Part shown: positions 1-64,000 of the stretch, in pieces
How the letters are laid out: each line of letters starts with the position of its first letter
Numbering within the stretch: position 1 is the first letter of the stretch
Source of the DNA: a virus
Virus record (IMG/VR): IMGVR_UViG_3300023109_001684
Direction: 5' to 3' (one strand)
DNA: 64,000 bases
Notes under the pieces: generated by a model
Told to the model about the DNA's origin: nothing
Databases searched by the model: none
What the model saw: the letters and a program-made list of their open reading frames with translations, nothing else
Position numbers and translations under genes: made by a program

Positions 1-2691
1 ATGCTCGTATTCAAACAATGCTATACTATCTACTGTTCCACCGGAATCAGCAGTGTCTACAAAAGCTTGATTATTTCTATTCCATATTGTTGCTGTATCA
101 GGTATTTCTGTTGGATCGTTTCCGTCTGCAATTGACCCGTAATCACCATAAGAGTTGTTGCCGTTTGTAGCACGTATAATTCCGCCGTCTTCAGCAAAAT
201 ATCCTACAGCACAATAATATGTAAACACAGAAACAAGTTCTGCTCTGCCCCCATTGGTTATCCAAGCGCCAATACCGTCACTTAGTACTTGGGTAAAATC
301 GTTTGATGTCATAGACTTGTTGCCGCCGTTATGTAGGCTGCCGTCTACTTTTTTACCTACACAAGAACTGCCAATATTTGTTACGCCTTGGATATAAGGT
401 GATCTATTATTAATCCATACACGACTATCATCTGGTCCCCAACCTGGATCTAATGCAACAAATGCACCACCTGTTGGACGTTGGTATAAGTCAAATACAC
501 CTGGAGGATTAAGCGTTCCGACTAATCCTTTTAATGTACATTGTCTAATTCCTGTAGTATCTCTTACCCAAAATAGATCATCGTTTTGTGATCCGTTGGC
601 AGCATTTATATATCGTCTCGATGCAAGTAAAGTTGCATAGTTTCCGCTATATTTCAAATCTCTTGCAAGGCCTCTAAATATAGAATTTACATCTTCGTAC
701 ACTGTGTCTTTGTCTACAGTAAACCCTTCTTGTAGTAAGAACGCATAAATTTGTCCACTAATAAAAATAATGTTTTGGCTAATATTTTCGCCACCATTAA
801 CAAAATTAGTGTCTGCGTTTAATGTATTAGATCCGGTCATTACTGGACTAATTTCTCCAGTAAACACGTTAAATTCTACATTATTTTTATAGTCTGTAAA
901 TAATTCAACACATCGTTGTGCTACGTCTTCCGAACCAAAAGGACCATTTAAAACTTGTGTTTCGGTATTACCTGTTAATGGTGTGATTGGAACATTTAAT
1001 AATAAGTCAAGAATAAATGTTTCAGTAAATGTTAAATAATCTTGTACTTGGTTATAATTATCGTAGTAATCTTGTTTCCTAGGGTTTGCAACAATTGTAG
1101 TAGATCTTAATTCGTCTCCCATTATTGCACAACCTGCTGGAACTGTTATTGGACCAATTTCTTCGTAATAGCCTGTTGCTATTGATATTTTTACTGGATT
1201 GCCAGCTATAAAATTATCTTCAACAAATTCGGATGCATACTTAACTGTTTTAAATGGGCGCAAAGGAGTTCTACCGTAACCTGGTCTGTTTATTCCTTCG
1301 TTACTAACATATATAACATCGCTATCAGTTAAAAAGTTTCTCCAAAATAAATCTAAATCAGTAGTAACAGATAATGCTTGTCCTACTTCGTCGCCTAGTT
1401 TTAATCTAGTGTCTCCTACAGTACTACCGTCATCAGCACCTGTTCGTGATAACCCAAAAGTAAGCAAGTCGCCTTTGTCGTGTAATCCGCCTGGCTGTCC
1501 TGCTTGTACAAGTATATCCCAATAATCGTAGCCGCTTCCGTTATCGCCTGGAAAGTTTTCAGCAGTTGCTTGGTGTTCAAAATTACAAAAGTATGCAGTA
1601 CCTAGATGATATACTATTTCACCAACTGCATAATATCCTGTAGTACTCCATGGACCAACAAACTTTTTACCTGGTATAATTAGTTCGTATATTTCTGGGT
1701 CTTGCCAAACCAACGTACTATCGTCGCCGTCGTTAATATTAACATCTCTTAGAATTTGGTATAGATAGCCGCCTCGTACAACAATGTCACCTGTTTTGTA
1801 AGGAGATGTTATATCCCAGTCGCCTCTAAAATTATATGTTTTTGCAAGTACAATCCAATCTTGGGTACTGTCGCCACCTGATGTATAACCAGCTGTTACT
1901 CTGCTAGGGTCGCTATCGATATTGTTTGCAACGGCGTAGTACACATGTCCGCCATATCTAACAATATCACCTAAATTATATGCAGTTAAACTTGACCATT
2001 CACCGTCAAACTGTGTACCAGGAAATTCTAATGTAAACTTTGTATCATCAAGTTGCACAACACCCGAAGTATGAGTTTCTGTACAACGGAACACAGAAGC
2101 ACCATATCTTACAATATCATTTTTTCTATAAACGGTTTCAGTTATCCAAGAATTTCTATATTCGTCACCTACATGAAATTCTAACCAATCTGTTTGGTTG
2201 TCTTCTAAAGTAGCACTACCAATATGTGCTACTAGACATTTGTAAACATATCCGTTATACTTTACAAGAGCACCGTGTGCATATGTAGTATTAGGTGTCC
2301 AGTTAGAAACAAAACTAATGCTTTTAGTAAATACTTCCCAGTTTGCAATTTCAGTTGCAAAACTTTGCCCGTTATGTGCTTCAATACAAAGCCAAACAGT
2401 ACCGCCATTTAAAACAAGATCGCCCTTGTTATAATTTGTAGCAGTTACCCATTCGCCGATAAAACTTTTACTTACAGTCATTACGATCCATCTTGGATCT
2501 GGTTGCGGCGGAACACTATTAGGTATTGTAGCATTTAAGTCACTGCCAAAATCACCTGATGATGTGTGACCTTTAATACACACATACGATCTACCGTTTA
2601 TCCTTGCAATATCGTCTCGTTTATAATCTGAACTTGGAGCCCAATCTCCCTTCCAGTTATACTTAAATCTATCAATTTTAAATTCTGCCAT
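1..2691 (-). CDS. Large virion/tail-fibre-like protein, partial (runs off window start); N-terminal Trp/Tyr-rich CBM-like repeats followed by a pectin-lyase-like beta-helix region
   Basis: Not in ORF track because it is open-ended. ATG at 2691 gives MAEFKIDRFKYNWKGDW...; repeated W-x4-Y-x2-G/D-x-V-x-Y-G-x2-Y-x-C units; later region shares the IYVS..G / S-P-Y-I-Q motifs of the two neighbouring fibre paralogs. Confidence 0.75.
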   Translation of the reverse strand, partial: MAEFKIDRFKYNWKGDWAPSSDYKRDDIARINGRSYVCIKGHTSSGDFGSDLNATIPNSVPPQPDPRWIVMTVSKSFIGEWVTATNYNKGDLVLNGGTVWLCIEAHNGQSFATEIANWEVFTKSISFVSNWTPNTTYAHGALVKYNGYVYKCLVAHIGSATLEDNQTDWLEFHVGDEYRNSWITETVYRKNDIVRYGASVFRCTETHTSGVVQLDDTKFTLEFPGTQFDGEWSSLTAYNLGDIVRYGGHVYYAVANNIDSDPSRVTAGYTSGGDSTQDWIVLAKTYNFRGDWDITSPYKTGDIVVRGGYLYQILRDVNINDGDDSTLVWQDPEIYELIIPGKKFVGPWSTTGYYAVGEIVYHLGTAYFCNFEHQATAENFPGDNGSGYDYWDILVQAGQPGGLHDKGDLLTFGLSRTGADDGSTVGDTRLKLGDEVGQALSVTTDLDLFWRNFLTDSDVIYVSNEGINRPGYGRTPLRPFKTVKYASEFVEDNFIAGNPVKISIATGYYEEIGPITVPAGCAIMGDELRSTTIVANPRKQDYYDNYNQVQDYLTFTETFILDLLLNVPITPLTGNTETQVLNGPFGSEDVAQRCVELFTDYKNNVEFNVFTGEISPVMTGSNTLNADTNFVNGGENISQNIIFISGQIYAFLLQEGFTVDKDTVYEDVNSIFRGLARDLKYSGNYATLLASRRYINAANGSQNDDLFWVRDTTGIRQCTLKGLVGTLNPPGVFDLYQRPTGGAFVALDPGWGPDDSRVWINNRSPYIQGVTNIGSSCVGKKVDGSLHNGGNKSMTSNDFTQVLSDGIGAWITNGGRAELVSVFTYYCAVGYFAEDGGIIRATNGNNSYGDYGSIADGNDPTEIPDTATIWNRNNQAFVDTADSGGTVDSIALFEYEH

Positions 2692-2702
2692 TGGTCAAAC
2701 CT

Positions 2703-3134
2703 TTAATAATCTGTTGTACTGTTTGAAGTAATTACTTCGCTATCTTTGCCTTCGCCATAACCAGGCGAACTTATATTTTGTGGGAAATCATACCCTTCGG
2801 AAATACGTTGAACAAGAAATCCTGTATCTTGTTCTATGTAATATATTAAGCTTCTACCGTCCCATTTAAGTTGTGGATAACGTAAGTTTGGATATACAAC
2901 TGCACCATCTGTACCTACACCGTCTAAGAAATCAATACCTTCTTCAAAGTCTGGAAAGTTTTCTTCTTCAATACCTAAATCGTTAATAACAACAACATTT
3001 TCGTCGCCGCCTTGTAATTGGTCAACTCTAACTAAAAACAATTCGCCATCATCATTTCTACGTAAACCGTAAAAATATCTTTTGATAAATCCGTTTGCTA
3101 CTTGTTCTGGTGTATTCCCTATAAAATGACTCAT
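2703..3134 (-). CDS. Hypothetical protein in virion gene cluster (143 aa)
   Basis: ORF track; stop/start overlap (TAATG) with the upstream 109-aa gene. Confidence 0.7.
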   Translation of the reverse strand: MSHFIGNTPEQVANGFIKRYFYGLRRNDDGELFLVRVDQLQGGDENVVVINDLGIEEENFPDFEEGIDFLDGVGTDGAVVYPNLRYPQLKWDGRSLIYYIEQDTGFLVQRISEGYDFPQNISSPGYGEGKDSEVITSNSTTDY

Positions 3135-3463
3135 TATACAATCTCCGCAAAGCTGACGATAACGTCTACGCTATCGCTTACACTTGATTTTACTTGTAAT
3201 TTATTACTAGGTGCAAGTATCAATTTTTCACCTGTTGCTACTACACGTAGACTTGTGTTTGCAGGCAATAATGTTTCTTTCAAATAGTATCCAGTTACAC
3301 TACTGTCATCTTGCACTAGTACATCTACATAAACAAAACTTGTTGTTAAGTTTGTAATACTCATGCCAATTACCGTTGCTCGCTGTGTAACATCTGTTTC
3401 AAATATATCTACAGGTAAAACACCTATGTTTTTTATTACTTTGTTTTTTAAAATTGCTGCCAT
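3134..3463 (-). CDS. Small beta-rich virion protein (109 aa)
   Basis: ORF track; tightly packed in the fibre operon; pattern similar to the 126-aa protein at 13504-13884. Confidence 0.7.
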   Translation of the reverse strand: MAAILKNKVIKNIGVLPVDIFETDVTQRATVIGMSITNLTTSFVYVDVLVQDDSSVTGYYLKETLLPANTSLRVVATGEKLILAPSNKLQVKSSVSDSVDVIVSFAEIV

Positions 3464-3467
3464 GTTA

Positions 3468-6400
3468 TTATCCGAATATTAATACCTTTTCAATTGCAAG
3501 ATCCTCTGCGTCTGCTGGAGTTAGACCCCCTTGCGAACCTGCGACACTTACCCAGTTAACACCATCAAATACTTCAACCCTTTGGTCTTCAGTGTTAAAA
3601 CGAGTCATGCCTATTTCTCTATAACCAACGCCGGGTCTCTGAGGACTTGTACCTACCGGTAAAACTAATCCAAATGTTCCGTCAAATTTGACATAACCAT
3701 TATTAGTATTTTGGAATAATGTAATACTATCAGAAACTGTGTTTGTAATAGTATTATTTTTTATTCCAAAATTTTCAAATCTTACCGAACCAGTACCTTG
3801 GGCTGTTAATAATAAATCTGTATCTGCACTACTACTTATCTCATTGTTGTCTATGGTAATATTATCTACGGTTAATTTATTAACATTTAATCTATCTGAA
3901 TCTAAGTCAGCAACTAAAACATTTTGACTGTAAAAACGTATTACTCCGTCATTATCACCTTCGTTTAGTTCTGCAGTAATTTTAGTATCACCGTCTAAAT
4001 CTTCAACGCCTTGTAGTATTACCCAATTAGATCCATTGTATCCTTCATATCTCTGTAAAGAAGTATTGTATCTAATTTGTCCAGCTGCTAGTACTGCTGG
4101 TCTAGTACCTGTAGAACCTACTGGTATATTCAACGCACCAGTGGAATCAATTATTACATGTTCAGAACCAGGATCTAATATAATGTCATTAGTTGATGTT
4201 ATTGTACTATCAAATATTTCAAAATTATCTATTACTACATTACCAGTGCCACTTGTTTTTAGTTCTAAATTACTGTTTGAATTTGTTGTAGTAATATAAT
4301 TACTATCAATTAAAATATCACCTGTAGTAAATCTATTTGCAGTAATAGTCCCAGATGCATCAATATCTTCTACAAATAATGTGCTAACAATATTTAGATC
4401 GTTATTAATAACAACATTATTATTTGGTATTTCAATGACGCCTGTACCATTTGCACGTAAGTCTAAATTACTATTTGAAAGAGTAGTTTCTAAAACATTC
4501 CCTGCAATACGTATATTTTCAAATTGCATTGCACTAGTAATATTAACACCGCCGGAAACTGTAAGATTGCCTGTTAAATTATAATCGCCAGTCTGTGAAG
4601 TATTACCTACGTGTGTAGTTGTTCCTGTAATAGTTGTGTCTTGTAAATTAGTATCACCGTTTACAGTTAAGTTTTGTTCTAGTATAACATTATTACTAGG
4701 TACTACAACTTCACCAGTGCCATTAGCACGTAATTCTAAATCACTGTCTGTTTGAGTAGTAGTGATAAAGTTATCGTCAATTAATACATCGCCAGTAGTA
4801 AATTGATCAGATGTAACAACACCACTATTTACAATAGTTGTTGTTGTAAGTTGACCTGTAATTTGTGTGTTATTATTAACTACAAGATTATTACTAGGAA
4901 TAAGAATGTCGCCAGTGCCATTAGCACGTAATTCTAAATCAGCATTTGATGTAGTTGTAGTAATAAAGTTGTCGTCGATTAATATTTCTTCAAACTGCGC
5001 TGTGCCTGTAACATCTAAATTATTACCTACATTAACATTATTGTTAACAGTATATTCACCTGCTTGTGTAATGTCACCTGTAATTGCAACGTTACCAGTT
5101 AATGTTGTGTCGCCAAGTGTAGCATCGCCACTAACAAATAAGTTATTAGTAATTCTAACATCGTTATTAGGAATTAGTATATTACCAGTGCCGCTTGCAC
5201 GTAGTTCTAAATCTGAATTACTTTCAGTTGTAGTAATAAAATTATCTTCAATTAATATATTACCGTTAGTAAATTCTCCTAGTAATGTTAAATTACCAGT
5301 TTGTGTTGTATTACCAATTTGAATAACACTTCCGTTAATTGTAACATCATCTAAATCAGTACTACCGTTTACAGTTAAACTTTGTGATATTGTTGTGTCA
5401 TTATTAATAATAACACTACCTGTACCGCTTGTGCCTAATTCTAAATCACTATTAGAAAGTGTTGTTGTTATTGTATTACCGAGGATTTGTATATCATCTG
5501 ATTGGAATACTGTAGCATTTATTGTTTGTGATGCAGTAATGTTGTCAGCTGTAATATCACCGGTTACGTCTAAATTATTTGTAATTTCTACATCGTTGTT
5601 AGGTATTAAAACTTTTCCTGTGCCTGCTGCACGTAATTCTAAATCAGTGTTTGACGTAGTTGTAGTAATAAAGTTATCGTCAATTAATATTTCTTCAAAC
5701 TGTGCAGATCCTGTAACATCTACATCTTGTGTAACTGTTAAGTTGCCAGTAATACCTAAGTTACCAGTTTGTGTTGTATCGCCAACATGAGTAACTGTAC
5801 CTGAAATAGTAGTACCTTGTAAGTTAGTTGAGCCGCTTACAGTTAAGTCATTATCAATTTGTACATTATTATTAGGAATTAATATTTTGCCAGTGCCATT
5901 AGCACGTAACTCTAAATCAGCATTTGACGTAGTTGTAGTAATGAAGTTATCTTGTATCTCAATGTCGTCAATATTAGCTTGATCTACATATAAATTTCTC
6001 CAGCGTAAAGACGCAGTTCCTAATTTATACTGACTAGTTTCACTAGGAATCATGTCACTGTCAATGCCTGCAACAAATTGGATAGTATCGCTTGCTTCGT
6101 CACCGATTGTAATATTACCGCCTATTGTAACATTACCTGTGACATCTAAATTACCTGTTACATTTACATTATCTTGTAGATTTATTGTTCCGCTGTTTGC
6201 GTCAATATTTACATCACCGGCTAGTGTTTCTATAGTATTTCCACTAAGTCGATAATTGCCTATTTCAATTTTTTCACCATTTACAAAACTTGTATTTCCG
6301 TTTGTATTAAACGTTACACCGTCAGTAATATCAATGTTTAGACTGTTAAGTGCAAAGTTAACTGTACCGCTTTGTTGGTCTACAAAGAATAAATCGCCTA

Positions 6401-8201
6401 CTCTAAAGTCGCCGTCGTGGTCAACAGAGTTATATCTAATTTTAGAATCATTTAATTCTATTATTTCATTTGCTTGTATAACTGTGCCTGGATCATTAGT
6501 AACTTCTTTACCGTTACCAATGTATGCAAGATTGTGTCCAATAGCATAAACTAATACGCCTGGTCCGTCTCCTACTAATCCTTGATTACCGTAAACACTA
6601 GCTGAACCAATCATTCTAATTTCAGCACCAAAGTCTCTTACATCAAGATTTTCAATTGTTGTAGCAGTGCCGCTGCCGCTAAATGCAATAGTTGCTGGTG
6701 TAGTATCAAATCCAATTAGTCCAGTAACTTTACTATCTATAACAAGTATGTCACCACCTTCGACACTTTCAATTGTTAAAGGACCAACAACAGTTGAACT
6801 ATCAGTTGATGTAAATGTTACAGTTTGTGCTGCTGCTGGCGCAGTTCCAGATAAGCCACTTAATCTAATACGTGTTTTACCGTCGTTGTATTTTCCTGCT
6901 GTGCCGTCTAAGGCGTATACACCTTTATCAGCAAAGTATGAAAAAGAATTTAACCATTCTACTCTAACACCATTTGTTGCTACAAGTGCGTTAACATTCG
7001 GTGTAATAAACGTTACTGCGTGGAATAGACATGCTGCTTCTTTTGAGCTTGCGTTAACAACACTACCATCTAAGTATGCACCTGCACCTGCATCGCCTTG
7101 ATTAAAGCCTCTAGGATCTTCAGCTGTTAATACACTACCTTTTGTAATAACCGTTACGTTTCTTATGTATGGACTTCTGCTTGAAACAAGCATATTGTTT
7201 GCATATTTAAATGCATAGCCTGGGCTATAAAAATCTTTTATTGTTACATCTTCAACAGTTGTTTCACCGTTAAGTAAAAATGCATCATTTGTATTTGTAC
7301 CAGATGTAGGTGTAATTGTAACACTTCTTAATGAGTGACCCTTTACTGTTACTCCTACTGGAACAGTAAGTGGAAATATCTCTTCGTATGTTCCAGGGTA
7401 TAGATAAACTGTATCGCCGGCACTTGCAATACTAACTGCATAAGCTAGTGTTGCTACAGGGTCATTAGGGTGTGTACCAGTGTTTGTATCGTCACCGTTA
7501 GTAGATACATAGTATAAGTTACCTGGACGTAATCCAAGGTCAACACCGCCTACGTCTAAGTCTTGTGTGTCGATATTATCAACAACAAAACTGTTTACAT
7601 AGATGTTATCCCAACGCTTTGTAGGAGTACCTAGTGTATAAGTGTCAGTTGTGTCTGGTATAATGTGTGATGCTACGTCTGCATCAAAAGTTAGTGAATC
7701 TGTGTCTGCATCACCAAGTGTAATATTGCCGCCAATTGTAACATTACCACTTACGTCAACATCGCCGTTAACTTGTAAATCTGAATAAACTTCAACTTGA
7801 CCTGTGCCGTTTGGACGTAATTCAATGTTTGCGTTTGACTCATTAGTTTCAATAACATTGTCATAAAGTGATAGACTCTGAATGTCTAGTTGCCTTTGAT
7901 ATACAACTGTATCAGTACCTGTAGTTAATAAATTTAATGTGTTTGCACTAGAAATAGTATTGCCAGTAATAGTAATATCAGCAATATCTGCTTGTGTATC
8001 AACAAGTAAATTATTAGTTCGGGTTGTACCATTAATATGTAATTCGTGTGACGGAGTAACAGTTTTAATACCAATCTTATGATTAGCTGGATTACCGTTA
8101 GATACATCTAGGTATAAAAGATCCGTCTCAAAAGCTAAATCAATTCCATTACGAATTAAATTTGACTTTAAAAGCGGACCGGATATGCGACCAACAGCCA
8201 T
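3468..8201 (-). CDS. Long tail-fibre/adhesin-like protein (1577 aa) with beta-helix domain and DNFITTT-SN-DLELRA-GTG repeats
   Basis: ORF track; SD AGGAG upstream; many internal repeats; C-terminal PVG-x4-RP...G-x-RYN fibre motifs; paralog of 8348-12922. Confidence 0.75.
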   Translation of the reverse strand: MAVGRISGPLLKSNLIRNGIDLAFETDLLYLDVSNGNPANHKIGIKTVTPSHELHINGTTRTNNLLVDTQADIADITITGNTISSANTLNLLTTGTDTVVYQRQLDIQSLSLYDNVIETNESNANIELRPNGTGQVEVYSDLQVNGDVDVSGNVTIGGNITLGDADTDSLTFDADVASHIIPDTTDTYTLGTPTKRWDNIYVNSFVVDNIDTQDLDVGGVDLGLRPGNLYYVSTNGDDTNTGTHPNDPVATLAYAVSIASAGDTVYLYPGTYEEIFPLTVPVGVTVKGHSLRSVTITPTSGTNTNDAFLLNGETTVEDVTIKDFYSPGYAFKYANNMLVSSRSPYIRNVTVITKGSVLTAEDPRGFNQGDAGAGAYLDGSVVNASSKEAACLFHAVTFITPNVNALVATNGVRVEWLNSFSYFADKGVYALDGTAGKYNDGKTRIRLSGLSGTAPAAAQTVTFTSTDSSTVVGPLTIESVEGGDILVIDSKVTGLIGFDTTPATIAFSGSGTATTIENLDVRDFGAEIRMIGSASVYGNQGLVGDGPGVLVYAIGHNLAYIGNGKEVTNDPGTVIQANEIIELNDSKIRYNSVDHDGDFRVGDLFFVDQQSGTVNFALNSLNIDITDGVTFNTNGNTSFVNGEKIEIGNYRLSGNTIETLAGDVNIDANSGTINLQDNVNVTGNLDVTGNVTIGGNITIGDEASDTIQFVAGIDSDMIPSETSQYKLGTASLRWRNLYVDQANIDDIEIQDNFITTTTSNADLELRANGTGKILIPNNNVQIDNDLTVSGSTNLQGTTISGTVTHVGDTTQTGNLGITGNLTVTQDVDVTGSAQFEEILIDDNFITTTTSNTDLELRAAGTGKVLIPNNDVEITNNLDVTGDITADNITASQTINATVFQSDDIQILGNTITTTLSNSDLELGTSGTGSVIINNDTTISQSLTVNGSTDLDDVTINGSVIQIGNTTQTGNLTLLGEFTNGNILIEDNFITTTESNSDLELRASGTGNILIPNNDVRITNNLFVSGDATLGDTTLTGNVAITGDITQAGEYTVNNNVNVGNNLDVTGTAQFEEILIDDNFITTTTSNADLELRANGTGDILIPSNNLVVNNNTQITGQLTTTTIVNSGVVTSDQFTTGDVLIDDNFITTTQTDSDLELRANGTGEVVVPSNNVILEQNLTVNGDTNLQDTTITGTTTHVGNTSQTGDYNLTGNLTVSGGVNITSAMQFENIRIAGNVLETTLSNSNLDLRANGTGVIEIPNNNVVINNDLNIVSTLFVEDIDASGTITANRFTTGDILIDSNYITTTNSNSNLELKTSGTGNVVIDNFEIFDSTITSTNDIILDPGSEHVIIDSTGALNIPVGSTGTRPAVLAAGQIRYNTSLQRYEGYNGSNWVILQGVEDLDGDTKITAELNEGDNDGVIRFYSQNVLVADLDSDRLNVNKLTVDNITIDNNEISSSADTDLLLTAQGTGSVRFENFGIKNNTITNTVSDSITLFQNTNNGYVKFDGTFGLVLPVGTSPQRPGVGYREIGMTRFNTEDQRVEVFDGVNWVSVAGSQGGLTPADAEDLAIEKVLIFG

Positions 8202-8312
8202 CTCTTCTCCTTAACACGGGGATCCTGTCCCTCTAGCCTAAGTTTTCAGCTTTCGCTCTTTGCTGGCTAACCACAGTTTGACCCTGCAACATTAATGGTC
8301 GTATGCTGCATT
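8202..8312 (-). promoter_or_regulatory. Structured 5' leader (hairpin/pseudoknot) of the 1577-aa gene
   Basis: Minus strand: UGCAGCAU/AUGUUGCA stem with loop GACC complementary to downstream GGUC; UAGCC/GGCUA; GC-GAAA-GC; CUGU/ACAG; GC-richer than flanks. Confidence 0.55.
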
Positions 8313-8317
8313 AATAG

Positions 8318-8325
8318 TATTTATC
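8318..8325 (-). promoter_or_regulatory. T4-type late promoter (GATAAATA)
   Basis: Matches the T4 late -10 consensus TATAAATA; the same motif precedes most structural transcription units in this window. Confidence 0.65.
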
Positions 8326-8347
8326 GTATGTAGGAAATAAGTGGTGA

Positions 8348-11300
8348 TTACCCTAGAACTAGAGTCCAAAAATCAATAATTTCTTCAAACTCTGAAGCAT
8401 TAACATTATCAACAATACCCCTAGCTGCAATCCATTCTGTACCATTGTAAACTTCTTGGATTTCCAGTGCTGTATTCCAACGTATTTCACCTTGCTGCGG
8501 TGTTGCACCTTTGTTTGTTTCGTCACCTACTGGAGTAACTACACCTGTTGTTGAATTAATTTTTGTATATCCAAAGCCTGTTTGACCGATAACTAGACCT
8601 GTTGCTGATTCATTTAATATTATGTTATTATCAAACTTTAAGCCGTTTGGTATAGTAATACCTGTCCCTGGCGGAGATAACGTTAAATCATTTGCACCTG
8701 ATATTGCTATGTTGTTATTTCTAATAGATATTGCGTCGACGTCTAAACCAGTCATAGATAGCTCTGTAGACGTTAATGTCCCTACTAGACTGTTATTAAC
8801 ATTAAATTCTACAGTATTATTAGTTGTTGTTGATACGTTTGTTCGTGAATTTGCACTATACACACCGCCAAAGTATTGTAAATCTTGACTGAAGCCTTCA
8901 AATAGACCAAGTTGACTATTATAACGTATATCGCCTAAGTTTCCCGACGGTACTGGAGCAACTCCAGCATCTAATATTAAATCATTTGGTCCAAATATTG
9001 TGGTTGCATCACCACCGTCATAAACAGTTATTAGTATATCGTCAGCATCGCCGCCATCAATAATCTCATCTGCTAATCTTTGTATTCTTTGTGAAATATC
9101 TCCAACTGGTATTTGTAATGAACTATTTGATTGTATATCTATATTAGTTGTGTTAAGTATTATAGTACTATCTGTTGTTGATATTACGTTTTCGTTAAAT
9201 TTAATATTTTGTAACTCAACAAATCCTGTACCTGCTGCACGTAATTCTAAATTTGAATTAGAGTTTGATGTGGTAATTACGTTATCAAATAATTGCACAT
9301 CTGTTGCACTTACCATATTTTCTAAAGCAAATTCGTCATTAATAACAATGTCAGTTACTGTTATATCTCTTGCTGTTAAATTATTTGTTACATTAACATT
9401 ACTATCAAAATTTACAGTGCCGGTGCCATTAGATTCTAGACTTAGATTACTATTACTAAGAGTAGTAGTTAATACATTTCCATCAATAAGTATATCTTCA
9501 AATAGGAATGGTTGGTTTGTAATACTAAAATTACCACTTAAATTAATGTCGCCTGTTAAATTTAAATTACCAGTTTGATTATTATCCCCAACATACGTAA
9601 TTGTACCTGTAATAGTTGTGTCTTGTAAATCAGTATCGCCATTTACAGTTAAGTTTTGATTTATAATAGTGTTTTCTTGAGAAACTACATTTCCAGTAGC
9701 ACGTAATTCTAAATTACTATTTGACAATTCTGTAGTAATAAAATTGTCGTCTATTGTTATATTATTATCAGTTGTAGAAAATTTATTAGAAGTAATAATT
9801 TGAGAATTAACAATATTATTAGTATCCATACTAGGCGAGGACATAGTGTTTGGTATTACTGTATTTTCAGTAAACAATATATCGCCAGTGCCGTTTGCAC
9901 GTAATTCTAAATCAGCATTTGATGTAGTTGTAGTAATAAAGTTATCGTCAATTAGTATTTCTTCAAGTTGTGCGTTACCTGTAACATCTAAATTTCCTGT
10001 AACATTAAAATCTTCAGTAATAGTTAAATTACCATCTTGAATATTACCTTGTAAAGTTACGTCACCGTTAATTTGCAAGAAGCCGTTATATTGTAAAACT
10101 CCTCCTACAGTTAAATTATTAGATATTGTAACAGTGTCGTCAGTGTCAATTAAAATATCACCAGTGCCATTTGCACGTAATTCTAAATCCGAATTACTTT
10201 CAGTTGTAGTAATAAAATTATCTTCAATATACAAATTAGAATTACTAAATTCTCCTGCAAGAGTATAATTTCCAGTTTGTGTTTTATTTCCAGTTTGTGT
10301 AATATTTCCGTTAACCGTTACATTGTCAATATCAGTAGTGCCATTAACTATTACATTATTTTGTACAATAGTATCCGCACTTATATTTGTAACATTCATT
10401 AACCGAAGATAATCATTACCAACTGAAGGCTTATGTGTTATTTTATTGCCTTGTATAACCACATTAGTTATATTTGCAGTATCAAACCTAACATTATCAG
10501 TTACAGTAATTATACTGTTTGGTGCAGACAAATCACTCAGTGATAAATTATTATTAATTTGTACTTGTTCGCTTGTATTAATAGTACCAGTGCCGGCAGC
10601 ACGTAACTCTAAATCAGCATTTAACGTAGTTGTAGTAATTACGTTTCCGTCAACTAATATTTCTTCAAGTTGTACTTGAGATCCTGAAACTAAATTTCCA
10701 TCTAAATTAAGATTAGTAATACTAATATTGCCTGTAGTATTTTTATCACCTACGAGCTGTATATTTCCAGTTACATCTAAAGATTGTAAATCAGTGTCGC
10801 CACTTACAGTTAAGTTATTATCAACTTGTACATTGTTATTAGGAATAAGAATGTCGCCAGTGCCGTTAGCACGTAAATCTAAGTCAGCATTGCTTGAATC
10901 AGTTGTAATAAAATTATCTTCAATATGTATGTCGTCTATTTGTGCTTCAGTAAGCCAAATGCCGTTCCACTTTTTATTTAAAGATCCTAAATCATAAGAA
11001 CTTGTAATATTAGGATTAATATCTTGATCAAAATTAACATTAAATTTTAATGTATCAGATGCTTGATTACCCATTAAGTTTAACTGCCCGTCGAACGTTA
11101 GGTCTCCGGTAATGTCTACATCGCCAGTTACATTTGTATTATCTAGTAGATTAATATCTCCGCCAAATGCATCTACATTTATATCACCAATTACAGAAGA
11201 TATTGTATTTTGATTGAATAATAAATTACCTGTACTTACTTCTTCGCCGTCAATTATAGTTACGTTGCCGTTTGTCGTTGCACGTAGCCTACCAAAGCCT

Positions 11301-12922
11301 TGTACTTGGCCTTCATTAATTACAATACTACTTTCACCAGTATCTTGGTTAATAAAAAAGTTATCACCAATTCTAAAATTGCCAGCATGATTAACAGTTT
11401 GATAATAAATGTTACCACTGTTTAATTTTGATATTTCTTGCGATTGTATAACTCGACTAGGATCATTATCAGAATATTTTCCTACACCAACATATGCCAT
11501 ATTGTGTTGTATAAGGTACATTAACGTATCTGAACCGTCTGCTACTGCTCCGTAATTTCCATAGACATTTGCAGATCCTATTGATCTTATTTCTGCGCCG
11601 TAGTCTACTGTTGACCCGTCTGTGCTTAGATGTCCTGTGCTTCCGTTAACAGCATACAGTCCTCTATTTGCAAAATATGTAAACGAGTTTAACCATTCAA
11701 CTTTTACACCATTAGTCATTGTAAGTGCATCAACACCCGGAGTAATAAATGTTACAGCATGGAACAACATACTTGCATCTTTACTAGTGCTTAGTACACT
11801 TGCTCCGTCTACTAGGGCGCCTTTACCAGCATCACCTTGTGCAAAACCTCTTGGGTCACTTGCACTTGTTACGCTACCTCTTGTAAGTACAGTTATGTTT
11901 TGAACATACGGGCTACGACTTGTTACTGTTGCGTTCGGCGCAAAACTAAATGCATACCCTGTATAAAAATCTTTTATAGTTAAATTAGTTACACTTGATT
12001 CGCCATTGAGTAGAAAAATATTATTTGCATTAGTAGCTTGCGTAGGTTTAACTATAGTATTTCTTAAATCAAGACCAGTTATTGTTACGCCTTGAGGAAC
12101 TGTTATAGGACAAATTTCCTCATATTCGCCTGGCGCAATATGAATAGTGTCGCCTGCTGATGCTTGTGATGCCGCATGCGCAATTGTAAGGAATGGTCCT
12201 TGTGGATGATCGCCTACATTTGCGTTATCGCCGTTAGTTGACACATAATACAAATTACCAGGTCTTGTGCCAATGTTAACGTTGCCAATAAGAGCAACTT
12301 GTGCGTCAATGTCTTGACCGTTTAATAGTCTTGCTTCAATTGTCTGCCAGCGTTTTCCTGGAGTACCTAAGTTATAAGTTACGTCAGCATCAGGAATAAT
12401 ATTTGATGTAACGTCTGCGTCAAATGTTATACTATCTGTGTCTGCATTACCAAATGTAACGTCACCGTCTAATCGTACATCACCTGTAACATTTAGATTA
12501 TTCTCAACCCATAAGTTATTAAACTCAGTTATACCAGTTCCGTTTGGTCTTAATTCAATATTAGTATCTGTAGTATATGTACTAATACGATCGTCGTCAA
12601 TTAGTAAATTATCTGTTTTTACTCGATTAGCTGTAATGTTATGCCTTGCATCGAGTACAATATTATTAGTGCCGCCGAACGGTTGCACTGTGCTGTTTGT
12701 AAAATTTAGTATTGGAAAATTAGCTTCAGTATCTACAATTAAATTTGTAGATCTAGTAGTTTGAGAATTTTGTAATTCATTACTTGGAGAGTTAGTCTTA
12801 ACACCTACTCTACCGCTACTAACGTCAAGATATATTAAGTCAGTTTCAAAGCTGAGATCAATACCGTTACGTATTAAATTTTCTTGTAATAATGGTCCTG
12901 ATATTCTACCTACTTGCGACAT
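8348..12922 (-). CDS. Long tail-fibre/adhesin-like protein (1524 aa), paralog of 3468-8201
   Basis: ORF track; near-identical N-terminus (GRISGPLL..NLIRNGIDL.FETDL.YLDVS) and the same repeat architecture. Confidence 0.75.
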   Translation of the reverse strand: MSQVGRISGPLLQENLIRNGIDLSFETDLIYLDVSSGRVGVKTNSPSNELQNSQTTRSTNLIVDTEANFPILNFTNSTVQPFGGTNNIVLDARHNITANRVKTDNLLIDDDRISTYTTDTNIELRPNGTGITEFNNLWVENNLNVTGDVRLDGDVTFGNADTDSITFDADVTSNIIPDADVTYNLGTPGKRWQTIEARLLNGQDIDAQVALIGNVNIGTRPGNLYYVSTNGDNANVGDHPQGPFLTIAHAASQASAGDTIHIAPGEYEEICPITVPQGVTITGLDLRNTIVKPTQATNANNIFLLNGESSVTNLTIKDFYTGYAFSFAPNATVTSRSPYVQNITVLTRGSVTSASDPRGFAQGDAGKGALVDGASVLSTSKDASMLFHAVTFITPGVDALTMTNGVKVEWLNSFTYFANRGLYAVNGSTGHLSTDGSTVDYGAEIRSIGSANVYGNYGAVADGSDTLMYLIQHNMAYVGVGKYSDNDPSRVIQSQEISKLNSGNIYYQTVNHAGNFRIGDNFFINQDTGESSIVINEGQVQGFGRLRATTNGNVTIIDGEEVSTGNLLFNQNTISSVIGDINVDAFGGDINLLDNTNVTGDVDITGDLTFDGQLNLMGNQASDTLKFNVNFDQDINPNITSSYDLGSLNKKWNGIWLTEAQIDDIHIEDNFITTDSSNADLDLRANGTGDILIPNNNVQVDNNLTVSGDTDLQSLDVTGNIQLVGDKNTTGNISITNLNLDGNLVSGSQVQLEEILVDGNVITTTTLNADLELRAAGTGTINTSEQVQINNNLSLSDLSAPNSIITVTDNVRFDTANITNVVIQGNKITHKPSVGNDYLRLMNVTNISADTIVQNNVIVNGTTDIDNVTVNGNITQTGNKTQTGNYTLAGEFSNSNLYIEDNFITTTESNSDLELRANGTGDILIDTDDTVTISNNLTVGGVLQYNGFLQINGDVTLQGNIQDGNLTITEDFNVTGNLDVTGNAQLEEILIDDNFITTTTSNADLELRANGTGDILFTENTVIPNTMSSPSMDTNNIVNSQIITSNKFSTTDNNITIDDNFITTELSNSNLELRATGNVVSQENTIINQNLTVNGDTDLQDTTITGTITYVGDNNQTGNLNLTGDINLSGNFSITNQPFLFEDILIDGNVLTTTLSNSNLSLESNGTGTVNFDSNVNVTNNLTARDITVTDIVINDEFALENMVSATDVQLFDNVITTSNSNSNLELRAAGTGFVELQNIKFNENVISTTDSTIILNTTNIDIQSNSSLQIPVGDISQRIQRLADEIIDGGDADDILITVYDGGDATTIFGPNDLILDAGVAPVPSGNLGDIRYNSQLGLFEGFSQDLQYFGGVYSANSRTNVSTTTNNTVEFNVNNSLVGTLTSTELSMTGLDVDAISIRNNNIAISGANDLTLSPPGTGITIPNGLKFDNNIILNESATGLVIGQTGFGYTKINSTTGVVTPVGDETNKGATPQQGEIRWNTALEIQEVYNGTEWIAARGIVDNVNASEFEEIIDFWTLVLG

Positions 12923-12940
12923 AATTTACTCCTGTGCAAG

Positions 12941-12948
12941 TATTTATC
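12941..12948 (-). promoter_or_regulatory. T4-type late promoter (GATAAATA)
   Basis: Motif directly upstream of the AGGAG SD and ATG of the 1524-aa gene. Confidence 0.65.
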
Positions 12949-12951
12949 GGG

Positions 12952-13503
12952 TTATTTGTCGAAGTTATGTACTACAGTTACAGGCTTAGCAAGATCAACT
13001 GGACTTGTAAACTTAATATACCAACCGTCTGCATACGGTGAATTAGGTCCTGTTAAATTACCTGCTGAACTTTGTTCTAATGTATAGTTTGTTGTAGGTA
13101 GTTGAACAACGTTCTCAACTAATACAATTACATGTTCTGCTGCTTCTGGTTGTACATAATCCGGATCGCCACTGTTAAGTATGCCAAACACCGTTTCGGT
13201 TGCATCGCCGTTACCTAAGTTTTGCCATACAATGCCTGGATTTGTGTTTGGTTCTTTATAGCGTAAACGTCTCCACTCACTGTCATTGTATGCTTCTAAG
13301 CCAATCTCAACTCCGCCTGTATCTAATGATGTATTATAGCGAATGTGCCCGTTATTAGGTGTAGCTGGGCGTTGTGCTGTTGTACCTTTAGGCACAAGCA
13401 TACTATTTGTTGAGTCAACAATTACTTGATCGTCAATATCATACTTAACACCTTTTCCGTAGATGTTGCGTAGATTAGTGTTTTGTGCCTTAAGTAATCT
13501 CAT
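12952..13503 (-). CDS. Virion protein with fibre-type PKGTTAQRP...IRYN motif (183 aa)
   Basis: ORF track; motif shared with the C-termini of the long fibre proteins. Confidence 0.7.
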   Translation of the reverse strand: MRLLKAQNTNLRNIYGKGVKYDIDDQVIVDSTNSMLVPKGTTAQRPATPNNGHIRYNTSLDTGGVEIGLEAYNDSEWRRLRYKEPNTNPGIVWQNLGNGDATETVFGILNSGDPDYVQPEAAEHVIVLVENVVQLPTTNYTLEQSSAGNLTGPNSPYADGWYIKFTSPVDLAKPVTVVHNFDK

Positions 13504-13884
13504 TTATAATACCTTCATATAGCTCACTGTACATGCTAGTCTTCCTGTACCGCCTACACTTGCTTCACCGTTTATTACAACACTGTCGCCGCCTTCTAAA
13601 ATTACACGCTCAGTGTCAAACGTAAATGTTTCGCCAGCTGGTAAAGACAGTCTGCGAACTACACTAGTAGTAGCATCTGCATATGCTCCTGTACTAGGAA
13701 CTAGGTGTAAATCAAATGCACAAGTTTCGTTTTCTGGATTTGCAGCAGTAGGATTGTAAGTGTTACAGACAAGAATATTTGTAATTGCCCATTGCTCACC
13801 TACTGGTACTGTTAACATTGTATACCTAAAGTTATTAGGTGCATTTGCTACGTTATCTATAATTGCTTGATTTACTATTGCCAT
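13504..13884 (-). CDS. Small beta-rich virion protein (126 aa)
   Basis: ORF track; operon packing; resembles the 109-aa protein. Confidence 0.7.
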   Translation of the reverse strand: MAIVNQAIIDNVANAPNNFRYTMLTVPVGEQWAITNILVCNTYNPTAANPENETCAFDLHLVPSTGAYADATTSVVRRLSLPAGETFTFDTERVILEGGDSVVINGEASVGGTGRLACTVSYMKVL

Positions 13885-13893
13885 TTTATTTCC

Positions 13894-14910
13894 TTAAAAA
13901 ATCATACTATACAAAAGTGCTCTGTTTCTACTTACTAGTTCATCTCTTTGTGAATTTTCATTAACAAAAAAGAGTCCAGAACCTCCAGCATTACTGGTAT
14001 TTGCAAAAACTGTAACACCTTCATCAGGTACAGGAATATTATCAGGTGTAGTTTGATCACCTTCGTGACCTAATCTTTGTATTCTAAAATTATCTTCAAT
14101 AACAACTTGACCTGTACCCATTGCTCCGAGTATCAAATCGTTACCGCTTGTTTCTGTTGTTTTTAACTCAACGCCTCGTCCAGTTAAAGACTCTATTCTT
14201 AAACCATACAAGTCAGCATAGTCGCCAAACACTTCAACTACATCAACGTCATCGATAGTAGCTACTATACGACTAGGTGTGCCAGTTTGCGAATCATCAA
14301 ATGTTTCAAATTTTGTTAAATTACCAATTGGACCTTCTTGTATCCTGCTTGGTACTGTTACGTTAAAGAAGTTTGTAATTGAATCATCAACATATTTTTT
14401 ATTCGGAATATCATCATCGTCAGTTACTCGTAACTCGTAGTCGTTTGCGCCGTCAATAGATATTTTTGCACTAGCATTATTACTATCAATATAAAATGCA
14501 AAAGGATTACCGCTTGTTGTAATACTAACAGTTTCAATACCTAATATATTTCCTGACGTATCCCTACCAGACCAACCACCGCTTCTAGTAGTTCCTGGTA
14601 CAGTAGTATCAGTCCAATCAATTGCATCAACAAATAACCATCTACCGTTAACGTCAGTTCCTCTTTCTACTTCGATACCAGCTTGACCGCCTCTAGTGAT
14701 GCCGCTTGCTGTTTCACCTTGATTTAATATTATAATATTATCTTCAATGGTCATGTTAGTAGTTTCAACTACTGTAGATTGGCCTTGTACTACTAAATCA
14801 CCAGTAATAACAACATCTCCAATCTCATTGCCTGTATCAAGAGTTATTCTTCCTCCTGATTCTGTAGAGATTTTGTAATCACCGCCAATTTTTAAAAACT
14901 TTGTTGACAT
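13894..14910 (-). CDS. Fibre-like virion protein (338 aa)
   Basis: ORF track; ITGDLVVQG..T.V.T.N..IEDNII.LN and AGIEVERG motifs typical of phage fibre proteins. Confidence 0.7.
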   Translation of the reverse strand: MSTKFLKIGGDYKISTESGGRITLDTGNEIGDVVITGDLVVQGQSTVVETTNMTIEDNIIILNQGETASGITRGGQAGIEVERGTDVNGRWLFVDAIDWTDTTVPGTTRSGGWSGRDTSGNILGIETVSITTSGNPFAFYIDSNNASAKISIDGANDYELRVTDDDDIPNKKYVDDSITNFFNVTVPSRIQEGPIGNLTKFETFDDSQTGTPSRIVATIDDVDVVEVFGDYADLYGLRIESLTGRGVELKTTETSGNDLILGAMGTGQVVIEDNFRIQRLGHEGDQTTPDNIPVPDEGVTVFANTSNAGGSGLFFVNENSQRDELVSRNRALLYSMIF

Positions 14911-15273
14911 TTAAATATCCCTTAGCAAAACAATAGATTGTGTTGAATCATGATCAAGTTCCCACTTATAATTATTATTCTTAAAATCTATCATTATATC
15001 ATTTATTACTTTCTTTATAAAAACACTAGAACACATCTTTAAACAAATTGCATATAACGACATTTCGTTATCTTTTAATTCATCTGTATCTTTAGATACT
15101 AATGTACATGTTCCAATGTTTCCGTTGTTATCTTTAACCTTAAATGTATTATCGGAAAGTTGCTCTAAAACAGACCCAAATGGATCTGCCTTAGAGTTTC
15201 CTATCTTAACCGAAACGATCAAATCTTTTAGATTTTTTAAAAAATTCCAAAAAACATTAATTGGTCGTTCCAT
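14911..15273 (-). CDS. Hypothetical protein (120 aa), diverged paralog of the 152-aa neighbour
   Basis: ORF track; MERPIN vs MGRPLN start and shared Q..F.V...C.L..K...L...EM pattern. Confidence 0.6.
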   Translation of the reverse strand: MERPINVFWNFLKNLKDLIVSVKIGNSKADPFGSVLEQLSDNTFKVKDNNGNIGTCTLVSKDTDELKDNEMSLYAICLKMCSSVFIKKVINDIMIDFKNNNYKWELDHDSTQSIVLLRDI

Positions 15274-15284
15274 TACATCAGTCC

Positions 15285-15743
15285 TTATGCGTCTGCTGTG
15301 AAATCGTCATCATCAGTGTTGGAGACATCATCTTCACCAGCTTCTTCAACTTGTGCTGCACCATCTGTAGTACTTGTACTAAAGTTCCATGGCACTGACT
15401 TTCCGTCATATGCGTTTGCGCCTGTAGCACTTGGAGCAACTAGTGTTACTTTACGTCCAGAAATTTTACTTACTGTGTATGTTTCTGCATCATCCATTTT
15501 GAATGAAATAGCCATTTCACCTGCTGTTAGTGCTGCTGGTAATTTGCCAGTTGTTAGCACACAAGTATGTAATGTATCTAACGTACCTGTTTCTGAACAT
15601 ACGAATCTTTTAGATCCTTTTTGCTTTACAATGAAGCCTTCTTTAACGCCTGCTCCGTCGTGAAAGTTAACTTTGATTTCATCTCCTGCACCAGGACCTG
15701 TAGTAGCATCTGCAAAAAATCTCTTGTTTAGTGGTCTTCCCAT
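15285..15743 (-). CDS. Probable abundant virion (head-associated/decoration) protein (152 aa)
   Basis: ORF track; strong SD; own late promoter; first protein gene downstream of the major capsid gene. Function inferred from position only. Confidence 0.6.
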   Translation of the reverse strand: MGRPLNKRFFADATTGPGAGDEIKVNFHDGAGVKEGFIVKQKGSKRFVCSETGTLDTLHTCVLTTGKLPAALTAGEMAISFKMDDAETYTVSKISGRKVTLVAPSATGANAYDGKSVPWNFSTSTTDGAAQVEEAGEDDVSNTDDDDFTADA

Positions 15744-15839
15744 TTTTTTTCTCCTATAAAAAGTAGTCCAATGCCCGTTCTATGAGCTACGCTGTGGGTA
15801 CAGCATAAGTCCGCCTTGCGGCACACTATTTGACATTAG

Positions 15840-15847
15840 TATTTATC
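15840..15847 (-). promoter_or_regulatory. T4-type late promoter (GATAAATA) followed by a ~90-nt structured leader
   Basis: Motif plus hairpins GCC-GCAA-GGC and UAUGCUGU-ACCC-ACAGCGUA before the 152-aa gene. Confidence 0.6.
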
Positions 15848-15859
15848 AAAGGGTTAACA

Positions 15860-15906
15860 GAAAAGAAAAAGAAAAAAGGCCTACCGCATTAGTGGGTAGA
15901 CCTTTT
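15860..15906 (-). terminator. Rho-independent terminator
   Basis: Minus strand AGGUCUACC...GGUAGGCCU stem followed by UUUUUUCUUUUUCUUUU. Confidence 0.8.
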
Positions 15907-15909
15907 AAT

Positions 15910-16120
15910 AATAAAGTGATAGGTTGGGATTAATGATTACCAACAACTCCTCAGCAACTCATTTCTAAGTTCGGAGAGCCTAACATCGGAAAGTTACTTC
16001 CAAAATACGCATCTTTGTATCTCTACACTCATGCGCTCCTACTACAGGTGCTAGCCAAGTTTACAACGCTGCGGTTGCTTATTCCTTGCACTATCTAATC
16101 TAAACCGTCGTCTAGCTTAT
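15910..16120 (-). ncRNA. Candidate stand-alone structured ncRNA (~210-240 nt), family unassigned
   Basis: Bounded by a sigma70-like promoter and a terminator; no ORF longer than a few codons; terminal helix GAUAG/CUAUC and several hairpins with GNRA loops. Confidence 0.65.
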
Positions 16121-16126
16121 GTACTT

Positions 16127-16154
16127 AATATAACATCATTATAAACAATGTCAA
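16127..16154 (-). promoter_or_regulatory. sigma70-like promoter TTGACA-N16-TATATT with extended -10 TG
   Basis: -35 at 16149-16154, -10 at 16127-16132, immediately after the capsid terminator. Confidence 0.65.
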
Positions 16155-16174
16155 CCACTTTTTTAAAAAAAGTC

Positions 16175-16201
16175 AAAAAAATAGGCCCCGAAGGGCCTAT
16201 T
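16175..16201 (-). terminator. Rho-independent terminator of the major capsid gene
   Basis: AUAGGCCC-UUCG-GGGCCUAU hairpin followed by a U run. Confidence 0.9.
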
Positions 16202-16220
16202 CTAGTTTAATAAATTAAAC

Positions 16221-17402
16221 TTAGCTGAAGCTTACTGCACTGTTAGTAATGTCAACTTTACCTAAGTAATCAGCTGCGTTACCAAGCGATGATGCTGTGT
16301 TGTTTAGTTCCACATAACCATAACGTGTCATGAATGATACAGTTGGTTCAAATGTATCTGGATCTAGTACAACGCCTGAGCTCATTAGTGGGATATATGG
16401 GCAATAGAACGCTGCTGCGTCTGATTCGCTTGATCCTTTGTAACCAATAAGTACTGGACTGCTGTCAGCTGCATATGTGTTTACATATACTTTCATTGCA
16501 TTGTTCAATGTACCAACCATTTTAGTGTTAGTTGGTGCTTCGAATGTACCTTCTGTTGTTCTTGCGAACGCTGAAGTTGTAGCAGACTGTAGGATAGTTA
16601 GTGCAAATGGTGATACCACTGCCCAGTTACCTGCGCCTCTACGTGTACGCTGTGCAATCAAGTTACTTACGCGGTTGATTTGTACTGCTAATGCAGCATG
16701 CTCATCACCTACGAAAGTAGCTGTGCCACTTACTGCTGATTGGTCATAAGTTTCAGCAGCAGATCCTGCTAGTGAACCTAAAGAAGCTAATACTTCTTGA
16801 TCAATTTCAGCTGTAATTTCTTGTGCTAGAGCAGCCATAATTTCTGCTTCAACATCAATACCATGCTGTGACTGTGCATCTTGAGCTGCCTCAAAGGTCC
16901 AACGTGCTGATAGCTTACGTGATTTAGCTTCAACAGTCTGCTTTAAGATCTGAATGCTCATTCTGTTGCCTGCCGCGCCTTCTAATGCGCTTGTGGCTGC
17001 TGCCCTGTCGTCTGCTGCGGCACCTGAGTAACCTTCAGCAATTTTGAATGGGCTTAGTGCTTCATCACCAGCTGCTGTGTCTGTTCCGTTGGTGCTGTTA
17101 AAAGCATCTGCGTAACGTACACGTAGTGTGTGAATCTGACCAACTGGACCAGTCATAGGTTGTACACCTACTAACTCGTTAGCAATAACAGTTGGCATAA
17201 CACGTCTGATAACTGGTAGGATAACACGGTTAAGTGTTGCTACGTTACCTGCGCTTGTTGCACCCGCTGTTGCAGCTTCTGAAAGATACTTGCGAGTGTT
17301 TTCTAGTGTGGCAGCCATTACTGACTTCTTGTTACCGTCTAGGCCTTCAAGAAGAGCAGTCTTTGTGTCTGTCCAGCGACTTTCTAATAGTTCTGACATC
17401 AT
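16221..17402 (-). CDS. gp23: Major capsid protein, T4 gp23-like (393 aa)
   Basis: Motifs RRVMPTVIANELVGVQPMTGPVGQI, VEAKSRKLSARWT.EAAQD, EIDQE, FYCPYIPL, F.TRYG; synteny. Confidence 0.96.
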   Translation of the reverse strand: MMSELLESRWTDTKTALLEGLDGNKKSVMAATLENTRKYLSEAATAGATSAGNVATLNRVILPVIRRVMPTVIANELVGVQPMTGPVGQIHTLRVRYADAFNSTNGTDTAAGDEALSPFKIAEGYSGAAADDRAAATSALEGAAGNRMSIQILKQTVEAKSRKLSARWTFEAAQDAQSQHGIDVEAEIMAALAQEITAEIDQEVLASLGSLAGSAAETYDQSAVSGTATFVGDEHAALAVQINRVSNLIAQRTRRGAGNWAVVSPFALTILQSATTSAFARTTEGTFEAPTNTKMVGTLNNAMKVYVNTYAADSSPVLIGYKGSSESDAAAFYCPYIPLMSSGVVLDPDTFEPTVSFMTRYGYVELNNTASSLGNAADYLGKVDITNSAVSFS

Positions 17403-17409
17403 AATCTCC

Positions 17410-18507
17410 TTAATTTAATCCAGCAAGACGGCGTAAGTCTAATACATTAGAATCGTCTGCTTTTGGTGTCATAGTTTTTTCTTGTGTTCTGTTGCCTGTA
17501 ATTTCTTTTGCCTCTGATAAGACTGCCTTGCGCTTCGCTGGTCCGTTGCCGTCAATAACTGATGGTAGGTACTTATTGAAAGATTTATTTAATCTGTCAG
17601 TTTGTACACTTTCCAGTAAGTCTGTCATGATATCGCGCTGATCCTTTGATAAAGGAGCAACTAGATCTGTCATAATTTTCTCTCTGCGAACTGATTCAGA
17701 AAGTACTTTATTTTTATTTTGCTGTGCTTCTGCAATTTCAATAGCTTTCTTAGCAGCAACTTTTGCTTCACTAATCTGCTTGTTCTTTGCATCGACAACT
17801 TTTAAAAGTTTAGATGTTTCTGAGTTTTCGTTTAGATAGCTACTTGTGTATTCACTTGCGAATGCTTCAAATAACTTACGACCAAAGTCGTTCTGTCTTG
17901 CTTCATCAATATCTTCTTTAAGTTGATGTATTTCGCTACGTAGAGCTTTGTCAACTGTTTCTGATACTGCTATTGCACTTCTTTCGATAAAGTCTGTTTT
18001 GACCTTAGCGAAGTGTTCCTTAGCTTCACGTACTAATCGTACTTTCGTTTCAGCTAAGTCTTGTTTATCTTCGTGGAACTCTGCAATTTCTTTAGATAAT
18101 GCTTCAACAACAAAATCTTCAAGTTTAGCATGCTGTACAGCCATTGCTTTGCGTTCTTCGTGTAGTTCGGAAACTTCTGTTTTAAGCTGTTCCATAACAA
18201 AACCTTGCATAAGGTCTGCGTTTTCACGCATAGCAATAGCATACTTCGCTTTTGCTTCAGCTAACTGCTGACGATCTTCTGCAAATTCTGAAATTTCTTC
18301 AGCTAGACGTTCCTCAAGCAACTTGTCAATAGCTTCCACCATTGTTTGCTTGTCATGCTCGTACTTTTGAGCAAACTCCTCACGAAGTTCCGCAGTGACT
18401 GCTTTACGGTTTTCACCGATTTTAGCTTCCCATGCTTCTTGAAGTTCTGCTTTTACATCATCTGTAAGTGCATCGCTTTCGAAGAGTGATTTTAATGCGT
18501 CCAACAT
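17410..18507 (-). CDS. gp22: Prohead core scaffolding protein, T4 gp22-like (365 aa)
   Basis: Coiled-coil, Glu-rich; lies between protease and capsid genes as in T4. Confidence 0.85.
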   Translation of the reverse strand: MLDALKSLFESDALTDDVKAELQEAWEAKIGENRKAVTAELREEFAQKYEHDKQTMVEAIDKLLEERLAEEISEFAEDRQQLAEAKAKYAIAMRENADLMQGFVMEQLKTEVSELHEERKAMAVQHAKLEDFVVEALSKEIAEFHEDKQDLAETKVRLVREAKEHFAKVKTDFIERSAIAVSETVDKALRSEIHQLKEDIDEARQNDFGRKLFEAFASEYTSSYLNENSETSKLLKVVDAKNKQISEAKVAAKKAIEIAEAQQNKNKVLSESVRREKIMTDLVAPLSKDQRDIMTDLLESVQTDRLNKSFNKYLPSVIDGNGPAKRKAVLSEAKEITGNRTQEKTMTPKADDSNVLDLRRLAGLN

Positions 18508-18521
18508 ATTATTCTCCTCGT

Positions 18522-19151
18522 TTATTGGAGACCATTGATTATATTAACCAATTGATTCTTTAAAAACTTTTGTGCCTTTGCATCTTCTTTTGTTGCCTCT
18601 GCTAATTCATATGCCTTCATCCCGCCACGAGTATTCATGATATGTTCATATATCGGAGTTGGATATGCACCAGGGGCGCTGGGTTGAGCCACAACGTCCA
18701 CAGTGATTATTTCAAAACCAGTAACGTTGCCGTTACCGTCAACTTCACCAGAGCCCCTAGAGGAAACACCTAGTTTAACACCTGCTTCTAACATAGTTTT
18801 AACTAACTGTCCCATAGGGGTTGGTAAGATTTTCATTTTGCCGAAACCGTTATCGCCATCCATCCACATATCTGTGATCATATGACTTACACGATCTAAG
18901 TTAATGTTAAGACCCTCTGGGTGGTCAACTTCGCCGATTACACTAAAACCTTCGCTGATTTGATCATTGAGAGTTTTGACAGCCCTTCCAATCTCATTTA
19001 CAGGATACACACGCTGGTTAGCGTTGCGTACTCCGCCCTGGATACAAATACCTTTTAGGTAAAGATCTTTGCCTCCATTTGAGTTTTCCGCGGTCTCAAG
19101 TACCATGCCTGCTTGGTCAAATGTCAAATGTTCTCTTAAAAAGTTGGCCAT
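18522..19151 (-). CDS. gp21: Prohead protease, T4 gp21-like (209 aa)
   Basis: Motifs N.N.RVYP, GEVDHP, GVSSRGSG, DVVAQPSAPGA. Confidence 0.95.
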   Translation of the reverse strand: MANFLREHLTFDQAGMVLETAENSNGGKDLYLKGICIQGGVRNANQRVYPVNEIGRAVKTLNDQISEGFSVIGEVDHPEGLNINLDRVSHMITDMWMDGDNGFGKMKILPTPMGQLVKTMLEAGVKLGVSSRGSGEVDGNGNVTGFEIITVDVVAQPSAPGAYPTPIYEHIMNTRGGMKAYELAEATKEDAKAQKFLKNQLVNIINGLQ

Positions 19152-19172
19152 GTTTGGTTCCTAACGTCTTTT

Positions 19173-20132
19173 TTAGCCGCCAATAGTTGGTTTTTTATTA
19201 GCTGCTGTCTCTGGCTTGCCCTTTTTCTCAGCGCCGTGGCCAGGTTGATTGCTGCCTGCTTTAGCAGCTTTACCGCCTGGAACATTTACGTTACCAGCCG
19301 AATCTTCTTTTGCACTTGTATCACTTAGTGCTGAACCTTTTACAGTTGAACCTGCGCCTGCTTCTGGATCACCAGCTACTGCATTTTTTGCAATATTAGC
19401 ACTTGTGCCGCCCATGTCATTTTTACCTGCTACTGCTGACTTTGTACCGTTAGTACCTGTGTCACCCATTGTAGCTGATACTTTTTCAACATACTCGCGC
19501 ATTGTTTCGCCTGCTGACTTTTTGCTTTCATCAACTTCTTCGTCAGTTGCTTCTTCGACTTCTTCGTCTGATTCAAAAGCAATTGCTTCGTCTTCAACAT
19601 CGTCTATCATGTCGTCAACTGCGTCTCCGCCTTCTTCATCATCACCAGCTTCGTCGTCGCCGTCCATCATTTTTTCAAATTCTGCTTTTAGGTCGTCTAG
19701 CGCATCTTCAAGATCCATTACACGATCTTCCATGTCACCTTCTTCACCTTCGTCGTCGCCTTCTTCGTCGCCGCCCATTTCCATGTCGTCGCCTGCGTCA
19801 CCACCCATCATTGCGTCCATTGGGTCAGCTTCAACTTCAAATTCGCCTAAGTCGAATCCTTCTTCAACTTCTTCATCATCTGACTCGTCTAGATCTTCGT
19901 CATCTGACTCGTCTAGATCTTCGTCATCTGACTCGTCTACTGCTTCATCATCTGACTCGTCTACTGCTTCGTCATCAGCTTCGTCTAGATCTTCTAGATC
20001 TGACTCTAGTAAACCTTCGTATATGTTACGTGATTTTTCTACCACAATCTCGTGGAAAAGCTCTTCTGCACCTGCTTTATCTTCGTTGATAAGGCGCTCA
20101 AGCATTTCTTCAAATTTATTTTGATCTGCCAT
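19173..20132 (-). CDS. Highly acidic prohead core/internal head protein (319 aa)
   Basis: D/E-rich with (L/V)DESDDE repeats; position equivalent to T4 core genes 67/68; strong SD. Confidence 0.75.
   Translation of the reverse strand: MADQNKFEEMLERLINEDKAGAEELFHEIVVEKSRNIYEGLLESDLEDLDEADDEAVDESDDEAVDESDDEDLDESDDEDLDESDDEEVEEGFDLGEFEVEADPMDAMMGGDAGDDMEMGGDEEGDDEGEEGDMEDRVMDLEDALDDLKAEFEKMMDGDDEAGDDEEGGDAVDDMIDDVEDEAIAFESDEEVEEATDEEVDESKKSAGETMREYVEKVSATMGDTGTNGTKSAVAGKNDMGGTSANIAKNAVAGDPEAGAGSTVKGSALSDTSAKEDSAGNVNVPGGKAAKAGSNQPGHGAEKKGKPETAANKKPTIGG
19876..19995. repeat. Five tandem 24-bp repeats encoding 8-aa acidic units
   Basis: Unit tcatctgactcgtctagatcttcg and variants. Confidence 0.9.
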
Positions 20133-20184
20133 TGTTTTCTCCTATAAATGAATGTATTACCCTGTTGGGTAAGGCTGTCAATAC

Positions 20185-20192
20185 TATTTACT
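20185..20192 (-). promoter_or_regulatory. Late promoter variant (AGTAAATA) for the core-protease-scaffold-capsid unit
   Basis: TAAATA core ~50 nt upstream of the ATG; small hairpin UUACCC-AACA-GGGUAA in the leader. Confidence 0.5.
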
Positions 20193-20248
20193 CTATACGG
20201 AAAAAAGTATGCAGAAATAGGCCAAAAACAGGCTGTTTTCGGCTGGCA

Positions 20249-20959
20249 CTATGATATTTCGAACATTTTCGTGAAATCTTCAACAAGAACTTCGTTATAA
20301 TTGTCAAAAGTATTTAGTTCGTCGGGTGAATAATTATCTGATGCTATTATTCTTACATAGTTAATATCTTTGTTTTCTTGGATTACACTACGTGTTTGGC
20401 GCATCCAATTCCCATAAAAAGTAGGTCCGTCTGTAGATTTTTTATAATTCATAGTACTTGCATATATGTTATTAAACGATGTATTATCTTTTAACCCTTT
20501 ATAATCAAACCCTAAAATATAAATTGTTTCGTAACCATGTTGACTTGCTAACCATAATGCTGTCGGGCCACTACTCCATCCTTTACTTGGAGAGAAAAAA
20601 TTTAGATGTTTGATGTGAGAATAGCTTTTATTAGGATTAGTCCATACTGAATGTGTATGTTGATATTTAGATTTATTAATTTCTAATATCATTTTTACAT
20701 CTACTGCTACAAGGAAGTCGGGTGCAAAAGATCTATATAATGCGTTGCATCCGTATGTTTTACCGTATGGCCAAAGATCGGCAGGATCAATTGTAGCACG
20801 ACTAGTGCCGTTGCCTAATACAAATGCAGTTTTTTTATTTTTTCGGTGACTAGTTTCGACAAGTTTTTTATTTTTTTCTACAACTTTTTGGATACGGCGT
20901 TGGTTTCTAATTTCTCGCCATTCTTGTTTTGTGTATTGAGTCTTGTCTATTTTTGCCAT
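20249..20959 (-). CDS. Putative glycosyltransferase-like protein (Maf/DUF115/sialyltransferase-like fold, 236 aa)
   Basis: Motifs AFVLGNGTSR, YGCNALY, PDFLVAVD, SSGPTA, IYILGFD. Confidence 0.65.
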   Translation of the reverse strand: MAKIDKTQYTKQEWREIRNQRRIQKVVEKNKKLVETSHRKNKKTAFVLGNGTSRATIDPADLWPYGKTYGCNALYRSFAPDFLVAVDVKMILEINKSKYQHTHSVWTNPNKSYSHIKHLNFFSPSKGWSSGPTALWLASQHGYETIYILGFDYKGLKDNTSFNNIYASTMNYKKSTDGPTFYGNWMRQTRSVIQENKDINYVRIIASDNYSPDELNTFDNYNEVLVEDFTKMFEIS

Positions 20960-21204
20960 TAAATGCCAGCTTCAGCTTGGTTAGCAATGCCATACATTTG
21001 TCTTACAAATTGCAGTTCTTCTTTTGCTTCTTTGTTATGTAGTTCGCTTGCTTTACGTATTCTGTTTATCTGGCGTAATGTTAATTTGGTTTTGCGAGTA
21101 TCACCTTTCTTAATAGGTGACTCGTCATACTGAGGTTCATACCTATTGTCCTCTGTAGGCTCAATAGTGTCTGGATCAAAATAAAATAGTTCTCTAAGTA
21201 TCAT
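20959..21204 (-). CDS. Small conserved-looking head-module protein (81 aa)
   Basis: ORF track; directly after the portal gene. Confidence 0.7.
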   Translation of the reverse strand: MILRELFYFDPDTIEPTEDNRYEPQYDESPIKKGDTRKTKLTLRQINRIRKASELHNKEAKEELQFVRQMYGIANQAEAGI

Positions 21205-21208
21205 ATTG

Positions 21209-21216
21209 TATTTATA
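21209..21216 (-). promoter_or_regulatory. Perfect T4 late promoter TATAAATA
   Basis: Overlaps the portal stop codon; 4 nt from the ATG of the 81-aa gene. Confidence 0.65.
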
Positions 21217-22957
21217 CCGTTTGGTCCGTTGTTGCTGCTCCAGAACCTAACTCTTGTCCTGTAACAGTGTCAGGTGGTGTTGTATCTCCGCCTGCTTCTA
21301 TATCTGTATCTAATGCTTCGTCTTCAATTCCAGCTAAATCGCCTTCAATTCCAGCACCAGTAACTCCTGCTGAACGCATTTCACCTGTTGCGTCAGTAGG
21401 CGGTTGCTCTAGAGCTTCGTCATTTTCTTCACGCCACATACGTTCGTTATCTGCAATTTCTTCGTCTGTCATTCCTAAGAAACGTTTCATTGCAAATCTA
21501 TTTGAAACATAAGGTATAGCACTCATTTGTGTAAATGTAGGAATACGTGCATTATCAATTTCACTTTGTCTATATGCTGCAAAGTTTTGTGGTGGCTGGA
21601 ATGATAAATCAAACATTGACGTATCAATGTTTACACCCTTTTCTAATACATAACGTTTAAACTCTTGATCAAAACCTTCTACAAGTAAACCTTGCAGTCT
21701 TTCACAGTATGTATTAAAACGTAATTCTTGTATGTATGCAGTACCTACTCTACCGTCATTGTATTGGCTAGCTGAATCGTCAGCGCCGGTAGGCAAGTAG
21801 CTGCTAGGAATTCGTAAACCACGTACAAGCTTATTAGTAAAATATCTAAGGTCATCAATTTCTCCTAGGTTAGTTCCGCCTGGTAGTGTTTCAACTTTTG
21901 ATCCACGCCCTTCAGCAGTTTGTGGGAAAAAGTAATCTTCGTTGATTGACAGTGGATTATATGAACTGTCTATGACATTCTGACCGCCGCCTGTCGCCGA
22001 TGGGATACGTCTTTGATGTATTTCCGTTTTAACACGCTCAACAAATTGCATAGCAAGGTGTGAAGGCATGTTGCCCACATCAACGTAGAATACTCTGCGC
22101 TCTGGCGCACGTTGTACACGATAGATAATAATAGCATCTTCGAGTAATTCTTTTTGTTTGTAAACTTTAAAAATAGTTTCAAGTAGACTGTTACCAAACG
22201 GATAGTTGTTGTCTAAGCCTTCTGATAAACTCAAATGCAAAATGTGTTCTGATGAAATTGTTATTTCACTTTCTTCTCTACTGAACCTTGTGCCTGCTTG
22301 TCCTGCACTTTGTCCTGCAAGATATCCTTTACCTGCACTAGAACTTTGGTAACTGCCTTGTCCGCCGTTATTTAATTGACCTTGAGTTTGATGTGGTGTT
22401 GTTGCAACAAGATCTTTAAAGTTAAGATTCATATCTTTAACAACATACTGCTCAGGACTTTTACCTTCACTTTCGTTTACAATAATTTTTGTAAGGTTAG
22501 CGCAGTCAACGTGAAATAATTTTTTAGTTTCTGGATCTCTAACAAATATTTGATCACCATACTTAAATGTATTGCGTAACAGTCTAAACATTCTAGTTTC
22601 AAACTTGTTTATTTTACACCATTGTTGTAGATACTGTGATATAATTGTTACTTCTGAATTAGTTGCCTTTTGTCTAAAATCAATTTTAAAATTAGTACCG
22701 TTCTGATCATTCTTTTGTGTACAAAACTCAGCAAGAATATCTAAAGCAGCATTTACTTCTGAGTCACTGTCCATTGTATTGTATTGACCATAACGTTCAA
22801 TACGGTTTGGTGAACCAACATAAACATCAGGAAGATGTGAATTATAATTCCTTGCTGCAGGACCGGGCATATATCCTCGAGATCCTGACAGCGGAGAAAA
22901 TGTTCCGCTTGGGTTATCTCCTGTTGGTACTGGGGTAAAATATTTTTTCCAACTCAT
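21212..22957 (-). CDS. gp20: Portal protein, T4 gp20-like (581 aa)
   Basis: Motifs LLEDAIIIYRVQRAPERRVFYVDVGNMP, EDYFFP, GRGSKVETLPGG.NLGEIDD. Confidence 0.96.
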   Translation of the reverse strand: MSWKKYFTPVPTGDNPSGTFSPLSGSRGYMPGPAARNYNSHLPDVYVGSPNRIERYGQYNTMDSDSEVNAALDILAEFCTQKNDQNGTNFKIDFRQKATNSEVTIISQYLQQWCKINKFETRMFRLLRNTFKYGDQIFVRDPETKKLFHVDCANLTKIIVNESEGKSPEQYVVKDMNLNFKDLVATTPHQTQGQLNNGGQGSYQSSSAGKGYLAGQSAGQAGTRFSREESEITISSEHILHLSLSEGLDNNYPFGNSLLETIFKVYKQKELLEDAIIIYRVQRAPERRVFYVDVGNMPSHLAMQFVERVKTEIHQRRIPSATGGGQNVIDSSYNPLSINEDYFFPQTAEGRGSKVETLPGGTNLGEIDDLRYFTNKLVRGLRIPSSYLPTGADDSASQYNDGRVGTAYIQELRFNTYCERLQGLLVEGFDQEFKRYVLEKGVNIDTSMFDLSFQPPQNFAAYRQSEIDNARIPTFTQMSAIPYVSNRFAMKRFLGMTDEEIADNERMWREENDEALEQPPTDATGEMRSAGVTGAGIEGDLAGIEDEALDTDIEAGGDTTPPDTVTGQELGSGAATTDQTV

Positions 22958-22966
22958 TTAGCTTCC

Positions 22967-25555
22967 TTAATACACCGATCCTACGGATCCAAGTGCAGAT
23001 ATTTGTTTCTTACTATTTTTTTCAATTGACATTAAAATAGAAGCGGTGTTACTCATAGTAGTATTTAATTGATTTATAGCATTTATGACACCTTCTTGAT
23101 TAATTGTAGCACCATTATTATTAGTTGTCAATGAATTTAATTGTGCTTGCATCTTATCTGCATTTGCTAAAAACTTACCAGCGTTGCTATCTTCAGGAAC
23201 AACTGCTTCACGATTGTGTAGTTCTGCTAGTGTACCTGTTCCAAAGTCTCTAAATCCGTTAGTACCGTTCCTAAACTGTGGTGGCTGTCCAGCAGGGTTT
23301 AATATTGCCCTATGTTTAGCAATTTCAACTAATAGATCTGCAGGCATTGGTCGGTTCCTAAATGCTTCTATCCTTGCTGCATATTCTTCGTCTGTTTCTG
23401 CTTCTCTTGCACCTACACCAAAGAGACCATTAGATGCTTGTAGTTGCTCGCCAACAACTTGGCCTTGCATATACTCTAACCTATTAATATTTTTTTGTAG
23501 ATCTTCGTTTACTAAAGTAGCATTAGCAGGATCTAATCTTCCAGACTCAAGTCCGCGGATTTCGTAGTCTTTACGTTCTCGTCTTAATCTTTCGTTATCT
23601 AATACACCTAACTTATTATCAATTCCTTCTTGTAATCTTAACATTACTCCTTCAAAGTGATAACCAACAGTGTCTACTAATTGTGTGCCGCCAGTGGATG
23701 ACATAAAATCTTTTATAGAATCTACAAATGCGTTACCAATTCGCACTCCTAAGCTTTCACCTTCTTCGCCAGGAGGAAATAATTTGTCCATAACCTGTGA
23801 CATTAAACTTTTACCAGCAGTTTCGGAATCTTCAAGTCCAATCTTTTTCAAAAATTGTGCATATATTGATTCGGAACCTTCTCCAGTTTCGAACCCCACA
23901 AGTTCTAAGAACTTATTTGATACAAATTTATACATATCAGCAAATCCGGATGCTATTTTTTCAAATAATCCTCCTTGGCGTTGCATATCAGTTTCTTGAT
24001 CTCTTGGATCTACATCTACTAGCTCACCTAAGAAATAATCTTTTATATTTTCATATATTTCGCTAATCTTTCCTGAAGGATTAGCAGCAAACTCGTCAAC
24101 AAATTGATTAAAGTTTGTAATAAATCCTTGTATCTTTTCGTCAGTAAACATACCATCTAATAGATTAGTAATTGCAGGTGCTAATTTATCTATCATCGGT
24201 GTAAGAATTTTTGCTCTCATTTGTTCAATCATATTACTAAATTGAGCAAGTCCATTTGTAAGATCATCTCGTTGTGCTTGTTCGTCTTCTGCTGCTTTAC
24301 CTGATGCGTCTGTAATAGATAAAAATGCTGCTGCACTATCTTGTAAATCTGCAATCGGATGTCCTAATTGTCTCAATCCGCCAATTGCTTCGGGACTATT
24401 CATGAAATCAGCCATCATCGGGCCCATTTGTTTTAGTCTATCATTAAATTCTTCTTGAGTTAAGTTTCCTGCTCGGTATGCTTTCATTGTTTCTAATGCA
24501 AGACCGTCAGTCATACTTACTAATGAAGCTTCTAATGGATTGTTTGCAATTCCATCTGCTAATCCTTTTAGTGCTGTTACTGCTGCGCCGCCGCCTTGCT
24601 CTGCTATTTGACTCAGTCTAGCTGTGTTTGCATCAAATTCAGCTACATTTCCATTTCTAGCTAGAATTTCAGATCTAATACTACGAACCATTGCATCGGC
24701 TTGAGTTGCAGCAAGTGCCTGTTCAGCATCTTTTCTATTCATGCCTGTAATTTTTGTTAGTTTATCTAGTTCTTTAATGTAACTTACACTACCTTGTAGT
24801 AATTGATCATTAGATAGTCTTTCTAGATTACCTAAACGTGCTTGGTTTCTAGTATAGCTTGCTAAACCTTCCACAACGCCTTCAACAGTAAGTCCCATAC
24901 CAATCAATTGGCCGCGTAATCCTTGCTCCCCCATTGATTGATTTAATTGAATAAATCGTTTTGCACCTTCACTAGCAGTACTACCTAACATTTTCATTAC
25001 ATCTGAATTTCCAATTAGTGCATTTTCAAGTATTTCTGCATTAATACCTGATGTTACTAAGCTTCTTCCCATTTCTTTAATATCATTATTAAAAGATATA
25101 CCTACATCGGAAAAACTACGTAATCTATCCACTGCCGCTTCTAAGAATCGAGTAAAACTACCTAAATGCTCTCCTACCACAGGTAAATGATCAGCAAAAT
25201 CAGATAATCTAGTGCCTCCCATAACAAGTTGTTTAGATAGTCCAGTTGCACTACCTGCAATTCCTGCAATTCCGGCAACTAATCCATTAAATGCGTTACC
25301 TGCTAAACCTGATAGTGTACTTGTGCTCTTTTTCAGTGCAGCAGTATTTTTATCACGCTCTTCTGTGTTGTCTGCAATACTACCGGAAGCAGTTTTTAGT
25401 GATTTTTCATAATTTTGTAATACTTGTTGTTTAGGAGAATTTATGCCATTTGCTTTTGCCAACTTATCCATAGCCACAAGAAGCCTACGCAGAGTAACTT
25501 CACTAGCTACTCCGGCTTCGCCGCCTACATTACCAATATCGACTTCTTCTGCCAC
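22967..25555 (-). CDS. Tape-measure-like protein (862 aa, GTG start)
   Basis: Long helical Ala/Gly/Leu-rich protein; C-terminal G....ELH.REAVVP motif common in tape measure proteins; adjacent to the gp26-like gene. Confidence 0.7.
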   Translation of the reverse strand: MAEEVDIGNVGGEAGVASEVTLRRLLVAMDKLAKANGINSPKQQVLQNYEKSLKTASGSIADNTEERDKNTAALKKSTSTLSGLAGNAFNGLVAGIAGIAGSATGLSKQLVMGGTRLSDFADHLPVVGEHLGSFTRFLEAAVDRLRSFSDVGISFNNDIKEMGRSLVTSGINAEILENALIGNSDVMKMLGSTASEGAKRFIQLNQSMGEQGLRGQLIGMGLTVEGVVEGLASYTRNQARLGNLERLSNDQLLQGSVSYIKELDKLTKITGMNRKDAEQALAATQADAMVRSIRSEILARNGNVAEFDANTARLSQIAEQGGGAAVTALKGLADGIANNPLEASLVSMTDGLALETMKAYRAGNLTQEEFNDRLKQMGPMMADFMNSPEAIGGLRQLGHPIADLQDSAAAFLSITDASGKAAEDEQAQRDDLTNGLAQFSNMIEQMRAKILTPMIDKLAPAITNLLDGMFTDEKIQGFITNFNQFVDEFAANPSGKISEIYENIKDYFLGELVDVDPRDQETDMQRQGGLFEKIASGFADMYKFVSNKFLELVGFETGEGSESIYAQFLKKIGLEDSETAGKSLMSQVMDKLFPPGEEGESLGVRIGNAFVDSIKDFMSSTGGTQLVDTVGYHFEGVMLRLQEGIDNKLGVLDNERLRRERKDYEIRGLESGRLDPANATLVNEDLQKNINRLEYMQGQVVGEQLQASNGLFGVGAREAETDEEYAARIEAFRNRPMPADLLVEIAKHRAILNPAGQPPQFRNGTNGFRDFGTGTLAELHNREAVVPEDSNAGKFLANADKMQAQLNSLTTNNNGATINQEGVINAINQLNTTMSNTASILMSIEKNSKKQISALGSVGSVY

Positions 25556-25582
25556 TTATTCATCTCTCCAATTAACTACGTA

Positions 25583-25622
25583 TATAAATATATATGATAC
25601 ATATTTACACATTGTATTTATC
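25583..25622. promoter_or_regulatory. Face-to-face late promoters: TATAAATA (+, 25583-25590) and GATAAATA (-, 25615-25622)
   Basis: Both motifs lie in the 78-bp gap between the divergent tape-measure and gp26-like genes. Confidence 0.55.
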
Positions 25623-25633
25623 AGGAGAAAAAC

Positions 25634-26485
25634 ATGTCGGAAACAAATAATCCGTTACATAAATTTTATAGACAGCCTAAAATTTATATTACATTACCAT
25701 CTAAAGGGCAATTTTGGAAACAAGGCTCTATTGATTTACCTGAGTCAGGTGAAATTCCAGTATTTGCTATGACAGCTAAAGACGAATTAATGACTAAAAC
25801 ACCAGATGCGTTATTAAACGGCGAAGCAACTGTTGAATTAATTCAAAGTTGTGTTCCTAATATCAAAGATGCTTGGCAAACACCAAGTACAGACTTTGAT
25901 GCAATACTAATTGCTATCCGTATTGCTACATATGGAGAGAATATGGACATTAGTTCATTTACTCCAGTAATATCAGAAGAAAAAACATTCTCTTTAGACT
26001 TAATAAGACTGCTGGATACTATTCAAGTCGAGTCATTTGAGACTCAGTTACATACTAACGAACTATCATTCGAAGTTAGACCGCTAACATATAAAGAAAT
26101 GACCGACACAACAAACGAAACGTTTGAAGAGCAGCGTATCTTTAATGCAGTGTCAAATAACGACATGCCTGAAAATGAAAAAATAGCACTTTTTAGAGAT
26201 AGCTTTAAAAAACTTACTGCACTAACAGTTAGAACATTAGAAAAAAGTATTGTTAGCATTACTGTTGGTGAAGATGTTGTAGTTAACCCAGCAATGATTG
26301 CAGATTTTATTAATAATAGTGAAAAAACTGTTTTTGAACTAATAAGCAAGCACATCGAAGTACAAAAAGATAAGTTTAAAATTAAACCTATGATTGTTGA
26401 TGCAACTCCGGAGGAAATTGAAAAAGGTGTTCCTGAAACCTATGAACTGCCTTTGATATTTGACCCATCAAGTTTTTTCGTATAA
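25634..26485 (+). CDS. gp26: Baseplate hub assembly protein, T4 gp26-like (283 aa)
   Basis: Motifs I.LPS.G, MTAKDE, D.DAILIAIRIATYGE, ending in FF. Confidence 0.75.
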   Translation: MSETNNPLHKFYRQPKIYITLPSKGQFWKQGSIDLPESGEIPVFAMTAKDELMTKTPDALLNGEATVELIQSCVPNIKDAWQTPSTDFDAILIAIRIATYGENMDISSFTPVISEEKTFSLDLIRLLDTIQVESFETQLHTNELSFEVRPLTYKEMTDTTNETFEEQRIFNAVSNNDMPENEKIALFRDSFKKLTALTVRTLEKSIVSITVGEDVVVNPAMIADFINNSEKTVFELISKHIEVQKDKFKIKPMIVDATPEEIEKGVPETYELPLIFDPSSFFV

Positions 26486-26709
26486 GGATCTTAACTTTAA
26501 CGGTCGAAGAAGTATTAGCAGAAGTTAAGGTCCTTGAAAACGAGTGTAAAAATTTAAAATTAGAACTATTTAAATTTGCATGGTTTAGTCGAGGTAGCTT
26601 AACTATTGATCATGCATTTGATTTATGTATAGAAGATCGTGAACTTCTTCACGAAATGATTCAAGGAAATTTAGAAACTACTAAAGAATCAGGATTACCG
26701 TTCTTTTAA
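26473..26709 (+). CDS. Start-less ORF (gp51-like baseplate hub chaperone segment), probably translated by -1 frameshift from the gp26-like gene
   Basis: Open -1 frame FFRIRILTLTVEEVLAEVKVLENECKNLKLELFKFAWFSRGSLTIDHAFDLCIEDRELLHEMIQGNLETTKESGLPFF*, with no ATG/GTG/TTG near its 5' end; fills the gap to the next gene. Confidence 0.75.
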   Translation, partial: FFRIRILTLTVEEVLAEVKVLENECKNLKLELFKFAWFSRGSLTIDHAFDLCIEDRELLHEMIQGNLETTKESGLPFF

Positions 26710-26710
26710 T

Positions 26711-27442
26711 TTATTTTGCTTGTCTAAACAATTGAAGAATACGTTGCTGACCGCCTTGGTCATTCATAGCTTGTGCTAACTTACCCAATAACGGTGCAAT
26801 TTCTTTTCTTTCATTAGGTGCTAGTACTTCACCGTTGCCTGCTTTTTGTAATGCTTTAGCAGCTATTGCAGGACTCTTAATACCAGTAGTAGATTTAAAC
26901 TTGTTCATAGCTTGTGCTACAGCTTTGTTATTTCCGGCTGCTGCTGGTGCACCGCCATCTGTAGCATATTTACTGCGCTGTTGTTGACCAGGTGCTTGTT
27001 GTTTAAACCCTTGTTGTACTAAACTCATAATAACTTTATCAATTACTTGCGGAGCAACAGCTTCAGTAACACTATTGTCTAAACTAGCTGTTAGTGTAGC
27101 TGGATTTGGCTTAGGTGTTGCAACAGGTTTCTTTGGAACAATTTTTCTTACAGTTTGTACAACTGAATTTTTATCAAACCCTGCTTTTTGTAAAAAGTCA
27201 ACTAGGTCATTAAGTTCTAATTGATTTTTCTTAATACCTGCTCCTGACATAAATTGATTTAATTCTCTTTTGATACGATTTGCTTCGTCACCTACATCAG
27301 CCTTAGTAGCCATCTTACCAGCAGCATTTTGCATACCAAGTTTACCTGCTACAGCTGAGCCAATTTTACGTGCTGCTTGACCTAACGCTCCAGCTGGTGC
27401 TTCATCTAAGTCATTTTCATTAAGAAGATCATTTATTTTCAT
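26711..27442 (-). CDS. Hypothetical late protein, possible internal head protein (243 aa)
   Basis: ORF track; late promoter at 27474-27481; N-terminal MKINDLLNENDLDEA. Confidence 0.65.
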   Translation of the reverse strand: MKINDLLNENDLDEAPAGALGQAARKIGSAVAGKLGMQNAAGKMATKADVGDEANRIKRELNQFMSGAGIKKNQLELNDLVDFLQKAGFDKNSVVQTVRKIVPKKPVATPKPNPATLTASLDNSVTEAVAPQVIDKVIMSLVQQGFKQQAPGQQQRSKYATDGGAPAAAGNNKAVAQAMNKFKSTTGIKSPAIAAKALQKAGNGEVLAPNERKEIAPLLGKLAQAMNDQGGQQRILQLFRQAK

Positions 27443-27473
27443 CAGAGTTAATCCTTTGTGTACTAGTTAAAGT

Positions 27474-27481
27474 TATTTATC
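27474..27481 (-). promoter_or_regulatory. T4-type late promoter (GATAAATA)
   Basis: Motif ~30 nt upstream of the 243-aa gene. Confidence 0.6.
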
Positions 27482-27587
27482 ATACTATTGAATATCTACT
27501 TCGTAGATATTAGTTATCGCTAACGCTCAAACTACTTACTTCGTTTATAATTATGTTTGTTAGAAGTGATTATAATATGAACAAATG

Positions 27588-36700: not shown

Positions 36701-37362
36701 ATCCTTTTAAGCAAGTACGTAAAGAAGGGCGAGTTACAGACGATTGGACAGATATGCCATTAGACGGAACAGGATCAGCTATGGTAGCACTAGCAGCAAA
36801 ACACGGTCTTGGATGGGGAGGAAACTGGGCTAGTTCAACTGATGCTATGCATTTTAGTGCTGGTCCTAATGAACAAGGAACTTTTGATTATCCTAAAGAC
36901 GGTACAATACCTAGATTTCAACCTTCTAATGTAAACGTAGATACTACAGATGAGGCTAGAGCACAAAGAACAAATGCTGAGTCAACAGCTCCGCCTGATA
37001 ATCCGGATGCTAATGATCCAAGAGGTAAAGGTCAAACAAATACTCCACCTCCTGCTAATACAGTAGATAGCACAGATGATGCTAGAGCACAAAGAACAAG
37101 CGGAACTGCTCCAGTAACCACTAACCCAGCAGCACCGGTAGCAAATAATGTAAGTAATACTAATCAGGTATCAGGTAATGATTTAAGACCCTACTTACCG
37201 TTAGTTCCACAAGACAACAGATACGATTTTAGAACTGGAGATAAAATACGTTCTTTAATAGCAAATATGCAAACTAATACACAAACTAATACACAAACTA
37301 ATACACAACAAGAATCAAGCGCACCTCCAGCAAATGATTACGATAGTACAGGACCACAATAA
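33718..37362 (+). CDS. Baseplate hub protein (gp27/VgrG-N-like) fused to an M15-family peptidoglycan peptidase (1214 aa)
   Basis: I.GDPYY and FSGVYKV..V.S...F.QTL hub motifs; GGYR...SWHNAGLAIDIN...WGGNW...DAMHF zinc-peptidase motifs. Confidence 0.75.
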   Translation: MINPKIIQEAKTDLLAKANGVTDTATNLLSSGSLAQLKIGMDNGIKDASNQVRNIANGIAGDIDIPSLKNLTNIDPALASIFPSGLNSFAQGFGASLLDRVDSLDKDIASLTGQLNQAIDLGVGIENALAQGSLGAIASAAGINLDIPYVNKTPGSEVGSTSKSEQKPAGISKDEFLPNQLRKYASFNTIFQFGAISANSINFPDTTYLVRGADVSILRSGGGGIDNKRVMTIYDALGQSNGLPGNLEYFIDDFELEALIAPNKTSGMAQAMPFSFKVHEPYSMGLFLQSLQAAALESGFANYLKAPFMLEIDFIGWDDEGNAELVEKANRKIPMSLVSITFDVERAGSVYEVHAVPWNEVALMDEIQTLPAPAQIVGTTLLEALSLGEQSLTTIINSALEKVASAKNISATDYYMIRFPTKRTSQNGLQSSNIGSSAVNQATTSELEEARTRLGAELQEVVDGQLTGFFNSVGTGTSGSALFENLKSTAVSDVSSIGASLLKFPNTQQNSPFGLDRYTYDSEAGVYNRAGVEISNVGGAPAFTFDTGASIQTIIEELVTISSFGREAIEYADREGMIRWYKIEPQCFIIPDKQIEQETGKPARIFVFNIVPYEVHSSVFPAPNTSHSAEERKKQIVKEYNYIYSGANEDVLGFDIKFNAAFFEAIQGDFGELSAGEQTRNTENIVAANGIPAYNIKLGGNGVPETVVQPQNTALTYVGGSYNLDRGAALAKQFQRALLDSDVDLIVAELEIWGDPYYLPSSGLGNYNAANSGQTTSLTVDGSLDYQRSEVDILINFKTPIDYGPDGYAIFPGGELATQSVGQFSGVYKVLKVVSSVRENMFVQTLSLIRRKNQEDYSNIIPSSGADAVGEDQNAQSLNSGNEQPRPETVGQDSSNGGSAGTPTPTNPSGAGDTTDLTEIRSASGQRALVAKVMAPNFQALVDELESEYGYDIRSMGGYRNPAVAGINNGDGTYSRTTYSWHNAGLAIDINPAENPFKQVRKEGRVTDDWTDMPLDGTGSAMVALAAKHGLGWGGNWASSTDAMHFSAGPNEQGTFDYPKDGTIPRFQPSNVNVDTTDEARAQRTNAESTAPPDNPDANDPRGKGQTNTPPPANTVDSTDDARAQRTSGTAPVTTNPAAPVANNVSNTNQVSGNDLRPYLPLVPQDNRYDFRTGDKIRSLIANMQTNTQTNTQTNTQQESSAPPANDYDSTGPQ
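37270..37308 (+). repeat. Three tandem 12-bp repeats (caaactaataca; QTNT)
   Basis: Directly visible. Confidence 0.9.
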
Positions 37363-39788
37363 TGGCAGTAAGTAGAAGGACAAATCAAAACGTACTTGCA
37401 AATGAAATTGCTACCCACGGAAACGGTCCGTTTGAAGCAATTGTAGTTAGTACACTTGATCCTAATTATCAAGGCGGATTATTAGTTGATATTCTAAGAA
37501 GAAGCGATGCCGGTAGTATACCAGAAAAAATAGGTAATAGTATTGAAGCAAGATATCTATCACCGTTTTACGGAACTACAGGATTTCAGCATACACAGGG
37601 TAATGACGGATATAGTTCAACACAAAAAAGTTATGGTTTTTGGGCAGTGCCACCGGACCCGGGAACACGAGTATTAGTTTTATTTGTAAACGGTGATATT
37701 TCTCGTTGTTATTGGATTGGCTGTATACAAGATGCATATATGAATTTTATGGTTCCTGATGGCCGTGCAAGTACTGAAATAACAACAGATGCAACTCCAA
37801 GTAATTTAAAAGGATCTAAATTACCCGTAGGTGAATACAATAAAAAAATTGAAACCGGAACTCGTGCAGATCCTACTAAATTCAAAAAACCTTACAATAA
37901 AGATTTTACTCAAGTTTTAGAAATACAAGGACTTATTCAAGACGAAGCAAGAGGATTAACAACTACTAGTGCTAGAAGAGATTTACCTAGTAGTGTATAT
38001 GGATGGAGTACGCCAGGACCGATTGATAAACGTAACGGCGCACCAAAAGGGCAATCAGGCCAACTAGATGCAAGATCAAATAGATTTGTAAACCGCTTAG
38101 GTGGTGCATCGATAGTTATGGACGACGGCGACGATAAACTTTTAAGAAAAACAACAGCTGAACAAGGTCCACCTTCGTATGTAAATGTAGAAGGCGGCGA
38201 AACAGGCGGCGATCCTACACTTCCTCAAAATGAACTAACAAGACTTAGAACACGTAGCGGTCATCAAATACTAATGCACAATACAGAAGATTTCATTTAC
38301 ATTGGTAATTCACGAGGAACAGCGTGGATAGAATTATCAAGCGATGGTAAAATTGATGTATATGCTAATGATAGTGTAAGCATTCACAGCGACAATGATC
38401 TAAACTTTACAGCCGATCGCGATGTAAATATCGAAGGCGGAAGAAATGTTAATATACGAGCTAGTGCAAGATTTTCAGATGGTTTATCTACAGGCGGAAC
38501 AAGCGGCAATGTACAAATAGAAAGCAAGAACGATATGAATCTTCGTGCTGACGAAAACATGAAAATTCACGTTGAATCTAATAGAGATGATTATACTAAA
38601 GGAACACACAACTCTCATGTAATAGGAGAAATTAACACTACTACTGATGCATCGTTTAAACTACATGCTACAGGAGGCACAGTAGATTTAAAAGCAAGCG
38701 GAGACATTAATGCAGAAGCAACAAGCGGAAATATTAATGTAAAAGCAAGCGCAAAAGTTAGCTTAGGAGCTGGCACAAACATAGACTTACAAGCCGACAC
38801 ACAATTAGCAGGAGATGCTACTACAATATATTGGAATAGTGGTCAGTCAGCCGCAGCAGGTAGTGCAAATGATCCTGCAGACGCAACAGAAGTAGCACTA
38901 CTTAAAACTCATGGATTGCCGGTTACTAATCCTGGAGTGTTTACGCCAGATGATGTAAACACTATAGTAAGAAGAATGCCAAGTCATGAACCTTGGAGCC
39001 AACATGAAAATTTAGATCCGTTAAAATTCAAGAAAGCGGAAACCGATCAACAAAATACTTCACCGTTTATTGATACTATCAATATTAGAACTCCTGACAC
39101 TTTCCAAAAGAGTGGGGCAGGAGGAACTCGAGAAGCAGGCGGATTTGGTGCAGCACCAAGTGTAAACGGAACAGCGCCGGTTACAGTAACACCTGATTAT
39201 AGTAGTGTTGGACCAGGCGGAGATTTATTGAATATAATTGCACAAGCTGAATCTGGAGCAAATTATGATACTGTGTTTAGTAATAGCAAGATTACTACAA
39301 AAGAATATTTAGGAAAAGACTTATCTGCATGTACTATTACAGAAGTTCTACAATGGGGAGATCATAGCACAGATGTACTAGGTAGCGCAAGTAGTGCAGC
39401 AGGTAAGTATCAAATCATTAGAAGTACATTACGTAGTCTAGTAGCAGAAGGTGCTGCAAGTGTAGATGAAGTGTATAATGCGGAAGTACAAGATAGATTA
39501 GCTAATGCTCTATTAAGACGCAGAAGAATTGCCCAATATATTGCTGGTTCGATTACGGAAGCTAGATTTGCAATTAATATAGCACAAGAATGGGCATCGA
39601 TGCCAGTGTGTAGTAGAACACAGGGCAAGTTCCGTATGGTCAATGCAGAAGAAAGTTACTATGCAGGCGACGGACTAAACAAGTCTCTTGTTGCAACAAA
39701 TACAGTTATTGCTGCTATCAGAGCATTACGTCCAGCACCTAACGATCAAGCCGGCGCACCGCCAACAAGAAATTCAGGTCCGCAGTAA
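37362..39788 (+). CDS. gp5: Baseplate central spike, gp5/VgrG-like, with C-terminal lysozyme-like domain (808 aa)
   Basis: OB-fold motif PPD.G.RVLV.F..GD....YWIG; RTRSGH; beta-helix repeats; C-terminal ES...Y...AAGKYQII...QD...EWASMP lysozyme-like motifs. Confidence 0.8.
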   Translation: MAVSRRTNQNVLANEIATHGNGPFEAIVVSTLDPNYQGGLLVDILRRSDAGSIPEKIGNSIEARYLSPFYGTTGFQHTQGNDGYSSTQKSYGFWAVPPDPGTRVLVLFVNGDISRCYWIGCIQDAYMNFMVPDGRASTEITTDATPSNLKGSKLPVGEYNKKIETGTRADPTKFKKPYNKDFTQVLEIQGLIQDEARGLTTTSARRDLPSSVYGWSTPGPIDKRNGAPKGQSGQLDARSNRFVNRLGGASIVMDDGDDKLLRKTTAEQGPPSYVNVEGGETGGDPTLPQNELTRLRTRSGHQILMHNTEDFIYIGNSRGTAWIELSSDGKIDVYANDSVSIHSDNDLNFTADRDVNIEGGRNVNIRASARFSDGLSTGGTSGNVQIESKNDMNLRADENMKIHVESNRDDYTKGTHNSHVIGEINTTTDASFKLHATGGTVDLKASGDINAEATSGNINVKASAKVSLGAGTNIDLQADTQLAGDATTIYWNSGQSAAAGSANDPADATEVALLKTHGLPVTNPGVFTPDDVNTIVRRMPSHEPWSQHENLDPLKFKKAETDQQNTSPFIDTINIRTPDTFQKSGAGGTREAGGFGAAPSVNGTAPVTVTPDYSSVGPGGDLLNIIAQAESGANYDTVFSNSKITTKEYLGKDLSACTITEVLQWGDHSTDVLGSASSAAGKYQIIRSTLRSLVAEGAASVDEVYNAEVQDRLANALLRRRRIAQYIAGSITEARFAINIAQEWASMPVCSRTQGKFRMVNAEESYYAGDGLNKSLVATNTVIAAIRALRPAPNDQAGAPPTRNSGPQ

Positions 39789-39797
39789 GGAAAAATT

Positions 39798-40244
39798 ATG
39801 AGTACATTAGAGAAAAATTTATATAAGCGTGTAAATGTAAAAACAGCACAGTCGGTAGAAACACCGGCAAGTAATGCTGCATATAGAAGTATATCTACAG
39901 TTAACCCAGAAAATGATGGATTTAGATTATATGATCTTGCAGTTATAAAACAGGATATTATTAATCACTTTCATATACGGCAAGGTGAAAAATTAGAAAA
40001 TCCTGAATTTGGCACAATTATATGGGACGTAATTTTTGATCCACTAACTGATTCCTTAAAAGCTGCTATTACAAAAAATATAGAAGATATTATTAACTAT
40101 GATCCTAGAGTTAACGTAGATCAAGTTATTGTATCAGAGTACGAAAGTGGAATACAAATTGAATGTGTATTGATTTATTTGAACTACAGTATTGCAGAAA
40201 CTATGCGATTACAGTTTGATCAATCTAACGGGTTATTGAGCTAA
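39798..40244 (+). CDS. gp25: Baseplate wedge/sheath initiator, gp25-like (148 aa)
   Basis: GEKLENPEFGT.IW..IFDP and YDPRV motifs. Confidence 0.9.
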   Translation: MSTLEKNLYKRVNVKTAQSVETPASNAAYRSISTVNPENDGFRLYDLAVIKQDIINHFHIRQGEKLENPEFGTIIWDVIFDPLTDSLKAAITKNIEDIINYDPRVNVDQVIVSEYESGIQIECVLIYLNYSIAETMRLQFDQSNGLLS

Positions 40245-40271
40245 GAAATAAAATACGTAGTTTACAAATCA

Positions 40272-40279
40272 AATAAATA
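40272..40279 (+). promoter_or_regulatory. T4-type late promoter (AATAAATA)
   Basis: Upstream of the gp6-like gene SD. Confidence 0.6.
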
Positions 40280-40300
40280 CAGTATAACAGAGGAACGCAA

Positions 40301-43300
40301 ATGTCAGCAACAGATAGACAGAATAGATTACTAGTTGCGGAAGATTGGAAACGTGTATACCAAACTTTCCGTAATGCAGATTTCCAAAGCTACGACTTTG
40401 ACAATCTACGCAGAACAATGATTAATTATCTCAGGAGAAATTATCCTGAAGACTTTAACGACTACATTGAAAGTTCAGAATATCTTGCATTAATTGACCT
40501 CATTGCGTTCTTAGGTCAAAATCTTGCATTCCGTATTGATCTAAATGCACGTGAAAACTATCTTGAATTAGCAGAGCGTAGAGAAAGCATCTTACGTCTT
40601 GCACGTTTGTTATCGTATAATCCAAAACGTAATCAAGCAGCCAACGGGTTGTTAAAGTTTTCTGCTATTAAAACAACAGAAGATGTATTAGATAGTAATG
40701 GAGTTAACCTTGCTGGGCAAACTATTGAATGGAATGACAGCACAAACGCAAACTGGTATGAACAATTTATTAAAATAATGAATACGTCTTTACCAGTAAA
40801 CGGAGTATTTGGAAGACCTAATAAAAAAGAAGATGTAAACGGAATTTCTACAGAGCAATATAGAGTAAACGGTATAAACACTAATGTTCCGGTATATAGT
40901 TTTAATAAAGCTATTGAAGCAAAGTCTACTCCGTTTCAAGTTGTAAGTACTGATATTAATGATGGTGATATACAAGAAGAACCACCAATTCCGGGTAACA
41001 ACTTTGCATTCCTATATAGAGATGACGGCCAAGGTGCTGGTAGTTCAAATAGTGGATTTTTTGCACACTTTAGACAAGGTGTTTTAAACACTGGTGATTT
41101 TAGTATATCACAACCAACTTCAAATCAAACAATTGCAATTGACTCAACAAACATAAACAATAGCGATGTTTGGTTATACAAACTAGACGCTAATGGAAAT
41201 GAAAACGAATTTTGGACCAAGCTAGATGCTGTTGAAGGTAACAACATTATCTATAATAGTTTAAGTAAAAAAATACGTAATGTCTATAGTGTAACAACTA
41301 GAGTAGATGATAGAATAAATTTAATTTTTAGCGATGGTGTATTTGGCAATTTACCTAAAGGTAATTTTAAGATTTATTACAGAACTAGTGGTAATAGAAA
41401 AATGATTATTTCACCACAGTCTGTTAATGGTGTTGAAATTGATATTAGTTATCTAAGTAAAGCCGGCAAAGTGCATACATTAACTCTTACACTTGGATTA
41501 GAATATACTGTAAGCAACAGTGAAACTAGTGAAACTAATGAAAGTATAAAAAGAAGTGCTCCGTCGACATACTATACTCAAAATAGAATGATCACAGGAG
41601 AGGACTATAACATAGGTCCACTTGGAGTAAGCCAAGATATTGTAAAAGTTAAAAGTGTTAACCGTACATCAAGCGGGATATCAAGATATTTTGATTTAAT
41701 TGATGCTACTGGAAAATACTCTAACACTAACTTATACGGAAATGACGGTATAGTTTATAAACAAGAAATTACAGGCAAGACAAATTTTACATTTGATACC
41801 CAAACAGATATTGAAGGCGTAATTATTAATTCTATTGAGCCAATATTAACTGATAAAAAAGTAAAACATTTTTACTTAGACAAATTATCAACAGTTAATA
41901 CTATTGATCTAGGAGTATACTGGAATAGTGTGAGTCGTGATGTTAATACATTTACAGGATTTTTTGATGACATTGATAATCAAACATTTCAAGTTGGCGG
42001 ATTCACAGCAACCTCATTGCGTTATGTTGAACCAGGCGCTGTAATTAAATTTATAGCACCGCCACTACAAGACGGGACTCCGCAACACTTTATGGCAGAC
42101 GGAACAATTATGTCTGGTTTAGCAGATCACCCAGGATCAAGAGAATACATTTGGACCAAAGTAATACAAGTACAATCAGATGGCATTACATCTACAGATA
42201 CTAATCTTGGTGCGATTACACTAAGTGATGATATACCGACAGGGGCACAGTTGTCGCAAGTGCGTCCAAAGTTAGCAACTAGTTTATTAGATGACGTAAA
42301 GACTGAAATTATAGATCAAACATTTGCTTATAATGATTTTGGATTACGTTATGATCGCAATCTTAGACAGTGGCGACTAATAAAAGAAACTAATATTAAT
42401 AAAAGAAATAACTTTTCTTCAGGATTTACAGGTGATTTAAGTAATCAAAATCTTGACTCAAGTTGGATAATTCTTTTTGAAACTGATGGTGAAATTTATA
42501 CAGTAACTTATAGAATGTTAAGATATGTATTTGAAAGCGATAAAGAAATAAGATTTTGGTATGACGATAATGATAAAATATTTGATGCAAAGACTGGTAA
42601 ACTTATTAAAGATAAAATTAGTGTATTAAGTATTAATACTAGACCAGGCAGCATTAATAATTTTTCAAGAACATTTGATTGGGAAACTTTACAAGAATAT
42701 AGAGATGCTGAAGGATACATTGATAGTACTAAAATAGAAGTAACTTTTGCTAACTCTGACAATGATGACACAATTGATGATCCAGAATTATTTGAGCAGT
42801 ACTGTATTGATCCAGATATAAATGCAGATACGCCATATGTATTTTTAGAAAAATATAGAACACAAGCAGGCACTGAAGATTTTAGATACATTTCTAAAAC
42901 TGATCTTAATGTACACGTAGTTGACGTTAGTCCTACAAAATACGATGGACCTGTAGGTGCTTATAGTCAGTACGATGACGGTCAGTTATTTTACTTCCAT
43001 GAAACAAATACATTTAAAACATTAGTATCAAGTGTTCCTGAATTAAGACTTACTGCTAATTACAGAGCATTTGTTGGTAGAGATGAAATTAAATTCCAGT
43101 ATGTGCATGTAGCAGATACTAATGCAAGAATTGATCCAAGTGCAAGTAACTTAATTGATAGTTTCTTATTAACTAAAGAGTATGATAGACAATTTAGATT
43201 GTATCTAGATGGTCAACTAAACTCTAAACCATTGCCTCCTAGTTCCGACGAATTGTATAGAAGCTACGGTGCAGAACTAAACAAAATTAAATCTATTAGT

Positions 43301-43828
43301 GATGAAATAATTTATCACCCAGTAAAATACAAACCGTTGTTTGGAAACTATGCAAACAGTGACTTACAGGCTACGTTCAAATTAGTTAAGAATAAAGATC
43401 AAGTATTAAATGATAACGATATAAGAACACGAGTTATTGATGCAATTAATCAATACTTTGCATTAGAAAACTGGGAATTTGGCGATACATTTTATTTCCA
43501 AGAACTAGTAACATATGTAATGAGTAGGCTTGCTCCAGATTTAGTTACAATGTTAATTGTTCCGAAACAATCAAGTCAGACATTTGGTAGTTTATTTGAA
43601 ATAAAGTCTGAATCAGATGAAATTTTTATAAACTCAGCAACAGTTGCAGACGTAGAGTTAATAGATGAAATTACTGCTACTAGATTAAATGCTACTGGTA
43701 ACGTAATTACAAGTTCGTCGTTATCCCAAAATACAGGAATAACAAGCGCATCAGCTACACCAACAAGTAGTTCTAATACATCAAGCAGCTCATCAGGTAG
43801 TTCCAGTAACGGAGGATATAGTTACTAA
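40301..43828 (+). CDS. gp6: Baseplate wedge protein, gp6-like (1175 aa)
   Basis: DFD.LR, F.DY.ESS, A.RRES..RLA..L.Y.PKR, E..ESIK..AP..Y..QNRM.T.EDY motifs. Confidence 0.88.
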   Translation: MSATDRQNRLLVAEDWKRVYQTFRNADFQSYDFDNLRRTMINYLRRNYPEDFNDYIESSEYLALIDLIAFLGQNLAFRIDLNARENYLELAERRESILRLARLLSYNPKRNQAANGLLKFSAIKTTEDVLDSNGVNLAGQTIEWNDSTNANWYEQFIKIMNTSLPVNGVFGRPNKKEDVNGISTEQYRVNGINTNVPVYSFNKAIEAKSTPFQVVSTDINDGDIQEEPPIPGNNFAFLYRDDGQGAGSSNSGFFAHFRQGVLNTGDFSISQPTSNQTIAIDSTNINNSDVWLYKLDANGNENEFWTKLDAVEGNNIIYNSLSKKIRNVYSVTTRVDDRINLIFSDGVFGNLPKGNFKIYYRTSGNRKMIISPQSVNGVEIDISYLSKAGKVHTLTLTLGLEYTVSNSETSETNESIKRSAPSTYYTQNRMITGEDYNIGPLGVSQDIVKVKSVNRTSSGISRYFDLIDATGKYSNTNLYGNDGIVYKQEITGKTNFTFDTQTDIEGVIINSIEPILTDKKVKHFYLDKLSTVNTIDLGVYWNSVSRDVNTFTGFFDDIDNQTFQVGGFTATSLRYVEPGAVIKFIAPPLQDGTPQHFMADGTIMSGLADHPGSREYIWTKVIQVQSDGITSTDTNLGAITLSDDIPTGAQLSQVRPKLATSLLDDVKTEIIDQTFAYNDFGLRYDRNLRQWRLIKETNINKRNNFSSGFTGDLSNQNLDSSWIILFETDGEIYTVTYRMLRYVFESDKEIRFWYDDNDKIFDAKTGKLIKDKISVLSINTRPGSINNFSRTFDWETLQEYRDAEGYIDSTKIEVTFANSDNDDTIDDPELFEQYCIDPDINADTPYVFLEKYRTQAGTEDFRYISKTDLNVHVVDVSPTKYDGPVGAYSQYDDGQLFYFHETNTFKTLVSSVPELRLTANYRAFVGRDEIKFQYVHVADTNARIDPSASNLIDSFLLTKEYDRQFRLYLDGQLNSKPLPPSSDELYRSYGAELNKIKSISDEIIYHPVKYKPLFGNYANSDLQATFKLVKNKDQVLNDNDIRTRVIDAINQYFALENWEFGDTFYFQELVTYVMSRLAPDLVTMLIVPKQSSQTFGSLFEIKSESDEIFINSATVADVELIDEITATRLNATGNVITSSSLSQNTGITSASATPTSSSNTSSSSSGSSSNGGYSY

Positions 43829-46800
43829 TGGCTTATAATAAAAATCAATCGCAGAGTCCAGTACCGTTAAATTCTAATGAAAATAGAAAAAGTGTAGATC
43901 TTTTACCTAAATATTTTAGAACAAATGCAAATCAAAAAATACTTTCTAGTACAATTGATCAAATGTTACAACCAGGTGTTGCAACTAAAGTTGAAGGGTA
44001 TTATGGAAGAAAGACTGCTAAAAGTTTTAGAGCTAACGACACTTACATAAATGATGTAAGTGAGCAACGTCAAAATAGACAACTTGAACCAGCAGCAGTT
44101 GTAACTGATGATTTAGGCAATGTACAATTTTATAAAGACTATCCTGATTATATAAACCAAATATCAAACTTTAATGGTAACGTTAGTAATCAAAGTTTAT
44201 TAAACTCGCAAGAATACTATTCATGGAACCCAAATATTGATTGGGATAAGTTTGTTAATTTCCGTGAATACTATTGGTTACCGTACGGAGCACAGACAGT
44301 TAATGTTGCAGGCGAAAACAACACAGTACAAAGTACATATGTTGTAACCGCAGAAGAACAAGACGATAATACAGTTTATTTGTTTTCTCCTCCTGGCTTT
44401 ACACCTAATCCTGATCTTAGACTTTTTAGAGGTCAGAAATATATCTTTGAAATTAATACTCCAGGACATCCATTTAGTTTTAACACTAATCTAAACTTTG
44501 CAGATGTTCAGTATGAAATAGAAATTGACAATACTGGGACCTACCGATTACTTACAGCAGAATCAGCAGGTGAAAGTATAAGTTCAGTATATATTGAAAG
44601 TATGAAAGCATTTGATTTAGATGGAAATGAAATTCCACCTGTAAATGTTGAAGAAGGAACAATAGAACTTACTGTTGCTTACGAAGCACCTGATAGATTA
44701 TATTATGCAAGTAAAACTAGCATTAATACTAGCGGGCTAGTAAAAGTATTTGATATTGAAGAAAACACAAGTATTGATATTAATGATATTATTGGAAAGA
44801 AAACTTATAGAAGTGCCAATGGTGTTGAATTTACAAATGGATTAAAAGTTGAGTTTGTAGGAGAAGTATCTCCTACACAGTATGCAACAGGCGCTTGGTA
44901 TGTTGAAGGCGTTGGTGAAAAAATTAAATTAATTAATGAAGATAATTTAACTATTCCTGCTGCATATGTAGACGATATCCAAATTGAATTTGATTCCGAA
45001 GGTTTTGATCGTATGCCTTTTGAAAATGCAAATAGTTTTGCTGGAGTAAAAGATTATATTGTAATTAATAGATCTAGCGTAGATAGAAATCCTTGGAGCA
45101 GATATAATAGATGGTTCCACAGAGATGTAATAGAAAAAAGTGCAGAATACAATGGACAACCAGCAGTAATTGATCAAACTTTTAGAGCCACACGTCCTAT
45201 TATTGAATTTGAAGCAGGATTAAAGTTATACCAATATGGTACACAGGCAAAAAATGATATTGATTTAATTGATACTATTACAAAGGATGTTTTTAGTACT
45301 ATTGAAGGATCGTTAGGATATAATATTGATGGCGTAGATATATCAGAAGGTATGCGTATATTGTTTGCTGCCGATACTGACATATTAGTAAAAAATAAAA
45401 TATATAAAGTTAATTTTATAACAGTTCAAGATAAAGGACGTATAATAAGTTTAATTGAAGAAGCTGATACTACTCCTTTAGAAAATGAAACACTATTAAT
45501 AACAAATGGCACTTTACAAAAAGGTACATCTTGGTATTATGACGGAACAGACTGGAAACAAGGTCAAGATAAAACTGCTACAAATCAGCAACCGCTATTT
45601 GACTTATTTGACGATACTGGCAATAGTATATCAGATAAAGAATTATATACGTCGAGCGATTTTACAGGTAATAGTATTTTTTCTTATGTGCAAAATACAC
45701 AAGAAGCAACAGATAGCGAATTAGGTTTTGGATTATCTTATAAAAATATAGAAAATCTCGGCGACATACTTTTTGACTTTTCGTTGATAACTGAAAGTTA
45801 TACATACCAAAATAATACTGTATTATCCACAATAAAAAGTAATGCACTATATCTAAAGAAATTTAGAGATAGAACAAATTTTACTAATCAGAATGGATGG
45901 AGTAAGGGTAGAAAATTAAGCCAACAAGCAGTTATTAGACAATACATTGCAGGTGATCAAGTTAATAATTTTGCAGTTGACGTTTTTGATAACAGCGGCT
46001 TATTGTTAGATTTAGATGTAAAAGTAATTTTAAATAATAATATTCAAAAGAAAGATTTACATTATACAATAGACATTATTAATGATGTAGCATTTATAAG
46101 ATTTGAAAATGATTTATCTGTAGATGACGTTTTACAATTAAATTGTTATAGTTCTGCAACTGCAAATAGTAACGGCTATTATGAGCTTGCTCATAACTTA
46201 GAAAGAAATCCATTAAACGATGATATGGCAAGCTTTACTTTAGGTGAAGTTATTGATCATGTTGGTACTATTGTACAAAACACTAACCAATATAACGGTA
46301 ATGTATACCCTGGATCAAGCAACTTGCGAGATTTAGGCGATGTTGATAGATTTGGTACTAGATTTGTAAAACATAGTGGCCCTATCAATTTACCATTATT
46401 CCATATTACTAATAAAGAAGCAAATGTAGTAAAGGCTATAAGATATTCTAGATTAGAATATGCAAAATTTAAAAGATTGTTTTTACAAACTGCAAATAAT
46501 TTAGGTTATGACGGTCCAGTAAAACAGACTGTAGATAAAATATTCTCTACTATAAATGCAGAAAAAAATGACAGTATGCCATTTTATTTTACAGATATGG
46601 TACCGGTATCAGGATACTTACGTACTGAACATAATGTAAGTTCAAGCGATACAAATTATTATGCACTAAATGAAATTTTTAGTATAACATCGTTAACTGA
46701 AAAAGCAGTGTTAGTATACCTTAATGGATTACAATTAACACATGGTAAAGATTATACATTTAACGATGAAGGTTTTGTTAATATTACAGCTACTAAAGCA

Positions 46801-49800
46801 CCAGGCGATATTATTGAAATCTATGAATATGAATCAACTGATGGATGCTATGTTCCAGCAACTCCAACTAAGTTAGGTTTATACCCTAAGTACCAGCCTA
46901 AGATTTTTACTGATAATACATACATTGAACCAGTAACAATGATTCAAGGACACGACGGAAGTATTGTTAAAGCATATGACGATTTTAGAGATGATTTAAT
47001 ATTAGAACTAGAATTAAGAATTTTTAATAATTTAAAACAAGCGTATAATACTAACCTACTAGACATACATGATTTTATTGGCGGCGAATATAGAGATACT
47101 AAGTTTACTAAAAAAGCTATAGACAAATCTTATACTGCTGACTTTATACAATGGACTACACTTGCTGGTAATCCTGATTATACTTCAAATGAATATTATA
47201 TTGAAGGTAATAGTTTTACATATAATTACAAAACTATGATTTCACCACAAGGTAATCAGTTACCAGGTTGGTGGAGACAGGTTTATATACAAGCATATGA
47301 TACTGATCGTCCTCACACACACCCTTGGGAAATGTTAGGATTTACAATAGAACCAAAATGGTGGAAAGATGAATACGGTCCTTCACCATATACTAGAAGT
47401 AACACATTACTTTGGGAAGATTTACAAAACGGTATAATTAGAGATCCGTCTTCCGCAATAAAATCAAATAAAAAATATTCAAGACCTGGGCTAGTAAACC
47501 ATATTCCTGTAGATGACACAGGAGTATTATTAAGTCCATTAGAAAGTAACTTTGCACAAAATTATGTTGCTGGTCCTACAAAAGAATTATTTGGATATGG
47601 TGACGGCAACCCAGCAGAAACAGCATGGAGAAAATCAGCTGAATATCCGTTTGCAGTGTTACTAAGTTGGGTATTAAATCAACCTGCTAAAGTACTAGGT
47701 ATAGGCTTTGACATTAGTCGTATCAAACGTGATTTAGTTGGAAACCTAGTATCAACAAAAACTAATAACTGTATTAGATTAAAAGATATTGTATTTCCTA
47801 ATACAGTAAAAGATAATACCCGTCAGACAACTAGCGGATTAGTAAATTTTGTTTATAATTATCTTGCAAGTAATACTACTTCAAATTATAAATCATATCA
47901 AAATTTAATATCAAATATTAATAATAGAATATCTTTAAAAGTAGGCGGATTTACTGAGCAAGAAAAATTTAAATTAATACTAGATTCACGTACACCTTTA
48001 AATAAAGGAAATGTATTTGTCCCGCAAGAAAACTATAAAGTATTTTTAAATAGCAGCTCACCTGTTACTACGATAAGTTATAGCGGAGTTATAGTTGAAA
48101 AACAGTCTAACGGATTTATTATTAGAGGATATGATAGAGAAAAAGCAACTTTTGAGTACAAACAACCATTTGTAAGAGCAAATGATCCTAGTATTAACAT
48201 AGGCGGCATAAGCGAAACATTTGTTGAGTGGAGTGAAAGAAAACAGTATGTTAAATCACAAAATGTTAGATTTTCTGGATCATTTTATAGATGTAAAGAA
48301 AGTCATGTAAGTGGAACTACGATAGATGTAGAAAAGTTTCAACAGATTGCAACACTTCCACTTATAGGAGGTAGCTCTGCAATACTTAGAAGAGAGTTTA
48401 CAACACGTGAGTTATCTATACCTTACGGAACATTACTAAAAACTCGACAAGAAGTAATTGACTTTTTACTAGGATACGAAGCAAGCCTAGTTGAAAAAGG
48501 ATTTGAGTTTAACTATTACAATGATGAGCTTAGTCAAGTGTCAAATTGGAGCTTGTCTGTAAAAGAATTCTTATTTTGGACTACACAGAATTGGGCAGCT
48601 GGATCAGTTCTGTCATTAAGCCCAGCAGCTTCTGAAATAACATTTTCAAAAGATTATTGTGTAGTTGACGATATATTTGATAAGTTTTACGATTACTCGT
48701 TGTTTAAATCAGACGGTACAAGACTTGACAAATCGTTTACTAGTATTGTAAGAGATAACCAAAATACTTTTGGAATATTACCAAAGAATACGCAAGACGG
48801 CATTTATCATATAAAATTACCACTTGTTCAAAAAGAACATGTAGTTTTACTAGATAACGAAACAGTATTCGGCGATGTAATTTATGATCAACCTGCAGGT
48901 TATAGACAAGAGCGTATTAAAGTTGTTGGATATAAAAGCGACGGCTGGACAGGCGGCCTAAACATCCCTGGATTTGTTTATGACGAAGCTATTGTAGATG
49001 AGTGGACAAGTTACAAAGATTACTCTATTGGCTCATTAGTAAAATATAAAGAATTTTATTATGTAAGCACAATTGATCTTACTGGAGTTGAAAAATTTAA
49101 TGAAAATGACTGGGAGCGTTTAGATGAACGTCCTCAGCCAAAGATGTATCCTAACTTTGATTATCGAATTAATCAGTTTGCAGACTTTTATGATTTAGAT
49201 AGTGATAACTTTGATGTTGAGCAACAAAAACATGCACAGCATTTAATTGGCTACCAAAAAAGACAATACCTACAAAATATCATTAACGATGACGTAAGCC
49301 AATATAAATTTTATCAAGGAATGATTCAAGATAAAGGTACTATAAATTCTTTAGATAAGTTATTTGATGCGCTGAGTAGTGCAGATAAAGATAGTATAGA
49401 CTTTTATGAAGAATGGGCTATTAGAGCAGGTCAGTACGGTGCTACTGATAACTTTAATGAAGTTGAATTTATTATCGACGAAGACAAAATTAAAATAGAT
49501 CCGACTACGGTACAACTAGTAAAAAGTATACCAGCAAATGATACAGACGATATTTACAAAATTATACCAAATGATGTTTATTACAGGCCTAAAGATTATA
49601 ACCATAAGCCTTTCCCAACAACAAATGCACCCCATATTGGTGTTAAGACTTCGGGATATGTAAATGACAAAGATGTTGTATACAAAGTAAAAATTAAAGC
49701 AGATTTACTTCAAAGTCTTCCTAGCTCAATTGGAATTAGTGATTATGTATGGATAACTGGAACTACAGAAGACTGGGACGTACTACAACATATCACTACA

Positions 49801-52800
49801 GATTACCACGTAACATCAATTGAAGGATTTACTGAACTAGTTGATGCAATTGATCGCAGTGCTAGTCCAGCTGTTAAAATTACATTTGATAGAACTACTA
49901 ATTTTATTCCTGGTGATATTGTTGGCTTACAACAAGTTGGTAATGGTAACTGGGGTTTTTATCAAATAGAAGAAATTAATAATACAGTTGCAATTGCAAG
50001 CGTACAAGACAGAACATTAGTTAATGATTCTGAAAACTTAAACGGATATGTAAGTATTCTTAGAAGTGTTAGAGCTTCGTCATTAGATGAAGCAAACTTA
50101 ATTTTAGAAAAATTTAAATTACATGACCAAGTAATTTGGTTAGACGGCACATCTAATAATGACTGGAAAGTTATAAAGAGGCAAGAAACGTTTACTGATT
50201 ATAATGTAATTGACAATCCGTACTTGGTTGCTACCGAAACTAACTTTAGCAATAGTATGGCAACTAGTTTAGGAAATACAAACTTATTAGTTGGCGACGA
50301 GACAGTAGAAGACGGTGTTGTGCATTTCTATTCAAGAGCAAGCAGTTCAAATAATTTAAGAAATATGGGTGAGCTTACTCCTGAAACATCGGCAGTATTT
50401 GGGATTGGTGTTACTAATGCAAATCCAGGAGTAGTTACAGCAACAGACCATAACTTACAATCAGGAGAGTTAGTAAGATTTAAAGAAGTTTCTGGAATGA
50501 CTGCGCTAAACAATCTTGAATTTTACGCAAACGTAATTAATGAAAATACTATCTCAATGTACAGTGACGTCGGATTAACACAATCTATTGATACTACATC
50601 ATATGGTACATTTATAAGTGGGCTTATACTTAAATCCAACGGCTATAGTTTAAAATCAAACTTTGGTCATGATGTTGCAATCAGCCCAGATGGTAAGTTA
50701 GCAGTAGTTGGTGCACCAAATGCAACTAACATTTCAGATAATATCAAAGGTGATTTTAGAGAAGCTGGACCTGTTGGAGTTGCAGATGCTGAATATAAGA
50801 CAGGTGACATTGTTAAATATAATGAAAATTATTGGAAAGCAGTAAGAAATATTCCTGCTGAAAATAATGCAATAGAATTTAGTACATTTGACAGTTATGC
50901 ATTTTTTGAAGAAACTATACAACCTTTACCTGAAACGTTAGTAATTAATTTTCCTTTAAAAGATGACGGTATTACAGTTGATCAACTTGGATCTTTTGAA
51001 CAAAAAGAAATTGTAAACGTACAGTCTAATAATGTATCAGCTATCGTTGAAGATATACAAATTATACTTAATGGTTCTGGTAACAAAGTTGGCGAACGTT
51101 TAACACTATCATCACCAACTGGAGACATACAACAAGGTGATCAAATAGTAGGTAAAGAATCAGGTGCTTCAGGTATAATTAATACTTTAGAAGAAGCTGC
51201 ACCAGTTAACATTAATAGCAGACAACTTACATTGATATTACAAGGTAATCCTTATTTGCCAAATAGTGTAACTGATCATATTCTTGTAAGAGCTCCATTA
51301 GATCAATACAGGGCAACAAAACCTCAAGATAAGATAGTACTTGGCTGGAATCGTTATACAGGATTTAATAGAGCATCTGATCAATATACAAGTACTGAAT
51401 TATTTACTAATAGTATTTCATTAAACAATACTGGACAACCAGACAGTAATAACAAAACATACGTTGCACCAAGATCTAGTTTTATTAATAATGAACATGA
51501 AATAATACATAAAGTTGATCATGTACTTTACATTGTAAATCCGTTAATTGTACCAGAAGTAAATGATACTGTTGATTGCTCTACTGGATCTGCAAAAGTT
51601 GTAAAGGTAATTTCTAAAGTAGACAGATTGGTAGTTTATATAACAGAAACTAATGGATTTTTCCCAACAGATTCTACAGTATCGCTAGAAAGTGTTGTTA
51701 TTGGTGATTACACTCAACCAAACAATACGACAAATAACGGCTTAGGCGGCTTTTGGTATATAGCAGCAGAAGCTGACGGTTACTATAATGGTAACGAATT
51801 TTCAGATCTAAGTAAATTTGGAATACCTGCGTATGGCTTAGTATATAAAGATGTACTAGTATATGACGAAACTAATGATAGCTATAGTAGTACTAACAGA
51901 TTTTACTACAATAGTTTAGATAATGTCGGAGCAACACCAAATAAAGAACCTGGACATTTACAAATACTTTCACATAGAGGCGATGCATACGATGCAGTTT
52001 CAGGTGTAAGAGATATTAAAGACAGCAGATGGATAATTAGAGCTCCTGCTGCTGCGTCCTTTAGTGAAGACGACGAGTTTAGAGTTTGGATTAATACTGA
52101 AGAAGGAATTAACGATTTATCTAAATTAGATGGTCAAACAGGTGATCAAGTTGTACTTAAAGTAAACAACAATGAGCATAATGATTTGCCTCATATAGTA
52201 AATGATATTTGGGACGGATATATTGATATCTTATTAACAGCAAAACAAACTGCTGACATTGATGTACCAAGTGACATTGATACTGATATAAGTGATTATT
52301 TTGAACCTAGTGTAGGTGATTATATCGAAGACGGCGTTACAGGCGCTAGAGCTCAAGTTGTACATTACATTAAAAGAAATATTGCTGATGTAAGAGTATA
52401 TGTTAAAGATATTACAATTACAAATACAGGATTTCAAAATAGAAATGATATTAGGGTTGATTTTACGCCGTATAGTTTAGGGCGTAGACCAATGGGTCAA
52501 ATACAAAAAGTAAGTATTGCAGGCACAGGACATGATTCATCTTTAGGCAAATTCTTAGTCGTAACTGCAAGTACAGCACCTAAGTTTTATGATAGTTCAG
52601 AAAACCCAGCTGGATATACACCTGAAAATTACTTTAATTCTAATCCTAGTTTGTTTACGTTTGATCCACATCCTGATAGTTATGGTTCAACAGACGCTAC
52701 TAAAGATTTAAATGTATTTGGTTATATAAACAAAGAATATTGGATATATTCTGAAAAAACAGACGAAGCAGGAGCAACCCTATCTGCTAGTTATCCTGCT

Positions 52801-55800
52801 TCAACAAACAGAGATTGGACATTAACAAACAATATTCCTATAATTGGTACTGGAACTTCAGGATTTTATAATAATTCTGGTGTGTTTATGGTATACACTA
52901 AAGCAGGAACAGAATGGCAACGTCGAGGAACGTATACAGTTCCGGTTACAACTAATAATGCAGAATATAATCCTGCAAGTCCTCAAACTACAGTTGAGCA
53001 ATTAGGTAAGCAAGTTGAAATAAGCCAAGAAAAAGATTTGTATAGAATATTTGTAAGTTCTAAAGATAAAGTTTTTGTTATTAAACACGGTGTTGACAAT
53101 AATGATATAGAATATAATTTTGCGTTAGACATTGATAATAGATATAGAGGAACGTATAGTACATTAGTTCCTTATGCAAAAGACGAAATTGTATTGTTTG
53201 AAGGAAATTTATATCAGTCTAAAACTTTTAGTTTTGCAGTTCCAACAACTAATACTAATAATTGGATACTACTTGATCAAAACATACAAAACAATTTCTT
53301 TGTACCTAATACAAACGTTGGTAACATATATTCAGATACGTTGTTTGATAGTGTAGATACTGTACTAGACTTTAGTAAAGATATGGCAGTAAGTGAAGAT
53401 GGTCAAGTACTAGTTATAAGTATACAAACTAATACTACATCGGATGCAGATAATAAAGTTGTAATTTATAGATTAAATTCAGAAGGTAGATATATTTGGA
53501 GCCAAACACTTGTTGCACCAACAAGTAATACACAATGGGCATCAAGTATCGATGTTACTCCTAATGGTAATACACTAGTTGTTGGAGATCCCGGAAATGA
53601 CGATAACGGATATGATACCGGTAAAGTATATGTTTACACTCGCATTGGTACAAGTTTCGTACTTACTGACACATTAATTGGAAACGAAACTGAATTAGCA
53701 AGAAAGTTTGGTACAAAAGTAAGTGCTACAGAAGATATCATTGCTATATCATCGTTCAACGGAGATATAACAGCTAATACTACATATGATGATGATACGA
53801 CAATACTTGATAATAGATTTACTAAATTTGTTAATACTCAAATTGATAGCGGAAGTGTTACACTTTACGAAAAATTTGATAACGGGTATATATTTGCTGA
53901 AGAGCTAGAATATAGTAATATAAAATCTAGCAGATTTGCTGAAACTTTATTAATAAACAGAAATCATATTTACGTAGGCTGTGCAGGACAACCTGCATCA
54001 GAAGATGTAATAAACGATGGACAAGTTATTAATTATATTTCACCAAAAGGAACAAAATCTTGGAATGTTATCCGCTCAGCTAATCCAGTTGTTGATACAA
54101 CTAAAATTAGAAAAGTATTCTTATACAATAGAAAAACTGGACAGCTAGTTAAAAATCTAGACTATGTTGATATACATCAAGGAAAAATTCCAGGTCCTGC
54201 AGAACAAGAATTAACTTTTAAAAGTTCTATTGATCTTGCAAAATATAATGTTACTTCTGATATTAATATATTTAATGATACTGATAATTGGGAATCTAAT
54301 TATGTAGGAAAATTATGGTGGGACATTAGTACCGCTAGATTCCATAACCATTACCAAGGAGAACCATTAGAGCAAGCACAAACATGGCACTCAATGATTA
54401 GTACATATTCTATAGATGTGTATGAATGGGTAGAAAGTAGTTTATTACCTTCAGAATGGGACGCACAGGCCGATACACCAGAAGGGTATGCTAAAGGAAT
54501 AAGTGGACAAACAAAATACAGTGATGCTGCTTACTCACAAAAATTAACATATGATAATGTTAGTAAATCTTTTGGCACAAAGTATTTTTATTGGGTTAAA
54601 AACAAACTAACTATACCTAGCGATCAAAGTAGAACTATAAGTGCTGGTCAAGTATCTTCGTTAATAGGAAATCCAAAAGCTCAAGGATATCAATTTGCAG
54701 CATTATTAAGTAATGATAGATTTGTGTTATATAATTGTCAAAGTCTTTTCAAAGACGATGATATTGTATTGCATGTTGATTATTATACACTTGATAATCA
54801 AGAACAGAATATACATACACAGTATCAATTAATATCACAAGGATTAGAAACTAGTGAACCGTCTGCTGAAATATCACAAAAATGGATAGACAGTTTAGTA
54901 GGATACGATGTCCAAGGACGTCATGTTCCAGATAACGATTTAACAGTTAGAGAAAAGTACGGAATAAACTATCAGCCAAGACAAAGTTGGTTTATTAATA
55001 GACATGAGGCTTTAAAACAAGTTGTCGAAAGAGCAAATTCTGTATTAAAAGAAAATATTATAGTTGATGATTTTGATTTTACAAGATTGACAAGTAAAGA
55101 TACTCCACCTAGCACATATAAAAGAGAATACGATGTTGTAATTGATACAATTGATGATTTACAATTTGTTGGAACAGCAAAGGCAAGACCTGCGATTGTT
55201 GATTTAATAGTTAATGAAGGTGTTGTTACTAGGGCTCGAATACTAGATAGAGGCAGATCGTACAAAGATATTAACGGTACACTTAAAGGACCGTCGTATA
55301 ATATTGTAGGTGCAGGATCAGATTTAGAAATTGCTACTACAATTAATAATATTGACGGCAGTCTAGCATCGATAGAGATTTTAAATGGCGGCACAAATTT
55401 TGAAGATACTACTCAGTTATTATTTAGAAAGTTACGTGTACTAGTTAATAATGACGAAACAGCAAACGGACGTTGGTCAATATATGAGTGGAATCATATA
55501 GATTTAATATGGGAAAGAGTACAAGTACAGTCTTATAATACTGGTAATTATTGGAACTATACAAATTGGTTTGCAGCAGGTTACAATCAATTTACAACTA
55601 TAAACCATTTAGTTTCACAAAGTTATGAACTAGAAAACGTTGACGATAGAATCGGAGATATAACTAAGATTAGTAACATTGGTTCCGGCGGTTGGTTATT
55701 ATTACAGAAGACTGCTGACACAGGCAGTAGAAATTACACTGACGATTATACTACAATTGGTCGTGAAAATGGAACGATTGAAATTGATCCAGCTGTTTAT

Positions 55801-58800
55801 ACAGTTTCAACTAATGCATCGGGATTTGATAGTTTTACATTCGACGGCAACTTTTATGATAATGAACCAAATGTTGAAATTAGAAACATATTAGATGCAC
55901 TAAGGTATGATATTTTAGTAGATAATTTAAGATCTGAGTATAATGAATTATTTTTCAGCAGTATACGTTATGTACTAAGTGAGCAACCTAATGTAGATTG
56001 GGTATTCAAAACTAGTTTTGTTAAAGCAAAACACAATGTAGGTGAATTAAGAGAAGACATTACATTTAACAACGATAACTTACCAAGCTATAATGAGTAT
56101 ATTGAGGAAGTAAAACCTTATAAAACAAATATTAGAGAATATCTAAGTTCTTATGAAAGAACTGACAATACTAATACTCTTACATCAGATTTTGATGTAC
56201 CGCCGATTTATCAAGACGGTAAAATAGTTCCCAGCAATTTAAAAGTTAGAGGTAATCAATTTATTGGATCTGAAGGAAGATTTAATGAATACCCTGATAA
56301 GAATTGGTATGATAATGCAGGTTATAAAATTACTTCGGTAGAAATTTATGATGGCGGCAACAGTTACACTTATCCACCTAAGGTGATCTTTGAAGGTGGC
56401 GGCGGCACAGGTGCAGTAGCTCATTCATATATTGCTAGAGGAAAAGTTAATAAAATTGAAATAACTAATCCTGGCAGCGGCTATACTAGTGCTCCAACAG
56501 TAATTTTAGAAGGTAGTGTTCAAGATGGCGGAGAAACTGCTATTGCTACTGCAATATTAGGCGAAACACTCACAAAAACAATGCATGTTGCAATGAAGTT
56601 TGATAGAACGTCAAAAACTTTTGTATATAACGTATTGCCTGAAATAGAAACATTTACCGGTACTGCTGCAAAATTAGTATTTGATTTAAAATATCCAATG
56701 GATCTTAGAACTAATAAACTTGAGATTATTATAGACGGAGAAAAACAATTAAGAAGTCAGTACACATATGAAAACGTAAAAGATACTACTAAGTCCTATA
56801 CTAGATCGTTAGGACGTATTAATTTTGTAACTCCCCCTGCACTTAACAGTGTAATAACTGTAAGTTATTCTAAAGATGTTAGCATGTTAAATGCAGCTGA
56901 TAGAGTAACTAATTTTTACGACCCAACTACAGGTATGTTAGGCGCTGAATTATCACAAGTTATGACAGGTATTGATTTTGGCGGTGTTGAAGTACGTAGC
57001 TTTGATTTTGATACTGAGTCAGGATGGGACACTGATGGATGGTTTACAACACCATGGGACACATATGATAATACATATGAAGATCATGTTTTTTATGCAG
57101 ACGGTACAACTATTATAATTGAGTTAGATAGTGCATTAGAAGACGGTGTTACATACAATATATACAGAAATGGTGTTAGAATAGATGATTCTAATTACCC
57201 AGCTAATCCTACAAATCCTAATGCTATTATGACTTCGATTGTAGGAGACGGCCAACAAACGTTGATAAATCTCGCAGAATTAGGTATAGATCTAAATACT
57301 GACGATATCTTAATTGTACGCAAAATTACAAGTGAAGGTACAGTAAATCCTGATACTGATAGTTATGATACACAACTTAGTGGCGGCCAATTAAATTATG
57401 GTAATGCCGGCGGAACAGCTTCTGAAGATATTATAGTAGACGGAGACTTATTTGTAACTCCGAACAACGCAGCTGGCACTGAAGAACTAGTTGCAGGACA
57501 AGTACTAGATACAGTAGATATAAAAGTATTTGAAAGATCAGGTACTGGCACAGGACAAATATATAGCCAAAACTTTATTACAGACGGCACAACAGTTTAT
57601 GATTTAGTAATACAACCAAATAGTCCTGATGCAGTTATTGTTAAGATTAACTCTAATATAGTCCATGACTATACTATAGATCTTAAACAGAATACATTAA
57701 CGTTTACATCAGCACCTACTGTAGATCAACTATTAACAATTTTAACAATTGGTAAAAACGGACAAAATATATTAGATATTGACTCTCACGTTGCTGACGG
57801 TAGTACTACTATTTTTGAAACAAGTGTTGCATGGCAAGATGATCTTCAAATTGTTACTACAATAGACGGAGAAGCACATTCACCAGAAGCAGTAAATGCA
57901 CGTAAGAGTGCTAATAATCGAGTAGAGTTTGAATTTACAGTTAGTACAGAAGCAGGCTCCACACTAGAGTATGAAATTTATAGTAACAAAGATGAAATTA
58001 ATTATAGTAAAGTTGCTAAATCTGTATTAGTAGCAACAGGCGGCACTAAAACATATACGTTACCTGTAACTCCGTTGTATAGTAAGCCTGAAGGATTTTA
58101 TACAATAGTTGAAGTTGACAATAAAGTGTTAATGCCAGGATATAGTAGACAGTTTACTATAGACAGCCCGTTAACAAGAGAATATGAATTTGAAAAATTC
58201 CAAGTAGCAGTATCTACATTACAACCGTCATTACTTAAAGTTTATCTCAACGATACATTATTAAACCAAGGAACACAATATCTTGTAAACATTGGTAATT
58301 CAAGTATTATACTTGATCCGGGTATATTAAAATTAGGTGATAAGCTCGAGTTGTTTACAATGGATTTAGCTGATTACATAATTGAAGGTAATGTGTTAAC
58401 ATTTACAGATAACTTTGCTGGACCACAACAAGACGATATAATTAATGTTTACACATTTAGTAATCACGGTGTTAACGAAATAGAAAGATATTCGTATACA
58501 GCGTTAGCACGTAGTAGTTTAACTGTAGGAACAGATGAGTTTACTCGCTTCCATAGTATTTTAGGAGGTAAGATTAGACTTAATGATCCTGCTATAGCAT
58601 CGCAGTACGTTTGGACAATTATAAACGGTGAACTATTACAACCAAATGTTGATTATTCATTAAGTGATGACAAACAGCATGTAATACTTAATACCCAATT
58701 AACAGAAAATGACACTGTAGATGTTATACATTTCTCAGCTCCATTATCTACACCTAAAATTGCATGGAGACAGTTCCAAGACATATTAAACAGAAATATG

Positions 58801-59451
58801 TATAAGAGACTAGACAATGCGTTAAATATAACTTTACAAACAGATTTACTTAACGATGATTTGCGTATTAATGTAGTAGATACATCGCAATTACCTGATC
58901 CAGACAGACGTAATAATATTCCAGGTGTTGTTTTCATTAATGGCGAAAGAATAGAATATCTTGTAAAAGATAATAATTTGTTAAGACAGTTGCGTAGAGG
59001 TACATTAGGTACAGGTATTAAAGATATACATTATGCTGGTACAAAAATTGAACCAGCAGGTAGAGAGAAAAATATTCCGTATGCTGACAAAACGCATGTA
59101 CAAAATTTTATTGCAACACAGGGTCAAACAAATTTTGAATTAGACTTTGTACCGAATAGTGTAAATGAATTTGAAGTATTTGCAGCTGGTAAACGGTTAA
59201 GAAAAACAGCATTAGAAAAATTTGTAATAGGATCAGAATTAGATTCGCCCGAAGGCGATATAACACTTGCTCCTGAATTTACATTATCGGGTAGTACATT
59301 AGTACTTTTAACCCCAATTGAAGAAGATAAACGAGTAACAATAATTAGAAAAACAGGTCAAATATGGGGTCCAACAGGAACTCCTATAAAAGACTTACAA
59401 AATGACATTGGAAATTTCTTGCGCGGAAGCATAAGTGAATTACCTGAATAA
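43828..59451 (+). CDS. Giant baseplate/structural protein (5207 aa), positionally gp7-like
   Basis: Single uninterrupted ORF coupled to gp6 (TAATG); contains propeller-like (FG..VAIS), CBM-like, Y..PP.V and Ig-like V..NG repeats. Confidence 0.75.
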   Translation: MAYNKNQSQSPVPLNSNENRKSVDLLPKYFRTNANQKILSSTIDQMLQPGVATKVEGYYGRKTAKSFRANDTYINDVSEQRQNRQLEPAAVVTDDLGNVQFYKDYPDYINQISNFNGNVSNQSLLNSQEYYSWNPNIDWDKFVNFREYYWLPYGAQTVNVAGENNTVQSTYVVTAEEQDDNTVYLFSPPGFTPNPDLRLFRGQKYIFEINTPGHPFSFNTNLNFADVQYEIEIDNTGTYRLLTAESAGESISSVYIESMKAFDLDGNEIPPVNVEEGTIELTVAYEAPDRLYYASKTSINTSGLVKVFDIEENTSIDINDIIGKKTYRSANGVEFTNGLKVEFVGEVSPTQYATGAWYVEGVGEKIKLINEDNLTIPAAYVDDIQIEFDSEGFDRMPFENANSFAGVKDYIVINRSSVDRNPWSRYNRWFHRDVIEKSAEYNGQPAVIDQTFRATRPIIEFEAGLKLYQYGTQAKNDIDLIDTITKDVFSTIEGSLGYNIDGVDISEGMRILFAADTDILVKNKIYKVNFITVQDKGRIISLIEEADTTPLENETLLITNGTLQKGTSWYYDGTDWKQGQDKTATNQQPLFDLFDDTGNSISDKELYTSSDFTGNSIFSYVQNTQEATDSELGFGLSYKNIENLGDILFDFSLITESYTYQNNTVLSTIKSNALYLKKFRDRTNFTNQNGWSKGRKLSQQAVIRQYIAGDQVNNFAVDVFDNSGLLLDLDVKVILNNNIQKKDLHYTIDIINDVAFIRFENDLSVDDVLQLNCYSSATANSNGYYELAHNLERNPLNDDMASFTLGEVIDHVGTIVQNTNQYNGNVYPGSSNLRDLGDVDRFGTRFVKHSGPINLPLFHITNKEANVVKAIRYSRLEYAKFKRLFLQTANNLGYDGPVKQTVDKIFSTINAEKNDSMPFYFTDMVPVSGYLRTEHNVSSSDTNYYALNEIFSITSLTEKAVLVYLNGLQLTHGKDYTFNDEGFVNITATKAPGDIIEIYEYESTDGCYVPATPTKLGLYPKYQPKIFTDNTYIEPVTMIQGHDGSIVKAYDDFRDDLILELELRIFNNLKQAYNTNLLDIHDFIGGEYRDTKFTKKAIDKSYTADFIQWTTLAGNPDYTSNEYYIEGNSFTYNYKTMISPQGNQLPGWWRQVYIQAYDTDRPHTHPWEMLGFTIEPKWWKDEYGPSPYTRSNTLLWEDLQNGIIRDPSSAIKSNKKYSRPGLVNHIPVDDTGVLLSPLESNFAQNYVAGPTKELFGYGDGNPAETAWRKSAEYPFAVLLSWVLNQPAKVLGIGFDISRIKRDLVGNLVSTKTNNCIRLKDIVFPNTVKDNTRQTTSGLVNFVYNYLASNTTSNYKSYQNLISNINNRISLKVGGFTEQEKFKLILDSRTPLNKGNVFVPQENYKVFLNSSSPVTTISYSGVIVEKQSNGFIIRGYDREKATFEYKQPFVRANDPSINIGGISETFVEWSERKQYVKSQNVRFSGSFYRCKESHVSGTTIDVEKFQQIATLPLIGGSSAILRREFTTRELSIPYGTLLKTRQEVIDFLLGYEASLVEKGFEFNYYNDELSQVSNWSLSVKEFLFWTTQNWAAGSVLSLSPAASEITFSKDYCVVDDIFDKFYDYSLFKSDGTRLDKSFTSIVRDNQNTFGILPKNTQDGIYHIKLPLVQKEHVVLLDNETVFGDVIYDQPAGYRQERIKVVGYKSDGWTGGLNIPGFVYDEAIVDEWTSYKDYSIGSLVKYKEFYYVSTIDLTGVEKFNENDWERLDERPQPKMYPNFDYRINQFADFYDLDSDNFDVEQQKHAQHLIGYQKRQYLQNIINDDVSQYKFYQGMIQDKGTINSLDKLFDALSSADKDSIDFYEEWAIRAGQYGATDNFNEVEFIIDEDKIKIDPTTVQLVKSIPANDTDDIYKIIPNDVYYRPKDYNHKPFPTTNAPHIGVKTSGYVNDKDVVYKVKIKADLLQSLPSSIGISDYVWITGTTEDWDVLQHITTDYHVTSIEGFTELVDAIDRSASPAVKITFDRTTNFIPGDIVGLQQVGNGNWGFYQIEEINNTVAIASVQDRTLVNDSENLNGYVSILRSVRASSLDEANLILEKFKLHDQVIWLDGTSNNDWKVIKRQETFTDYNVIDNPYLVATETNFSNSMATSLGNTNLLVGDETVEDGVVHFYSRASSSNNLRNMGELTPETSAVFGIGVTNANPGVVTATDHNLQSGELVRFKEVSGMTALNNLEFYANVINENTISMYSDVGLTQSIDTTSYGTFISGLILKSNGYSLKSNFGHDVAISPDGKLAVVGAPNATNISDNIKGDFREAGPVGVADAEYKTGDIVKYNENYWKAVRNIPAENNAIEFSTFDSYAFFEETIQPLPETLVINFPLKDDGITVDQLGSFEQKEIVNVQSNNVSAIVEDIQIILNGSGNKVGERLTLSSPTGDIQQGDQIVGKESGASGIINTLEEAAPVNINSRQLTLILQGNPYLPNSVTDHILVRAPLDQYRATKPQDKIVLGWNRYTGFNRASDQYTSTELFTNSISLNNTGQPDSNNKTYVAPRSSFINNEHEIIHKVDHVLYIVNPLIVPEVNDTVDCSTGSAKVVKVISKVDRLVVYITETNGFFPTDSTVSLESVVIGDYTQPNNTTNNGLGGFWYIAAEADGYYNGNEFSDLSKFGIPAYGLVYKDVLVYDETNDSYSSTNRFYYNSLDNVGATPNKEPGHLQILSHRGDAYDAVSGVRDIKDSRWIIRAPAAASFSEDDEFRVWINTEEGINDLSKLDGQTGDQVVLKVNNNEHNDLPHIVNDIWDGYIDILLTAKQTADIDVPSDIDTDISDYFEPSVGDYIEDGVTGARAQVVHYIKRNIADVRVYVKDITITNTGFQNRNDIRVDFTPYSLGRRPMGQIQKVSIAGTGHDSSLGKFLVVTASTAPKFYDSSENPAGYTPENYFNSNPSLFTFDPHPDSYGSTDATKDLNVFGYINKEYWIYSEKTDEAGATLSASYPASTNRDWTLTNNIPIIGTGTSGFYNNSGVFMVYTKAGTEWQRRGTYTVPVTTNNAEYNPASPQTTVEQLGKQVEISQEKDLYRIFVSSKDKVFVIKHGVDNNDIEYNFALDIDNRYRGTYSTLVPYAKDEIVLFEGNLYQSKTFSFAVPTTNTNNWILLDQNIQNNFFVPNTNVGNIYSDTLFDSVDTVLDFSKDMAVSEDGQVLVISIQTNTTSDADNKVVIYRLNSEGRYIWSQTLVAPTSNTQWASSIDVTPNGNTLVVGDPGNDDNGYDTGKVYVYTRIGTSFVLTDTLIGNETELARKFGTKVSATEDIIAISSFNGDITANTTYDDDTTILDNRFTKFVNTQIDSGSVTLYEKFDNGYIFAEELEYSNIKSSRFAETLLINRNHIYVGCAGQPASEDVINDGQVINYISPKGTKSWNVIRSANPVVDTTKIRKVFLYNRKTGQLVKNLDYVDIHQGKIPGPAEQELTFKSSIDLAKYNVTSDINIFNDTDNWESNYVGKLWWDISTARFHNHYQGEPLEQAQTWHSMISTYSIDVYEWVESSLLPSEWDAQADTPEGYAKGISGQTKYSDAAYSQKLTYDNVSKSFGTKYFYWVKNKLTIPSDQSRTISAGQVSSLIGNPKAQGYQFAALLSNDRFVLYNCQSLFKDDDIVLHVDYYTLDNQEQNIHTQYQLISQGLETSEPSAEISQKWIDSLVGYDVQGRHVPDNDLTVREKYGINYQPRQSWFINRHEALKQVVERANSVLKENIIVDDFDFTRLTSKDTPPSTYKREYDVVIDTIDDLQFVGTAKARPAIVDLIVNEGVVTRARILDRGRSYKDINGTLKGPSYNIVGAGSDLEIATTINNIDGSLASIEILNGGTNFEDTTQLLFRKLRVLVNNDETANGRWSIYEWNHIDLIWERVQVQSYNTGNYWNYTNWFAAGYNQFTTINHLVSQSYELENVDDRIGDITKISNIGSGGWLLLQKTADTGSRNYTDDYTTIGRENGTIEIDPAVYTVSTNASGFDSFTFDGNFYDNEPNVEIRNILDALRYDILVDNLRSEYNELFFSSIRYVLSEQPNVDWVFKTSFVKAKHNVGELREDITFNNDNLPSYNEYIEEVKPYKTNIREYLSSYERTDNTNTLTSDFDVPPIYQDGKIVPSNLKVRGNQFIGSEGRFNEYPDKNWYDNAGYKITSVEIYDGGNSYTYPPKVIFEGGGGTGAVAHSYIARGKVNKIEITNPGSGYTSAPTVILEGSVQDGGETAIATAILGETLTKTMHVAMKFDRTSKTFVYNVLPEIETFTGTAAKLVFDLKYPMDLRTNKLEIIIDGEKQLRSQYTYENVKDTTKSYTRSLGRINFVTPPALNSVITVSYSKDVSMLNAADRVTNFYDPTTGMLGAELSQVMTGIDFGGVEVRSFDFDTESGWDTDGWFTTPWDTYDNTYEDHVFYADGTTIIIELDSALEDGVTYNIYRNGVRIDDSNYPANPTNPNAIMTSIVGDGQQTLINLAELGIDLNTDDILIVRKITSEGTVNPDTDSYDTQLSGGQLNYGNAGGTASEDIIVDGDLFVTPNNAAGTEELVAGQVLDTVDIKVFERSGTGTGQIYSQNFITDGTTVYDLVIQPNSPDAVIVKINSNIVHDYTIDLKQNTLTFTSAPTVDQLLTILTIGKNGQNILDIDSHVADGSTTIFETSVAWQDDLQIVTTIDGEAHSPEAVNARKSANNRVEFEFTVSTEAGSTLEYEIYSNKDEINYSKVAKSVLVATGGTKTYTLPVTPLYSKPEGFYTIVEVDNKVLMPGYSRQFTIDSPLTREYEFEKFQVAVSTLQPSLLKVYLNDTLLNQGTQYLVNIGNSSIILDPGILKLGDKLELFTMDLADYIIEGNVLTFTDNFAGPQQDDIINVYTFSNHGVNEIERYSYTALARSSLTVGTDEFTRFHSILGGKIRLNDPAIASQYVWTIINGELLQPNVDYSLSDDKQHVILNTQLTENDTVDVIHFSAPLSTPKIAWRQFQDILNRNMYKRLDNALNITLQTDLLNDDLRINVVDTSQLPDPDRRNNIPGVVFINGERIEYLVKDNNLLRQLRRGTLGTGIKDIHYAGTKIEPAGREKNIPYADKTHVQNFIATQGQTNFELDFVPNSVNEFEVFAAGKRLRKTALEKFVIGSELDSPEGDITLAPEFTLSGSTLVLLTPIEEDKRVTIIRKTGQIWGPTGTPIKDLQNDIGNFLRGSISELPE

Positions 59452-59454
59452 ATA
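59447..59454 (+). promoter_or_regulatory. T4-type late promoter (AATAAATA)
   Basis: Overlaps the stop of the giant gene; SD AGGAG follows. Confidence 0.6.
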
Positions 59455-59477
59455 CACTAGCAGGAGTAAACAAACTA

Positions 59478-60089
59478 ATGATTAATGAAAACAGTGGCGT
59501 ATATTTACAAGGACATATAAAGATTCACAATCCTGAATCTGGTGAAGTTTTTGTAGACAAAAAGAACGCAATACATTACGAAAATATGAGTATTGCATTA
59601 GCAGAGAGTTTGGGCAATTCAGGACAAGGCCCAATCGCAGAGATGAGCTTTGGTAATGGCGGTACAAATGTTGACCCAACCGGAATTATTACATATTTGA
59701 CACCAAATAGTACCGGCACAAATGCAGGATTATATAACCAAACATTTACAAAAATTGTAGATGATAGAAATAAGAATAATATTGATCCTACTAGAAACAA
59801 AATTGAAACTAGACACTTAAATGGTACAAACTATACTGATATTTTAGTTACATGTTTACTTGATTATGGTGAACCAGATGGACAAGATGCTTTTGATACT
59901 GCCACTGATCAAGATGCGCTTTATGTCTTTGACGAATTAGGATTACGTTCTACAAGTTCTACAGGAAGTTTAGGCGGAGGTAGACTGCTTACCCACGTTG
60001 TTTTTCATCCTGTACAAAAATCATTAAACAGACTTATACAAATTGATTATACTGTTAGAGTGCAAAGTCTAAGCGGAGGTAATTCGTAA
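59478..60089 (+). CDS. Baseplate-associated structural protein (203 aa)
   Basis: ORF track; FDELGL and LTHVVFHPVQKS..R...I.Y motifs; operon context. Confidence 0.7.
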   Translation: MINENSGVYLQGHIKIHNPESGEVFVDKKNAIHYENMSIALAESLGNSGQGPIAEMSFGNGGTNVDPTGIITYLTPNSTGTNAGLYNQTFTKIVDDRNKNNIDPTRNKIETRHLNGTNYTDILVTCLLDYGEPDGQDAFDTATDQDALYVFDELGLRSTSSTGSLGGGRLLTHVVFHPVQKSLNRLIQIDYTVRVQSLSGGNS

Positions 60090-62179
60090 TGCCTTATACC
60101 GTTAGATTTACTGACAACATTAATAAGGGTGAGCTCATTGTTGAAGACAGAGAAATTAATACTGATACAAGTTTAAGATTTCCTGGAAAACAAAGTACAA
60201 GTTACGGCCAAGATATTGCTGAAAACTTTTTACACTTATTAGAAAACTTTGCTGCACCAAATCCACCAGCTAATCCTGCTGAAGGACAAGTTTGGTATGA
60301 TAATTCGACAACTGTTAATCAACTTAAAGTTTATGATGGAACAAACTGGGTTGCAAGCGGCGGCGTTAAAAAAGGTAATAATCAACCTGATATAGATACT
60401 AGTATCAAAGGCGACCTTTGGGTTGATACTGCTAACCAACAATTATATCTTAATAATGGCGGAGCATGGATATTAGTAGGACCTGAATTTAGTCAAGGGC
60501 TTGCTACAGGTGTAAGAGCAGAGCAAATTTTAGGAACAGATGACCGATTATACACAATATTAAGAATTGAAGTTGATAATAATCCAGTAGCAATTGTTTC
60601 GCAACAAGGATTTACACCAAAAGTTACAATTAGAGGATTTACAAAATTAAGTCCTGGGTACAATTTAAGCACAAGAAATTTTGAAAATGGTGTACCTAAA
60701 TACAACGGTATTGCACAAAGTGCAGAATCCCTTGTTATAAGCAATTCTAATGTTCCTGCTGAAAATTTCCTTAGAGGAGATGTTAACAGCACAAGTACTA
60801 GTACCTTGAAAATCAAGAATAACCAAGGTATTACTGTAGGTGAAAACGGACAAGTTACTATAGGCGCAGCAAATGATCGTGCTTTGATACGAAATAACTT
60901 TACAGGTGCAAGTATAGACGTACAACTTAAAGAAGCGTCAGGTAATTACAAAACTATAATTCGAACAATTAATGATTCTGTAGGTATTGCTAATGAAGAT
61001 CCGCAAGCAACTTTAGATGTTTCGGGAGATTTAAAGGTTTTAACTAATGTTAGTATTTCTGGAACAGACGATGCTGACGTACTATTTAATGATGATTATT
61101 CCTCAGGAGCATTAGTGTTAGCTGGCGGCGCAAGCATTGCAGGTAATATGAAAGTAGCAGGAGATACAACATTTGCATCACAGATAAAAGTTGCAGGTAA
61201 CATATCTACTGATCCTGATTTAGATGCTGCTAGTCTTCCTACTTTAACTGGATTTAGTTTAATCGAAGCAACTAGATTCTCAGGAGTATTTGACGGTACA
61301 TTTGAAGGTACAGTTACAGGTGCTTCGTCAGAGGCATCAAAACTAACAAACGCAACTGAATTTAGGATGTTAGGTGATGTTAGTTCTGAATCGTTTACAT
61401 TTGACGGAGCAGGATCGCTTATTAAAACATTTACTACAAGTATTGCTCCAGGATTTGTTTCTGATAAACCACTGACAGATACAGTTGAAACTAGTGACGA
61501 AATATTAATTAATAGAGTAGTAGGAGATCAAGACGGTCTACATAGGATTACACAAGCTAATCTTATTTCTACTGTACCAAGAAATCCTGTTGGTATGATT
61601 GTTCCATTTGCTGGATTAATAGCTCCAGCGGGATGGTTAATTTGCGATGGTAGAGAAATACAAATACAAGTATACCAAGAATTATTTAGTATTATACAAT
61701 ATAATTTTAAAGATGCAAGTCAGCTAGTAAATTCTTTAGCAACACATTTTGCATTACCAGATTTTAGAGGAAGATTTTTACTAGGTGCAGATACAATGGG
61801 CGGCGTCCCGGCACAAACAACACAGAATGTTGCTGCAAGTTTTGTAGGCGGAAAAGCAGGCACTGAGAGTAAAACAATTAAGAAAAATAACTTACCTGCA
61901 CACGAACACAGTTTAGTTTCACCGGGCGGCATACAACATTATGCTATTAGAGATGATTTACCGGCTGAAGAGGATCAAAGTAATAACGTTCCGTCATTAA
62001 GTATACCAACAGGTGCAGAAAACGTAAGTGGTATACCATCATCAGGTCAAATCCGAGGCGGCGGTATAGATGCTAATGATCAATATAACACTGTAGATAA
62101 CGAACTCGTAGGTAGAAACTTAGATATTATGCCTCCCTATGCAACTGTTAATTATATTATATTTGCAAACAAGGAATAA
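60089..62179 (+). CDS. Baseplate wedge/short tail fibre protein with tail-collar domain (696 aa)
   Basis: PVGMIVPFAG..AP.GWLICDG...F.LPDFRGRF tail-collar motif; C-terminal PPY.TVNYII. Confidence 0.8.
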   Translation: MPYTVRFTDNINKGELIVEDREINTDTSLRFPGKQSTSYGQDIAENFLHLLENFAAPNPPANPAEGQVWYDNSTTVNQLKVYDGTNWVASGGVKKGNNQPDIDTSIKGDLWVDTANQQLYLNNGGAWILVGPEFSQGLATGVRAEQILGTDDRLYTILRIEVDNNPVAIVSQQGFTPKVTIRGFTKLSPGYNLSTRNFENGVPKYNGIAQSAESLVISNSNVPAENFLRGDVNSTSTSTLKIKNNQGITVGENGQVTIGAANDRALIRNNFTGASIDVQLKEASGNYKTIIRTINDSVGIANEDPQATLDVSGDLKVLTNVSISGTDDADVLFNDDYSSGALVLAGGASIAGNMKVAGDTTFASQIKVAGNISTDPDLDAASLPTLTGFSLIEATRFSGVFDGTFEGTVTGASSEASKLTNATEFRMLGDVSSESFTFDGAGSLIKTFTTSIAPGFVSDKPLTDTVETSDEILINRVVGDQDGLHRITQANLISTVPRNPVGMIVPFAGLIAPAGWLICDGREIQIQVYQELFSIIQYNFKDASQLVNSLATHFALPDFRGRFLLGADTMGGVPAQTTQNVAASFVGGKAGTESKTIKKNNLPAHEHSLVSPGGIQHYAIRDDLPAEEDQSNNVPSLSIPTGAENVSGIPSSGQIRGGGIDANDQYNTVDNELVGRNLDIMPPYATVNYIIFANKE

Positions 62180-62189
62180 GGAAAAATAA

Positions 62190-64000
62190 ATGGCATATCA
62201 AGTAAACAAAACAGACGGTACACTACTTGTAGATTTAATCGACGGGATTATTGATACAAGTACTACAGATTTAAGTTTAGTAGGTAGAAACTACAAAGGA
62301 TATGGTGAATCTTTCAATGAAAACTTTGTAAAACTTTTAGAAAATTTTTCTAATCCAAACGAACCAGTAAGTCCAATACAAGGACAACTTTGGTATGATA
62401 CTAGCGAAAACAAACTTAAAATTTATGACGGAACAGTATTTCAAAGTGCTGCGGGTAGTTACATCAGTAACTTACAACCTAGCGGTGCTATACAAGGAGA
62501 TACTTGGTACGATACAACAAAAAATCAATTTTACTTATACTCTGGTTTAGAGTGGACATTAATAGGTCCATCTTATACTAAAAATCAAGGGCAAACAGGT
62601 GTATTTGCAGACACTATATTTGATAGCGGACTACGAGGACGCACAGTATTAAAACTTTTTGTAAACAATTCCTTACAAGCAGTAATAAGTGCAGGCACAG
62701 ACTTCAATCCTAACCCTTTACCTGGAAACATAATTTCTGAATTAGTAACAGAGTCTAATCCTGCAGGAACTATTAAACGTGGAGTAAATATTCTTCCTAG
62801 TACTAGTGACACAATTGATGATTTTAAGTTTAGAGGAACATCTCTTAACTCTGAAAATTTAGTTAGTGCTGTAGGAGAAATTATTCCTGAATCTAGACTG
62901 TTGAAGAATGACGAAAATGGAGTAATTCAAGGTAGTTTAGAACTGCAATCAAGCCAAGGATTAACAGTAGGTGTTAACGGCGAAACAACACATGTTATTG
63001 AAAATGGTTATACTATACGAAATACTAGAGCAAATCAAGATTTTAATATTGTAGTTAACTCTAGTGGCGGCGTGTTAACATCTTTAAGTCAGTCAAACGC
63101 ATTAACTATTAAATCTAACACACAACGAGTTGGTATTTTTAACGGTAATCCTAGCTATAACTTAGATGTTACTGGAGACGTGCGTGTTACTGGAAACTTA
63201 ACAGTTGAAGGCGATAGCGTAACAACTAATGTCGAAACTGTAGAAGTTGAGGACAAAAACATTGTACTTGGTAACGTTACTACTCCTACAGATCTTACAG
63301 CAGCAGATGGCGGCATTACGTTAAAAGGTGCTACTGACAAAACTTTTAATTGGGTAAACGGCAGCGATAGTTGGACGTCAAGTGAAAATATTGATTTAGC
63401 AAACAATAAATCTTACAAAATTAATAATGTTAATATTTTATCACAAACAACAATAGCAAGTAGTGTTGTTAACAGTAATCTACAAAACTTAGGCACACTA
63501 ACACAACTAAATGTTGACACTACTAGAATAGACGGAAGTACACTGTCAAGATCGTCTGGTACAGGATTTACAATAAACGTAGGCGGCGACATTGATGTTT
63601 CTGCTAGTAAAATTACAAATTTATTAACACCAACAGCCGGTGCAGACGCAACTAATAAAACCTACGTAGATACACAAAACTTAACACAGCGAATTATATT
63701 TGGACTTGATACAACAGGTTGGGCATCAACAACAAACGATCAGATAATTTTATTGCTAACTAATTTATATCCTGTGGCACAAGTAAACAACGGTAAACAA
63801 GCAAGAGTAGCTTGTACATTCTATGGTAACCAAACTACTGATCCGATAAACATATCAGGATCTACAGTAGTAAGTACTGTAGATGTTGAGCCTGTAGGTG
63901 GCACAGGAAGTCCAGTTACAGTAGTACAAGGTATTACATTACCAAATTCACTTACAACAGCAGTAACGCTAGTAGTTTCACGAGAAACTAGAGCATTTAT
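62190..64000 (+). CDS. Baseplate/fibre protein paralogous to 60089-62179, partial (runs off window end)
   Basis: ATG at 62190 gives MAYQVNKTDG...GRNYKGYGE.FNENFVKLLENF...GQLWYD; absent from the ORF track because it is open-ended. Confidence 0.8.
   Translation, partial: MAYQVNKTDGTLLVDLIDGIIDTSTTDLSLVGRNYKGYGESFNENFVKLLENFSNPNEPVSPIQGQLWYDTSENKLKIYDGTVFQSAAGSYISNLQPSGAIQGDTWYDTTKNQFYLYSGLEWTLIGPSYTKNQGQTGVFADTIFDSGLRGRTVLKLFVNNSLQAVISAGTDFNPNPLPGNIISELVTESNPAGTIKRGVNILPSTSDTIDDFKFRGTSLNSENLVSAVGEIIPESRLLKNDENGVIQGSLELQSSQGLTVGVNGETTHVIENGYTIRNTRANQDFNIVVNSSGGVLTSLSQSNALTIKSNTQRVGIFNGNPSYNLDVTGDVRVTGNLTVEGDSVTTNVETVEVEDKNIVLGNVTTPTDLTAADGGITLKGATDKTFNWVNGSDSWTSSENIDLANNKSYKINNVNILSQTTIASSVVNSNLQNLGTLTQLNVDTTRIDGSTLSRSSGTGFTINVGGDIDVSASKITNLLTPTAGADATNKTYVDTQNLTQRIIFGLDTTGWASTTNDQIILLLTNLYPVAQVNNGKQARVACTFYGNQTTDPINISGSTVVSTVDVEPVGGTGSPVTVVQGITLPNSLTTAVTLVVSRETRAF

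Follow-up and report, generated by a model that had tools for sequence, protein, structure and literature searches.

The bacterial paradigm for −1 frameshifting is the dnaX gene of Escherichia coli, in which the shift takes place at A_AAA_AAG upstream of a hairpin. Long-tailed phages characteristically use programmed −1 frameshifting in their tail assembly chaperone genes, the T4-type phages being the known exception. In 2004 Xu, Hendrix and Duda reportedly described a conserved −1 frameshift in these genes, lambda gpG/gpGT among them. The conservation of this frameshift in the tail assembly chaperone genes of long-tailed phages is illustrated in a review of recoding (Atkins et al., 2016, PMC5009743, Fig. 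4). Bacteriophage T4 encodes gp26 (208 aa) and gp51 (249 aa) in adjacent genes of one Pfam family, PF12322. Both are listed as hub assembly chaperones (Leiman et al., 2010, PMC3004832, Table 2), and the same work describes gp51 as an essential protein whose function is unknown and which is not found in the particle.

We found no publication reporting a frameshift in a gp26/gp51 baseplate-hub gene. Neither the PRFect paper nor the 2016 recoding review by Atkins mentions the baseplate or gp26, and none of seven GenBank records of relatives annotates ribosomal slippage. Here, we describe a gene of the gp26/gp51 family in IMG/VR record IMGVR_UViG_3300023109_001684 (the window, 64 000 nucleotides in full) in which a programmed −1 ribosomal frameshift very probably, as judged from comparative sequence analysis, yields a short and a long hub-assembly protein.

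The locus and its reading frames

The features of the locus are listed in Table 1. The 3' end of the gene reads AGT TTT TTC GTA TAA, and the −1 frame is open for 78 codons counted from position 26473, which gives 76 new residues after the slip. In this frame the nearest upstream stop lies five codons before the slip point with no ATG, GTG or TTG between the two, nor is there any such codon within the first 15 codons after the slip point. Reading in the −1 frame would continue as CGT ATA AGG and so on for 76 codons. The predicted products are thus of 283 and 358 (282 + 76) residues, the latter with the junction DPSSFF-RIR. An earlier note on this DNA had described the in-phase heptamer, the open −1 frame without a usable start, the two product sizes and a 14 bp stem with one U–G pair; direct reading bears out each of these points, and the arms of the stem pair as described.

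Table 1. Features of the proposed frameshift locus in the window
Feature	Coordinates	Strand	Remarks
0-frame ORF, gp26/gp51-family baseplate-hub assembly gene	25634–26485	+	283 aa, short product; PF12322 and phrog_150
Slippery heptamer T_TTT_TTC	26473–26479	+	X_XXY_YYZ phase, read directly; in phase in 119/119 distinct loci
0-frame stop TAA	26483–26485	+	One codon past the heptamer
−1 frame extension	26479–26709	+	76 codons and TAA (26707–26709); C-terminal domain of the predicted 358-aa long product
Hairpin, probable frameshift stimulator	26484–26535	+	Arms 26484–26497 and 26522–26535; 24 nt loop
862-aa neighbour, divergent, probable tail tape measure (context)	22967–25555	−	ESM Atlas neighbours and synteny

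Gene identity and genomic context

The 283-residue protein matches the Pfam family PF12322 (T4_baseplate) over residues 40–242, scoring 36.0 bits where the gathering cut-off is 24.5; it also matches phrog_150 ('baseplate hub') with an E value of 3.7e-12. The T4 proteins gp26 and gp51 score 216 and 178 bits, respectively, in the same family, compared with 36 bits for the window protein. A tblastn search with the 283-residue protein gave matches in 94 GenBank phage records at about 30% identity, most of them annotated as baseplate hub; these include Atu_ph07, PA5oct and its relatives, 121Q/PBECO4-like phages, Serratia BF, and Erwinia, Xanthomonas and Klebsiella jumbo phages. The window also encodes a T4-type portal, protease and major head protein, gp46/gp47-like nuclease subunits, a SegE-like endonuclease and a 5207-residue ORF. 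The surroundings of the gene are those of a T4-related giant phage.

The natural long forms described below contain a four-cysteine zinc ribbon (CxxC...CxxC; C89, C92, C236 and C239), which is invariant in their alignment and is also found in gp51. This ribbon is conserved but lies outside Pfam's definition of PF12322. The window protein has a single cysteine and has lost the ribbon, and the short paralogs that are nearest to it on the tree also have no CxxC.

The earlier note had placed the gene back-to-back with the tape measure gene. The two genes are indeed adjacent and divergent, but the identity of the neighbour comes only from language-model neighbours, and on this basis it is probably the tail tape measure protein. 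The 862-residue product gave no Pfam or PHROG match and no significant BLASTP similarity to T4 gp29. Its neighbours in the ESM Atlas are mostly tape-measure clusters (score 0.93), which we treat as a lead, and in PA5oct, 121Q, BF and XaC1 its syntenic counterpart carries the annotation 'virion structural protein'. In the PA5oct record, detection by ESI-MS/MS is noted for this neighbour and not for the hub gene.

Conservation of the slip site

The heptamer TTTTTTC occurs 27 times in the AT-rich window, compared with 25 expected. As a single copy is therefore at the level of chance, the weight of the heptamer rests on its conservation, which the earlier note had proposed as a check. We found NNT TTT TTC in phase in every one of 119 distinct homologous loci, the proteins of which share 30–55% identity. 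This set comprises the distinct genes of the frameshift type overall, two scans of IMG/VR having contributed 147 further loci, and includes Atu_ph07, PA5oct, 121Q, Serratia BF, XaC1 and Phosso; the cultured phages represent five genera and one unclassified phage. At least 597 confirmed IMG/VR loci encode the extension domain; of the 80 that were kept, 74 were checked and have the slip site.

In the 119 loci the codon before TTT TTC is AAT, GAT, AGT, CAT, ACT or CGT, and the synonym ending in C was never seen. The Phe-Phe pair at the site is always encoded as TTT TTC; elsewhere in the same genes TTT accounts for 70% of the Phe codons and NNT for about 60% of such pairs. Based on the codon usage of the genes themselves, the chance of NNT TTT TTC is 0.13 per independent lineage and falls below 1e-8 at only ten lineages. 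On these comparisons, the synonymous sites of the slip heptamer are under selection. The base after the heptamer is G in 51 of 52 loci.

The arrangement of the gene end is also shared. In the homologs the 0-frame stop follows 1, 3, 4 or 11 codons past the heptamer. In Atu_ph07, PA5oct and 121Q the gene ends with CAT or AGT, TTT TTC, one to three codons and the stop, and the −1 ORF has 71–76 codons; Serratia BF, Xanthomonas XaC1, Sinorhizobium Phosso and Salmonella SD-6_S16 have the same gene end and −1 ORF.

The −1 extension

The −1 ORF is always 70–77 codons long in the homologs. An alignment of 40 extensions is almost free of indels and shows the shared pattern R-x-R-L-L ... W-Y-M-R-G-G ... 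(D/E)-R ... N-L-E-T-T-K-K-x-G-x-P-F-F, within which W35, R38, N64 and P74 are invariant. As a crude pN/pS was saturated for most pairs, we used variability by codon position, which in the −1 frame decreases in the order third, first, second (0.64, 0.44 and 0.28). The other two frames of the region contain six to seven stops on average. Judged from this codon pattern, the −1 frame is under purifying selection.

AlphaFold2 predicts the extension to be a helical domain with a pLDDT of 90. A Foldseek search of this model against the PDB gave no fold match, with nothing below E 0.7, and the 76-residue sequence matched no family in Pfam or PHROGs. A tblastn search with the extension of the window against 50 697 phage records was likewise without a match, although 121Q, PA5oct and others encode the domain; the search was empty because the domain is too divergent for a single-sequence query.

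The hairpin

The stem can be extended by two wobble pairs and begins 4–5 nt past the heptamer. The minimum free energy of −18.3 kcal/mol corresponds to z = −3.4 against 200 dinucleotide shuffles, none of which was as stable. In 16 close relatives the stem columns pair in 80% of cells, compared with 25–56% when the 3' partner is slid. A few compensatory changes are found in the stem (A–U to G–C or C–G, and C–G to U–A), and covariation within the window's clade is modest, its score being reached by 85 of 500 shuffles.

In 17 of 52 loci (2.6 expected) the fold of the 90 nt past the heptamer lies within the top 5% of windows from the same gene. Across the 52 loci the 5' arm always begins 5–6 nt past the heptamer, and the distance to the 3' arm differs by clade. 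With regard to the conservation of the hairpin raised in the earlier note, downstream structure is enriched among the relatives, but in one clade (L032–L039, L042 and L057) no stable structure follows the heptamer. A search of Rfam with positions 26300–26800 gave no match. Some lambda-type chaperone frameshifts work on the slippery site alone. The hairpin is probably a frequent, non-obligatory stimulator.

Natural fusions and gene pairs

When 1.84 billion representative proteins were searched with a profile of the extension, 492 matched, mostly small ORFs cut out by gene callers. Among the best 150 of these are about 20 diverse proteins of 319–351 residues with the extension domain at the C-terminus. 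These long forms, which share 20–37% identity with one another, combine the PF12322 body and the extension in one continuous ORF. Their fusion junction, D-x-S-x-x-F-R-x-(K/R)-(L/I)-(L/I), aligns with D-P-S-S-F-F-R-I-R-I-L of the slip product; SSSF-RSRIL in the long forms matches the predicted PSSFF-RIRIL. In six in-frame IMG/VR loci the junction DNA is non-slippery, for example TAT TTT CGG or ACT TTC CGA. As the junctions align and their DNA is non-slippery, the −1 reading restores a protein that other phages encode continuously. Locus searches with the single long forms P0028 and P0016 retrieved nothing, but an alignment of long forms used as the query did retrieve loci.

A full-length long form is modelled as one compact unit (pLDDT 90, pTM 0.86). 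Foldseek gave no match to a solved structure in the PDB, with nothing below E 0.7, and the model matches only predicted viral 'baseplate hub' or 'hub assembly' proteins.

The number of PF12322 genes differs between genomes with and without the slip site. Atu_ph07, PA5oct, 121Q and a 345 kb IMG/VR genome that is 99% complete have the slip site and one PF12322 gene each, these four genomes being complete or nearly so. T4 has no slip site and two genes, the gp51 product of which continues for about 48 residues beyond the domain. Five contigs with an in-frame long form also have no slip site and two adjacent genes, of which the long one carries the extension and the short one lacks it; the short paralog in these contigs ends soon past a G-S-x-F motif. 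These copy counts are taken from relatives, the nearest record to the window being a 14 kb fragment (G001), in which there was no PF12322 match.

A maximum-likelihood tree was calculated from 66 PF12322 bodies (LG+C20; supports are given as ultrafast bootstrap/SH-aLRT). The frameshift-type genes had been thinned by about half, and the tree is unrooted, so that no direction is assigned to the changes. One genome has both its long and its short paralog within a single clade of frameshift-type genes (100/99), and four other short paralogs fall inside the clade that holds the gene of the window (100/98). Since long/short pairs nest within frameshift clades, the state with one gene and a slip site and the state with two genes have interconverted more than once. 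Such repeated replacement is expected if both the short and the long form are required, and the exchange of the slip site for a short and a long gene provides a natural experiment indicating that both are needed. In contrast, gp26 and gp51 of T4 group together in a separate clade (100/99), and for this reason the duplication in T4 looks independent.

Mechanism and alternative explanations

The earlier note had proposed a programmed −1 frameshift that extends the gp26-like protein into a start-less ORF, and the comparative evidence strongly supports this proposal. In the mechanism that we propose, most ribosomes would read AGU UUU UUC GUA UAA and release the 283-residue protein. A minority would slip back by one base as the two tRNA-Phe on UUU-UUC re-pair on UUU-UUU; these would go on to read CGU AUA AGG and the codons beyond, 76 in all, producing the 358-residue protein, whose C-terminus carries the additional helical domain. 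The hairpin 4–5 nt downstream would probably pause the ribosome and raise the rate of slipping. Both forms would be needed for assembly of the baseplate hub, probably together with the tape measure, and relatives without the slip site would supply the two from paralogous genes, as in the case of T4 gp26 (short) and gp51 (long). We infer that the ribosome, not RNA polymerase, is the slipping machine, and likewise the product ratio, the role of the hairpin and the function of each form. In E. coli, UUY codons slip readily, and frameshifting is favoured at heptamers whose X and Z bases are homogeneous (PMC4066793).

The same long protein would result if RNA polymerase added one U on the run of six T, so that a subset of mRNAs encoded the 358 residues in frame, and the conserved element does contain such a homopolymeric run. 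Efficient transcriptional slippage in bacteria, however, uses A or T runs of about 8–9 or more, and here the run is exactly six T followed by C in 119 of 119 loci, never longer. Its codon phase is fixed, and the hairpin stands at a spacing typical of ribosomal stimulators; we therefore regard transcriptional slippage as improbable. It is also conceivable that the homopolymer, which is error-prone in sequencing, conceals an artefact, or that a real mutation broke a once-continuous gene of 358 codons, as continuous homologs do exist. The same break, however, recurs at the same heptamer in 119 distinct loci, drawn both from independent metagenomes and from finished phage genomes, the frame downstream of it is under purifying selection, and the continuous homologs have one F at the junction and no run of seven T. 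The probability of an artefact or of decay is in our view close to negligible.

The downstream ORF could alternatively be an ordinary gene encoding a separate small protein with its own initiation. It is annotated in this way in GenBank (121Q gp595, BF gp247, XaC1_326 and Phosso 319), and some relatives have an ATG that overlaps the stop of the hub gene (TAATG or ATGA type). No independent start is conserved among the homologs, however: as in the window, ATG, GTG and TTG are missing from the first 15 codons of the −1 ORF in 26 of 52 distinct loci, and in PA5oct no such codon lies near the start of the ORF. Where a start codon is present its position varies between loci, and the stretch upstream of it is conserved as protein (R-x-R-L-L). 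The in-frame fusions place the domain in the hub protein, and two separate genes would leave the invariant synonymous sites of the heptamer unexplained. We consider this arrangement very improbable.

Current annotations of these phages miss the predicted long product, the extension being called a separate hypothetical protein or left unannotated. A very large group of T4-related giant phages (among them Rak2-like, PA5oct-like and Atu_ph07-like phages) would, after all, use a frameshift, in the gp26/gp51 family.

Comparison with T4, dnaX and lambda

The statement in the earlier note that T4 encodes gp26 and gp51 as separate genes holds: the two are PF12322 paralogs, in contrast to the one gene in genomes with the slip site. 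T4 gp26 ends three residues past an FF pair (KEFFELL), and the short form of the window likewise ends PSSFFV. In T4 gp26, however, this pair is encoded as TTC TTT, with neither a slip site nor a −1 ORF. T4 gp51 has an additional C-terminal tail past the domain, as would the long form produced by the frameshift, the tail being of 48 residues compared with 76 in the window.

We could not uphold the description of the extension as a 'gp51-like ORF' in the earlier note, which had suggested a profile comparison with gp51. The T4 protein is itself a gp26 paralog of full length that carries a tail of about 48 residues, and the similarity of this tail to the extension is weak: hhalign gave a probability of 19% and an E value of 1.2e-3 for the two profiles, which are collinear at the C-terminus and share (D/E)R, and of 0.4–8% for the extension against T4 gp51 alone. 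The family PF28602 is precomputed on gp51 homologs, whereas the natural long forms are annotated with PF12322 only; in our local Pfam scan PF28602 does not appear even for T4 gp51 itself. Because the tail similarity is weak and PF28602 is missing from the natural long forms, we limit 'gp51-like' to a proposed role of the long form and do not extend it to its sequence. Homology of the extension to T4 gp26 was considered separately and rejected (hhalign probability 0.3%).

T4 gene 26 (NC_000866) provides a second way to two products from a hub-assembly gene of the same family. In 26' an internal in-frame start gives a 95-residue C-terminal peptide, which is truncated at the N-terminus and involves neither recoding nor a C-terminal extension. 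Like dnaX, the window gene combines a heptamer with a hairpin a few nucleotides downstream, and a single gene would yield two products. Shifting gives the shorter product in dnaX and would give the longer one here, and dnaX uses an upstream Shine–Dalgarno-like stimulator, whereas none is visible upstream of position 26473 in the window.

The earlier note had described the frameshift as being in the style of lambda G/GT. The logic is analogous: in both cases a tail-assembly gene has an X_XXY_YYZ heptamer a few codons ahead of its stop, at which a −1 slip (a predicted one in the window) adds a C-terminally extended product to the short one, and both genes adjoin a tape measure gene (a probable one in the window). 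The heptamers differ, being U_UUU_UUC here and G_GGA_AAG in lambda, and the gene of the window is divergent from its tape-measure-like neighbour, whereas lambda G/GT lies upstream of the tape measure gene and is co-oriented with it. Homology to tail assembly chaperones was found neither in Pfam (PF12322 only) nor in PHROGs, nor by Foldseek against the PDB. Since there is no link in sequence or fold and the gene is divergent from this neighbour, membership of the G/GT group is not supported and we treat the parallel as an analogy.

The analogy allows a wider reading, which we put forward tentatively and as somewhat doubtful: in T4-type and giant myophages, the gp26/gp51 family may do the work that the G/GT tail assembly chaperone pair does in lambda. 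The short form might then coat the tape measure, and the rarer long form might attach the complex to hub or tube proteins through its helical C-terminal domain. How much long form is made would be set either by the efficiency of frameshifting or by a weakly expressed paralog, such as T4 gp51, a 'catalytic' hub factor. The exchange of the slip site for a gene pair also offers a testable model for gp26 and gp51 of T4, which are poorly understood. If the wider reading is true, it would account for the small amounts in which gp51 is required and for its absence from virions, an old puzzle, and T4 would no longer be an exception to the conserved rule of frameshifting in tail assembly chaperones.

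Tandem forms and annotation of the extension

At one homologous locus (L152, 99.4–101.4 kb on the 260 kb contig G003) an in-frame long form, which is read as a continuous ORF without slippage, lies in tandem with a short form that has no extension. Both genes fall within the clade of slip-site-bearing hub genes in the maximum-likelihood tree of PF12322 bodies, and the pair seems to have arisen when a gene of the frameshift type was recently duplicated. The junction of this long form reads TAT TTT CGG, compared with the usual xAT TTT TTC GGG, a difference of two T.

In the four GenBank records where the extension is annotated (see table), the start assigned to it is an internal or overlapping ATG. 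Ribosomal slippage is marked in none of these records, nor in that of PA5oct.

Features of the window and of the extension in related phages
Feature	Location	Strand	Remarks
Convergent ORF, 243 aa	window 26711-27442	-	terminates two bases past extension stop codon
SegE-type GIY-YIG homing endonuclease	window 28091-28537	-	PF19835, 5.9e-36
Single ORF, 5207 aa	window 43828-59451	+	
Extension, 121Q	L003 3328-3537		separate hypothetical protein (GenBank)
Extension, Serratia BF	L162 1364-1543		separate hypothetical protein (GenBank)
Extension, XaC1	L163 1373-1531		separate hypothetical protein (GenBank)
Extension, Phosso	L164 1331-1561		separate hypothetical protein (GenBank)
Extension, PA5oct	L002 3350-3555		without annotation (GenBank)

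Neighbouring genes and the hub gene

The convergent 243-aa ORF gave UBA-like matches only, all of them sub-threshold, and its position is occupied by different genes in Atu_ph07, PA5oct and 121Q. The SegE-type endonuclease gene, which is probably a mobile insertion, lies directly upstream (on the minus strand) of gp46/gp47-like nuclease genes. The 5207-aa ORF is preceded on the same strand by ORFs of 1214, 808 and 1175 aa; presumably these giant proteins belong to the virion or fibres.

Within the divergent intergenic region, 44 nt 5' of the hub gene ATG, we note TATAAATA (25583-25590), which is the T4 late-promoter consensus. A Shine-Dalgarno AGGAG is found 6 nt 5' of the same ATG, and the two signals together suggest late, T4-style expression.

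Since the window hub protein P0001 (25634-26485) contains only one Cys, the four-cysteine zinc ribbon is lost in it. The CxxC is likewise missing from the short paralogs that nest beside the window hub gene on the tree. The ribbon is invariant among the in-frame long forms and is also present in T4 gp51, PA5oct, 121Q and Atu_ph07.
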